Source: Synechococcus sp. A15-24 (GTDB taxonomy: Bacteria; Cyanobacteriota; Cyanobacteriia; PCC-6307; Cyanobiaceae). Taken from it: a DNA stretch of 32,000 nucleotides. The position numbers and the translations under genes were made by a program. This document shows positions 1 through 32,000 of the stretch, piece by piece; position 1 is the first letter of the stretch; each line of letters begins with the position of its first letter. The stretch is taken from contig NZ_CP047960.1 of assembly GCF_014280195.1 (NCBI RefSeq), forward strand, positions 2,220,001 through 2,252,000, read 5' to 3'. The notes beneath the pieces were generated by a model, which saw only the letters and a program-made list of their open reading frames with translations, was not told where the DNA came from and did no database searches.

Positions 1-507
1 TCGCTGAGTGTCCGCCTCCATCACCGAGAGGTCGGCACCCACTAGGGGTGCCAGGTCGATCTTGTTGATCACCAGCAGATCGGATCGGGTGATGCCAGGC
101 CCTCCCTTGCGGGGAATCTTGTCCCCAGCGGCGACATCGATCACATAAATGCAGAGGTCCACCAACTCCGGACTGAAGCTGGCAGCCAAGTTGTCGCCAC
201 CGCTTTCCACCATCACAAGATCCAGATCCGGAAACTGTTTCTCCAAATCGGCCACAGCCGCCCGGTTGATGGAACAGTCCTCACGGATCGCCGTATGCGG
301 ACAGCCGCCCGTTTCCACGCCGCGGATCCGTTCCGGCTCAAGGGCGCCAGCGCGCGTCAAAAATTGCGCATCTTCCTGGGTGTAGATGTCGTTGGTGACA
401 ACAGCCAGCTCAAGCTGACCGCGCAGTCTGTGGCAAAGCGCCTCCACCAACGCAGTTTTGCCGGAACCGACCGGACCGGCCACCCCAAGACGCAACTTGC
501 TGCTCAT
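1..507 (-). CDS. ureG: Urease accessory GTPase UreG (3' end cut by window edge; first 169 codons present)
   Basis: Not in the ORF track because it runs off the window. Minus-strand translation from ATG 507..505 stays open for all 169 codons: [77 protein letters not shown]... It has the P-loop GPVGSGKT and the UreG-typical ETGGCPH. The start overlaps the ureF stop (TGATG). Confidence 0.9.
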
Positions 508-1175
508 CAGCTCCGAAACAAGCGGGAATACAACTCAGCATGAGCGAGCTGCGCCATGCCAGCCCCAACGCCGCTGGTCCACAACTGCCGGGGATCCCGT
601 CGTTGCAGCTGCTCGGCCTGCCCAATGATGAATGGCAGCAAGCGGTTCTGCAGCTGCTGAGCCCGGCTGGGGCCCAACGGCAAGAGCCGCACCGCAGCAC
701 TGAGCTGATTGGCGACCCAGCCGTAGAGGTAGCCCTCCACCATCTCGCTCTCCGCCACCCCCAAGGCCTGCGCTGCCCATGCCCAGGCCGCTGGCCAGCT
801 CAACGCCACCTGCTCCGGCAAGGGGTGGCCCATCTCCGCGAGGAGATTGAGCAACGACCCACCCATCTGTCGTTGCTGAGCCCGCAGTTCAGCCGATTCA
901 CGACCGGCCAGCAGCCAGCCATCAAGATCCAGCACCCGGCAGCAGGCCGCGGTCTCTCCTGCTGACCATGCCGTGAATGCACGCAGCAGCGATGGCAACG
1001 CCGCCGCCTCCAATCGGATCGCCCCCCGCGACAGCTCCGCCTCCAACCAGGCCTGCAGTTGCTGCTCATCTCTGATCGTCTCCGACTGGATCAGAACTTC
1101 CAATCCCTCCGAATAACTGAAGCCACCAACCGGCAGAGCGGGGCTCACCAGCTGCAGCAGCGCCAGCGAACTCAT
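507..1175 (-). CDS. ureF: Urease accessory protein UreF
   Basis: 222-aa ORF beginning [26 protein letters not shown]..., a UreF-like N-terminus. Its ATG overlaps the ureE stop (ATGA) and its stop overlaps the ureG start. It sits in the ureEFG order. Confidence 0.9.
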
Positions 1176-1624
1176 CCGTGCTGATGGCCTGCGTAGGCGC
1201 CGCCTTCGGGCCGGAACGGTCGCTGACAGCGACTGAGCTGCAGACCACGGCTTTCCAGCATCGTCGCCAACACGGCGTCCTCCAGCAGATACAGATCCTG
1301 CTCATGCAGCTCGAGGGCCACATGTCTGTTTCCCAGGTGATAAGCCGCCTGCATCAACGCCAAGGCTGATGTCGCCCGCACCCGCAACAGCGCTTCGGTG
1401 GCTGCCGTCACTTCCACCCTGGCTGTACCAGCGGCATCACTGAGCTGATCCCCTGGCTGCAGGGCCCCGTCCCTTGGCAACTGCAACAGCACCTCCCGGC
1501 CACAGTCCGTGCGGCGACGGCCACGCACAACGCTGCGTTCATCCGCCGTGAGCGGCAACAGCAGATCAGCTTGATCAGCCCTGGCGGCAAGCCGTTGATC
1601 CAGAACAAGAACGGCCTGCGTCAC
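1172..1624 (-). CDS. ureE: Urease accessory metallochaperone UreE
   Basis: 150-aa ORF containing the ...AAYHLGNRHVALE... UreE core motif and a short His-containing tail (AGHQHG). First gene of the minus-strand ureEFG unit, divergent from ureD. Confidence 0.85.
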   Translation of the reverse strand: MTQAVLVLDQRLAARADQADLLLPLTADERSVVRGRRRTDCGREVLLQLPRDGALQPGDQLSDAAGTARVEVTAATEALLRVRATSALALMQAAYHLGNRHVALELHEQDLYLLEDAVLATMLESRGLQLSRCQRPFRPEGGAYAGHQHG

Positions 1625-1722
1625 CCGTGCTTCACGTAGAAACTCAAGCCTGCCCAGCCGTGGGCCAGCATTTGGTGATGGTTGTTACCGAGCTTCATCC
1701 CACGGCGAAGGAGCGTGCCCCC

Positions 1723-2658
1723 ATGCAATCCCTTGAGCCCTGGCACGGCCGCTGCCGGCTGCAGTTCCAAACCACCAACGGCAGCACCAAACACCAGGGG
1801 GGATGCACAGCTCCGTTCAAGCTGCTGCGGGCAGACGTGGGGGATCACGGCCGCTGTGAGCTGCCCCTTCTCCACACCGCCGGCGGCCTGGTGGGAGGCG
1901 ATGAGCTCAGCATTGAGCTTGACCTCGGCCCTGACAGTCGCAGCCTGATCACCAGCGTGGCGGCCCAGAAGGTCTACGGCTCCGTGGGCCGCAGCCGTCT
2001 CAATCCCGACGGAGCCTGGACCCAGCAGTCCGTGACCTGCAGGTTGGAAGACACCAGTGATCTGGAGTGGCTGCCCCAAGAACTGGTGCTCTACGCGGAC
2101 GCGTTGTTCCAACAGACCCTAACGGTGAGCCTGCCGAACAACGCCTCATTTCTCAGCGCCGAGATCGTGCGGCTGGGGCGCACCGCCGCAGGGGAGCAGC
2201 TAAGTCGCGGGCGCTGGCGCTCCTGCCTTGAGATTCAGCGCGAAGGGGCGCACCAGCCCCGATGGGAGCTGGTGGACCGGCTGGAACTGAGCGACACCAG
2301 CCTCAACGACCCCCACGGACTTGGTGGTGCTCCCGTGTTCGGCTCACTGGTTTGGGCAGCACCAATGCCCTTGACCGGTGAGCAGATCACCCTGCTGCTG
2401 GCGGGAGCCCGCAGCGACCGTGACGGCCTTGAGGGAACCATGCGCTGCAGCAGCCTTGATCAAGGGCTGATCGCCCGCTACGCCGGCCCCTCCAGCCGCG
2501 ATGCCCGCTTCTGGTTCAGCCGAATCTGGGCACGAACCCGCGCCTTACGGGGACTCTCCACGCCGCGCATTCCTCGGGTCTGGCCCCTGCAGGAACAGCC
2601 GTTGATGGGACAACCGTTCACGGCGAACGCTTCACCGACCGCTGCAACGACACACTGA
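1723..2658 (+). CDS. ureD: Urease accessory protein UreD
   Basis: The track ORF starts at 1627. The ATG at 1723 (MQSLEPWHGRCRLQF...) is preceded by GAAGGAG (1707-1713) and leaves a ~100-nt divergent promoter region. Contains the UreD/UreH-like ...LLHTAGGLVGGDEL... motif. The start position is the uncertain part. Confidence 0.85.
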   Translation: MQSLEPWHGRCRLQFQTTNGSTKHQGGCTAPFKLLRADVGDHGRCELPLLHTAGGLVGGDELSIELDLGPDSRSLITSVAAQKVYGSVGRSRLNPDGAWTQQSVTCRLEDTSDLEWLPQELVLYADALFQQTLTVSLPNNASFLSAEIVRLGRTAAGEQLSRGRWRSCLEIQREGAHQPRWELVDRLELSDTSLNDPHGLGGAPVFGSLVWAAPMPLTGEQITLLLAGARSDRDGLEGTMRCSSLDQGLIARYAGPSSRDARFWFSRIWARTRALRGLSTPRIPRVWPLQEQPLMGQPFTANASPTAATTH

Positions 2659-2676
2659 AGAGGACCCAGGCTCTCC

Positions 2677-2979
2677 ATGCATCTCAGTCCCCAGGAAAAG
2701 GACAAGCTCCTGATCGTGACCGCGGCGCTGCTGGCCGAGAGGCGCTTGAACCGTGGCCTGAAGCTCAACCACCCCGAAGCAGTGGCCTGGCTCAGTTTTC
2801 TGGTGCTTGAAGGCGCCCGTGACGGCAAGAGCGTGGCGGAGCTGATGCAGGAAGGCACCACCTGGCTGCGTCAGGACCAGGTGATGGAGGGCGTACCCGA
2901 GCTCGTCCATGAGGTGCAGATCGAGGCCGTCTTCCCCGATGGCACCAAGCTCGTCACCCTGCATGACCCGATTCGCTGA
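2677..2979 (+). CDS. ureA: Urease gamma subunit UreA
   Basis: 100 aa, [37 protein letters not shown]..., the canonical urease gamma sequence. Confidence 0.95.
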
Positions 2980-2989
2980 GACAGAACCC

Positions 2990-3310
2990 ATGGCACCTCT
3001 CATTCCAGGCGAACTGCTTCCCGAACCGGGTGAACTCGAACTGAATGCAGGCCGACCCGTCACCACGGTGAGCGTCTCCAACAGTGGGGATCGCCCTGTG
3101 CAAGTGGGCTCCCATTTCCATTTCGCCGAAGCCAACGCCGCCCTGCAGTTCGACCGGGCCGCAGCCCGCGGTCAACGGCTCGACATCCCCGCCGGCACGG
3201 CCATCCGCTTTGAACCCGGCGACAGCCGCGACGTGAACCTGATTCCCTTCGCCGGTGCGCGACGCGTCATCGGCTTCAACGGCCAGATCAACGGACCCCT
3301 CGACGCCTGA
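2990..3310 (+). CDS. ureB: Urease beta subunit UreB
   Basis: ATG at 2990 ([47 protein letters not shown]...), 10 nt after the ureA stop. The 2909 start in the track would overlap ureA in another frame. Confidence 0.95.
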
Positions 3311-3313
3311 CCC

Positions 3314-5023
3314 ATGCCCTACCGCATCTCCCGCCAGGCCTACGCCGAGACCTACGGACCCACCACCGGCGACCGGGTTCGCCTGGCCGACACCGAGCTG
3401 ATCCTCGAAGTCGAGAAGGATTTCACCGTGTACGGCGACGAGGTGAAGTTCGGCGGCGGCAAGGTGATTCGCGATGGCATGGGCCAGTCCCAGACCCCTC
3501 GAGCCGAGGGCGCCGTCGACACGGTGATCACCAATGCTCTGATCCTGGATTGGTGGGGCATCGTCAAAGCCGATGTCGGACTGAAAGACGGCCGGATCGT
3601 GGGCATCGGCAAAGCCGGCAACCCCGACACCCAGGAAGGGGTGACCATCGTGGTGGGCCCCGGCACCGAGGCGATCGCTGGGGAAGGTCACATCCTCACG
3701 GCCGGTGGCATCGACACCCACATCCACTTCATCTGCCCCCAGCAGATCGAAACAGCTCTGGCCAGTGGCGTCACCACCCTGATGGGAGGCGGCACCGGAC
3801 CAGCCACCGGCACCAACGCCACCACCTGCACCCCCGGCGCCTTCCACATCGGGCGAATGCTCCAGGCAGCGGAAGGCCTGCCGGTGAATCTGGGCTTCTT
3901 CGGCAAGGGCAACGCCAGCACCCCTGAAGCCCTGGAAGAACAGGTGCGCGCCGGCGCCTGCGGCTTGAAGCTGCATGAAGACTGGGGCACCACACCGGCA
4001 ACGATCGATGCCTGCCTGTCGGTGGCCGACCGGATGGATGTGCAGGTGTGCATCCACACCGACACCTTGAATGAAGCCGGCTTCGTGGAAGACACGATCG
4101 CCGCCATCAAGGGACGCACCATTCACACCTTCCACACCGAAGGTGCCGGCGGCGGCCATGCACCGGACATCATCAAGATCTGCGGCAAAGCGAATGTGCT
4201 GCCAAGCAGCACCAACCCCACCCGGCCCTACACCCGCAACACGCTTGAGGAGCACCTCGACATGCTGATGGTGTGCCACCACCTCGATCCGAAGATCCCG
4301 GAAGACGTGGCTTTTGCCGAATCGCGGATTCGCCGCGAAACGATCGCCGCCGAAGACATCCTTCACGACCTGGGCGCCTTCTCGATCATCGCCAGCGACT
4401 CCCAGGCCATGGGGCGCGTGGGCGAAGTGATCACCCGCACCTTCCAGACCGCCCACAAGATGAAGGTGCAGCGCGGTGCACTGCCGGAAGACTCCAACCG
4501 CAATGACAACCATCGGCTGAAGCGCTACATCGCCAAGGTGACAATCAACCCCGCTCTTGCCCATGGCATCAGCAGCGAGGTGGGCTCGATCGAAACCGGC
4601 AAGCTCGCCGATCTCGTGCTGTGGAAGCCGGGCTTCTTCGGCATTCGCCCGGAACTAGTGGTGAAGGGCGGTTCGATCGTCTGGGCCCAGATGGGCGATG
4701 CGAACGCCTCGATCCCAACCCCCGGCCCCGTGCACGGCCGGCCGATGTTCGGCGCCTTCGGCAAAGCCCTCGCCCCCAGTTGTCTCACCTTCGTGAGCGA
4801 AGCGGCGATGGATGCCGACATCCAATCAAAACTCAGGCTTGACCGCACTTGCATGGCGGTGAAGGACACCCGCAGCGTGGGCAAGAGCGCCCTCAAGCTG
4901 AATGCAGCGCTGCCCAAGGTGAGCGTGGACCCGCAGACCTATGAGGTGTTCGCCGACGGTGAACTGCTCACCTGCGAGCCCGCTGAGGTGCTGCCCCTGG
5001 CCCAGCGCTATCTGTTGCTGTAA
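3314..5023 (+). CDS. ureC: Urease alpha (catalytic) subunit UreC
   Basis: 569 aa. Contains the Ni-site and flap motifs [38 protein letters not shown] and MLMVCHHLD. Starts 3 nt after the ureB stop. Confidence 0.97.
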
Positions 5024-5127
5024 TGCAGAGGACACCGCAAGGTTTTCTTATTCACCAATTCAATAGAAAAGTCAAGTTGGTATCACCATGAACGACATTC
5101 AAGAATTCCGTCTCTGCATAATTAATT

Positions 5128-5143
5128 TGTAGCAACTGCTACA
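5128..5143 (+). promoter_or_regulatory. Candidate NtcA binding site, perfect TGTA-N8-TACA (TGTAGCAACTGCTACA)
   Basis: Read directly in the AT-rich spacer after ureC. The site centre is ~92 nt upstream of the ATG at 5227. The expected -10 element ~22-24 nt downstream is only TAAGGC (5167-5172), which is imperfect. Confidence 0.55.
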
Positions 5144-5226
5144 GACGTTCACCTTGCCTCTCTCGGTAAGGCGCAGTTCGACTCAGGCCATGGAACGGGG
5201 ACCTGAGCTTGCTTCGAGGAACCACC

Positions 5227-5394
5227 ATGACGACTCTTCTCTACAGAGGTCACGCCTACCAGCAGGTCAAAGACGCTGCTCAACAGCAGAGCGTGCAACT
5301 CACCTACCGCCGCAACGTGTATCAAGCCCGCCAGGCTGATGTGCGTCAGGCCCGGGTTCAGCTCACCTACCGGGGTGTCAGCTACCTGCGCTGA
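5227..5394 (+). CDS. Small DUF4278-type repeat protein (55 aa)
   Basis: MTTLLYRGHAYQQVKDAAQQQSVQLTYRRNVYQARQADVRQARVQLTYRGVSYLR carries three copies of the L-x-YRG/R-x-x-Y module typical of cyanobacterial DUF4278 proteins. A GAGGA lies 7 nt upstream of the ATG at 5227. The track's 5209 start adds 6 residues. Confidence 0.7.
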   Translation: MTTLLYRGHAYQQVKDAAQQQSVQLTYRRNVYQARQADVRQARVQLTYRGVSYLR

Positions 5395-5405
5395 AAACCG
5401 CTTCT

Positions 5406-6080
5406 TCAGGCGACAAGCCGGTTGAGCATGGGCAATTCCAGCAGTTCATCGCGCCACTGCTGAGCCCATCGATCCTGGCTGCGTTCGTAGAGCTCCATCA
5501 GCTCCTCGACAGCACCGGCACGGTAGTCAACGCGAAGGTCCAGCAATGGAAATGCCGCTTCGCCGCTCACCTGCAGAGCGGCGGAGGTGCAGCTTGGTGA
5601 ACGTTGGTCGCCACCAGCCTGCTCTCCTGCCAGCAGGGCAGTCATCAAACGATGGCCCAGTTTCCAGTTGGGATCACTGGTGAGAAACGTCTGTTCCATC
5701 GCCTCCAGCACCACTTCGCCAGCCAGGCAGTTACCCGCAACCGAAAGGTTGGGATGATGCCGATGACCGGCCCATCCGCCGCACTCAACTCCAGTCCAGC
5801 AAGCCGTGCGCCCATCAAGATCGATCAGATGGAACTGGCGCCAATCCCGTTGGGGGTCATCCAGCAGAAGGCTGTTCAGCACATCCTGCGCATCCGCATG
5901 CTGTTCAAGACGCTCCAGTCCGCAAATTCCCAGATAAGGATTGGTGTGAGCTTGGGTTGCGACGGCACCAACTCCAGATCGGATGTGGGGAACAGTGGAG
6001 CCCACGGCCAGGTGACAGGTCGCTACGGCAACGCCGAAACGACCGTTGTTGGGATCTCGCGCCAGGATTGAAAAGGTCAA
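5406..6080 (-). CDS. DUF1028 family protein (Ntn-hydrolase fold, predicted amidohydrolase)
   Basis: (M)TFSILARDPNNGRFGVAVATCHLAVGSTVPHIRSGVGAVATQAHTNPYLG... matches the conserved DUF1028 N-terminus. I place the start at TTG 6080..6078, which overlaps the upstream stop as cTTGAcc and yields Met-Thr. The track's longer ORF (to 6140) would overlap the upstream gene by 64 nt. Confidence 0.75.
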   Translation of the reverse strand: MTFSILARDPNNGRFGVAVATCHLAVGSTVPHIRSGVGAVATQAHTNPYLGICGLERLEQHADAQDVLNSLLLDDPQRDWRQFHLIDLDGRTACWTGVECGGWAGHRHHPNLSVAGNCLAGEVVLEAMEQTFLTSDPNWKLGHRLMTALLAGEQAGGDQRSPSCTSAALQVSGEAAFPLLDLRVDYRAGAVEELMELYERSQDRWAQQWRDELLELPMLNRLVA

Positions 6081-7393
6081 GACAGCTCGAGATCCAAACG
6101 CTGCAGCGTCCCCAGCAAGACGGCAGCCCCAGCCCAGCACTGCTCGTCACTGGTGAATTCCTTGGCTGAGTGGCTGAGCCCACCACGGCTGGGGACGAAG
6201 ATCATTCCCATCGGCCAGCGACGCCCGATCTCCTGAGCATCGTGACTGGCACGGCTGGGGAGGTGGCTATGCGACAACCCCAGATCCTCTGCAGCAGAGA
6301 CGATCGCTGCCATCACTCCATCCGCTGCAGCTGTGGGTTCCACCTCAAATTGCGGTTCCAACTGGATTGGGCATCCGGTTTCGGCACCGATTCGCTCCAC
6401 CTGCTGCATCAACTCAGCCACCAACTGATCGAGCACAACTGAGTTCACATCCCGAAGGTCAACGGTCAGTGCCACTGAGCCCGGCACCACATTGGCGGCG
6501 TTGGGCCAGACCTCGAGTCGACCAACTGTGGCAACGGGATCGCCCGGGTGCTGTCGTGCCATCGTCTCCACTGCCAGCACGATCCGAGACGCCGCCACCA
6601 GAGCGTCCTGCCGCAGGGTCATCGGCGTGGTGCCGGCGTGGTTCGGCTGACCATCCACCTGGATGCTGAAACGGCGTTGTCCCACAACGCCCTCCACCAC
6701 ACCGATGTCGTCACCGCGTTGCTCGAGCACGCCTCCCTGTTCCACATGAAGCTCAAGAAAAGCAGCACACGCATCGTCCGCCCGACGCGCTGAGGCCAAC
6801 GATGGCCAGTGGCCACCGATACGAGCGAGATTGTCCTCGATCGGTTCCCGATTGCTGGTGGCATAGGCCTTGGGGTCACAGGAAGCCGTTCCGGCCATGC
6901 CCTTGCACCCAACCATCGTCGATTCCTCATCGGCGAAGGCGATCAACTCGAGATCGTGCTGAAGACAAATGCTGTTGTCCTGCAAGGAGCGACAGACTTC
7001 AAGACCTGCCAGAACCCCCAACACACCGTCAAAGCGCCCACCGGTGGGAACGGTGTCGAGGTGGGAACCGGTCATCAGTGCTGGGCGATCCGGATCCAAC
7101 CCCTGAAGCCGACCGATCAGGTTGCCCACCGTATCGATCCGAACCTGAAGACCAGCCTCGTTCATCCATCGGGCCAGCAAGGCACGTCCCGCAACGTCCT
7201 CAGTCGAGAAACCCCGTCGACAGACGCTGCCATCGGGCTGCAGCCCAATGGCAGCCATTTCAGCCAAGGATTGCATCAGACGCTCACGGTTGGGTCGAAT
7301 GCCCACCTGTGCGTTCGACCGAGCAGTGACCTGGCATGTGGTCAGGAGGGACGGCAATGCAGTGGCCTTCAGATCAAAAGATCTTTTCACCAT
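6077..7393 (-). CDS. M20-family amidohydrolase of the carbamoylase / allantoate amidohydrolase / beta-ureidopropionase type
   Basis: 438 aa. Contains ...LMTGSHLDTVPTGGRFDGVLGVLAGLEV... and ...QPNHAGTTPM..., signatures of the hydantoinase/carbamoylase amidase family. The exact start is uncertain. Confidence 0.8.
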   Translation of the reverse strand: MVKRSFDLKATALPSLLTTCQVTARSNAQVGIRPNRERLMQSLAEMAAIGLQPDGSVCRRGFSTEDVAGRALLARWMNEAGLQVRIDTVGNLIGRLQGLDPDRPALMTGSHLDTVPTGGRFDGVLGVLAGLEVCRSLQDNSICLQHDLELIAFADEESTMVGCKGMAGTASCDPKAYATSNREPIEDNLARIGGHWPSLASARRADDACAAFLELHVEQGGVLEQRGDDIGVVEGVVGQRRFSIQVDGQPNHAGTTPMTLRQDALVAASRIVLAVETMARQHPGDPVATVGRLEVWPNAANVVPGSVALTVDLRDVNSVVLDQLVAELMQQVERIGAETGCPIQLEPQFEVEPTAAADGVMAAIVSAAEDLGLSHSHLPSRASHDAQEIGRRWPMGMIFVPSRGGLSHSAKEFTSDEQCWAGAAVLLGTLQRLDLELS

Positions 7394-7452
7394 CGCCGCA
7401 GCGACCCAAACGGCCTGTCGTCAATGCGACGTTTTAACCCTCACCAAAGAAT

Positions 7453-9477
7453 TCAAACGGGCATCAGCACCCGCCACCCGAGGCGATCAGCCTGCTCGCG
7501 AGCCTGGGCTGGCACATCGGCCGCTACAAACATCCGATGCAGCATCTGGACACCCAGGAGGTGGTTGATGACGGCGTCCATCTGAACCCGCTCGGCGTCG
7601 GTAGTGGCAGGGTCGTCGTGGCGCGCAAACAAGGCACTAACGCCCTCTTTGCTCAACAACCCAGCCGCATCAATCGCTTCATCACTCAGGTAATCATCAG
7701 CCAACTGCTTCATCTGCGCCCACTTCTCGGGCTCCGTGTGGGCCGGGGGCGCCATGAAGGCAAATTTTTCGCGCTTGTAGAGCACCTCCGGCAGTAGGCC
7801 CGCCATGGCCTCCCGCAGCACATATTTCTCAGTTTTCCCCTTGATCCGCAGCTCTGGAGGCACCTGAACCGCCGCGGCCGCCAGATGGTGATCCAGGAAA
7901 GCCGGCCGTGCCTCCATGGAGTTGGCCATGTCGACGCGATCACCTCCCCAGGTGAGGATCTGGCCTTCCAACATCGTTTTGATCCAGACGTACTGAGCCT
8001 TGTCGAGGGCATGGCGACCATCGAGTTGCTGGGGATTCAACTGCTCAGCAATGGCCTTACCTGGCGAGTACTCCACCAACGCCTGACGGTGCTCGTCAGC
8101 CAGCAGATCCGGCACCAGCGGCGCGCAGGCCAGCCAAGGCTGCAGACAGCTGGGGGTGAAGCCCACCACGGCATCAAGATCGGGATCATCCACCTGATCG
8201 GCCGCCAGCATCGCTCCCTGCACCAGCGAATTGTTGGTCTGCAGCAGAGACTCCCAATCCTGGCGATCGTTCTGCGGCAGTGCCTCCAGACCATGGAGGA
8301 ACATGTCACGCCGAAACGCGGGATAGCCACCAAACAGCTCGTCTGACCCTTCCCCGGTCATCACGACTTTGTAGTCGACACTGTTGACATGGCGACTCAT
8401 CAAGTATTTGGCCACAGCCAAGGTGTTGTAAATCGTGCGCTCGGTGTGCCAGAGCGTTTGTTCCATGTGGCCGTACAACTCACGACCCGACAGACGCATG
8501 ACGTCCTGCTCGGCACCGGTGGCCTCCGCCATCTCGGCAGCAATGGGTGTTTCGTCGTAGCGCGCATCATCGAAGCCGATCGTGAAGGCCTTGACGGGAC
8601 CCTGACTCACCGCCGACGCAAGACCGAGGATCGAACAACTGTCGATGCCGCCTGAGAGGTAACAACCCACGGGCACGTCGGCCACCATCCGCATCTCCAC
8701 CGCTTCCAGCAAAGCAGCACGAACATTGGCGATGTGATCAGCCTCCGTGAGGGTGCTGTCCCGCTGATCCAAACGTGGAAAATCGACATCCCAGTAGGTC
8801 GACTTCGACACCTCCAGCCGGTCACCCCTGCGCTGCACCTTCAGCACATGACCGGGCTGAACCTGGTGCACCCCGGCGAAGGCGGTAGTTCCCGGGACCA
8901 TGGTCTGCATCAACTGATGAAAAAGACCCTCCGACGTGAAACGTCGCTCCACGGCCGGGTGAGCAAACAGCACCTTCAACTCGGAGCCGAACACCAACCC
9001 CTCCGGCGTCATCGTCCAGTACTGGGGCTTGATGCCGAAGCGATCCCTCACCAAATAGAGACAGTCATCCGCCGCATCAAACAGCGCAAAGGCGAATTCC
9101 CCCCGCAGCAAAGGCAACGTGGACTCGAGACCCTGCCGTTGATACAGGCGCAGCAAAATCTCGGAATCACTCTTCGAGGAGAAACGCACCCCCTGGGCGG
9201 TGAGATCAGCTCGGATGCGCTGAAAGTCGTAGAACTCGCCGTTGTGCGCCATCAGCACCTGACGGTCGTTGCTGAGAAACGGCTGACGTGCCCGGGATTC
9301 GTTCAAATCAATGATCGACAAGCGGGCATGACAGAAGCCGACACCGGCTGCGTCGAGGCATTCCACACCGAAACCATCCGGTCCGCGATGGGACTGGATG
9401 GCCGCCATGTTGACCAACAGCTGGCGATCCAACGTCTGATGACGATCCGCCAGAAACACACCTCCGATTCCGCACAT
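7453..9477 (-). CDS. Asparagine synthase (glutamine-hydrolysing)-type amidotransferase, long form (674 aa)
   Basis: MCGIGGVF... provides the Cys2 Ntn nucleophile. Also has HRGPDG, SDSEILL, and the PP-loop CYLSGGIDSC. The start lies 9 nt after the upstream stop, with GAGG spanning that stop. Confidence 0.85.
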   Translation of the reverse strand: MCGIGGVFLADRHQTLDRQLLVNMAAIQSHRGPDGFGVECLDAAGVGFCHARLSIIDLNESRARQPFLSNDRQVLMAHNGEFYDFQRIRADLTAQGVRFSSKSDSEILLRLYQRQGLESTLPLLRGEFAFALFDAADDCLYLVRDRFGIKPQYWTMTPEGLVFGSELKVLFAHPAVERRFTSEGLFHQLMQTMVPGTTAFAGVHQVQPGHVLKVQRRGDRLEVSKSTYWDVDFPRLDQRDSTLTEADHIANVRAALLEAVEMRMVADVPVGCYLSGGIDSCSILGLASAVSQGPVKAFTIGFDDARYDETPIAAEMAEATGAEQDVMRLSGRELYGHMEQTLWHTERTIYNTLAVAKYLMSRHVNSVDYKVVMTGEGSDELFGGYPAFRRDMFLHGLEALPQNDRQDWESLLQTNNSLVQGAMLAADQVDDPDLDAVVGFTPSCLQPWLACAPLVPDLLADEHRQALVEYSPGKAIAEQLNPQQLDGRHALDKAQYVWIKTMLEGQILTWGGDRVDMANSMEARPAFLDHHLAAAAVQVPPELRIKGKTEKYVLREAMAGLLPEVLYKREKFAFMAPPAHTEPEKWAQMKQLADDYLSDEAIDAAGLLSKEGVSALFARHDDPATTDAERVQMDAVINHLLGVQMLHRMFVAADVPAQAREQADRLGWRVLMPV

Positions 9478-9486
9478 CAGTTCGCC

Positions 9487-10701
9487 TCAGATCACATCCA
9501 TCACTCGCTCGGCACGGTTCACCATGCAAGTGAGCAGTGCCATGCGCAGAAACACCGCCCCACGCGCCTGGCTGAAATACCAGTTGTGCGGCGTCTCATC
9601 AAGACAGGTGCTCAGCTCGGAACCCCGGGCCAAGGGATGCAGCACGATCGCCTCCGGCTTGAACGGCAGATCCCGGGTGAGACGAAATCCACCGCCGTGC
9701 ACCTCGTAGCTGTCGCCAACCCAGGCAATCGCATTGATGTAAACGACATCCAGATCGGGAATCTCAGCAGCCAGATCTGAACTGCAGCGGATGGACATCC
9801 CGCTTGCTTCCAGTTCCTCCAGCTGGCCTGGATCGAACAAAGGCGCTTCAGACTCCACCTCGGGCGCATGAATCACCACCACCTCCTCCAGGATCTGGGG
9901 GAATTTGCTGAGGATCCGCAGCAGCGAGCGCACGGTGCGCATCCGCGACGGCAAGCCGATCACCCCGATGCGGATCCGATCCTCCGGGGAGACCTCTTTC
10001 GAAGCAAGGCTTGGACGCCATTTGAACATCGTGTAGAGATCCGCCATCGCCTGTGTCGGATGCTCATCAATGCCGTTACCGGCATTGATGATCGGAATCC
10101 GCAGGGTGGAACTCATGGCGTACACGGCCTCCGGATTGCTGTCGCGAAGCACCACACAGTCGCCGTAGTTGTTGAACATGTGCGCCACGTCCTCGAGCGA
10201 CTCCCCCTTGGCGATGCCGGTGGTGCTGCGATCGGTGATGTTGATGGAATCACCGCCAAGACGATGCCAGGCGCTGTCGAAGGAGAGGCGTGTGCGCGTG
10301 CTGGGCTCGTAGAACGCGTTGATCAGGATCTTGCCGGTGAGCGGCGTGTTGTGCCGGCAGTAACGGTCTGGGTTGCTTTCGAATTTCGCCGCCAGTCGAA
10401 ACAGCTGGAGCAGGGTTTCAGCGCGAAATGCCTGAATCGACACCACGTGTTGATCGACGAGATCCACCAACGGCTCGCCGTCTTCAGCGATTGCGGCCAA
10501 AAGCTCCTGCGGCTGATTGTTGCCGAACACATCAGGACCCATCGGCTGGAAGCGGAGCGGCGCCGAAGCTTCCTCGATCACGGCTGTGCGGGGTTGTGCC
10601 ATAAGCAGTTGCATCAACACCCGATTTGCCAGATCGCGTGATGTGCCATGAATCACATCATCCTTCGCTAACAACGCACCAACACCCCTGGCCAGCTTCA
10701 A
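9487..10701 (-). CDS. Aspartate/ornithine carbamoyltransferase-family protein, PyrB-like paralog with N-terminal extension; second substrate unknown
   Basis: Contains YEPSTRTRLSF (the carbamoyl-phosphate STRTR motif), HPTQAMADL, VLHPLARG (equivalent to HPLPR) and TPHNWYFSQA. The start is uncertain: TTG 10701, GTG ~10656, or ATG 10614/10602. Confidence 0.75.
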   Translation of the reverse strand: MKLARGVGALLAKDDVIHGTSRDLANRVLMQLLMAQPRTAVIEEASAPLRFQPMGPDVFGNNQPQELLAAIAEDGEPLVDLVDQHVVSIQAFRAETLLQLFRLAAKFESNPDRYCRHNTPLTGKILINAFYEPSTRTRLSFDSAWHRLGGDSINITDRSTTGIAKGESLEDVAHMFNNYGDCVVLRDSNPEAVYAMSSTLRIPIINAGNGIDEHPTQAMADLYTMFKWRPSLASKEVSPEDRIRIGVIGLPSRMRTVRSLLRILSKFPQILEEVVVIHAPEVESEAPLFDPGQLEELEASGMSIRCSSDLAAEIPDLDVVYINAIAWVGDSYEVHGGGFRLTRDLPFKPEAIVLHPLARGSELSTCLDETPHNWYFSQARGAVFLRMALLTCMVNRAERVMDVI

Positions 10702-10778
10702 AGAAGTTCTTTATACAAATTTCTAGAAAATAGTTCGACTGAATACTAAATCCGCCACAAATTGTTCAGCTTGAACAT

Positions 10779-10925
10779 TCACCAGACGCGTCCATTGCGC
10801 CATTCGAACCACCAAATCACCAGCAACGCGAGCACAGAACAGACGAGCGCCACCTGGCTTCCCACCAGGACCAGACCGAACCAGTGTTGATCCACCAGAA
10901 CCGTGAACAGCAACGCATTGGCCAT
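10779..10925 (-). CDS. Unannotated 48-aa two-helix membrane micro-protein
   Basis: Below the track's length cutoff. MANALLFTVLVDQHWFGLVLVGSQVALVCSVLALLVIWWFEWRNGRVW. The ATG lies 5 nt after the symporter stop, and GAGGAGG falls inside the last symporter codons at ideal spacing. Third-codon positions are mostly G/C, as in neighbouring genes. Confidence 0.6.
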   Translation of the reverse strand: MANALLFTVLVDQHWFGLVLVGSQVALVCSVLALLVIWWFEWRNGRVW

Positions 10926-10930
10926 GGCGT

Positions 10931-12361
10931 TCACACCTCCTCTTGCAAAAGATTGAAATCAAACCCTTCCGGCTGCCAGCGGCTGCCCACCACCATCACG
11001 ACAGCCGAAACGGCTGCGGAGAACACCGCCGCGCAATAGGGAGCAATCAGAACGTAGGCCGACAGTCCCACGGCACTGCCGGCTGCCATGGCGACGATCG
11101 CTGCCCAACGATTGGCAGAAGACCAGTAGAGACCGCAAGCCACAGGCCAGACCGTGGAGGCCACCAACGCTCCGGTGAAGAACAGCACCGACGCCAACGA
11201 ATCCAGCCGCGGCCAGGACAGGGCCAGGGTGAGCACAGCCAGGCCAACCACCATCTGCCTGGCCGCCTGCTTGAGCTGTGCATCGCTCGCCTGGGGGCGC
11301 AGCAGACGGAAATAGACGTCTTCCGCCAGCAGATCCGCCGTGGACGCCAACAGCGAATCCAGGGTGGAAGTGAGTGACGCGAAGACCACCACAAACACCA
11401 GTGCCGCCCCACCCGCGCCGAGCAGATCCGCTGCCATCACAGGGAACACCATGTTCACCTGCTCCAGCGGCAGGTCCCTGGCGAGCGCAACCAGTCCGAT
11501 CGATCCCGTCACCAGGGGGACACTCATCCAGGCCAATCCCCCCAAGACAAACGAGGTCATCACCACACTGCGCCGGCTAGCGAACACCCGCGACCACCAG
11601 ATGTTGTTGTGAAAGACCTCACCCATCGAGAACAGAGCGGAATTCCAGGCGATCAGCAGACCAGCCGGAAGCAAGAGATCCAGCCGGTCAGGGTGCGCAC
11701 TGATCAAGCGGGCATGCACCTCCGGCATCGGGAACTGACGGAACGCCAGCACCGCCACCACCGCCAGCAACACCATGATCAGCAGCGACTGAATGAAATC
11801 GGTTCCGATCACGGCCCGCATGCCGCCGAACAGGGTATAGACGGTGGCGACGCCGATCACCACCACCATGCCCACGTGGTAATCGAAGCCGGAGAGCGCC
11901 TGAAGCAACAGACCGGCCCCCATGGCCTGGGTCATCAGAAAACCGAGGGTGTACACAGCGGTGATCACCATGAACACCCACCACGCCAGGCGCCCGTAAC
12001 GCAACCGGATGAAATCACCACTGGTGCGGCCATACGGCATCAGCTGCTTGATCCGCACGGCCAGCGGCGCGAACAGGATCAAGCCCAGACCGGCCAGGGC
12101 ATAACTGAACATGCCCCAAAGACCAGTCCTGTAGCCGAATTCCGGAGCCAGCAGTGTGGTGTTTCCTGTCACCCAGGAGGCCATCAGCGTGGCCGTGCTC
12201 AACGCCAACCCGATGTTGCGTCCGGCCAGCATGTAGTCGTCGGCATCTCCTTTACCGCGGCGGCCCCAGACGATCCCCAGGGCGATCCACAGCACGGAAA
12301 ACAATACAACCAGGGCCCAGGCGATGCCAGGCGCCAGAAATGGTGCGGCGTCAACGAGCAT
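10931..12361 (-). CDS. Sodium:solute symporter (SSS/SLC5) family transporter, substrate unknown
   Basis: ~476 aa polytopic membrane protein: MLVDAAPFLAPGIAWALVVLFSVLWIALGIVWGRRGKGDADDYMLAGRNIGLALSTATLMASWVTGNTTLL..., an SSS-typical N-terminal region. The start is either ATG 12361 or GTG 12379. Confidence 0.85.
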   Translation of the reverse strand: MLVDAAPFLAPGIAWALVVLFSVLWIALGIVWGRRGKGDADDYMLAGRNIGLALSTATLMASWVTGNTTLLAPEFGYRTGLWGMFSYALAGLGLILFAPLAVRIKQLMPYGRTSGDFIRLRYGRLAWWVFMVITAVYTLGFLMTQAMGAGLLLQALSGFDYHVGMVVVIGVATVYTLFGGMRAVIGTDFIQSLLIMVLLAVVAVLAFRQFPMPEVHARLISAHPDRLDLLLPAGLLIAWNSALFSMGEVFHNNIWWSRVFASRRSVVMTSFVLGGLAWMSVPLVTGSIGLVALARDLPLEQVNMVFPVMAADLLGAGGAALVFVVVFASLTSTLDSLLASTADLLAEDVYFRLLRPQASDAQLKQAARQMVVGLAVLTLALSWPRLDSLASVLFFTGALVASTVWPVACGLYWSSANRWAAIVAMAAGSAVGLSAYVLIAPYCAAVFSAAVSAVVMVVGSRWQPEGFDFNLLQEEV

Positions 12362-12476
12362 CGACCGACCCCCGATCACGCCAGTGCAGATGGCCCTGAA
12401 TGATCATCGCCACCGTTGCCAGGGTCACCGCAGCACCGAGGGCAAAGATCAGTCCAGCCCAGAGATTGTCATCCAA
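12351..12476 (-). CDS. Unannotated 41-aa single-helix membrane micro-protein (possible symporter small accessory subunit)
   Basis: Below the track cutoff. (TTG)DDNLWAGLIFALGAAVTLATVAMIIQGHLHWRDRGSVDAR. GAGGAG lies 7 nt upstream of the TTG. The stop overlaps the symporter's 5' end by 11 nt. Confidence 0.45.
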   Translation of the reverse strand: MDDNLWAGLIFALGAAVTLATVAMIIQGHLHWRDRGSVDAR

Positions 12477-12609
12477 AGCGAATCTCCTCTTCAGCAGATC
12501 TCAGACAAGCAAATCGCGGTGTTCGCGAGCTTGCATTCACGGATAAGAAGTCGCTGGCGCTACCCAAATCACAGGCTGTCAGTGCACTGATGCCTTCAAT
12601 CTCGAAATG

Positions 12610-12625
12610 TGTAGCAATCACAACC
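12610..12625. promoter_or_regulatory. NtcA-like half-consensus site TGTAGCAATCACAACC (GTA-N8-AAC)
   Basis: Lies in the divergent region between the symporter operon and the ATP-grasp gene. Shares the GTAGCAA left half with the sites at 5129 and 18334. The right half is degenerate and I found no convincing -10 element. Confidence 0.3.
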
Positions 12626-12674
12626 CGCGGGGCCCTGATCGAGTTTTTGGATGCGCCTATTCATCGTTCAGGCA

Positions 12675-14147
12675 ATGTTCACCGAGTACCGACCAACCCA
12701 TGGGTACGACGAATATTTTTGCCGTGAACAGTCCGCTCCCCGCGCTGATCTGGAGCCGCTGCTGTCCTCTCTTGGAGCCATGGGGCTGGCGGAACTGAAT
12801 CGCAGTCATGCATCAGCGAGCAATCTGTTGCGACGCCTTGGCGCCACCTTCCGACTCAACGGATCAGGTCTGCATGGCGGAGAGCGGATCCTTCCCTTCG
12901 ATCCACTGCCAAGACTCATTCACCGTCAGGAATGGTCCAATCTGGAACGCGGATTGGTGCAACGCCTGGAGGCTATTGATCAGTTTCTGGCGGACGTTTA
13001 TGGACCCCAACGGATCCTCAACGATGGCGTGATCCCCCGTGAGGATGTGGAGAGCTCCCAGGGCTGGCGGCCCCAGATGCAAGACATCGCCGTGCCGCTC
13101 AACCGCTGGTGCCACATCTCAGGAGTAGATCTGATCCGCGATGGCGACGGCACCTGGAGGGTTCTGGAGGACAACCTGCGCTGCCCCTCCGGCGTGGCTT
13201 ATTTCCTTGAGAACCGTCGGGTGATGAAGCGGTTGTTCCCCAGCCTGTTCCAAGGGCGAACCGTGCAGCCTATCGACGATTACCCCTCCCATCTCTTGCG
13301 CACGTTGCAGGATCTGGCCCCTTGGAGTGATGCTCCACGGGTGGTGCTGCTCACCCCCGGCGTGTTCAACAGCGCCTACTTCGAGCACAGCTATCTGGCC
13401 CAGCAGATGGGCATTGCCCTGGTGGAAGGCCGCGATCTGATCTGTGAGGACGGACGCGTCTGGATGCGCAGCACGGCCGGTCGGGAACCTGTGGATGTGA
13501 TCTACAGGCGCATCGATGACGATTTCCTCGATCCGAACGTGTTCCGACGCGATTCGATGCTTGGTGTCCCTGGCCTCATCGATGCCATGCGCTCCGGTCG
13601 GGTGGCCATCGCCAACGCCCCTGGGGGCGGTGTCGCCGACGACAAGCTGATCTATGCCTACGTGCCGGCCATGATCCGTTACTACCTCAACGAAGAACCG
13701 ATCATCGACAACGTCCCCACCTATCTCTGCTCAAGGGACGACGACCGCCGTTATGTGCTCGAACATCTCAACAAACTGGTGGTGAAATCAGTCGCCGAGG
13801 CAGGCGGCTACGGAATGTTGATCGGGCCCCACGCCAGCTCTGAGGAGATTGAGAGCTTCGCGGTGAAGATCAAAGCTCACCCGCGCAATTTCATCGCCCA
13901 GCCCACGCTGCAGTTATCCACAGTTCCATCCCTCAGCGAAGGGGAGCTGTACCCCTGCCATGTGGATCTGCGCCCCTACGTGCTCCGGGGTAAGAGCGAC
14001 TGGGTCAGCCCCGGCGGCTTGACTCGTGTAGCCCTGAAACGCGGTTCCCTTGTGGTGAACTCCTCCCAGGGGGGCGGCTGCAAGGACACCTGGGTGGTCA
14101 GCGACAGCGCTGTAACGGCTGACAATCAGGAGCTCGTGCCGTGCTGA
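12675..14147 (+). CDS. Circularly permuted type-2 ATP-grasp protein (COG2308 / DUF404-DUF407 type)
   Basis: MFTEYRPTHGYDEYF... through ...GVPGLIDAMRSGRVAIANAPGGGVADDKLIYAYVP... and ...LVVKSVAEAGGYGMLIGP..., a family-typical sequence and length (~490 aa). The track start at 12651 adds 8 residues. Confidence 0.85.
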   Translation: MFTEYRPTHGYDEYFCREQSAPRADLEPLLSSLGAMGLAELNRSHASASNLLRRLGATFRLNGSGLHGGERILPFDPLPRLIHRQEWSNLERGLVQRLEAIDQFLADVYGPQRILNDGVIPREDVESSQGWRPQMQDIAVPLNRWCHISGVDLIRDGDGTWRVLEDNLRCPSGVAYFLENRRVMKRLFPSLFQGRTVQPIDDYPSHLLRTLQDLAPWSDAPRVVLLTPGVFNSAYFEHSYLAQQMGIALVEGRDLICEDGRVWMRSTAGREPVDVIYRRIDDDFLDPNVFRRDSMLGVPGLIDAMRSGRVAIANAPGGGVADDKLIYAYVPAMIRYYLNEEPIIDNVPTYLCSRDDDRRYVLEHLNKLVVKSVAEAGGYGMLIGPHASSEEIESFAVKIKAHPRNFIAQPTLQLSTVPSLSEGELYPCHVDLRPYVLRGKSDWVSPGGLTRVALKRGSLVVNSSQGGGCKDTWVVSDSAVTADNQELVPC

Positions 14148-15124
14148 GCCGTGTGGCCGATTCGCTGTACTGGATCAACCGGTATGTCGAGCGGGCCGAA
14201 AACATCTCCCGGTTTCTGGAAGTGAGCGAAGCAATGGCCCTGGATTGCCCCCCGGGCAGCGCTGAGCCCTGGCTTCCGCTAGTGGATGCCAATGGGGACC
14301 GCAAGCGTTTTGACGAGGCCTATCCTCAGGGCACACCACGGGACGTCGTCAGCTTTTTGCTGCTGGATCGCGACAACCCCAACAGCATCGTGAGTTGCAT
14401 CGCCAACGCCCGTGAGAACGCTCGCCAAATCCGCGATGTGATCACCACGGAAATGTGGGAGCAGCTCAATGACCTCTATTGGAACGTTCAAGACGGTGAG
14501 GCGCTCTGGCAGGAGCCGGATCAAGAACAGCTGCGCAGCATCCGACGCGGATGTCAGCTCTTCTACGGCATCACAGACGTGACCCTCAGTCGTGATCAAG
14601 CCTGGCTGTTCAGCCAGCTGGGACAGCTGATCGAACGGGCGGACAAAACCTCCCGCATCCTCGATGTGAAGTACTTCCTGCTGTTGCCAACGCCAACGGA
14701 GGTGGGCGGCGTTCTCGATGAATTGCAGTGGATCTCACTGCTTCGAACAGCTGGGGCTTATCAGATGTATCGCCAGAGCGTGCAGCAGGCGATCACACCA
14801 GCATCAGTGGCACGATTCCTGCTCCTGGATCAGATCTTTCCCCGTTCGGTTCGCTTCTGCCTGCAACAGATCAACGAGACGCTGCAACGCATTCAGACGA
14901 AACCCCACGCCGGCCCACCGGATGACCTGGAATGCCTGGGCGGTCAGTTGCTGGCCCAATGGAGCTACGTCCGCATTGACGCTCTGATCGAACGTGGACT
15001 GCATGAGGCCATCGATCAACTGCAAAGCGATCTGAACAGGATGCATGGCCTCATCCACCGCTGCTACTTCACCACCACCGACCTGGGCTCCATCCCCACC
15101 GACCCGTCATGCGCGCTGAGCTGA
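14141..15124 (+). CDS. Alpha-E domain protein (COG2307 / DUF403)
   Basis: The GTG start gives MLSRVADSLYWINRYVERAENISRF..., the hallmark alpha-E N-terminus. Overlaps the ATP-grasp stop by 7 nt. Confidence 0.85.
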   Translation: MLSRVADSLYWINRYVERAENISRFLEVSEAMALDCPPGSAEPWLPLVDANGDRKRFDEAYPQGTPRDVVSFLLLDRDNPNSIVSCIANARENARQIRDVITTEMWEQLNDLYWNVQDGEALWQEPDQEQLRSIRRGCQLFYGITDVTLSRDQAWLFSQLGQLIERADKTSRILDVKYFLLLPTPTEVGGVLDELQWISLLRTAGAYQMYRQSVQQAITPASVARFLLLDQIFPRSVRFCLQQINETLQRIQTKPHAGPPDDLECLGGQLLAQWSYVRIDALIERGLHEAIDQLQSDLNRMHGLIHRCYFTTTDLGSIPTDPSCALS

Positions 15125-16008
15125 CCCATTGCCTCACGTACCGCTACGAGGCTCCGGTGCAGCTCGGAGAACACCGCCTCTGTCTGCGGCCCCGGGCCCA
15201 GGGTCATCAACGGCTGATCCACCACACACTGCAGATCACACCGGAACCCTTCCACAGCCATGAGCTGTTGGCCGCCAGTGGCGATGCGATCGAACGCGTG
15301 CGCTTCCGAGGTTGCACCGATTTGCTGCAGCTCGAAGCCAGGAGCTTGGTGGAAACCCGGCAAGCCGCACCGCTGCTCACGTGTTTCAACGGACTTGAAC
15401 CCTCGCTTCCCTATCCGCGCGGTCTGCTGAACCACGACCTGCTGGGGGCTCTGGAAGGGTGGCTGCCCAACGGTCAACACGACCCCTCCGCTGTGGAACT
15501 GGCGCAGGACGCTCTGATGGGAAGCAATCAGCAGGTGCTGCCTTTTCTCCAGCAACTGATGGAGATGATCCAGGACCGGGTCAAGTACACCCAGCGCCAT
15601 GTGGGCCCAGCCTGGCCAGCAGGCCGGACTCTGCGGGAGCGTGTGGGCTCATGCCGTGATCTGGCGATGCTGATGATGGAGTGCTGCCGCAGCGTGGGGC
15701 TGCCGGCTCGGTTTGTGAGTGGTTACCACCTGGCCGAACCAGCACCTGAGACCTACAACCTGCACGCCTGGACCGAGATTTATCTGCCAGGTGCCGGCTG
15801 GCGCGGTTTTGATCCCAGTGCTGGTGGTGAAATCAGCTCGCGATACATCGTGCTCGCCAGTTCCTCCAAACCGGATCTCAGTGCTGCGGTTCAGGGAAGC
15901 TTTACAGGACCCCCAGCAACAACAAGCCACCTCAGCTGGACCATTGACGCAGATGTCGAACCCCGACCGGTCGCCTCGTCCAGCCAAACCATGGTTCAGG
16001 CCGCCTGA
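15109..16008 (+). CDS. Transglutaminase-fold family protein (COG1305) with N-terminal Bact_transglu_N-like region
   Basis: MRAELTHCLTYRYEAPVQLGEHRLCLRPR... plus the catalytic core ...GSCRDLAMLMMECCRSVGLPARFVSGY...HAWTEIYLPGAGWRGFDPS, which supplies the Cys/His/Asp triad context. Overlaps the alpha-E gene by 16 nt. Confidence 0.85.
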   Translation: MRAELTHCLTYRYEAPVQLGEHRLCLRPRAQGHQRLIHHTLQITPEPFHSHELLAASGDAIERVRFRGCTDLLQLEARSLVETRQAAPLLTCFNGLEPSLPYPRGLLNHDLLGALEGWLPNGQHDPSAVELAQDALMGSNQQVLPFLQQLMEMIQDRVKYTQRHVGPAWPAGRTLRERVGSCRDLAMLMMECCRSVGLPARFVSGYHLAEPAPETYNLHAWTEIYLPGAGWRGFDPSAGGEISSRYIVLASSSKPDLSAAVQGSFTGPPATTSHLSWTIDADVEPRPVASSSQTMVQAA

Positions 16009-16487
16009 AGCAGCGGCTCGACACCATGGAGACGGGGTGGCGGAGCCTGAATCGAGGTGACCGCCAACAGCGCTGGAATGCGTGCACTGTTGTAGACGCG
16101 GAATTCCTGCACCAACGACACCCCTTCCTCCCGGACCGCCTGGTTGAGAACCACCGAGCCATCGGGATCCGACACCGACCTGTGAAACGTGCCGGGTGGA
16201 ATGCGCAGGATGTCGCCGCCACTGTCGAGACGCACGATGTGGAACGGCTGATCCCAGGCCAGGTTGACGAGGTAGAACGTTCGCCCACCACTGGCGGCCA
16301 GAAGATTGTCTTCCTGGTGCGGATGGAGATAGAACTGCCAGGCCCCACTGGCTGCATCGTTGGGAGGGCTGACCGCCGGACCACTGTGGATCACCAGATC
16401 GCGGGCATTGGAGGTGTCCACCGTGACGTCGAAAAAACGCACCGCTGGTGTGTCGCGGAAGCGTTCGTAGGCCAGCAGTTCAAACAT
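15996..16487 (-). CDS. Cupin-fold protein of unknown function
   Basis: Both cupin motifs are readable: GAWQFYLHPHQEDNLLAASGG (HxH...E) and GDILRIPPGTFHRSVS (G-x5-P-x-G-x2-H). I prefer the ATG at 16487 (MFELLAYERF...). The track's TTG at 16571 would overlap the moaA stop as TTGA, but that extension has poor G/C content at third-codon positions. Confidence 0.6.
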   Translation of the reverse strand: MFELLAYERFRDTPAVRFFDVTVDTSNARDLVIHSGPAVSPPNDAASGAWQFYLHPHQEDNLLAASGGRTFYLVNLAWDQPFHIVRLDSGGDILRIPPGTFHRSVSDPDGSVVLNQAVREEGVSLVQEFRVYNSARIPALLAVTSIQAPPPRLHGVEPLLQAA

Positions 16488-16567
16488 CTCCTGGGGCGTG
16501 GCAAAGCCCGAGCTCTGAGATGGTTGTACTGGGGTTATCCGAGCAAAACGGTGACGATGGCAACGGT

Positions 16568-17608
16568 TCAACCACCGAGATAAGCCATTTCGGCATGGGG
16601 CATGGAACCGGTCATCCGCTGGCGCTCCTCGCTGTAACGGTCGTCACGGCGCCGCCAGAGATCAGCAACCAGCCGCAGCAATTCCGCCTCACAGTGCAGA
16701 GCGGGTTTCAGATCAGTCCCCACCGACGCGAAGAGGCAGCGGAACGCCTGTCCATTAGCTGTGACCCGCAGTCGATTGCAATCGCCGCAAAATGGCTCGC
16801 TGATCGAGGCGATCACGCCGAGATGTCCACCACCATCGACGTAACGCCAACGCTGAGCTGTTCCGCCGGTGGGTCGGCCAACTGCCTGAAGCGGCCACCG
16901 TGCCCTGATCCGCGTCACCATCTCCGCCGCTGACAGCACCTGATCCGGCCTCCACTGATTGCGGTTGCCTACATCCATGTACTCAATCAGGCGCAATTCC
17001 ACACCTTGATCACGAGCCAGATCCGCCAGAGGCAGAAGCTGATCCTCATTCACCCCCCGTTGGATCACGGCATTGAGCTTGAGTTCCCCCGCCAAAGGGT
17101 CAAAACCAGCGGAACGAGCCGAAGCCAATCCACCGAGCACCTTCTGCACCAATGACTCCCCCGCTGTGGCAGTTGGTCGTCCTGCCATCCGCGCCACCAC
17201 TGCCCCATCCACGCCATCAAGGCTCACGGTGATGCGATCCAAACCGGCCTGCCTGAGCTCGCGAGCTCGCTGGTCGCTCAGCAAGGTCCCATTGGTGGTG
17301 AGGGCCACCTGCTGAAGACCCTGGAGTGGATCGCCAGGCGTTGCCCGTGCTGCCGCGATTGCCTGCAACAGGGGGAGAAGCCGAGCACTGAGCAACGGCT
17401 CGCCACCGGTGAGCCGCAGGGTGTGAATCCCCAGCCGGCAGGCAACACGAATCAGGCACAGCTGCTGCTCGAGCCTGAGCAAATCCGGCGGATCCTCAAG
17501 ATCCGGACAGCAGTAAGGACAGGCCAGGTTGCAGCGGGCCGTCAACGACAACCGAAGCACTCTCAAAGGCCGCGACCGCTGATCGACAAGCGCTGAAGCT
17601 GGTGTCAT
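16568..17608 (-). CDS. moaA: GTP 3',8-cyclase MoaA (radical SAM)
   Basis: MTPASALVDQRSRPLRVLRLSLTARCNLACPYCCP... contains the CxxxCxxC cluster motif, and the protein ends in the MoaA-typical GG tail. The ATG at 17608 overlaps the mobA stop (ATGA). The track's 17710 start lies inside mobA. Confidence 0.9.
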   Translation of the reverse strand: MTPASALVDQRSRPLRVLRLSLTARCNLACPYCCPDLEDPPDLLRLEQQLCLIRVACRLGIHTLRLTGGEPLLSARLLPLLQAIAAARATPGDPLQGLQQVALTTNGTLLSDQRARELRQAGLDRITVSLDGVDGAVVARMAGRPTATAGESLVQKVLGGLASARSAGFDPLAGELKLNAVIQRGVNEDQLLPLADLARDQGVELRLIEYMDVGNRNQWRPDQVLSAAEMVTRIRARWPLQAVGRPTGGTAQRWRYVDGGGHLGVIASISEPFCGDCNRLRVTANGQAFRCLFASVGTDLKPALHCEAELLRLVADLWRRRDDRYSEERQRMTGSMPHAEMAYLGG

Positions 17609-18180
17609 GCCATCAACGCTGCCAGATCCTCCGGACGGTTGGCATTCAGCAAGGCCTGAGACGGCAGCACCACCGGCCGATGGGGCACCGACGCCAACCA
17701 AGCCATCCAACGCCGTTCACCGCGGGCCAACTGCTCAGCGAGCCTGGTTTGAAACGGTTCTCCCGTTGGAATCACCGCCAGCAATGGCTGCAGGCGCTTC
17801 CCATCCTGGGCAACGGCGATCTGATCAGGCTTCTCATACCAGGCGTTGATCAACTGCTGAAGAACAGCAGCGCTGAGCCGAGGCATGTCGACTGGCAGCA
17901 CCAGCAGAGCTTCAGCAGGGATGCCAGGCAACACGCGGCCGAGAGCCTGAAGCGGCCCCTGCCAGGGCGGTGGCTCCTGCACAACGGTAACGCCGGGGCG
18001 ACCAGCCAGTTGATCCCCATGGGCTGGATGACGGCTGACCACCTGCAACGGCAAGCCGAGAAGTCTCACCTGATCCACCAGGGCGGTTAGCCAGAGCCCT
18101 CCACTGGGGTGCGGCAGCAGAGCTTTGTCCTGACCCATGCGCTGGCTCTCTCCACCGCTGAACAAGCAGGCACACAACAT
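17605..18180 (-). CDS. mobA: Molybdenum cofactor guanylyltransferase MobA
   Basis: MLCACLFSGGESQRMGQDKALLPH... contains the LxGGxSxRMGxDK motif. Alternative starts are at 18207 and 18246. Confidence 0.8.
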   Translation of the reverse strand: MLCACLFSGGESQRMGQDKALLPHPSGGLWLTALVDQVRLLGLPLQVVSRHPAHGDQLAGRPGVTVVQEPPPWQGPLQALGRVLPGIPAEALLVLPVDMPRLSAAVLQQLINAWYEKPDQIAVAQDGKRLQPLLAVIPTGEPFQTRLAEQLARGERRWMAWLASVPHRPVVLPSQALLNANRPEDLAALMA

Positions 18181-18333
18181 CAACGCGCACCGATCTCCAG
18201 CATCCATAGATTCCACTCCAGCAAAACCCATTCCCCGCGGTGACAACCGCTACCAAGCAAAAACTGAACGCGGATGCTGATCAATCGGATAAGCCCAAGC
18301 GATGTTCCGCTGATCACACAAACCCCTCCATTG

Positions 18334-18347
18334 GTAGCAATTCCAAC
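18334..18347 (+). promoter_or_regulatory. NtcA-like site GTAGCAATTCCAAC (GTA-N8-AAC) upstream of nrtP
   Basis: Lies in the mobA/nrtP divergent region, ~125 nt upstream of the nrtP ATG. A weak -10-like TTAACT starts 22 nt downstream (18370-18375). A second GTG-N8-TAC (GTGACAACCGCTAC) sits at 18240-18253. Confidence 0.35.
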
Positions 18348-18464
18348 GAAGTCGTTCCCTGTTGATTGATTAACTGCCCGAGTTAACGGATTTTTTTCGA
18401 CCGTTTCGCCACCCCCGGGCACCCTTTCGTTTTGAAGCCCGCGGTTTCAACATTTCTCCTCTCA

Positions 18465-20006
18465 ATGCTTGGCGACCTCTGGTCGTTCCAGGGCAGGTAC
18501 CGAACCCTTCACCTCACCTGGATCGCCTTCTTCCTGACCTTTGTGGTCTGGTTCAATCTGGCCCCTCTGGCCACCACCGTGAAAGCAGACCTGGGACTGA
18601 CCGTTGGTCAGATCCGGACCGTGGCCATCTGCAACGTGGCCCTCACCATTCCTGCTCGCGTGCTGATCGGCATGCTGCTGGACAAGTTCGGACCCCGGAT
18701 CACCTACTCCTCGATCCTGGTTTTCTCAGCGATTCCTTGCCTGCTGTTTGCCTCCGCTCAGGACTTCAATCAGCTGGTGGTGGCCCGTCTGCTGCTCTCC
18801 ATCGTTGGCGCCGGCTTCGTGATCGGCATCCGCATGGTGGCCGAGTGGTTCCCGCCCAAGGAAATCGGCCTGGCTGAAGGTATCTATGGCGGCTGGGGCA
18901 ACTTCGGCTCCGCCTTCTCCGCTCTCACGATGGTGGCCCTCGCTGGCTTCCTCTCCTTCTCCGGCGGTTTCGAACTGCCCACCGGCGCTGTTCTGAACTG
19001 GCGAGGTGCCATCGCCCTCACTGGCATCGTCTCCGCCGTTTACGGCTTTTTCTACTTCTTCAACGTCACCGACACCCCCCCCGGCAAGACGTATCAGCGC
19101 CCTGAGAAAACCGCAGGCCTGGAAGTCACCTCCATGCGCGACTTCTGGGGTCTACTCGGCATGAACGTGCCCTTCGCAGCCATCCTCTGCGTGCTCTGCT
19201 GGCGTCTCGGCAAGGTGGGCTTCCTTACTTCGTCCACCTACCCACTGGCTCTCGGGGCTGTTGCCGTCTGGTTTGCTTTCCAGACCTGGGGAATCATTCG
19301 CACCAACCGCGACCTGATCCTCGGCAACAAGGTCTACCCCAAGGAAGACCGCTACGAGTTCCGCCAGGTGGCGATCCTCGAGCTCACCTACATCGTGAAC
19401 TTCGGCTCCGAACTGGCCGTGGTTTCGATGCTGCCCACCTTCTTTGAAACCACCTTCGATCTGCCGAAGGCCACCGCCGGAATCCTGGCCTCCTGCTTCG
19501 CTTTCGTGAACCTGGTCGCCCGCCCTGCCGGTGGTCTGATCTCCGACCGCGTCGGCAGCCGCAAGAACACCATGGGCTTCCTCACCGCCGGTCTCGGCGT
19601 GGGCTATCTGGTGATGAGCATGATCAAGCCGGGCACCTTCACCGGCTCCACCGGCATCGCAGTTGCTGTGGTGATCACCATGCTCGCCTCCTTCTTCGTG
19701 CAGTCCGGAGAAGGCGCCACCTTCGCGCTGGTGCCCCTGGTCAAACGTCGTGTCACCGGTCAGGTGGCCGGCCTGGTGGGTGCCTACGGCAACGTTGGTG
19801 CTGTGACCTACCTGACCATCTTCAGCCTCCTGCCGATGTGGATAGGCGGCGGCGGCGAACCCACCCCCGAGGTGATCGCGGCTTCCAACAGCGCCTTCTT
19901 CCAGATCCTGGGCGTGGCCGGTCTGATCGTGGCCTTCTTCTGCTTCTTCTTCCTCAAGGAACCAAAGGGATCCTTCGCGGAACTGCATGAAGGCGAAACC
20001 GCCTGA
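18465..20006 (+). CDS. nrtP: MFS nitrate/nitrite permease NrtP (NapA)
   Basis: MLGDLWSFQGRYRTLHLTWIAFFLTFVVWFNLAPL... is a 12-TM MFS NNP-family sequence located immediately upstream of narB. The track's TTG at 18432 adds 11 residues. Confidence 0.9.
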   Translation: MLGDLWSFQGRYRTLHLTWIAFFLTFVVWFNLAPLATTVKADLGLTVGQIRTVAICNVALTIPARVLIGMLLDKFGPRITYSSILVFSAIPCLLFASAQDFNQLVVARLLLSIVGAGFVIGIRMVAEWFPPKEIGLAEGIYGGWGNFGSAFSALTMVALAGFLSFSGGFELPTGAVLNWRGAIALTGIVSAVYGFFYFFNVTDTPPGKTYQRPEKTAGLEVTSMRDFWGLLGMNVPFAAILCVLCWRLGKVGFLTSSTYPLALGAVAVWFAFQTWGIIRTNRDLILGNKVYPKEDRYEFRQVAILELTYIVNFGSELAVVSMLPTFFETTFDLPKATAGILASCFAFVNLVARPAGGLISDRVGSRKNTMGFLTAGLGVGYLVMSMIKPGTFTGSTGIAVAVVITMLASFFVQSGEGATFALVPLVKRRVTGQVAGLVGAYGNVGAVTYLTIFSLLPMWIGGGGEPTPEVIAASNSAFFQILGVAGLIVAFFCFFFLKEPKGSFAELHEGETA

Positions 20007-20043
20007 TCGTGGTGTCCACGCAGCGCAGTGGTGCTGCATCACG

Positions 20044-20077
20044 GCCCGGAGCTTTGGCTTCGGGCTTTTCTCTTTCG
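20044..20077 (+). terminator. Hairpin plus T-tract between nrtP and narB (intrinsic terminator or attenuator)
   Basis: GCCCGGAGC-TTTG-GCTTCGGGC forms a 9-bp stem (one G-U pair) with a tetraloop, followed by TTTTCTCTTTCG. It starts 38 nt after the nrtP stop and ends 10 nt before the narB ATG. Confidence 0.5.
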
Positions 20078-20086
20078 TAAGCCCTG

Positions 20087-22318
20087 ATGTCTGACGGCCC
20101 CCGCAGTGTTCGCAGCCAGTGCCCCTACTGCGGTGTGGGCTGCGGTCTTGAGCTGCTGCCTCCGGCCGTGAAGGGTCAAGCCGTAAAGCGGGATGCAGAA
20201 GGCAACCCGATGTGGACCGCCCGCGGCGACCGGAAGCACCCCTCCAGCCTTGGCCAGGTGTGCATCAAGGGGGCCACCGTCGGCGAGACCCTGGCCAGGG
20301 GTCGACTGCGACAACCGTTGTTCCGCAGCAAGCTCACGGACGACTTTGCACCGATCAGCTGGGACGACGCCCTCGACAAAATCACCCGACAGATCAAGGC
20401 GAGCGTGGCCCGCCGCGGCAATGCCGATGGCATCGCCATGTACGGCTCCGGGCAGTTCCACACCGAGGATTACTACCTGGCCCAGAAACTGCTGAAAGGC
20501 GCCCTGGGCACCAACAATTTCGATGCCAACTCGCGGCTGTGCATGAGCTCAGCGGTGGCCGGCTACACCCGGAGCCTGGGTTCCGATGGCCCCCCCTGCA
20601 GCTACGACGATCTGGATCACTGCACGGTGGCCTTTCTGATCGGCACCAACACCGCCGAATGCCACCCGGTGCTGTTCCAGCGGCTGCTGAAGCGGAAACA
20701 CAAGAACCCCGGCAGCGTCAAGATCGTGGTGGTGGACCCACGCCGCACCGACACCGCCAAAGCGGCTGATATTCACTTGCCGATTGCACCCGGCAGCGAC
20801 CTTGCCCTGCTGCATGGCATCGCCCACCTGGTGCTGCGGGACAACGGCCAGGATCCGGTCTTCATCGACGACCACACCGAGAACTACGACGCGTTCTTCG
20901 ACGTGGCCGCCCGCTGGACCCCCAGGCGAGTTGCCCTGTTCTGCAACATCCCCGAGAAACGTCTGCGGGACGTGGCGGCTCTGTTTCACCGGCGCCAAAA
21001 GGTGCTGAGTTTGTGGTCGATGGGGGTGAACCAGCGCCGAGAAGGAACGGCCGTGGTGCAAGGCCTGATCAATCTGCATCTGCTCACCGGCCAGATCGGC
21101 AAAGAAGGGGCAGGTCCCTTCTCCCTGACCGGCCAACCCAATGCCATGGGCGGCCGCGAAGCCGGAGGCCTGGCACACCTGCTGCCGGGCTATCGCTTGG
21201 TGGCCAACCCTGAGCACCGCGCCGAGATGGAACAGGCCTGGCAGCTCCCGGCTGGCCAAATCGCCGGCAAGCCTGGACTTGCCGCGTGGCAGCAGGTGGA
21301 AGCGATGGAACGCGGTGACCTTGATCTCTGGTGGGTGGCGGCCACCAACCCGCTGGTGAGCATGCCGGACCTGGATCGGGTCAAACAGGCCATGGGCAAC
21401 TGCCCGTTGGTGGTGGTGAGCGAGGCCTACGCCGATTCAGAAACGTCCCACTACGCCCACCTGCTGCTGCCAGCCGCCCAATGGAGTGAGAAGGCCGGCA
21501 CCATGACCAATTCCGAGCGGCGTGTGACCTTCTGTCCTGCCTACCGCCTTCGCTTCGGGGAAAGTCGTCCGGACTGGGAGGTGTTCGCGGACGTGGGTCG
21601 CCGGTTGGGTTACACCGAGCAGTTCCGCTTCGATTCGGCTGCCGAGGTGTACGCCGAATTCACCCGACTCACCCAGGGACGCCTCTGTGACGTCAGTGGC
21701 CTCAGCCACGAACTGCTCGAGCAAGCGGGGCCTCAGCAATGGCCGTATCCCATGGGCAGCATCCCCAACACAGCAGCCAAACGCCTCTACGAAAACCATC
21801 AGTTCGCGACCCCCAGCGGACGGGCCCGTTTCAGCACCGACCAGCCTTTAGGCCTGGCAGAACCCCCCTGCGACACCTACCCATTGGTGCTGACCGTCGG
21901 TCGATACCTGGGGCAGTGGCACACGATGACCCGGACCGGGAAAGTGGAGCGGCTGATGAAACAGCACCCTGAGCCATTGCTGGAGATTCATCCAAGCGAT
22001 GCCCAGGAACTACAACTGCGCAACGGCGAGCTGGCTGCGGTCAGCTCACGCCGCGGCCACCTTACGGCCACGGTGAAGGTCACCGATCGCATCCGCTGCG
22101 GAACTGTGTTCCTACCGATGCACTGGGGATTCACTCAGGAGAAGGCTTGCGAAGCCAACACGCTGATGCATGACGATGCCTGCCCGGTGTCCAAGCAACC
22201 GGAACTGAAAGCCTGCGCTGTGATCGTGGCGCCGGCGGTCTCCGTGGTGAAACCGGTGGAGCAGGAGAAAGGACACCTGGAGGCACTGCGGCGCCTGCTC
22301 ACCCCAGCACTTCGCTGA
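20087..22318 (+). CDS. narB: Assimilatory (ferredoxin-dependent) nitrate reductase NarB, molybdopterin oxidoreductase
   Basis: 743 aa. The N-terminal CPYCGVGCGLE is a 4Fe-4S motif. Has MopB-family sequence throughout and a C-terminal molybdopterin dinucleotide-binding region (...GTVFLPMHWG...). Confidence 0.93.
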   Translation: MSDGPRSVRSQCPYCGVGCGLELLPPAVKGQAVKRDAEGNPMWTARGDRKHPSSLGQVCIKGATVGETLARGRLRQPLFRSKLTDDFAPISWDDALDKITRQIKASVARRGNADGIAMYGSGQFHTEDYYLAQKLLKGALGTNNFDANSRLCMSSAVAGYTRSLGSDGPPCSYDDLDHCTVAFLIGTNTAECHPVLFQRLLKRKHKNPGSVKIVVVDPRRTDTAKAADIHLPIAPGSDLALLHGIAHLVLRDNGQDPVFIDDHTENYDAFFDVAARWTPRRVALFCNIPEKRLRDVAALFHRRQKVLSLWSMGVNQRREGTAVVQGLINLHLLTGQIGKEGAGPFSLTGQPNAMGGREAGGLAHLLPGYRLVANPEHRAEMEQAWQLPAGQIAGKPGLAAWQQVEAMERGDLDLWWVAATNPLVSMPDLDRVKQAMGNCPLVVVSEAYADSETSHYAHLLLPAAQWSEKAGTMTNSERRVTFCPAYRLRFGESRPDWEVFADVGRRLGYTEQFRFDSAAEVYAEFTRLTQGRLCDVSGLSHELLEQAGPQQWPYPMGSIPNTAAKRLYENHQFATPSGRARFSTDQPLGLAEPPCDTYPLVLTVGRYLGQWHTMTRTGKVERLMKQHPEPLLEIHPSDAQELQLRNGELAAVSSRRGHLTATVKVTDRIRCGTVFLPMHWGFTQEKACEANTLMHDDACPVSKQPELKACAVIVAPAVSVVKPVEQEKGHLEALRRLLTPALR

Positions 22319-22766
22319 AGGCAGCATCCAGATTGTGGTGGTCATGACCCGGCCGCACCAGCTTGCACAGAGCGAAACGATCCAGCTCAGTGACCTGGGC
22401 CCATTGCTCAGGCGTCAACTCCACACCCCGGGCCACCGCAGCGCTGTGAATCTCTGCCGGTAAAACGGACTGCTGCTGCCAGGCTGCGTCCACAGCCGGC
22501 GGCAAATCCTTCACCACACCATCAGCCATCCCCTCGGTGAGATCCCGCAGGTGCTTCCGGAGTTGATCGAGCGCATTTGCAGCGTCCGACCAATCCACCA
22601 GCTCTTGCCGCTGGTTCTGCGTGAGTGCCAACCAGTGGCTGAGCTTGAGCTTCACACCGGCCAGATCCAACTTGCGGCGCACGCAAAGGGGAATGCAACG
22701 CCAGGTGCCGATGAAATCCTGCTCGAAAGCAAAACAATGGCTGGATGAATCAGAGGTGCTGGCCAT
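22299..22766 (-). CDS. narM: Nitrate reductase-associated protein (likely NarM-like)
   Basis: MASTSDSSSHCFAFEQDFIGTWRCIPLCVRRKLDLAGVKLKLSHWLAL... matches the small 'nitrate reductase associated' family found beside cyanobacterial narB. The ATG at 22766 follows the track's TTG. Its 3' end overlaps the narB 3' end by 20 nt. Confidence 0.6.
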   Translation of the reverse strand: MASTSDSSSHCFAFEQDFIGTWRCIPLCVRRKLDLAGVKLKLSHWLALTQNQRQELVDWSDAANALDQLRKHLRDLTEGMADGVVKDLPPAVDAAWQQQSVLPAEIHSAAVARGVELTPEQWAQVTELDRFALCKLVRPGHDHHNLDAAFSEVLG

Positions 22767-23041
22767 CAACGAAGCCGGCGAACGGTGTCAATGATGACAA
22801 CGACCAATCAGGAAATCAGAGATGTTCACCTCGTTACACATCCACGTCCGTGCGATTCGCCCTCTCCCTCGGAATGTTGCTTGGCATGTCCCACGGTTGG
22901 GTGACGGCTGAGGGCCAAGCAAACGACAATTCAGGCCTTGCAGTCGTAAGAACCGTTAAATCGACGACAAGTTTTTCTCCATTCAGTAGCGGTCAACACC
23001 AATTTTTTCCATACTGAAGATCAATACGAGAGTTTTGAGTT

Positions 23042-23350
23042 TTGACCAACAGCATCATCTCCGCTGGTCGCAGCCCGATCACCCTGGCCGCCGGCTTTCT
23101 CGGAGCCTTCATCGTTGGCTCCCTGGCCGTCCAGCTGGTGCGCAGCCAAACCGCCACCATGTCATCGGGCGTCGCCGCTGTGGAGCCGGTGATCGCGGGC
23201 CACGCTGCCCTCTGGGCTCCTTTGGCTGAGCGTGACATCGTCAGCGCCAACACAGGCGCAACGGCCCAACCGGCTGCTGCCATCCAACCCGCCGTTAAGC
23301 CGGTTGTCGGCTCCGAGGCCACCCTCTGGGCCCCCTTCGGCGAGCGTTAA
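23042..23350 (+). CDS. Hypothetical membrane-anchored protein with duplicated LWAPxxER motif
   Basis: TTG start. (M)TNSIISAGRSPITLAAGFLGAFIVGSLAVQLVRSQ... forms one TM helix, followed by ...HAALWAPLAERD... and a C-terminal ...EATLWAPFGER. Third-codon positions are strongly G/C from 23042 onward, which supports coding. I recognised no family. Confidence 0.45.
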   Translation: MTNSIISAGRSPITLAAGFLGAFIVGSLAVQLVRSQTATMSSGVAAVEPVIAGHAALWAPLAERDIVSANTGATAQPAAAIQPAVKPVVGSEATLWAPFGER

Positions 23351-23388
23351 TCTCACAGCCCATCAGCCGGCCCACATAGGGTGCCGGC

Positions 23389-24087
23389 ATGGGGATTCAG
23401 CGGCGTCAATTCCTCCAAACAACGGGCGGTCTGGCCTTGGCCGCCCTGATGCGTGTCCAGCCTGTTGAGGCGGCAGAGGAGGGGTTCTGCGTCCCGGAGG
23501 ATCCACTCCAGGCCCTGATGGCGGGGAACCGCCGGTTTGCCGAGGCCTGGCAACGGGCCGACCAGGAGAACAAAACGACACTCCGAGCGGCGAATCCCGA
23601 CCCGCGCTGCTTCCACTCCCCTAGGGCTTTGGCCACCAGCCAAAATCCCTGGGCCACGGTGCTCACCTGCTCTGATTCACGGGTGTCGCCGAGCTGGGTG
23701 TTCGACACCACCCCTGGCGAGCTGTTCGTGATCCGCAACGCCGGCAACACCGCCTTCACCGAAGCCATTGCCTCCGTTGAATACAGCGTCAGCGTTCTCA
23801 AAACGCCGCTGCTGATGGTGATGGGACACAGCGGCTGCGGAGCCGTCACCGCAGCGATGGGCACCAATCCGCTGACCCCTTCCCTGGACCGGCTGATCCA
23901 ACCCATCCGGGAGAACATCAGCGGCAGCAGCGATCTGGAAGAAGCGGTGAAGCGCAACGCCCTGGCCAGCGCCTCCACGTTGGTTCAACGCAGCGCCGTT
24001 CTGGCCGACGCCAAAACCAGCGGTGCGCTGAAACTGGTGGTGGGTTGCTTCCAACTCAACAGCGGTGTTGTCACCTTGATCGAATGA
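23389..24087 (+). CDS. Beta-class carbonic anhydrase with twin-arginine (Tat) signal peptide
   Basis: [28 protein letters not shown]|AEE has an RRxFLx Tat motif, a hydrophobic core and a VEA-A cleavage site. The beta-CA zinc motifs CSDSR ([10 protein letters not shown]) and HxxC (GHSGCGAV) are present. Confidence 0.85.
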
Positions 24088-24560
24088 CGCAAAACCTGAG
24101 TCATCTGAACCAGCAAGGCGAGGTTCACATGGTGGATGTGGGGGACCGTCCGGCGACCCAGCGCGAAGCCCATGCCCGTGGAGCCATTCGCATGGACGCC
24201 TCAACCCTCAGCCTGATCCAGCGGGGCGAGACACCAAAAGGAGATCTTCTCGCGGTCGCACGGGTGGCAGCGATCCAGGCGGCCAAACGCACCTGGGAAC
24301 TGATTCCCCTGTGCCATCCCCTGCCACTCAGTGGCATGGATGTGACGATCGACGCCGACGCATCGCTGCCTGGCCTGGTCGTCCACTGTCGTTGTCGCAC
24401 CACAGGCCAGACCGGGGTGGAAATGGAAGCGATGACGGCGGTGTCTGTGGGGCTGCTGACCCTTTACGACATGCTCAAGGCGGTCGATCCACCCATGACG
24501 ATCGAGGCGATCCAGCTGGAGTTCAAGGAAGGAGGGCGGAACGGTGTCTGGAAGCGCTGA
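24084..24560 (+). CDS. moaC: Cyclic pyranopterin monophosphate synthase MoaC
   Basis: [33 protein letters not shown]...IPLCHPL...[11 protein letters not shown]... The ATG at 24084 overlaps the CA stop (ATGA). The track's 24045 start lies inside the CA gene. Confidence 0.9.
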
Positions 24561-25794
24561 GCCCTATGGACGCGAAGGGCTCCCCCTGGAGGAGGCACGT
24601 CGACGGGTTCTGGCGGCGCTTCAGCCGATCACAGCCAGCAACACAGTGCCGCTGCAGCAGGCCCTCGGCCGGGTGAGCGCAGCGGCTGTGCTCGCCAGCG
24701 AGGCCGTTCCGGGGTTTAGAGCCTCGATCATGGATGGCTATGCCCTGGGGCAGAGCCACCAGCCCAAACCTGGGGACACCTGGCAACTGAAGGGACGCTC
24801 CGCCGCCGGCCAACCCTTCAGCGGGACCCTGACCAACGGCGATGCGATCCGCATCCTCACCGGCGCTCCACTGCCGGACGGTGCCGGCTGGGTACTGCCC
24901 CAGGAACTGATCTCCGTTGACGGCAGCAGCCTGCAGCTAGCGAAAGAAGCGTCGGATCGTTCCTGGGTTCGCCCCGAAGATGAGGAATGCCGGCCTGGGG
25001 ACCTACTTCTGGCCGCTGGACAGCGACTGGGTGCCGCCGATCTCGCACGCCTCGCCGGCTGCGGCATCGCCGACCTAACCGTTGCGCAACAACCACGCAT
25101 CGGGCTGCTGATCAGCGGGGACGAGCTGGTGCCACCAGGAACAGCGCGGCAACCCGGTGCCATCTGGGAGAGCAACGGCACGCTTCTGGAGACGATGCTC
25201 CGGGCCCTCGGTCAATCGGTGACCCAGCGACAGGTGGTGGCCGATCAACCCGACGCCCTGCGCCAGGCCCTGCTGGATCTGGCACATGACTGCGACGTGG
25301 TGGTGAGCACCGGCGGCGTCTCCGCCGGCGACAGCGACTGGATCCGGCCGCTGGTGGCGGAGCTGGGTGCCGTGGACTTCTGGAAACTGTTCTTGCGCCC
25401 GGGGCGCCCCTTCGCCTTCGGCAGCATCGGTGACGGCGTGCCGTTTTTCGGACTGCCGGGCAATCCCGTGGCGGCGGCGGTCACCGCCCTGCAACTGCTC
25501 TGGCCCGCCCTGCAGGTTCTGGAGGGCCAGAGCGAACCGGGGCTGTTCCCCCGGGTGATGGTGGAACTCGCCGACCCGTTGTCCCGCCGACCGGGACGGC
25601 CGGAACTGGCCCGGGCCCGCCTCGACACCAACGCCGCAGGAACACTTCTGGCACGGGTGGATGGCTCACAGGCTTCGTCCCGGATCGGTTCGCTGCAACA
25701 CGCCGATCTGCTGTTGGAACTGCCGGCAGAAGCAGGCCCACTCGAAAGCGGCACCCGTCTCTGGGCCCAGCTGATCCGTCAGCGGATTTTCTAA
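24544..25794 (+). CDS. moeA: Molybdopterin molybdenumtransferase MoeA
   Basis: 416 aa. Contains ...[16 protein letters not shown]..., ...[15 protein letters not shown]... and ...[10 protein letters not shown]... The GTG start overlaps the moaC 3' end by 17 nt. Confidence 0.9.
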
Positions 25795-26588
25795 GCCGCA
25801 GCAGGCCGAAAGCGGCGGCGCTCCCAGGCCATAAGCTGGCCCGATGCATCGAAATGGATACTGATCTGCTGAAACAGCGCATCGCCGAGACACCCACCGA
25901 TCTCGAGGCTGAAGGGCTCACTGGGGAGCTCACTGGGCACGGAGAACACCAAGCCGTCGAGCATCACAGCTGAGCAGTCGTTGTGCAACAGCTGGCTTGG
26001 ATCGAACAGCATCGGAGCTGCGTCCTCAGGCTTGCCGTTCACCCCCGCTTGCGGCCTGAGCATCTGCCGCTCGCCACTCCATCCATGTACCGGCGCCAGC
26101 AGGGCTTCGGGTGTCCCGCATGCGGGACGGTCGGGTTCGGGATCAGGACTGTTCAGGCAACGGAAACCCACCGCCCCAACACGCTGTAAAAGCCAATTGC
26201 CGTCGAGCGGTTCCCAGAGCAGCACCAGCATCGAGCGGGAACGTCCGCAGAACAGGTTGATCTCATGGCCGAAGCGGGGACGCTCGGGATCAAGCCCCCG
26301 GCTCGACTGACCTCCCGCCCCGGGGAACTGCCAACAGCCTCCACCAGCGTTGTAGGTGGCTCGGCTGATGGGATAGGTGGCCTGACCACCGGGGGCAAAG
26401 GCCAGACCCGAGCCATCCCACACCCCGTGGTCATCGTCGGAAAAGGAAATCGCGTAGGTGGTGGGGTCAATCCGACGGGTCGGACGCTGGAGATCCAGCC
26501 GACCGCTGCCATCCCGCTCAAACCAATGGCCACAGCCCTGCCAGTGACCGGCGAAATTGCGGCTGTTGAGGGTCCATTGATCGGTCAT
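25791..26588 (-). CDS. Conserved hypothetical protein, possibly DUF3598-like
   Basis: 265-aa ORF with good G/C content at third-codon positions. The N-terminus MTDQWTLNSRNFAGHWQGCGHWF resembles the W..F..N.G.W.G pattern I associate with cyanobacterial DUF3598. That family call is from memory only. Confidence 0.45.
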   Translation of the reverse strand: MTDQWTLNSRNFAGHWQGCGHWFERDGSGRLDLQRPTRRIDPTTYAISFSDDDHGVWDGSGLAFAPGGQATYPISRATYNAGGGCWQFPGAGGQSSRGLDPERPRFGHEINLFCGRSRSMLVLLWEPLDGNWLLQRVGAVGFRCLNSPDPEPDRPACGTPEALLAPVHGWSGERQMLRPQAGVNGKPEDAAPMLFDPSQLLHNDCSAVMLDGLVFSVPSELPSEPFSLEIGGCLGDALFQQISIHFDASGQLMAWERRRFRPAAA

Positions 26589-26647
26589 GTCCGTGACGGC
26601 ATGAATCGGTCGATCTCCTTAGCGTCGCCCCAACAGCCATCCCAGCC

Positions 26648-27511
26648 ATGGACCTGACGATCGTTGGCTGCGGCTATGTGGGGCTTGCCCTGGCGGAGCG
26701 GCTGCAACCAAGACGTCCCCAGCTGAAGCTGACGCTCACCACCACCAGCAGAGAACGGCTGGCGCAACTCAGCCCTCTGGCCGATCGGGTGGAGCTGTGC
26801 GATGCCACCGACCCCGTGCAATTGCTGGCCGCCCTGCGGCAGAGCAGCAGCGCCGTGTTCTGTCTTGGGCCTAAAGGAGATCGCCAGGTGGATGCCAACG
26901 GCTACCGCCACACCTTCATCGACAGCTTCTGCTGCCTGACGTCGCTGTTGCCACAACTCCCGGAACTGCGGCAGATCGTCTACACGGGCAGTTGCTCGGT
27001 GTACGGCGATGCCGAGGGGGACTGGGTGGATGAGCAAACACCGCCCGCACCAGACCGCGGCCATGGCGATGTTCTGCTGGAAGGCGAACAACTGCTCAGC
27101 GGCATCAGCGACCGGCGGGTATGCATCCTGCGCCTCGGGGCGCTCTATGGCCCTGGCCGCGATCTCGATCGACGGCTGCGCGGGCTCGCCGGACTGGAAC
27201 GCCCTGGCAGCGGAGCGACTTTCAGCAACTGGCTGCATGTGGCGGATGCCGCCGGTGCCCTGGAAGCAGCTCTCGATGCTGAATGGGCCGGTCTGGTGAA
27301 CGTGGTCAACGACGAGCCGATTCAGCTGCGAGACCTGGTAGGGCGCAGCCTGCAGCGCCAGGGCCTGGCCCCCGTGCGCTGGCTGGGGCAGGACAAACCG
27401 GGTTCAGGGGGCCGACGGATTCGCAACACCCGGCTCAAACAGCTGGGCTACCAACTGCAGCACCCGCGCCTTGATCAGAGTGGCGTGTTGGCCACCAGCC
27501 AGGTGCCCTGA
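26648..27511 (+). CDS. NAD(P)-binding Rossmann-fold protein, epimerase/dehydratase (atypical SDR) family
   Basis: MDLTIVGCGYVGLALAERL contains the GxGxxG motif, and ...YTGSCSVYGD... is an SxxVYG-type motif. 287 aa. Confidence 0.7.
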   Translation: MDLTIVGCGYVGLALAERLQPRRPQLKLTLTTTSRERLAQLSPLADRVELCDATDPVQLLAALRQSSSAVFCLGPKGDRQVDANGYRHTFIDSFCCLTSLLPQLPELRQIVYTGSCSVYGDAEGDWVDEQTPPAPDRGHGDVLLEGEQLLSGISDRRVCILRLGALYGPGRDLDRRLRGLAGLERPGSGATFSNWLHVADAAGALEAALDAEWAGLVNVVNDEPIQLRDLVGRSLQRQGLAPVRWLGQDKPGSGGRRIRNTRLKQLGYQLQHPRLDQSGVLATSQVP

Positions 27512-27903
27512 CCAGCGCACCACTCCCGCTTCCAGAACGGGGCGTGGTGCTTGAGTTGCTCCAACAACGCGGCTGAGCAGCGCTGCGCCGCTCCACGACG
27601 ATCGGCCTGCACCGCCACCAGCACGATCGGTTCACCGGGGGCAAGCTTGCCCACGCGATGCAACACCAAAATCGGCCCCGCCTGGTGCTCCTGCTGCAGA
27701 CGCTGGGCCATGGCTGTGATCTGACGTTCGCAGAGGCCGGGGAAGTGCTCCAGCTCCAGCGCCTCCAGAGGCCTGCCATCCATCGTGGTGGGCCGCACCC
27801 GACCGATGAAGATGGCCTCGGCCGCGGCATCCCCACACCAGAGCGCAAGCTGCTGCCACGGATCAAAGGGATCCGGGCACACCTCCACACGGCAACCGGT
27901 CAT
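27475..27903 (-). CDS. moaE: Molybdopterin synthase catalytic subunit MoaE
   Basis: 142 aa. ...IFIGRVRP...LELEHFPGLCERQI...VLHRVGKLAPGEPIVLVAV...HHAPFWKRE... is MoaE-typical. Starts 3 nt after the moaD stop. Confidence 0.88.
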   Translation of the reverse strand: MTGCRVEVCPDPFDPWQQLALWCGDAAAEAIFIGRVRPTTMDGRPLEALELEHFPGLCERQITAMAQRLQQEHQAGPILVLHRVGKLAPGEPIVLVAVQADRRGAAQRCSAALLEQLKHHAPFWKREWCAGQGTWLVANTPL

Positions 27904-27906
27904 GGT

Positions 27907-28137
27907 TCATCCCCCCGTGAACGGTGGCAGAAAGGCCAGCTCATCTCCAGCCTGCAACGGCTGATTGGCACCGACCAACTCCTGGTTCACCGCAATGCTG
28001 ATGCCCTCGAGCGGACCAAGATCCAACTGGTTCCAGACCTCACGGGCCGTCGAAACGCCTGAAGTGAACGGAAGGGAACGCTCGCCCCAACCGGAGCGTT
28101 CGCGCAGGGATGCGAACAGCAACACCCGGAGCACCAT
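27907..28137 (-). CDS. moaD: Molybdopterin synthase sulfur-carrier subunit MoaD
   Basis: 76 aa, MVLRVLLFASLRERSGW...GDELAFLPPFTGG, ending in the obligatory C-terminal Gly-Gly. This is only the 3' 231 nt of the 251-aa track ORF. The rest of that ORF is antisense to moaB. Confidence 0.88.
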   Translation of the reverse strand: MVLRVLLFASLRERSGWGERSLPFTSGVSTAREVWNQLDLGPLEGISIAVNQELVGANQPLQAGDELAFLPPFTGG

Positions 28138-28188
28138 GACCTTCCCATCTGGAGCGGTTCTAGCGTCCGAAGGCTCCGCCGCTGTGCC

Positions 28189-28686
28189 ATGGCCCTGTCC
28201 ATCGCCCTGCTCACCATCTCCGACACACGCAGCCTGGCGGACGACAGCAGCGGAGATCAGCTGCAGCGCAGCCTTGAAGCCGCCGGCCATCGCCTTCACG
28301 AGCGACAACTCTGCCCGGATGATCGTTATCAGATCCGCCGTGAACTGAGCCGCTGGATCGCCGATCCCGCGGTTGATGTGATGATCACCAGCGGCGGCAC
28401 CGGACTCACCGGCCGTGATGGCACCCCTGAAGCGGTGGTACCGCTGCTGGACAAAACAATCGAGGGATTCGGGGAACTGTTCCGTGTGCTCTCCTTCGAG
28501 AGCATTGGCACCAGCACGCTGCAAAGCCGCTGCCTTGCCGGCGTGGCCAACGGCACCTTTGTGTTTGTGCTGCCGGGATCTCTGGATGCGGTAACCACCG
28601 CTTGGGACAAGCTCATCCGTGCTCAGCTTGATGAACAGACCCGTCCCTGCAACCTGGCCCAACTGCGGGCTCGCTTGAAGGAATAA
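28189..28686 (+). CDS. moaB: Molybdenum cofactor biosynthesis protein MoaB (MoaB/Mog family)
   Basis: 165 aa. MALSIALLTISDTRS...VDVMITSGGTGLTGRDGTPEA...FVFVLPGS... Divergent from moaD across a 51-nt spacer. Confidence 0.88.
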   Translation: MALSIALLTISDTRSLADDSSGDQLQRSLEAAGHRLHERQLCPDDRYQIRRELSRWIADPAVDVMITSGGTGLTGRDGTPEAVVPLLDKTIEGFGELFRVLSFESIGTSTLQSRCLAGVANGTFVFVLPGSLDAVTTAWDKLIRAQLDEQTRPCNLAQLRARLKE

Positions 28687-28707
28687 AGCGGGATCGAGGG
28701 GAGCTGT

Positions 28708-29496
28708 TCAGAACGGAATCGGCATCGTGACCGCTGCCGGTGAGGGCCTGCAAGCTTCAACCTGCTGATCAATCACCTCACCCACCACAACGATCGAGGG
28801 CGACTTGAAGGCTTCGGCTCGGCATTGATCGGCAACGTCTACCAAGGTGGCTTTGAGGCAGCGTTGCCCCGCCACCGTCCCCTGCTGGATCACCGCCACG
28901 GGGGTTGTCGCGGCCAAACCACCCGCCATCAGCTCCTTTGCGATCCGGGGCAGGTTATGTAGCCCCATGTAGATCACCAATCCGTCACTGGCCGTGGCCA
29001 AAGCGCGCCAATCCACGGAGGGACGGCGCTTGTCGATTTCCTCATGACCGGTGACGAAGGTCACCGATGAGCCCGCCCGCCGGTGGGTGACGGGAATCCC
29101 GGCGTAGGCAGGGGCGGCAATACCAGCGGTGACACCAGGCACCACTTGAACAGGGATGTTTCGCTCCGCCAGGTAAGCCGCTTCTTCCCCTCCACGACCA
29201 AACAGGAAAGGATCACCCCCCTTCAAACGCACCACCGTGCTGTGCTTCTGGGCCATTTCAACGAGCACGGCATTCGTGCTGGGTTGTGGCACCGAATGAT
29301 GTCCGCGACGCTTGCCGACAAAACGGCGCTTACAGGACGCCGGCACAAGATCCAGCACTTCTCTGGGCACCAGCGAGTCGTACACCAGGGCATCGCACTG
29401 GCTCAGCAGCCGATGCGCCTTCAGCGTGAGCAATTCGGGATCGCCGGGACCGGCTCCCACCAGATAAACGGTTCCGGTTTGTTCAGCGGTGGTCAC
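28708..29496 (-). CDS. cobA: Uroporphyrinogen-III C-methyltransferase (siroheme branch)
   Basis: 262 aa. ...TVYLVGAGPGDPELLTLKAHRLLSQCDALVYDSLV...RLKGGDPFLFGRGGEE... The ATG overlaps the upstream stop (ATGA-type 4-nt overlap). Confidence 0.9.
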   Translation of the reverse strand: MTTAEQTGTVYLVGAGPGDPELLTLKAHRLLSQCDALVYDSLVPREVLDLVPASCKRRFVGKRRGHHSVPQPSTNAVLVEMAQKHSTVVRLKGGDPFLFGRGGEEAAYLAERNIPVQVVPGVTAGIAAPAYAGIPVTHRRAGSSVTFVTGHEEIDKRRPSVDWRALATASDGLVIYMGLHNLPRIAKELMAGGLAATTPVAVIQQGTVAGQRCLKATLVDVADQCRAEAFKSPSIVVVGEVIDQQVEACRPSPAAVTMPIPF

Positions 29497-30155
29497 GGCA
29501 GAGAAACAAGCAGATCGATCAGGGCCTGGCGGGTGGGGGGATGCTCCAACAGAGGAGGCAATCCACCAGCTTCGCTCAATGCCTCCGTCATGCGGTTCGG
29601 GGCGAGGGTTAACGGGAGTGGGCGGGCGCAGGGATGGCGCTGCTGATACTTGGGCCAGGCATCAAAGGCAGCCAATGGCAAGGCCAGGCGAGAGGAGAGC
29701 ATCGCGAGGAAGCGATCCGCCACTCCCGGGCGCAGGGGGTGGTGCACCAGCACGGCATCACGGCGCTCAGACACCGGCAGTGCTGAGATCACCGCGTTCC
29801 ACCAGGTGATCCAGGAGCCCAGAAAGGGAAGCAAACGCACGCTGGCCCCGGCGGCATGAAGCCTGTTGCGAATCGCCGGCACGTCCGTTCGGGCATGCGC
29901 TCCAGGCAACAACAGCAACGGAATAATCCAAGAGGGTTGGGGAAGCGCCGACACGGGTTGTTCAGCCGTCAGCACCTCCAGCTGAACGGGCGCCGATCGC
30001 CGCTGGGCCAGGAGATCCGGCAGGGAGGCCAAGCAGTCGGGAACGACACCGCCACTACGGCCATGCACCACCAGATGCAACCCTTGACGCCCCCGATCGG
30101 AAGCGTCATTCCGTAGCAATGGCCACGGATCAAAAAAAGAGCTATCTGATGTCAT
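29493..30155 (-). CDS. cbiX: CbiX/SirB-like sirohydrochlorin chelatase
   Basis: ...LHLVVHGRSGG... and ...IIPLLLLPGAHARTDVPAI... resemble the two CbiX half-motifs. Coupled to cobA and divergent from nirA, which fits a role in siroheme supply. I prefer the ATG at 30155 over the track's 30200. Confidence 0.55.
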   Translation of the reverse strand: MTSDSSFFDPWPLLRNDASDRGRQGLHLVVHGRSGGVVPDCLASLPDLLAQRRSAPVQLEVLTAEQPVSALPQPSWIIPLLLLPGAHARTDVPAIRNRLHAAGASVRLLPFLGSWITWWNAVISALPVSERRDAVLVHHPLRPGVADRFLAMLSSRLALPLAAFDAWPKYQQRHPCARPLPLTLAPNRMTEALSEAGGLPPLLEHPPTRQALIDLLVSLP

Positions 30156-30715
30156 CGAGAAGTAATGACCTGGGGTAAGTACATGGCACCTCGCCAACAA
30201 AACGAACGTGCATCATTGGAAAGTCGTTTCTACCGGGCACAGACACGTCGGCGCTTTGACCTAAGCTCTACATTAATTGAATTTAAGAGTCCAAGTATGC
30301 GCAAAAGGGCAAAGCCGTACGACAAGAGTTACAGACGGCAATACGAGCGGAATCGTAATTCCATCAACAGAACAACTTTTGAGTACGAACTAGAAAAGGA
30401 CGTAGCCGCTTAGAAGCCGGTTTGGCAAATGATCTGTTCGGGAGCTGCCCGCATGCTGAACAGAGTTTTACATCAGATTTAAATCTATAAAATGAATAGC
30501 ATAGATCGCACAGGAAAAAGAATATAAAATCAACAGGGAAGCTGGGAGTCTAAAAAACCAACATTGTGCTAATATATTTCTTAAGTAGCTCGAGAAATCG
30601 AAGGTTACTTCACTATCGCACGCTTTCATTATTACGTAGCGACAAAGGTCCCCGGGCCGATTAAACTGATCTACTACATTTTTTGATCGATCAGTCCGCC
30701 CTATTTTCATGAATC

Positions 30716-32000
30716 ATGACCATCAAAAACCAAATCAACCCCTACTTCGCAGAAAAAAAATTGAATAAGATTGAAAAAAGTAAGTTGGAAAAAGATGGGC
30801 TTTTAGTAGGAAGCGAAATCGAAAAGTTTGCAAAAATTGGGTGGGAAAATATGGATGAAACCGATTTAAAACTCCGTCTGAAATGGTATGGAATGTTCTG
30901 GCGTCCGAAAACACCCGGAAAATTCATGCTAAGACTTAGAATACCAAATGGTGTATTGACATCCAATCAAATACGAGTTGTAGCTTCAATAGTTGAACGT
31001 TATGGAGAAAATGGAAGCTGCGACATCACCACAAGGCAAAACCTGCAACTTAGAGGAATACTATTATGCGATCTTCCCGAGATCCTTAGAAGACTGCGTG
31101 AAGCCGGACTAAGTAGCGTCCAGTCGGGCTTTGATAATCCACGAAACGTAACCGGCAATCCACTCGCAGGAATAGATCCGAACGAAATCGTCGATACGAG
31201 ACCTTACACAACTAAATTGCAGAACTTTCTCACAAATAATTGTGAGGGAAATTCGGAATATTCCAACCTACCGAGAAAATGGAACACAGCAGTCGCAGGG
31301 TCTAAAGACAATTTCCTTCTTCACAACGACATAGTGTTTCATCCCGTTGAGAATAACGGCGTGATGGGTTTTAGCATCTGGATTGGAGGGATTTTATCTC
31401 CACAGATGAACGCATATGCATTTCCCATGAATGTATGGGTATTACCTGACGAGATCTGCAACATTTTGGATACTGTGATTCGTCTCTGGAGAGACAATGG
31501 AGAAAGAGAAAAGAGAACCAAAGGACGTTTCCGCATGTATCTCGATGAGATAGGGCACGAAGAATTCCGCAGCCAAGTGGAAAAACTGTACGGAACACTC
31601 ACTCCCGATCCAGGCTCAATATTCGAAAACTCTCCACGCTCTCACTTCGGCATTAATCAGCAGAAACAAGCCGGACTTTATTTTGCTGGCATACACGTGC
31701 CGGTCGGTCGCCTCACGGCAGAGGATCTACAAGATATCGCAACAGCGAGTCTCAAATATGGAAATGGAGAAATTAGACTCACAGAAGACCAAAATATAAT
31801 TATCACAGGTCTTACGAGTGAAAAAGTTGAAGAATTAAAGACTGATACATTAATGCAGCGTTTCCCCCTAGCACCTAGCAATATTTCAGCAGGAACAGTG
31901 TCCTGCACGGGAAATACGTACTGTAGTTTTGCGCTTACCAACACTAAAGACCAAGCCTTAAAAGCAGCAAAGGAACTTGACGAGGAGTTGAACCTACCTG
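30716..32000 (+). CDS. nirA: Ferredoxin-nitrite reductase NirA (3' end cut by window edge; 428 codons present)
   Basis: Absent from the ORF track. My translation from ATG 30716 (an in-frame TGA lies two codons upstream, at 30710-30712) stays open to the window end: MTIKNQINPYFAEKKLNKIEKSKLEKDGLLVGSEIEKFAKIGWENMDETDLKLRLKWYGMFWRPKTPGKFMLRLRIPNGVLTSNQIRVVASIVERYGENGSCDITTRQNLQLRGI...NPRNVTGNPLAGID...GTVSCTGNTYCSFAL... The last stretch is the siroheme/4Fe-4S Cys motif. Confidence 0.92.
   Translation, partial: MTIKNQINPYFAEKKLNKIEKSKLEKDGLLVGSEIEKFAKIGWENMDETDLKLRLKWYGMFWRPKTPGKFMLRLRIPNGVLTSNQIRVVASIVERYGENGSCDITTRQNLQLRGILLCDLPEILRRLREAGLSSVQSGFDNPRNVTGNPLAGIDPNEIVDTRPYTTKLQNFLTNNCEGNSEYSNLPRKWNTAVAGSKDNFLLHNDIVFHPVENNGVMGFSIWIGGILSPQMNAYAFPMNVWVLPDEICNILDTVIRLWRDNGEREKRTKGRFRMYLDEIGHEEFRSQVEKLYGTLTPDPGSIFENSPRSHFGINQQKQAGLYFAGIHVPVGRLTAEDLQDIATASLKYGNGEIRLTEDQNIIITGLTSEKVEELKTDTLMQRFPLAPSNISAGTVSCTGNTYCSFALTNTKDQALKAAKELDEELNLP

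Follow-up and report, generated by a model that had tools for sequence, protein, structure and literature searches.

A minus-strand cluster of seven genes in the window, the 32,000-nucleotide stretch of Synechococcus sp. A15-24 DNA analysed here, is best explained as a self-contained gene set devoted to a single small metabolite of the ureido-amide type. Judging from the encoded proteins, it might serve the synthesis, recapture and turnover of a small, nitrogen-rich N-carbamoyl amino-acid amide, a reading that we prefer but hold tentatively. The genes keep their order across phyla and encode enzymes with intact catalytic motifs, among them a carbamoyltransferase (CTase, 'pyrB2') that has lost the aspartate-binding motif, together with a DUR3-type symporter whose pocket is altered.

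All seven open reading frames of the original prediction are present, and a base-by-base check showed that the junctions claimed for them are exact. Micro-ORF1 (12351..12476; 41 aa, single transmembrane pass, TTG start) comes first, and its TGA (12353–12351) lies 11 nt inside the symporter gene (10931..12361; SSF family, Pfam SSF, DUR3 subfamily), given a symporter start at ATG 12361; the alternative is an in-frame GTG at 12379. The symporter TGA (10933–10931) is followed 5 nt downstream by the ATG (10925) of micro-ORF2 (10779..10925; 48 aa, single transmembrane pass, C-terminus ...RVW-stop), which is preceded by GAGGAGG at 10942–10936. An AT-rich spacer of ~165 nt (10615..10778; 131–205 nt in other cyanobacterial loci) leads to the CTase, an ATCase-branch carbamoyltransferase paralogue (9487..10614; 375 aa; OTCace_N and OTCace). 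Its stop (9489–9487) is separated by 9 nt from the ATG (9477) of the AsnB-like glutamine-dependent amidotransferase (7453..9477; 674 aa; GATase_6/7 and Asn_synthase). Next, across a gap of 59 nt or more that contains a weak hairpin, comes the M20 amidohydrolase ('pydC/amaB', hydantoinase/carbamoylase type; 6077..7393; Peptidase_M20), whose start is ambiguous (7393, 7306 or 7276). Its TGA (6079–6077) and the TTG start (6080–6078) of the DUF1028 Ntn-type hydrolase (5406..6080; 224 aa; Pfam DUF1028, 218 bits) form a TTGA overlap that argues for translational coupling of DUF1028 to M20. This 4-nt overlap is conserved in loci L086, L092, L093 and L004. The spacing is thus not uniformly tight, and the two sizeable internal gaps make it doubtful that cyanobacteria transcribe all seven genes as one unit; two or three units are more likely.

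Co-occurrence and synteny extend beyond the source genome, and their retention across phyla indicates that the genes are functionally linked. Symporter, CTase and AsnB-like genes are strictly syntenic and contiguous in all 93 fetched loci, which span Cyanobacteria, Gammaproteobacteria and Alphaproteobacteria, and a micro-ORF2-type frame (39–54 aa, one transmembrane helix, W-stop end) sits between symporter and CTase in 92 of them. Scanning genomes for the CTase turned it up in 491 species; nearly all loci read come from marine Gammaproteobacteria or picocyanobacteria, and the named carriers belong to marine or halophilic genera. Ectothiorhodospira was not among the matches listed (80 loci and two 120-protein lists). 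The identical gene arrangement occurs in CC9902. A carbamoylase-type M20 gene is present in about one third of the proteobacterial loci and in every cyanobacterial one, and DUF1028 was seen in cyanobacterial loci only.

To call the cluster undescribed, as had been done, is too strong. It is listed by Doré et al. 2023 (ISME J; PMC10119275) as Syn-eCAG_003 / Pro-eCAG_007, with ureP, pyrB2, asnB, pydC and an Ntn hydrolase, and the region is depicted there in WH8102. The gene order is the same as here: a DUR3-like ureP, a small membrane protein, pyrB2, asnB, pydC/amaB and the Ntn hydrolase (Cyanorak clusters CK_00001890, CK_00055201, CK_00001891, CK_00001822, CK_00001892 and CK_00001893). The picocyanobacterial cluster is enriched in warm N- and P-poor waters, the Prochlorococcus version 'notably in the Red Sea', and among the rows listed that version has the four enzymes and lacks ureP (PMC10119275). 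That paper gives distribution and suggests pyrimidine biosynthesis; the proteobacterial homologues, loss of the aspartate motif, micro-ORF1 and a carbamoyl-amide product are not part of it.

As had been proposed, the CTase is not a true ATCase. Its best solved relatives are ATCases, and it shares with ATCase and UGTCase (ureidoglycine transcarbamylase, also of the ATCase branch; PMC4581275) the fold, a trimer-type carbamoyl-phosphate site (STRTR, HPTQ) and the R167 and K84 equivalents. Across the CTase family, the equivalents of STRTR, HPTQ, R105, R167 and K84 are invariant, as are the contacts to carbamoyl phosphate and the alpha-carboxylate. The 240s loop, however, reads YINAIAW where ATCase has RxQxER, and HPLPR has become HPLAR, which differs from both the HPLP of ATCase and the H(T/S)LP of UGTCase (motif roles as in PMC4581275). 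The positions of E. coli R229 and Q231, which bind the aspartate side chain, both carry Ala, which leaves a larger pocket without charge. The CTase reaches 192.9 with TIGR00670, the ATCase equivalog model, under the cut-off of 236.95. Nor is it the housekeeping pyrB: WH8102 and CC9902 have three transcarbamylase-fold genes each (PMC2242806). No regulatory-chain or pyrimidine genes are linked to the CTase.

The AsnB-like protein has MCGIGG with the Cys2 nucleophile and an SGGIDS PP-loop. With both intact, it is predicted to be a true glutamine-dependent carboxylate amidotransferase, in line with the original assignment. It passes the broad model TIGR01536 and fails the AsnB equivalog, NAGGN AsnO and PEP-CTERM models (298.6 against the NAGGN model TIGR03104, cut-off 570). 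The gene is among the best conserved of the cluster, with 59–77% identity between the protein and its proteobacterial counterparts.

The closest solved relatives of the symporter, named ureP in Cyanorak, are DUR3 urea transporters (120 bits; other SSS members, 42 bits or less). We mapped its pocket on AtDUR3 and compared 85 family members. W93, T98, Y117, W338 and P342 (AtDUR3 numbering) are retained in all 85, whereas W95 is Thr and Y315 is Trp throughout. Half of the urea-contact residues are kept, and the urea-clamping Trp pair, to which W95 belongs, has lost one member. The proton-coupling residues are also lost, D312 being Ser or Asn and E402 being Leu in 84 proteins and Val in one. A half-kept pocket with a clamp Trp changed to Thr is consistent with a ureido ligand bulkier than urea. 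The symporter further differs from DUR3 (TC 2.A.21, urea/H+) in its length of ~475 aa without the eukaryotic C-terminal domain, in having two small membrane partners and in its genetic association, which is with biosynthetic enzymes and not with urease.

Conservation marks the two micro-ORFs as real genes. For micro-ORF1, tblastn finds matches in other Synechococcus, and homologues lie 5' of the symporter gene in L086, L092 and L004; the peptide resembles the C-terminal transmembrane helix of a ~140–195-aa protein (signal peptide, beta domain, transmembrane helix; no Pfam match) encoded ahead of the symporter in 79 proteobacterial loci. Micro-ORF1 probably assists the symporter as an accessory subunit. 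The micro-ORF2 type, in Cyanorak CK_00055201, 'conserved membrane protein', lies directly against the symporter stop or overlaps it; the proteobacterial versions overlap the CTase start as well.

The M20 enzyme passes TIGR01879 (392.5, cut-off 204) and NF006771 (405.8, cut-off 399). Its top match and nearest curated equivalog is ErtE, N-carbamyl-L-glutamate amidohydrolase (427.4, under the cut-off of 520). In 29 proteobacterial loci the core is accompanied by an M20 gene of this NCBIfam subfamily, in varying positions and orientations. The TTG start of DUF1028 gives the N-terminus M-TFSI, in which Thr at position 2 is the presumed N-terminal nucleophile. The sole solved relative, 2imh, is a hypothetical protein.

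From these features we infer substrates, product, order of steps, direction of transport and physiological role as follows. With carbamoyl phosphate as donor, the CTase would carbamoylate the alpha-amino group of an amino acid with a neutral side chain, to judge by its motifs most likely L-glutamine rather than another neutral amino acid. The AsnB-like enzyme would then adenylate the free carboxylate and amidate it with glutamine-derived ammonia, yielding an N-carbamoyl amino-acid amide. The DUR3-type symporter and the two single-pass peptides would take up or recapture this compound, the symporter probably recognising the ureido/amide end, and DUF1028, as an amidase, and the M20 carbamoylase would return it to amino acid, NH3 and CO2. 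Carbamoylase-type M20 enzymes normally require a free alpha-carboxylate, so degradation would need the amidase to act first; this counts against the scheme in proteobacteria, whose loci have no dedicated amidase linked. The compound itself could be a nitrogen-rich compatible solute or a nitrogen reserve, and the picocyanobacterial module may also scavenge what others release. Synthesis and degradation from one locus would risk a futile cycle unless separately regulated. The recurrence of M20 carbamoylases with the core in differing arrangements supports this scheme.

Of the two options first put forward, synthesis plus turnover fits better than pure catabolism, because the conserved core consists of two biosynthetic enzymes and a transporter, with the two hydrolases accessory. 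In the catabolic option, the symporter imports urea, a ureide or an amide (for example allantoate, citrulline or an N-carbamoyl amino acid), M20 and DUF1028 free NH3, and the CTase runs phosphorolytically to carbamoyl phosphate. We regard this as unlikely. It would suit a DUR3-like transporter named ureP, enrichment in N-poor waters (PMC10119275) and the existence of catabolic transcarbamylases, including the ATCase-branch UGTCase, yet the CTase family has HPLAR and not the UGTCase motif (PMC4581275), and neither the DUR3 clamp W95 nor the proton-coupling residues are conserved. The surroundings also speak for nitrogen scavenging. The cluster was said to lie between urease and nrtP/narB/nirA, and it is indeed flanked by ureD/E/F and ureC and by nrtP, narB, moaA, mobA and moeA, but nirA was not found among the ORFs scanned around it. 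This placement is lineage-specific, being found in the window, CC9902 and a lagoon MAG and, among the loci compared, not in CB0101, HK05, Aphanocapsa feldmannii or any proteobacterium. In Thiothrix nivea the cluster adjoins nirBD. A candidate NtcA-type box (GTTGTGATTGCTAC; 12611..12624, minus strand), a match to the consensus, lies 5' of micro-ORF1 and the symporter within a block, GT[TG]-N8-TAC, conserved in the window, CC9902 and the lagoon MAG. Against scavenging, urease lies within 9 kb in 0 of 85 proteobacterial loci, no carbamate kinase is linked to the cluster, and about two thirds of the proteobacterial loci lack the hydrolases. The universal, highly conserved AsnB-like enzyme, which consumes ATP and glutamine, is left without a catabolic role, and the Prochlorococcus version, among the rows listed, lacks the transporter, which implies enzymes that do not depend on its cargo.

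That same absence of ureP, again among the rows listed, favours two separate neighbouring functions in cyanobacteria, namely a transporter unit for urea or small amides (micro-ORF1, symporter, micro-ORF2), which would serve the adjoining urease, and a four-enzyme unit. The 131–205-nt spacer between micro-ORF2 and CTase is found in all cyanobacterial loci, and candidate promoter boxes precede each unit. The spacer, which has no Rfam match, possibly holds an internal promoter: a GTA-N8-AAC box (~10746–10733), partly conserved in CC9902 and missing from the lagoon MAG, is followed by TATAAA. We nevertheless think a division of this kind improbable, since symporter and enzymes are contiguous in every locus from Cyanobacteria to Gamma- and Alphaproteobacteria, are translationally coupled through the micro-ORF in proteobacteria with no urease nearby, and stay paired outside the nitrogen island in CB0101, HK05 and A. 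feldmannii.

Slightly less probable again is a different product made by new chemistry, with the carbamoyl group as a transient N-protection removed by M20, or with the PP-loop enzyme aminating the ureido carbonyl to give a guanidino compound. The four enzymes could form one linear sequence, and the M20 protein also matches TIGR01910, the family of the deprotecting enzyme ArgE. The PP-loop GMP synthetase aminates a ureido-type carbonyl, but the AsnB family offers no precedent, most proteobacterial loci do without M20 and DUF1028, and the sequences give no specific pointer to either version.

Least probable of all is the "alternative pyrimidine biosynthesis" of Doré et al. 2023, a speculative assignment in which PyrB2 makes carbamoyl-aspartate or carbamoyl-beta-alanine and AsnB and PydC tie to pyrimidine synthesis or salvage, recycling complex nitrogen forms: the published eCAG annotation ('biosynthesis of pyrimidines'; PMC10119275), the ATCase-branch position of PyrB2 and the beta-ureidopropionase-type enzymes among the M20 relatives (hence pydC) favour it, but it fits the sequence poorly because the CTase keeps its carbamoyl-phosphate site without the ATCase-defining RxQxER, has Ala at R229/Q231 and falls below the equivalog cut-off; moreover, a dihydroorotase or dihydropyrimidinase-type gene is linked in 0 of 93 loci, carboxylate amidation and a dedicated symporter are left without a role, and WH8102 and CC9902 already have a canonical pyrB (PMC2242806).

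The N-carbamoyl amino-acid amide reading is further supported by an architectural precedent, the 'trio' for NAGGN (N-acetylglutaminylglutamine amide). This trio, as we take it, consists of the AsnO amidotransferase, the Ngg N-acetyltransferase/ligase and an M42 hydrolase. In both systems one locus combines an N-capping enzyme, an AsnB-type amidotransferase for the terminal carboxylate and a metallohydrolase, and the product would likewise be an uncharged, amide-rich solute. Here, by contrast, the cap would be carbamoyl, from a transcarbamylase fold, instead of acetyl, from a GNAT; the lack of a peptide ligase implies a single-residue product; the hydrolase is M20; and a dedicated symporter is always present in the cluster. 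CGA, C6H12N4O3, is a known osmolyte with a role in salt protection, and to our knowledge the sole natural product with exactly N-carbamoyl and amide modifications. A four-nitrogen solute would be costly in the N-poor waters where the cluster is enriched, which weakens a solute role, and the main solutes of Synechococcus WH8102 by NMR are reportedly glycine betaine and glucosylglycerol, not CGA. The searchable literature holds no CGA biosynthetic genes. The cluster may be this missing pathway, given its marine or halophilic carriers and a Prochlorococcus version in the Red Sea, a high-salinity basin.

The seven ORFs occupy positions 5406–12476 on the minus strand. They are, in order, a 41-aa micro-ORF (micro-ORF1), an SSF-family symporter (ureP), a 48-aa micro-ORF (micro-ORF2), an ATCase-like carbamoyltransferase with OTCace_N/OTCace domains (CTase; pyrB2), an AsnB-like protein with GATase and Asn_synthase domains, an M20 hydrolase (pydC/amaB) and a DUF1028 protein. 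All junctions in the original prediction were checked in the sequence and are correct. Micro-ORF1 overlaps the symporter by 11 nt, if the symporter starts at ATG 12361. Micro-ORF2 starts at ATG 10925 behind a GAGGAGG, with the symporter stop 5 nt before, and the AsnB-like ATG follows the CTase stop after 9 nt. Stop of M20 and start of DUF1028 share TTGA, and the resulting N-terminus, M-TFSI, is typical of an Ntn hydrolase. These four tight junctions favour the single operon that had been proposed, but sizeable gaps precede the CTase (an AT-rich spacer of ~165 nt) and M20 (at least 59 nt with a weak hairpin), which weakens it. Judging by the layout, cyanobacteria may instead have as many as three units, the first with micro-ORF1, symporter and micro-ORF2, the second with CTase and AsnB, and the third with M20 and DUF1028.

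The cluster is flanked on one side by ureF, ureE, ureD and ureC, and on the other by a divergent CP_ATPgrasp/Alpha-E/transglutaminase trio followed by moaA, mobA, nrtP, narB and moeA. The expected setting between urease and nitrate genes (nrtP, narB) therefore stands, whereas nirA, which the original prediction named, was not among the window ORFs scanned. The trio (CP_ATPgrasp_2, Alpha-E and transglutaminase-like; 12651–16583, plus strand), followed by a 185-aa ORF without family match, adjoins the cluster in CC9902 and a lagoon MAG. We rejected it as a pathway part, as it is divergent and missing next to the cluster in CB0101, HK05, Aphanocapsa feldmannii and all proteobacterial loci. Between narB and moeA lie a beta-carbonic-anhydrase-family gene (23389–24087, plus strand) and a 'nitrate reductase-associated protein' gene (22299–22769, minus strand). 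A '5_ureB_sRNA' Rfam match (166 bits; 3469–3755, minus strand), antisense within ureC and present in CC9902 too, most likely marks conserved coding sequence of urease and not a gene for an sRNA. The window is high-GC picocyanobacterial DNA (G+C ~0.62). At 30001–32000 the G+C falls from ~0.63 to ~0.44 and the ORFs are all short (<90 aa); the boundary of an island gained by horizontal transfer may lie here.

Marine Synechococcus and some Prochlorococcus are among Earth's most abundant phototrophs, and the cluster sits in a nitrogen-assimilation island of such organisms. In the literature searched, its function has never been addressed by experiment, and the eCAG paper of Doré et al. 2023 (PMC10119275) is the sole relevant one; beyond the proposal made there, of an alternative pyrimidine pathway, the search returned no pathway assignment. 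The gene table rows for the cluster in that paper list ureP/DUR3, a conserved membrane protein, pyrB2, asnB, pydC/amaB and an Ntn aminohydrolase. Gene content and order in the window match the Dataset 6 rows for Syn-eCAG_003, and the CC9902 genome is arranged alike. Given this listing, 'undescribed' has to be reduced to 'catalogued but uncharacterised': the cluster is known, its pathway is not. According to Doré et al. (PMC10119275), most Synechococcus from warm waters replete in Fe and poor in N and P carry the cluster, while most clade I, IV, CRD1 and EnvB genomes lack it. About one-fifth of Prochlorococcus HLII genomes carry it, 'notably in the Red Sea', in a version that has no ureP in the table rows examined. 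Relative to the literature searched, what is new is that the cluster spans phyla, that the evidence speaks against ATCase specificity and that the DUR3 pocket is altered; new too are two conserved membrane peptides and a concrete, testable hypothesis of a product like N-carbamoyl-L-glutamine 1-amide (CGA) or N-acetylglutaminylglutamine amide (NAGGN), both osmolytes.

A protein search found CTase homologues of 62–68% identity in Gammaproteobacteria, and relatives turned up in 491 species when one genome of each species was scanned. All of the best 80 of these 491 come from gammaproteobacterial taxa that are marine or halophilic (Idiomarina, Pseudidiomarina, Aliidiomarina, Kangiella, Pleionea, Aliikangiella, Pseudoalteromonas, Ketobacter and Thiotrichaceae). 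The matches listed, the best 80 of the scan and the best 120 of two protein searches, are all Idiomarina-, Kangiella- or Pseudoalteromonas-type taxa or picocyanobacteria; the absence of Ectothiorhodospira, the genus of the known CGA producer E. marismortui, from both sets is uninformative on carriage. An exact-sequence look-up with the window AsnB-like protein and the RSCCF101 CTase returned no match. Symporter, CTase and AsnB-like genes are co-oriented neighbours in all 93 loci compared, with identities to the window proteins of 42–50%, 60–68% and 59–77%, respectively. The seven-gene cluster occupies the same site, from the ATP-grasp trio to ureC, in CC9902 and in lagoon and reef metagenome contigs, and another genomic site in CB0101, HK05 and the sponge symbiont A. 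feldmannii. In a MAG of the latter, the AsnB-like gene is called as two ORFs of 382 and 267 aa (L089, 9155–11284); pseudogene formation or faulty assembly could explain this. In Thiothrix nivea, nirB, nirD and a formate/nitrite transporter lie beyond the symporter–CTase–AsnB triad (L001, 14933–18609), with a VTT-domain gene, a toxin–antitoxin pair and a small DUF433 ORF between the triad and nirB. This makes two cases in which the module lies near nitrogen-assimilation genes.

The best solved relatives of the symporter are DUR3 urea transporters (120 bits, against at most 42 for other SSS proteins). We mapped the pockets of 85 family members onto the published AtDUR3 pocket. W93, T98, Y117, W338 and P342 are kept in all 85, while W95 is Thr and Y315 is Trp throughout. 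The proton-coupling residues are gone, D312 being Ser or Asn and E402 being Leu in 84 of 85. Of the urea-clamping Trp pair W95/W338, Y315 and the proton residues D312/E402 that characterize DUR3, W338 alone thus remains. Because the DUR3 pocket is partly kept and partly replaced, it may recognize a ureido group while being enlarged for a bigger ligand, and is probably not H+-coupled. None of the 85 proteobacterial loci has a urease within 9 kb.

Two small membrane proteins accompany the symporter. A micro-ORF2-type gene, of 39–54 aa with one TM helix and a Trp-stop end, is present in 92 of 93 loci; the proteobacterial version overlaps the symporter stop at one end and the CTase start at the other. 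In 79 proteobacterial loci the symporter is immediately preceded by a gene for a conserved protein of ~140–195 aa (for example, T. nivea L001, 8021–8452). It combines a signal peptide and a beta-rich domain, of the pattern EGYF..L.W ... LSGF.DG.YYFR ... V.V.H, with a TM helix at the C-terminus, and matches no Pfam family. In cyanobacteria only the TM helix is left, as micro-ORF1. The proteobacterial protein may be a periplasmic accessory subunit of the SSS transporter.

The closest solved relatives of the CTase are ATCases (~150 bits). Its carbamoyl-phosphate site is present (STRTR, HPTQ and the R105 equivalent), invariant in a 13-sequence family alignment and alignable to Arabidopsis PYRB; the R167 and K84 equivalents are also invariant. 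A review of the enzyme family defines ATCase by the motif RxQxER in the 240s loop, with R229 and Q231 binding aspartate (PMC4581275). In the CTase this loop reads YINAIAW, both ligand positions for the aspartate side chain are Ala, and HPLPR is changed to HPLAR; across the family these changes vary little or not at all. The CTase also scores below the ATCase equivalog cut-offs (TIGR00670, 192.9 versus 236.95; NF002032, 184.8 versus 263). The family has HPLA where the signature of ureidoglycine transcarbamylase (UGTCase) is H(T/S)LP (PMC4581275). Judged from these residues, the acceptor would be an alpha-amino acid whose alpha-carboxylate is free and whose side chain is longer and uncharged. 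In a published table (PMC2242806), WH8102 and CC9902 each have three genes of the transcarbamylase fold, SYNW2454 being one of those in WH8102, and Prochlorococcus strains have two; since the former two carry the cluster, pyrB2 is probably an extra paralogue and not the housekeeping pyrB.

The AsnB-like protein has the N-terminal Cys nucleophile (Cys2, MCGIGG) and the PP-loop YLSGGIDS and is therefore a genuine Gln-dependent carboxylate amidotransferase. It passes the broad TIGR01536 model (425 versus 267), scores 263 against a cut-off of 499 on the AsnB equivalog NF006949 and fails the PEP-CTERM equivalogs too. M20 passes carbamoylase-type models (TIGR01879, 392.5 versus 204; NF006771, 405.8 versus 399). 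Its top match is ErtE, an N-carbamyl-L-glutamate amidohydrolase, at 427.4, below the cut-off of 520, and no ert genes for ergothioneine degradation lie near it. A carbamoylase-type M20 is linked in 29 proteobacterial loci, all of one NCBIfam subfamily (493–527 on NF006771, with ErtE second). Its position and orientation differ between loci, which argues for selection on the linkage. The DUF1028 protein matches PF06267 (218 bits), and its start codon gives M-T-F-S, placing a predicted nucleophile at the mature N-terminus as in Ntn hydrolases. Among the compared loci DUF1028 is confined to cyanobacteria, always with the 4-nt overlap with the M20 stop. Its single solved relative is a hypothetical protein, and we found no functional literature on the family.

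The module is thus an invariant core of one transporter and two biosynthetic enzymes with a variable periphery of decarbamoylase and amidase. The original prediction had offered either uptake and breakdown of a ureido/amide compound or synthesis and turnover of an N-carbamoyl amino-acid amide; its observation is confirmed, and its interpretation finds partial support, with the second option favoured. The CTase would add a carbamoyl group and the AsnB-like enzyme would convert a carboxylate to an amide, so that the simplest product would be an N-carbamoyl amino-acid amide. The symporter would recapture or import the compound, and DUF1028 would remove its amide and M20 its carbamoyl group. As a whole, this proposal, drawn from sequence comparison, is tentative, at somewhat less than an even chance; that the product is CGA specifically is possible but doubtful. 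In the reviews searched we found no biosynthetic genes for CGA. The cluster mirrors the NAGGN 'trio' of capping enzyme, AsnB-type amidotransferase and metallohydrolase. It differs in that the AsnB-like protein scores 298.6 on the AsnO-type model TIGR03104 (cut-off 570), the Ngg GNAT/ligase that partners AsnO has no counterpart, as no locus has a GNAT or ATP-grasp gene inside the cluster, and the neighbouring CP_ATPgrasp gene is divergent and absent from non-island loci.

A compatible solute would fit the marine or halophilic carriers and the Red Sea note for the Prochlorococcus version. It would also fit that many carriers, Idiomarina and Kangiella for example, live by proteolysis and are rich in nitrogen. 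Against a carbamoyl-amide solute stands its high nitrogen cost, since the Synechococcus version is enriched in waters where N is scarce. We know of no report of CGA in WH8102, and this too counts against the carbamoyl-amide reading. If the product is a carbamoyl amino-acid amide, an osmolyte that has been known since 1991 but is still an orphan would have its genes, picocyanobacterial physiology would gain a fourth solute or reserve that contains nitrogen, and the transcarbamylase, AsnB and DUR3 families would each gain a new substrate specificity. An unmeasured dissolved organic nitrogen compound would be common to heterotrophs and cyanobacteria, and the annotations 'aspartate carbamoyltransferase', 'asparagine synthase' and 'urea-proton symporter' would need correction in database entries numbering well over a thousand. 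Were the product CGA, this nitrogen-rich carboxamide would be widespread in the sea, both as a solute and as a nitrogen currency that cells exchange. Hundreds of gammaproteobacterial species and most warm-water Synechococcus would make it, and a new three-component DUR3-type symporter recognizing the ureido group would carry it.

Pure scavenging of urea or ureides accounts for the DUR3-like symporter, the nitrogen island, the nirBD neighbour in Thiothrix and the conserved candidate NtcA-like box, but it is unlikely, as it leaves the AsnB-like enzyme without use and the hydrolases are dispensable in most proteobacteria. That two unrelated units merely stand side by side is quite improbable given universal linkage and, in proteobacteria, translational coupling. 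More exotic chemistry, for example temporary protection of the nitrogen or turning a ureido into a guanidino group, we consider very improbable. The alternative pyrimidine pathway is the least credible, since the CTase lacks the Asp site and the cluster has no ring-closing enzyme.

The candidate NtcA-like box lies at 12611–12624, is conserved and matches the consensus GT[TG]-N8-TAC. A second candidate box is at about 10733–10746. A scan for sigma-70 promoters and terminators gave no excess over shuffled expectation, and none of the 79 proteobacterial loci has a sigma-54 promoter upstream of the operon. MarR was rejected as a dedicated regulator: in 41 of 43 loci its gene lies 6–11 kb off and reflects genus-level synteny, and it is adjacent only in L007, one of the compared loci, and in an alphaproteobacterial MAG. 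The cluster leaders contain no riboswitch or Rfam element. The only Rfam match near them, a Glutamine-II riboswitch (RF01704; 5143–5207, plus strand; 68.9 bits, E 2e-15), belongs to a convergent small gene. It lies directly upstream of a 55-aa ORF with DUF4278-type LTYRG repeats (5227–5394, plus strand), which converges on the DUF1028 gene. CC9902 has neither riboswitch nor gene at the gathering threshold; a homologous small gene occupies the same site in the lagoon MAG.

Follow-up and report, generated by a model that had tools for sequence, protein, structure and literature searches.

The window, by which the whole 32,000-nt stretch of DNA analysed is meant, carries on its reverse strand a gene module in the order of small membrane protein, Na+/solute symporter, membrane peptide of about 40 aa, transcarbamylase and AsnB-type amidotransferase, behind which lie the genes of an M20 amidohydrolase and a DUF1028 protein (Table 1).

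Table 1. Features of the module and of its two downstream neighbours in the window.
Feature	Position	Strand	Remarks
Membrane peptide, 41 codons	12351..12476	(-)	Overlaps the symporter start; TTG start, uncertain
Na+/solute symporter, SSF family	10931..12379	(-)	Pfam SSF 1e-29; likely start ATG 12361
Single-pass membrane peptide, 48 aa	10779..10925	(-)	Between symporter and transcarbamylase; C-terminus ...WRNGRVW
Transcarbamylase, ATCase branch, predicted non-aspartate pocket	9487..10602	(-)	Probable CDS, 371 aa, start Met34
AsnB-type glutamine-dependent amidotransferase, 674 aa	7453..9477	(-)	Pfam GATase_6/7 and Asn_synthase; TIGR01536 425 bits
M20 amidohydrolase, hydantoinase/carbamoylase family (N-carbamoyl-amino-acid amidohydrolase type)	6077..7393	(-)	NCBIfam and PDB matches
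DUF1028 protein, Ntn-hydrolase-like	5406..6080	(-)	Pfam DUF1028 1.1e-64; PDB 2imh (hypothetical protein)

The maximal open reading frame of the transcarbamylase (9487..10701, reverse strand) comprises 404 codons and begins with TTG. Met34 was taken as the start because the homologues are 355-375 aa long and begin at the equivalent of this residue, and because the DNA 5' of it is unconserved among the cyanobacterial loci. With this start, the N-terminal extension relative to E. coli PyrB comes to about 44 residues (H52 pairs with H8), and not to the 90-100 residues of the original prediction; it contains a 'PDVYG..P..LL' motif. A leader RNA or a longer N-terminus was also considered and rejected, since no conservation was seen when the 140-170-nt spacer ahead of the gene was compared in four cyanobacterial loci.

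The amidotransferase gene begins 9 nt past the transcarbamylase stop, and its product keeps the N-terminal Cys2 (the glutaminase nucleophile) as well as the SGGxDS loop and GEGSDE (the adenylation motifs), with the TTIR segment of the AsnB aspartate site replaced by NTLA in a stretch of low-confidence alignment. The symporter has only distant NCBIfam matches to PutP and PanF. Cyanobacterial, gammaproteobacterial and alphaproteobacterial loci, at least 42 of the 88 in total, carry homologous peptides of about 40 aa with (L/V/I)W-stop ends between symporter and transcarbamylase, and a peptide was also called there in L001, L003, L084, L086, L088, L089 and L090. Among the cyanobacterial loci, L084 and L086 have a conserved counterpart of the 41-codon membrane peptide, and its position is taken in proteobacteria (80 of 83 loci) by a protein of about 141 aa that has a signal peptide and, at its C-terminus, a transmembrane helix.

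Across the 88 loci, the transcarbamylase gene was never found beside pyr genes and always had a Na+/solute symporter gene on one side and the gene of an AsnB-type amidotransferase on the other. The amidotransferase was directly downstream and the symporter (40-50% identity) directly upstream in 84 of 84 sequences, i.e. 83 loci and the window. As the module occurs in three different flanking contexts in cyanobacteria, it travels as a unit.

Two Pfam domains were detected above their gathering scores in the transcarbamylase reading frame, namely the carbamoyl-phosphate domain OTCace_N (PF02729; residues 84-225, E 2.9e-40, 138 bits) and the second-substrate domain OTCace (PF00185; residues 243-392, E 2.6e-12, 47.5 bits). 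With both domains and the SxRT and HPxQ motifs present, the protein belongs, on sequence grounds, to the aspartate/ornithine carbamoyltransferase superfamily. The carbamoyl-phosphate motifs STRTR, HPTQ and HPLAR, which the original prediction had read as intact, were found in the window protein and in 83 of 83 species-genome homologues, and the FxExSTR motif of ATCase is present as an invariant FYEPSTRTR.

For residue mapping, 47 family members were aligned by MAFFT with E. coli PyrB (sequence identical to PDB 1q95_A), and residues are given in E. coli numbering. S52, T53, R54, T55, K84, R105, H134, Q137, L267 and R269 were unchanged in all 47 members and R167 in 46 of them. In ATCase, the aspartate side chain (beta-carboxylate) is bound by Arg229 and Gln231. 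The equivalents of both had been predicted by eye to be Ala in the window protein, which was upheld by profile and MAFFT alignment; in the family these positions are mostly Ala, with Ser, Thr or Val in the remainder (A44/S3 for R229 and A42/S3/T1/V1 for Q231, n=47). K232 is replaced by Trp in 46 of the 47 members, P268 by Ala in all of them (HPLPR to HPLAR), and E233-R234-L235 by a 3-residue deletion. The RxQxER motif, which defines ATCases in the 240s loop (Shi et al. 2015, PMC4581275), is accordingly missing, and the window protein reads YINAIAWVG. The replacements at R229, Q231 and P268 and the loss of this motif were seen again in all 83 genome homologues. The register of the by-eye alignment was confirmed, the MAFFT alignment agreeing with HMMER alignments in which 'dvvyinaiaw' stands opposite 'dvvyqtriqre' of the Arabidopsis ATCase and 'dvlyvtriqke' of the M. 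jannaschii ATCase. The family identity between cyanobacteria and gammaproteobacteria is 60-68%. Judged from these alignments, the residue pattern is family-wide and strongly constrained, and is due neither to chance nor to sequencing error. The original observation therefore stood as regards motifs and pocket residues and fell as regards the size of the N-terminal extension.

Loss of catalysis has occurred nearby: a sister group within the same clade (P0130, P0138-P0152 and P0172) has lost STRTR, K84 and HPLxR. With its degenerate active-site motifs and a genomic context (L091) that is without the module, the group of P0130 and relatives offers no clue to function. The window protein might by the same token be a non-catalytic, ligand-binding relative with a regulatory or scaffolding role for the amidotransferase or the transporter, but the invariance of all carbamoyl-phosphate ligands in the 47 aligned members and of the three motifs in 83 of 83 loci renders a pseudoenzyme very improbable. 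A sister sequence with 44% identity (locus L090) sits in the same symporter-transcarbamylase-amidotransferase module.

The public annotation of the family is aspartate carbamoyltransferase, and ATCases make up all of its best matches in databases and among structures, as would be expected of a genuine but divergent aspartate transcarbamylase, i.e. a second pyrB. The AF2 model of the protein was confident (pLDDT 85, pTM 0.87) and ATCase-like, with ATCases of 28-34% identity as the best structural matches (TM-score normalised to the target, 0.81-0.88). The second-pyrB reading is nevertheless hardly credible, for the following reasons. The scores lay under the cutoffs of all four NCBIfam ATCase equivalog models (TIGR00670, 192.9 against 236.95; NF002032, 184.8 against 263; NF006046, 161.8 against 512; NF008853, 151.9 against 560), and relatives turned up in just 458 species genomes out of some 185,000. 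In the 88 loci the gene is in no case found in a pyr context. RxQxER is missing and R229, Q231 and P268 are replaced across the family, while R229A and P268A each cripple E. coli ATCase. The closest canonical ATCases, of 34-40% identity, have retained both RxQKER and HPLPR, the latter carried by P0160-P0164, and stand outside the clade that holds the window protein.

Assignment to the other branches of the superfamily was rejected. For the ornithine transcarbamylase branch (PTCase, DPTCase, DBTCase), the motifs DxxxSMG, TRWQ..G or the PTCase loop, and HCLP or HDLP were present in none of the family, and the scores were far under the cutoffs (97-109 bits against 281-306 for OTC models and 70.6 against 500 for putrescine carbamoyltransferase). 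For the knotted transcarbamylases (AOTCase, SOTCase, YgeW), low scores from partial N-domain alignments only were obtained (27-30 bits against 453-500 for YgeW and 29.8 against 288 for AOTCase), and the 50 top structural matches were all unknotted ATCases.

The loss of RxQxER, the equivalog scores, the separate clade and the synteny together support, at the level of sequence, the earlier claim of a transcarbamylase that keeps its carbamoyl-phosphate site but works on a second substrate that is not aspartate. The enzyme is a specificity variant, so far undescribed, of a known enzyme kind. In literature searches on carbamoyl-glutamine (amide) biosynthesis, on glutamine transcarbamylase, on Idiomarina with carbamoyltransferase and asparagine synthetase, and on DUF1028 with carbamoyltransferase, no paper was found that describes the family or the module, and neither HPLAR, a Synechococcus member nor an asparagine-synthetase partner is mentioned in the 2015 family review (PMC4581275). 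A new subfamily is proposed, the 'HPLAR / Y-x-N-[AS]-[IL]' transcarbamylases, with gene linkage to both an SSF symporter and an amidotransferase of the AsnB type, all traits of which (HPLAR, loss of RxQxER, the 'PDVYG..P..LL' extension and the synteny) are found in the window protein.

Beyond the observed residue pattern, fold, clade and operon conservation, we infer as follows which way the reaction runs, how its steps are ordered, which amino acid is used and what the physiological role is. The transcarbamylase is tentatively read, with a probability of about 0.4, as a catalytically competent ATCase-branch enzyme performing the first step of an operon-encoded two-enzyme route to an N-carbamoyl amino-acid derivative. 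Carbamoyl phosphate would be bound in the usual way, and the alpha-carboxylate of the second substrate would be anchored by the equivalents of Arg167 and Lys84. With the residues of the beta-carboxylate clamp changed to Ala (Ser in other members) beside an invariant Trp and a shortened 240s loop, the pocket would suit an L-alpha-amino acid whose side chain is neutral or longer, and it is the alpha-amine of this amino acid that would be carbamoylated. Glutamine or glutamate is favoured as this substrate, a guess from the residue changes and the similarities of the M20 protein. The N-carbamoyl amino acid would then be handed to the adjacent amidotransferase, by which a carboxylate would be converted to a carboxamide in a glutamine-dependent reaction at the expense of ATP. 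The symporter and its two small membrane partners may serve in uptake or recapture of the solute or of a precursor.

The M20 carbamoylase, together with the DUF1028 Ntn-hydrolase in cyanobacteria, would degrade the product by deamidation followed by decarbamoylation. The best equivalog-type match of the M20 protein is the NCBIfam model of the N-carbamyl-L-glutamate amidohydrolase ErtE (427 bits, below the cutoff of 520); NF006771 and TIGR01879 gave 406 (cutoff 399) and 392 bits, respectively, and the best PDB match is the N-carbamoyl-L-amino acid hydrolase 3n5f (E 1.8e-84). The TTG start of the DUF1028 gene overlaps the M20 stop by 4 nt (TTGA), and the mature N-terminus, as predicted from the sequence (M-TFSILARD), would be Thr. 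Of the 83 proteobacterial loci, 32 have an M20 homologue adjoining the module, and no M20 gene lies within 10 kb in the other 51 (about 60%); in cyanobacteria, every locus with sufficient flanking sequence has one. The DUF1028 gene lies behind M20 in the cyanobacterial loci L084-L087 and was found in 0 of 83 proteobacterial loci. In many gammaproteobacteria the M20 gene is on the strand opposite to the module, which would fit a breakdown gene under regulation of its own. In cyanobacteria, where M20 and DUF1028 follow the synthesis genes on the same strand, co-expression would carry the risk of a futile cycle, which counts against the two-enzyme route.

This same arrangement could mean that the carbamoyl group serves only for temporary protection: an amino acid, imported or endogenous, would be N-carbamoylated, one of its carboxylates amidated and the intermediate deprotected by M20 to a free amino-acid amide, in parallel with N-acetyl and N-succinyl protection in arginine and lysine biosynthesis. 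The cyanobacteria and L090 run from transcarbamylase through amidotransferase to M20 on one strand with short gaps, and in a single operon of this kind, with the M20/DUF1028 overlap, sequential action would be favoured over opposing synthesis and breakdown. Since M20 is missing from many proteobacterial loci and often on the opposite strand where present, the invariant core ends at the amidotransferase; moreover, L-carbamoylases normally require a free alpha-carboxylate, which restricts the amides that could be deprotected. Deprotection by M20 is thus considered unlikely.

In the window, the module is embedded in a region of nitrogen assimilation (urease, narB and nitrate permease) and adjoins urease both in the window and in L084. 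A search for an NtcA palindrome upstream of the symporter gave none, and the sole GTA-N8-TAC in the window (5129-5142) is part of a glutamine-riboswitch unit, so canonical NtcA control of the module was rejected. In a promoter and terminator scan of 5000-12700, sites were no more numerous than in shuffled sequence.

This setting, the obligatorily linked importer and the common ureido-hydrolase neighbour would also fit a catabolic role, in which the enzyme would split a ureido compound taken up from outside, using phosphate, into carbamoyl phosphate and an amine, so that nitrogen and carbamoyl phosphate enter metabolism. Cleavage of this kind is performed by catabolic OTCase and putrescine transcarbamylase. 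A symporter linked in 100% of cases is more typical of utilisation than of pure biosynthesis and so weighs against the two-enzyme biosynthetic route, and further catabolic family members, yet undiscovered, were anticipated by the 2015 review (PMC4581275). Several points are in conflict with catabolism: an ATP-consuming, glutamine-hydrolysing amidotransferase fixed to the gene is an anabolic trait, phosphorolysis and M20 hydrolysis of one ureido group would be redundant, carbamate kinase was not among the recurrent neighbours in 83 loci (by similarity clustering rather than Pfam scan), and the canonical NtcA site is absent upstream of the symporter. The transcarbamylase working in this direction is judged quite improbable.

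Carbamoylation of a side-chain or other non-alpha amine, such as that of a diamino acid, of a beta- or gamma-amino acid or of an amide-bearing intermediate formed beforehand by the AsnB-type enzyme, would lead instead to a specialised metabolite that is not an osmolyte. Family members acting on 2,3-diaminopropionate and 2,4-diaminobutyrate in antibiotic pathways are described in the review (PMC4581275), and MarR-type regulators occur near the module in 47 loci. Those two enzymes belong to the OTCase branch with a different loop motif, however, whereas the window protein is of the ATCase branch and retains R167 and K84, and NRPS, PKS and tailoring genes were not among the recurrent module neighbours in 83 loci; a non-alpha amine as acceptor is therefore distinctly unlikely.

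For the preferred route to an N-carbamoyl amino-acid derivative, a specific product can be named. Carbamoyl-glutamine amide, a nitrogen-rich solute, has a single producer so far, the purple sulfur bacterium Ectothiorhodospira marismortui, and biosynthetic genes for it are named in neither PMC1224877 nor PMC7824335. It is conceivable, though unlikely, that the module makes this compound. The best 80 of the 458 genome hits include Idiomarina, Pseudidiomarina, Kangiella, Pleionea and Pseudoalteromonas, and are taxa that we take to be of marine or saline habitats; Ectothiorhodospira is not among these 80. Thiothrix nivea, also a carrier of the module, is presumably not marine, which counts against the preferred route, as does the oddity of a solute with 4 N per molecule in picocyanobacteria that are often N-limited and keep the module in a nitrogen-assimilation region.

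If the module did make carbamoyl-glutamine amide, its transcarbamylase would be the first natural glutamine/glutamate transcarbamylase, and the producers of this nitrogen-rich solute would include hundreds of gammaproteobacteria from the sea as well as coastal picocyanobacteria. Any N-carbamoyl amino-acid amide as product would assign genes to an orphan osmolyte, and the chemistry of marine bacteria and picocyanobacteria would gain a nitrogen-rich solute. For annotation, in which transcarbamylases are routinely mislabelled, recognition of the family spares at least 458 species a false pyrB call, and for enzymology a tractable two-enzyme pathway is defined. The enzyme might also be applied as a natural catalyst for N-carbamoyl-glutamate-type compounds; a transcarbamylase making N-carbamylglutamate, which is a drug, was named as an engineering goal in the 2015 review (PMC4581275).

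Compared with known systems, the window protein shares with PyrB ATCase (E. coli 1q95/1d09, P. abyssi 1ml4 and Arabidopsis 6yw9) the two-domain fold at 28-34% identity, together with FxExSTRTR, K84, R105, HPTQ, R167, L267 and R269. It differs from PyrB in R229 to A, Q231 to A/S, K232 to W and P268 to A, in the loss of RxQxER with a 240s loop 3 residues shorter, in the conserved N-terminal extension of about 44 residues and an insertion around 'KWRPEL', in the lack of pyr context and in scores below the equivalog cutoffs. The Burkholderia-type long ATCase paralogue (about 430 aa, NF008853/PRK11891) is likewise of the ATCase branch with an N-terminal extension but, unlike the window protein, retains RxQxER and HPLP (PMC4581275); the extensions lie outside the alignment of the window protein to NF008853 (151.9, cutoff 560). 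The non-canonical transcarbamylases for putrescine, N-acetyl- and N-succinyl-ornithine, 2,3-diaminopropionate, 2,4-diaminobutyrate and ureidoglycine, and YgeW, have kept the carbamoyl-phosphate site while their loop for the second substrate is altered, as is the case here; apart from the ureidoglycine enzyme they are members of the OTCase or knotted branches, in contrast to the window protein, which gave 27-71 bits against cutoffs of 288-500 with the non-canonical NCBIfam models. We know of no AsnB-type partner reported for any of them. In the NAGGN osmolyte pathway (Ngg, the AsnO amidotransferase and a peptidase), an N-blocked glutamine derivative is amidated by an AsnB-type enzyme. The module may be likened to it by analogy in its glutamine-dependent AsnB-type amidation and its linked hydrolase gene; the NAGGN pathway differs in that N-blocking is by acetylation, a dipeptide is formed and neither transcarbamylase nor symporter takes part, and the window amidotransferase scores under the cutoff of the NAGGN-family model TIGR03104 (299 bits against 570).

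The transcarbamylase ORF of the window begins with TTG and comprises 404 codons. Its product matched the two Pfam domains that characterise the aspartate/ornithine carbamoyltransferase superfamily, OTCace_N (residues 84-225, E 2.9e-40) and OTCace (residues 243-392, E 2.6e-12). Because homologues in public data were 355-375 aa in length, those of cyanobacteria began at the equivalent of Met34, and the DNA from the upstream gene to Met34 showed no conservation among the four cyanobacterial loci compared, the true start likely lies downstream of the TTG, at Met34, which would give a protein of 371 aa. His52 paired with His8 of E. coli PyrB by MAFFT, and the N-terminal extension was therefore estimated at about 44 residues instead of the 90-100 of the original prediction. 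This extension was conserved across homologues (F.R..PDVYG..P..LL..I.E.G) and was helical in part in the AlphaFold2 model.

Residues were mapped, in E. coli numbering, by aligning 47 family members and E. coli PyrB (reference sequence identical to PDB 1q95_A) with MAFFT, and this mapping agreed with HMMER alignments made independently to the ATCases of Arabidopsis and M. jannaschii. The carbamoyl-phosphate ligands of E. coli ATCase (S52, T53, R54, T55, R105, H134 and Q137) were invariant in the family, as were L267, R269 and K84, the last being contributed by the neighbouring chain in the E. coli enzyme. The motifs STRTR, HPTQ and HPLAR, read as intact beforehand, were indeed so, and PSTRTR, HPTQ and HPLAR were each found in 83/83 homologues from species-representative genomes. 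Since every carbamoyl-phosphate ligand was invariant, a pseudoenzyme role is unlikely. R167, the ligand of the aspartate alpha-carboxylate, was kept in 46 of the 47 members. R229 and Q231, the ligands of the beta-carboxylate, were replaced by Ala (44) or Ser (3) and by Ala (42), Ser, Thr or Val, respectively; both are Ala in the window protein, and the by-eye register from which this had been proposed proved right. In the 240s loop, K232 was Trp in 46/47 members and E233-R234-L235 corresponded to a 3-residue deletion, the loop reading INAI(S/A)W(E/V/K)G in the 83 species-genome homologues, and P268, the cis-proline of HPLPR, was Ala in all 47. Judged by these alignments, the replacement pattern at R229, Q231 and P268 is a fixed family trait: the carbamoyl-phosphate site is intact, the alpha-carboxylate anchor is retained and the side-chain pocket is rebuilt.

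The AlphaFold2 model, for which the 47-sequence family alignment was used as input, was confident (mean pLDDT 85, pTM 0.87), and its 50 best PDB matches were all ATCases (28-34% identity, target-normalised TM-score 0.80-0.88). ATCase models were also the nearest in NCBIfam, but every curated cutoff was missed (TIGR00670, 192.9 vs 236.95; NF002032, 184.8 vs 263; NF006046, 161.8 vs 512; NF008853, 151.9 vs 560), and the protein scored far under each of the OTCase, putrescine, acetylornithine and YgeW models. Among the 1.84 billion cluster representatives searched, 275 had E < 1e-30, and the homologues were split into four groups by sequence reading and a neighbour-joining tree. Canonical ATCases (34-40% identical to the window protein, with RxQKER and HPLPR) fell outside the clade that holds the present family, a sister group and a third group. 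The sister group (database homologues P0124, P0126, P0131, P0134 and P0136, with P0127 similar; 42-46% identical) kept HPLAR and, like the present family, was without RxQxER. In the third group (36-44% identical), STRTR, K84 and HPLxR were decayed. Its members P0130, P0138-P0152 and P0172 have a degenerate HPTQ as well, together with the N-terminal extension and 'KWRPEL' region of the present family, and their sequences suggest that they are apparently catalytically dead or re-purposed; the module was absent from the sole third-group locus examined, a short contig. ATCases are defined by FxExSTR and RxQxER (2015 family review, PMC4581275), and by this definition the window protein, as read from its motifs, is not an ATCase.

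When one genome per species was scanned, relatives turned up in 458 species, the best 80 of which belonged to Idiomarina, Pseudidiomarina, Aliidiomarina, Kangiella, Pleionea, Ketobacter, Pseudoalteromonas, Bowmanella and related gammaproteobacteria. Further carriers in the protein database were picocyanobacteria (up to 99% identity, the lineage of the window included), Thiothrix, Sedimenticola and an alphaproteobacterial MAG. The transcarbamylase gene was preceded by that of an SSF-family Na+/solute symporter and followed by that of an AsnB-type amidotransferase of ~670 aa in 83/83 loci and in the window, with strand and order constant (tblastn). By clustering of neighbour ORFs, a ~141-aa membrane protein lay upstream of the symporter in 80/83 loci and a MarR-type regulator was present in 47/83; an M20 hydrolase was detected in 32/83 loci by tblastn, 30 of which were grouped by the clustering. 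The cyanobacterial order is symporter, peptide, transcarbamylase, amidotransferase, M20 and DUF1028, and its occurrence in three unrelated flanking contexts indicates that the module travels as a unit. The same module surrounded a sister-group member only 44% identical to the window protein. In the window, 9 nt separate the transcarbamylase stop from the amidotransferase start. Residue replacements, family placement and genomic setting are all contrary to true ATCase function, which is very unlikely, and the family is annotated publicly as 'aspartate carbamoyltransferase' or by a generic family name. The literature search found no paper on the family, the motif combination or the operon; the symporter-transcarbamylase-amidotransferase operon is thus undescribed, and it is widely distributed.

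At least 42 of 88 loci, from cyanobacteria, gamma- and alphaproteobacteria, carry a single-pass membrane peptide of ~40-48 aa between the symporter and transcarbamylase genes; it ends in Leu/Val/Ile-Trp-stop and probably serves the SSF transporter as an accessory subunit. At the upstream end of the SSF gene, cyanobacteria (the window and loci L084 and L086) have a second membrane peptide, likewise small, which overlaps the symporter start; the proteobacterial ~141-aa protein at the same position has a signal peptide and a C-terminal TM helix, which resembles the cyanobacterial peptide.

Features of the window and of comparison loci from other genomes (L084-L087, cyanobacterial; L090, sister group; L091, third group)
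Feature	Sequence	Position	Strand	Remark
Transcarbamylase ORF	window	9487..10701	-	
Transcarbamylase, likely CDS	window	9487..10602	-	
(L/V/I)W-stop peptide	window	10779..10925	-	unannotated but conserved
(L/V/I)W-stop peptide	L001	7885-8007		
(L/V/I)W-stop peptide	L084	8714-8857		
(L/V/I)W-stop peptide	L086	7631-7795		
(L/V/I)W-stop peptide	L088	7888-8007		
(L/V/I)W-stop peptide	L090	7882-8004		
Second small membrane peptide	window	12351-12476	-	~41 codons, TTG start, overlaps symporter start
Split AsnB-type gene	L087	9155-11284		two ORFs, 382 + 267 aa
Third-group homologue	L091	594-1670		
Rfam 5_ureB_sRNA match	window	3469-3755	-	166 bits; antisense within urease alpha-subunit gene
NtcA-type palindrome	window	5129-5142	+	perfect, GTAGCAACTGCTAC
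Glutamine-II riboswitch	window	5143-5207	+	RF01704, 68.9 bits; directly after palindrome
Conserved trio	window	12651-16008	+	divergent from symporter; also flanks module in L084, L085
Low-GC segment	window	30200-32000		GC ~0.63 -> 0.44

Several other features were recorded. Either an assembly error or pseudogene formation could account for the split amidotransferase gene of Aphanocapsa feldmannii, a cyanobacterial symbiont of sponges. The palindrome and riboswitch, situated between ureC and DUF1028, are a separate nitrogen-sensing unit of known kind, which presumably controls a small downstream ORF. The 5_ureB_sRNA match is most likely conserved coding sequence and not an sRNA gene in this Synechococcus. 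The trio encodes circularly permuted ATP-grasp, alpha-E domain and transglutaminase-like proteins. In the low-GC segment, no ORF > 88 aa, tRNA or Rfam match was found; foreign or non-coding DNA may have been inserted here, where the nitrogen-assimilation region borders on it.

The amidotransferase retains the Cys2 glutaminase nucleophile, the SGGxDS pyrophosphate loop and the GEGSDE segment; TTIR, a segment of AsnB implicated in aspartate activation, is NTLA in it (with lower alignment confidence there), and among solved structures it is closest to a hydroxyamidotransferase rather than to an asparagine synthetase. The M20 protein belongs to the hydantoinase/carbamoylase amidase family, as do the proteobacterial M20 neighbours, which are of the same subfamily; the solved structure that it matches best is that of an N-carbamoyl-L-amino-acid hydrolase (3n5f, E 1.8e-84), and its top NCBIfam score was for the N-carbamyl-L-glutamate amidohydrolase ErtE (427 bits, below the 520 cutoff). 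The sole structural match of the DUF1028 protein was a hypothetical protein. Its TTG start overlaps the M20 stop (TTGA) in the window, and thus its N-terminal residue would be Thr, as expected of an Ntn hydrolase.

The transcarbamylase is thus obligatorily linked to an ATP-/glutamine-dependent amidating enzyme and a Na+-coupled transporter, and frequently to a ureido-hydrolase. As the simplest chemistry joining these partner genes and the active-site features, a pathway in which an N-carbamoyl amino acid is made and then amidated is tentatively proposed (probability about 0.4). The transcarbamylase would convert an L-amino acid and carbamoyl phosphate to the N-carbamoyl amino acid, which the partner enzyme would amidate at a carboxylate; the transporter would import the precursor or recapture the solute, and the product would be recycled by the DUF1028 protein as amidase and the M20 protein as carbamoylase. 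In cyanobacteria the putative breakdown genes follow the synthesis genes directly and share their strand, an order that a linear 'protect, amidate, deprotect' route fits better than synthesis plus breakdown. The 100% linkage of an importer and the location of the module among genes of nitrogen assimilation (urease, nitrate permease, narB and molybdopterin genes) would agree with a utilisation pathway as well. A catabolic, phosphorolytic role is opposed by three points: the partner amidotransferase is anabolic, the neighbour clustering gave no recurrent carbamate kinase and no NtcA site was found upstream of the window symporter. The carbamoylation-amidation pathway agrees with the marine and saline host range of the module and with an M20 neighbour whose affinity is of glutamate type. 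By inference only, the substrate may be Gln or Glu; N-carbamoyl-glutamine amide as the specific product is doubtful, and the retrieved literature named no genes for this candidate solute.

In the NAGGN pathway, an AsnB-type enzyme amidates an N-acetylated glutamine dipeptide, and this likeness, the AsnB-type amidation of an N-blocked glutamine derivative, was counted as fitting the proposed route. The transcarbamylase is a new specificity variant in a well-known enzyme family, and not a new kind of system.

Follow-up and report, generated by a model that had tools for sequence, protein, structure and literature searches.

The GC drop before nirA in Synechococcus sp. A15-24 is the left edge of a described clade III genomic island

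The 32,000-bp stretch of Synechococcus sp. A15-24 DNA that we analysed (the window, whose positions are used throughout) ends in an abrupt fall in GC content. This fall marks the left edge of a low-GC genomic island of approximately 15 kb that has been described before in clade III marine Synechococcus (WH8102 type). The island is in the literature and is thus not a discovery. Our analysis instead yields a sharper description of it: the breakpoints are placed exactly, a second variant is seen to carry a chimeric cbiX, and no amelioration could be detected. We consider it probable that this low-GC cassette, including nirA, was imported by recombination into a conserved slot of clade III genomes.

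The junction and its genes

GC drops from 0.62 to 0.43 at approximately position 30129. It is 0.425 over positions 30130-32000, whereas 1871-bp windows in the rest of the window average 0.622 (sd 0.022, minimum 0.577), so the interval lies approximately nine standard deviations below the mean. A maximum-likelihood fit with a single change point puts it at 30129, and the steepest drop, using 400 bp on each side, is at 30128. An earlier, sequence-only reading had claimed an abrupt GC cliff here, and the cliff is real; its four counts on 60-nt lines (41/60, 27/60, 21/60 and 20/60) were matched exactly on recount. Sliding identity to clade II relatives (L003, L004 and L067) is 0.82-0.98 up to 30139 and no more than 0.6 from 30140, so the compositional change point coincides with the similarity breakpoint. 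No tRNA, integrase or Rfam element was found near this junction. There was also no tRNA in the window or in four comparison loci (L077, L080, L090 and L003), and none of the called genes has an integrase domain scoring above threshold. The features on the two sides of the junction are:

28708..29496, minus strand: cobA (uroporphyrinogen-III C-methyltransferase type, TP_methylase), a high-GC host-type flank gene (GC approximately 0.62)
29493..30155, minus strand: cbiX-like gene of 220 aa, weakly labelled; the last host-type gene, with its 5' end at the breakpoint
30129..30140, no strand: junction, from the change point at 30129 to the collapse of similarity to clade II relatives at approximately 30140
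30156..30715, no strand: low-GC (0.43) intergenic region, part of the island; unalignable to the clade II spacer except in the nirA leader
30165..30413, plus strand: small basic ORF of 82 aa, ending at a TAG; possibly not a gene
30596..30715, plus strand: conserved nirA leader with three hairpins, from alignment and predicted structure
30716..32000, plus strand: nirA (ferredoxin-nitrite reductase; NF007125, PF03460, PF01077), first 428 of 513 codons; the island's first gene

On the host side, the A15-28 orthologue of cobA carries PF00590, and CobA is 94-98% identical in amino acids to its clade II relatives. The cbiX-like protein is 84-92% identical in amino acids to its relatives, but the name given to it in the sequence-only reading did not hold up well, as the match to PF01903 is sub-threshold (E = 0.007). 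Since its orthologues are called at 220 aa, the start is probably the ATG at 30155, with the TTG at 30200 being an over-extension. The left flank as a whole is 91-92% identical in nucleotides to clade II relatives. Among clade III strains it is a mosaic, and the window's flank mixes RS9915-like and A15-28-like segments.

On the island side, the cbiX-nirA spacer is 93-100% identical to A15-28 and RS9915. The small ORF within it has no match in Pfam or NCBIfam, and its versions differ: a related single-cell genome has it at 105 aa, A15-28 has TTG at the position of the window's TAG, and the counterpart in a second island variant (described below) is 99 aa with a conserved C-terminus. The three-hairpin leader is common to low-GC and high-GC Synechococcus nirA alleles. 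In its alignment 87.9% of cells are paired, nine pairs have changed on both sides, and none of 500 shuffles reaches the observed score. An Rfam search of positions 29000-32000 gave no known RNA family, with no hit at E <= 1. A canonical NtcA box (GTA-N8-TAC) was not found in the spacer, which offers only degenerate GT-N10-AC matches (e.g., GTAATTCCATCAAC at 30355).

From its ATG at 30716, nirA has a frame that stays open for 428 codons to the end of the window (GC 0.426). Despite being truncated there, the protein scores 724.9 bits against the NirA equivalog model NF007125 (cut-off 594), and matches to PF03460 (E = 1.8e-40) and PF01077 (E = 3.1e-35) show that the NIR_SIR and NIR_SIR_ferr domains are present. 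Four cysteine ligands hold the siroheme/[4Fe-4S] centre in this family. Invariant C397 and C403 (CTGNTYC) fall within the window, and the second pair (CPNxC, alignment columns 449 and 453), encoded past base 32000, is present in the full-length relatives of the alignment. The protein is 97-99% identical in amino acids to NirA of A18-46.1, A15-28, RS9915 and WH8103, with A18-46.1 and A15-28 being closest. The nirA of clade II relatives, by comparison, has a GC of 0.60 and is 79% identical to the window's gene in amino acids and 71% in nucleotides.

The compositional shift affects every codon position: GC at positions 1/2/3 is 0.49/0.38/0.40 in nirA versus 0.71/0.49/0.74 in six neighbouring genes. 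Use of AGA, TTA and ATA codons, which had been described as rare in the neighbours, was confirmed by counting. AGA makes up 11/25 Arg codons in nirA against 4/169 in those genes, TTA 8/45 Leu codons against 2/265, and ATA 10/30 Ile codons against 0/64. The bias does extend to the amino acid level, as the same reading proposed for Lys, Asn and Ile: FYMINK residues make up 0.297 of the window's NirA and 0.229 of its clade II orthologue, with Ile at 7.0% versus 4.0%, Asn at 7.9% versus 6.3% and Lys at 6.1% versus 5.1%. In WH8102, NirA protein from the orthologue SYNW2477 is higher in nitrate-grown cells, and its transcript has been measured by qPCR (PMC6716455). The island appears to carry its own divergent but presumably working nitrite reductase gene, beside genes for zinc and cyanate uptake.

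Extent, content and distribution of the island

In WH8102, A15-28, RS9915 and one single-cell genome, low GC runs for approximately 15 kb. It stays at 0.29-0.47 from the cbiX/nirA spacer through cynS and returns to approximately 0.6 at trpD. Following GC past the window end, a step suggested from the sequence, thus puts the right border at cynS/trpD in relatives. The island has a GC of 0.39 against 0.62-0.64 in the host, with sharp borders at both ends (30129 on the left, cynS/trpD on the right). The sequence-only reading had allowed for replacement of either nirA alone or everything beyond approximately 30150; the 15 kb of low GC in relatives argues against the former and for the latter.

The island's genes are nirA, a hydrolase-like gene, a second znuABC, cobW, a WD40 gene, cynABD, tatA, a HEAT-repeat gene and cynS. 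Clade II genomes have, in the same slot and in this order, a high-GC nirA, a formate/nitrite-transporter (FNT) gene, the HEAT gene and cynS. Compared with that slot, the island's HEAT protein is 58% identical in amino acids and cynS 90-92%, and between its divergent nirA and the HEAT gene there are approximately 11 kb of extra genes, including two small ORFs, cynDBA and tatA. These extra genes are absent within 10 kb in genomes with 91-92% identical left flanks, and close relatives without the island keep cobA-cbiX and cynS-trpD. Synteny with relatives therefore bears out the earlier suggestion that a low-GC, foreign-type block sits at a conserved position.

The island occurs in clade III strains, a related single-cell genome (SAG) and one clade II-like background, with conserved flanking synteny. 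Low-GC nirA shared among relatives had been named in advance as a sign of vertical inheritance, and such sharing is found at the level of clade III but not in the sister clade. A recent or strain-specific event was considered and rejected: every clade III strain sampled carries the island, which in the SAG lineage has diverged in step with its flank.

The region is known in WH8102 as SYNW2477 to SYNW2491 (PMC3744912), which appears to be the same region as Syn_GI013, a clade III-specific island with cynABD (Dore et al. 2020, PMC7522525). According to the literature (including PMC7522525), cynABD occurs mostly in clade III. The window's island resembles that of WH8102 in gene order, composition and its start at nirA, and the CynA of WH8102 falls in the same 90% cluster. 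It differs in belonging to a different clade III strain, and only its first 1.9 kb falls within the window. In the literature on the island we found no explicit statement that its nirA is a divergent xenologue. The island is also like other flexible islands of picocyanobacteria (Dufresne et al. 2008, PMC2441476), with odd composition, restricted distribution, nutrient-uptake cargo and a conserved slot. Unlike them, it contains a gene displaced in place (nirA) that relatives hold at the same position, it has no tRNA, integrase or phage remnant, and its GC, which is at equilibrium, gives no indication of amelioration.

Origin of the low-GC block

A second variant of the island, present on the Tara contig TARA_SAMEA6043294 scaffold_2621, is informative about how the block moves. 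Its NirA is 84% and its CynA 93% identical to those of the window-type island, with 76.7% nucleotide identity overall, and its GC is 0.389. The flank next to it has 96% identity with clade II-like genomes, and the variant's breakpoint lies approximately 430 bp further left, inside cbiX. The resulting cbiX is chimeric: the C-terminus is 95-98% clade II-like, and the N-terminal 134 aa match sampled Synechococcus at only 55-60% identity. Because this variant sits in a clade II-like background with a breakpoint within cbiX, the block including nirA has probably been exchanged by homologous recombination. A15-28 and RS9915 share 96-98.4% nucleotide identity in the island and 92.5% in the flank.

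NirA itself appears to depart from the species relationships, because the window's protein is 72-79% identical to all ordinary 5.1 clades, which are 77-94% identical to one another. Clade III and clade II NirA are 79% identical and clade II is 88-89% identical to clades I and V, values affected by strong compositional bias and accompanied by a poorly supported neighbour-joining placement.

In the explanation that we favour, the conserved slot between cobA/cbiX and cynS/trpD holds the island in clade III, and the block including nirA would have been put there by homologous recombination through the conserved flanks, a route of exchange that may be ongoing between Synechococcus lineages. For nirA, this would be an in-place xenologous (i.e., allelic) replacement, the gene arriving within a larger cassette. 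The low-GC state would be old and stable, at compositional equilibrium and older than the split of two variants that are now 23% diverged. The donor may have been a Synechococcus-like lineage not yet sampled, or a mobile gene pool of long standing.

Some observations speak against import. Divergence between the variants (approximately 77% nucleotide identity) is similar to that usually seen between clades II and III in the right flank (trpD 67-84%), so long vertical residence followed by homogenisation of the left flank could give the same breakpoints. Identity between the window's NirA and that of clade II (79%) is near that of trpD (80%) and ppk (83%). The CynA and CobW comparisons point to no donor, and the island has no mobility genes, tRNA or att-like features.

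Of the rivals to import, the strongest, which we nevertheless judge unlikely, is vertical descent with local compositional decay: a slot ancestral in clade III would have reached the host's AT-biased mutational equilibrium by not recombining with island-less relatives, and would thereby escape GC-biased gene conversion and selection for GC. Recombination between clades would keep the adjacent core homogeneous and rich in GC, making the cliff the edge of the recombining core and not of imported DNA. Consistent with this, the left flank is unusually near clade II (approximately 92% nucleotide identity, compared with 67-84% for right-flank trpD) and forms a mosaic across clade III strains, some GC dip is present in the nirA-to-cynS slot of every marine Synechococcus examined, and NirA and its leader are Synechococcus-like. 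Polarised substitutions number 238 GC-to-AT versus 233 AT-to-GC in the island (GC 0.387) and 188 versus 70 in the flank (GC 0.64), giving both the same per-site bias of approximately 1.5-1.6 and an equilibrium GC of approximately 0.38-0.40, which is the island's GC; however, parsimony polarisation is biased under skewed composition, and a distant outgroup gave a different ratio. These counts use a closer outgroup, and the apparent AT-to-GC excess seen with the distant variant-2 outgroup was discounted as probable parsimony misinference. No drift of the island towards host GC was detected.

Against vertical descent, full equilibration from a GC3 of approximately 0.78 to approximately 0.38 needs several substitutions per site, and the inserted genes are absent in sister genomes. 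Both variants already have a GC of 0.385-0.389, so low GC is older than their split, which is about as deep as that of clades II and III. As clade II nirA is nevertheless high in GC, at least one allelic replacement would be needed even under vertical descent. A related reading, which we likewise put forward only tentatively, treats the cliff as the border of two regimes: a cross-clade recombining core (approximately 0.63 GC) held by gene conversion or selection, and a recombination-poor block that has been at host mutational equilibrium (approximately 0.39 GC) since before the clade II/III split and in which nirA was captured. That block may also act as one regulatory domain; SYNW2477-2491 are reported in the literature to be induced together by ethidium bromide, and likewise in a knockout mutant.

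Import from a low-GC Prochlorococcus is improbable. A single-cell contig of HLII-type Prochlorococcus carries znuB-zur-znuC-znuA-cobW-WD40-x-x-cynABD-cynS-tatA, which is the island's module content, and in one Prochlorococcus SAG cobW-WD40 follows nirA after a few kb. The island's GC (0.39) and the FYMINK value of its NirA are Prochlorococcus-like, and the top non-island matches of CynA are of the HL Prochlorococcus type (71-77%, with Cyanobium at 70-72%). The HLII region does share low GC, cobW, WD40, two small ORFs, cynABD, cynS and tatA with the island, but identities are 47-76%, cynABD is inverted relative to cobW-WD40, znuABC is not orthologous (25-31% identity), and the island's nirA is not of the Prochlorococcus type. 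Among island proteins, only CynABD have Prochlorococcus as nearest neighbour (65-77%). The next-best relatives of CobW are flat at 67-70%, with the named ones, Prochlorococcus and Cyanobium NAT70, being equidistant, and database searches with CynA and CobW found no close donor, identities being flat at 67-77%.

The earlier guess of a Prochlorococcus-like donor was not borne out for nirA. NirA is 72-79% identical to Synechococcus, 65-69% to one compared set of Prochlorococcus sequences and 65-72% across all Prochlorococcus-labelled sequences. It nests within Synechococcus (92% bootstrap with amino acids and 53% after Dayhoff recoding, in trees that are neighbour-joining only and give low support to its place inside that group), though shared composition should pull it towards Prochlorococcus. 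The donor-derived half of the variant-2 cbiX has 55-60% identity to Synechococcus cbiX, while clade III cbiX has 34% identity to that of Prochlorococcus, with no Prochlorococcus locus among the best cbiX matches.

A phage vector was also considered and rejected, as a search of 50,697 phage records gave no match to island DNA. In those records, NirA matches only sulfite-reductase-like genes at 26-28% identity. An exact-pattern scan of IMG/VR found no nirA, and a profile scan found three viral nirA with 60-63% identity to the window's NirA. Cyanophage-encoded nirA is known from oxygen-deficient zones (PMC9983427) and is similar in being a low-GC nirA carried horizontally, but the IMG/VR genes are more distant than those of Prochlorococcus and the phage genomes searched do not match the island DNA.

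That nirA itself was driven to low GC by selection, whether to save nitrogen or for special expression of a nitrogen-stress gene, is very improbable. The GC of nirA is under that of its flanks, by 0.03-0.16, in almost all marine Synechococcus loci examined, but low GC here spans 15 kb and is not specific to nirA: spacers, zinc genes and other non-nitrogen genes are AT-enriched too. In NirA, Arg is unchanged (5.8%) while the nitrogen-containing Lys and Asn rise, and the low-GC boundary coincides with the similarity breakpoint.

An assembly chimera or mis-binned contig joining high-GC and low-GC organisms, which the sequence-only reading wished to see excluded, can be set aside: only the sharpness of the GC change favours it, whereas the window is colinear across the cliff with the closed isolates A15-28 (94.7% over 8.3 kb, 98-100% near the junction) and RS9915 (94.4% over 11.3 kb), one single-cell genome spans both junctions, WH8102 and two metagenome contigs have the same island and right edge, and the WH 8103 nirA was separately deposited in GenBank (AAC17122).

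Implications for marine Synechococcus

For annotation and metagenomics, the island is a warning: if composition is the judge, its nirA allele will be mis-binned or taken for Prochlorococcus, and surveys using nirA as a marker gene will not track host phylogeny. For the biology of these organisms, nitrite reduction, putative zinc uptake and cyanate uptake would form a nutrient-uptake cassette that is packaged and swapped as a unit between open-ocean Synechococcus lineages. Such a cassette bears on the niche adaptation of clade III to nutrient-poor waters.

The compositional boundary upstream of nirA

Up to about 30.1 kb the window has a GC content of 0.62 (mean 0.622 in 1871-bp windows, with sd 0.022 and a minimum of 0.577); from 30130 to 32000 it is 0.425, and a likelihood change point lies at 30129. 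The abrupt drop described in the sequence-only reading is correct and far beyond chance, and its four 60-nt GC counts were exact on recounting. Lesser dips to 0.53-0.56 (500-bp windows: 5001-5500, 10501-11000, 12501-13000, 18001-18500 and 22501-23000) are probably inter-gene spacers. Between cbiX and the window end lie:

30165-30413, + strand: small basic ORF between cbiX and nirA, 82 aa, ended by TAG
30596-30715: conserved nirA leader, about 120 nt with three hairpins, directly upstream of the nirA ATG
30716-32000, + strand: nirA reading frame, 428 codons from the ATG, open at the window edge

The nirA fragment is unambiguously a ferredoxin-nitrite reductase (724.9 bits against NF007125, cut-off 594; PF03460 and PF01077 also match), while its neighbour "cbiX" has a sub-threshold CbiX match only. 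GC at nirA codon positions 1/2/3 is 0.49/0.38/0.40, compared with 0.71/0.49/0.74 in six neighbouring genes. The codon and residue biases claimed earlier are real: AGA, TTA and ATA are frequent in nirA and almost missing in the adjacent genes, and Ile, Asn and Lys are enriched in NirA, with a summed FYMINK fraction of 0.297 versus 0.229 in the nearest high-GC orthologue.

Compared with its counterparts in Synechococcus A18-46.1, A15-28, RS9915 and WH 8103, all clade III strains, the window NirA shows 98.8%, 98.6%, 97.4% and 97.2% identity, respectively, and its 90% cluster has 163 members drawn from many metagenomes. The possibility of a chimeric contig, raised in the sequence-only reading, was not borne out. 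Across the boundary the window is colinear with two closed genomes, A15-28 (94.7% over 8.3 kb, and 98-100% near the junction) and RS9915 (94.4% over 11.3 kb), a single-cell genome (L090) contains both junctions of the low-GC island, and the island with its right edge is present in WH8102 and two metagenome contigs (L081 and L082), which together exclude an assembly chimera.

The nirA leader is kept in low- and high-GC Synechococcus alleles alike; besides the window, it lies upstream of nirA in L001, L003-L006, L010, L011, L014, L015, L017, L022, L026, L032, L054, L064, L078, L085 and L090. Its middle hairpin is GGTC-YYCG-GGCC in about half of the sequences, and a TGATC...GATCA inverted repeat forms the third. 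Of the cells, 87.9% are paired, compensatory changes affect nine pairs, and the observed score was matched by 0 of 500 shuffles. The leader has no family match in Rfam; its role could be that of an RNA element or of palindromic sites for protein binding. The small upstream ORF also lacks a family match. At its TAG codon A15-28 has TTG, its length is 105 aa in L090, and a second, diverged version of the island (variant 2) has a 99-aa ORF with a conserved C-terminus, ELKKD[IL]AA[ST]K...RMLN. Possibly this is a genuine small gene, inactivated in the window strain.

Extent and content of the low-GC island

In A15-28, RS9915, WH8102 (assigned to clade III in the literature) and the single-cell genome, low GC (0.27-0.48 per 300-bp window) continues for approximately 15 kb from the cbiX/nirA spacer and returns to about 0.6 at trpD. 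The island's genes are, in order:

nirA
alpha/beta-hydrolase-like gene (weak match)
ABC-3 permease, ATPase and ZnuA-like binding protein (the "second znuABC", synw2479-2481)
cobW-family GTPase
WD40 protein
two small ORFs
cynD, cynB, cynA
tatA
HEAT-repeat gene
cynS

This low-GC block was already covered by Tetu et al., and Syn_GI013 is a clade III-specific island with cynABD (Dore et al. 2020, PMC7522525), clade III being the main holder of cynABD (Dore et al. 2023, PMC10119275). Expression of synw2479-2481 is constitutive (Mikhaylina et al. 2022, PMC9337993) and NirA is more abundant in WH8102 on nitrate (PMC6716455). The whole of SYNW2477-2491, which has the same extent as the low-GC block (about 7200-21680 of the WH8102 locus, L080), is reported to rise in expression together both under the intercalator ethidium bromide (PMC3744912) and in a knockout strain (PMC2673484), which hints at domain-level regulation of AT-rich DNA.

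Alternative alleles in the same slot

Across the left flank, from moaC to cbiX, nucleotide identity to the window is 86-92% in seven genomes or MAGs. In six of them (L001, L003, L004, L006, L009 and L067), NirA groups with that of the clade II strains WH8109 and PROS-U-1 or, in L009, matches as closely as theirs does. Their nirA has a GC of 0.59-0.60 (GC3 0.74-0.79) and is 79-80% identical to the clade III allele in amino acids and about 71% in nucleotides. Downstream come a formate/nitrite-transporter gene (PF01226), a HEAT-repeat gene with just 56-58% identity to the clade III copy, a cynS 90-92% identical to its clade III counterpart, and trpD; none of the extra clade III genes (znu, cobW, WD40 and cyn) lies within 10 kb. 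In the seventh relative, L022, nirA is of another kind and lower in GC. When the window is compared with these relatives along its length, sliding identity is 0.82-0.98 through 30139 and at most 0.6 from 30140, so the breakpoints in similarity and composition coincide. Closely related backgrounds therefore have two very different alleles in the slot between cbiX and cynS, and that of clade III differs both by replacement (nirA and HEAT) and by about 11 kb of extra cargo.

Variant 2 occurs on Tara and other metagenome contigs (L085-L089), its NirA cluster (92 members) being 83-84% identical to the window NirA. It has the same gene order as the clade III island (nirA-znuBCA-cobW-WD40-x-x-cynDBA-tatA), a GC of 0.389 and 76.7% nucleotide identity to it. 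On the left it is flanked by sequence with 96% identity to the clade II-like L003 and L004, a likeness that stops inside cbiX, at the equivalent of about window position 29720. The variant 2 cbiX is thereby chimeric: the C-terminal 87 aa are 95-98% clade II-like, and the N-terminal 134 aa, of lower GC, reach just 55-60% identity with any sampled Synechococcus cbiX. Two host backgrounds therefore each have a junction of their own, the signature expected of exchange by homologous recombination via conserved flanks, and the chimera shows that the block's source had cbiX adjoining nirA, i.e., picocyanobacterial synteny. A Synechococcus single-cell contig (L055) bears part of a third variant (NirA 88%).

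Many marine Synechococcus have a GC drop of 0.05-0.16 limited to the nirA-cynS slot (between cbiX and trpD), for example:

L022, L014, L054, L026 and others, about 9500-14500 of each locus: slot GC drop

Intermediate drops across exactly this slot occur in AG-670-B23, MIT S9503, MIT S1220 and MAG EAC81. AG-670-B23, with flanks about 89% identical to the window, has a third kind of nirA (GC 0.47, 87-88% amino-acid identity to clade II). This slot seems to be a general hotspot of allele exchange.

Age, origin and competing explanations

The island is present in every clade III strain sampled. In the pair A15-28 and L090, island and flank are equally diverged (90.9% overall, 86-94% per segment, and 92%, respectively), which suggests that their common ancestor already had it. 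Between A15-28 and RS9915 the island is closer (96-98.4%) than the flank (92.5%), which points to exchange at a later time or to recombination having made the flank a mosaic. Both island variants have a GC of 0.385-0.389, so the low-GC state is older than their 23% divergence.

Substitutions were polarised by parsimony with a close outgroup, using an island alignment (L077, L078, L080, L090 and L085) and a flank alignment. The island is at compositional equilibrium (238 GC-to-AT and 233 AT-to-GC changes) and amelioration is thus undetectable, while the flank is AT-biased (188 and 70). Both have a per-site bias of about 1.5-1.6 and an equilibrium GC of about 0.38-0.40. Island GC roughly matches the mutational equilibrium that the flank of the host itself implies, an estimate made by parsimony in which some changes may be recombination imports.

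The left flank is itself varied: the window is RS9915-like (94-98%) at 20500-24500, where it is 65-89% identical to A15-28, and A15-28-like (95-100%) from 26000 on. Judged from these identities, the nitrate/molybdopterin cluster (20500-30100) is a recombination mosaic. Identity to clade II-like genomes is about 92% for the moaC-cbiX segment versus 67-84% for trpD on the island's right, which suggests inter-clade gene flow. One gene in the cluster stands apart:

L077:2611-3369 (A15-28), equivalent to window 23389-24087: Pro_CA carbonic-anhydrase-like gene

The A15-28 copy is 45-49% identical to those of RS9915 and clade II-like genomes and 68% to that of UW140, and looks like another in-place allele swap; the window allele is RS9915-type.

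We consider it probable that the island was installed by block-wise allelic (xenologous) replacement and would still be exchanged by homologous recombination. This accounts for the coincidence of GC and similarity breakpoints, the additional genes, the cbiX chimera of a second background and the NirA distances (clade II shares 88-89% identity with clades I and V and only 79% with clade III). The sequence-only reading, in-place replacement of the native nirA by foreign-type DNA, was right in kind and wrong in scope, because the replaced unit is a 15-kb clade-wide island rather than one gene.

The main alternative, a doubtful one, is vertical residence, in which a block poor in recombination sank to mutational equilibrium and the core beside it was homogenised and held at high GC. 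This view explains the island and flank substitution spectra, the unusual clade II/III likeness of the left flank (about 92%, against 67-84% at trpD on the right) and the universal GC dip in the nirA-cynS slot. However, it too needs an allelic replacement somewhere, because the low- and high-GC nirA alleles are both older than the split of their present carriers.

The Prochlorococcus-like donor guessed earlier is improbable, and for nirA it is unsupported. The window NirA is 65-72% identical to Prochlorococcus-labelled sequences and 72-79% to Synechococcus 5.1, and in neighbour-joining (NJ) trees its clade is a long branch within the Synechococcus group, with a bootstrap of 92% for amino acids and 53% after Dayhoff-6 recoding, values that apply to placement in the group as a whole and to no finer branch. 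NirA sits there although common AT-rich composition should attract it to Prochlorococcus, and the block's three-hairpin leader is the same as in high-GC Synechococcus alleles. The KORDI-100 NirA (P0092), an outlier at 62-71% to every other Synechococcus or Prochlorococcus NirA compared, branches outside the main Synechococcus group and may be another displaced allele. The island cargo does resemble the arrangement on an HLII-type single-cell contig (znuB-zur-znuC-znuA-cobW-WD40-x-x-cynABD-cynS-tatA), but identities to HLII-type Prochlorococcus are modest (CynA 71-75%, CynB 75-76%, CynD 65%, CobW 67-69%, WD40 47%). The znu genes are not orthologous (25-31%), and CobW is equidistant (67-70%) from the Prochlorococcus sequences named among its matches and Cyanobium NAT70. 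Phage-sequence searches gave no support for phage involvement, and no tRNA or integrase was found at the island. The donor would therefore be either a Synechococcus-like lineage that is still unsampled or an "island pool" of low GC and long persistence.

With low GC extending over the whole block, selection acting on nirA alone is highly improbable, and the probability of an assembly chimera is negligible.

The island has already been described. What is added here is the exact position of its junctions, the existence of another variant whose cbiX is chimeric, and evidence for compositional equilibrium of the block.
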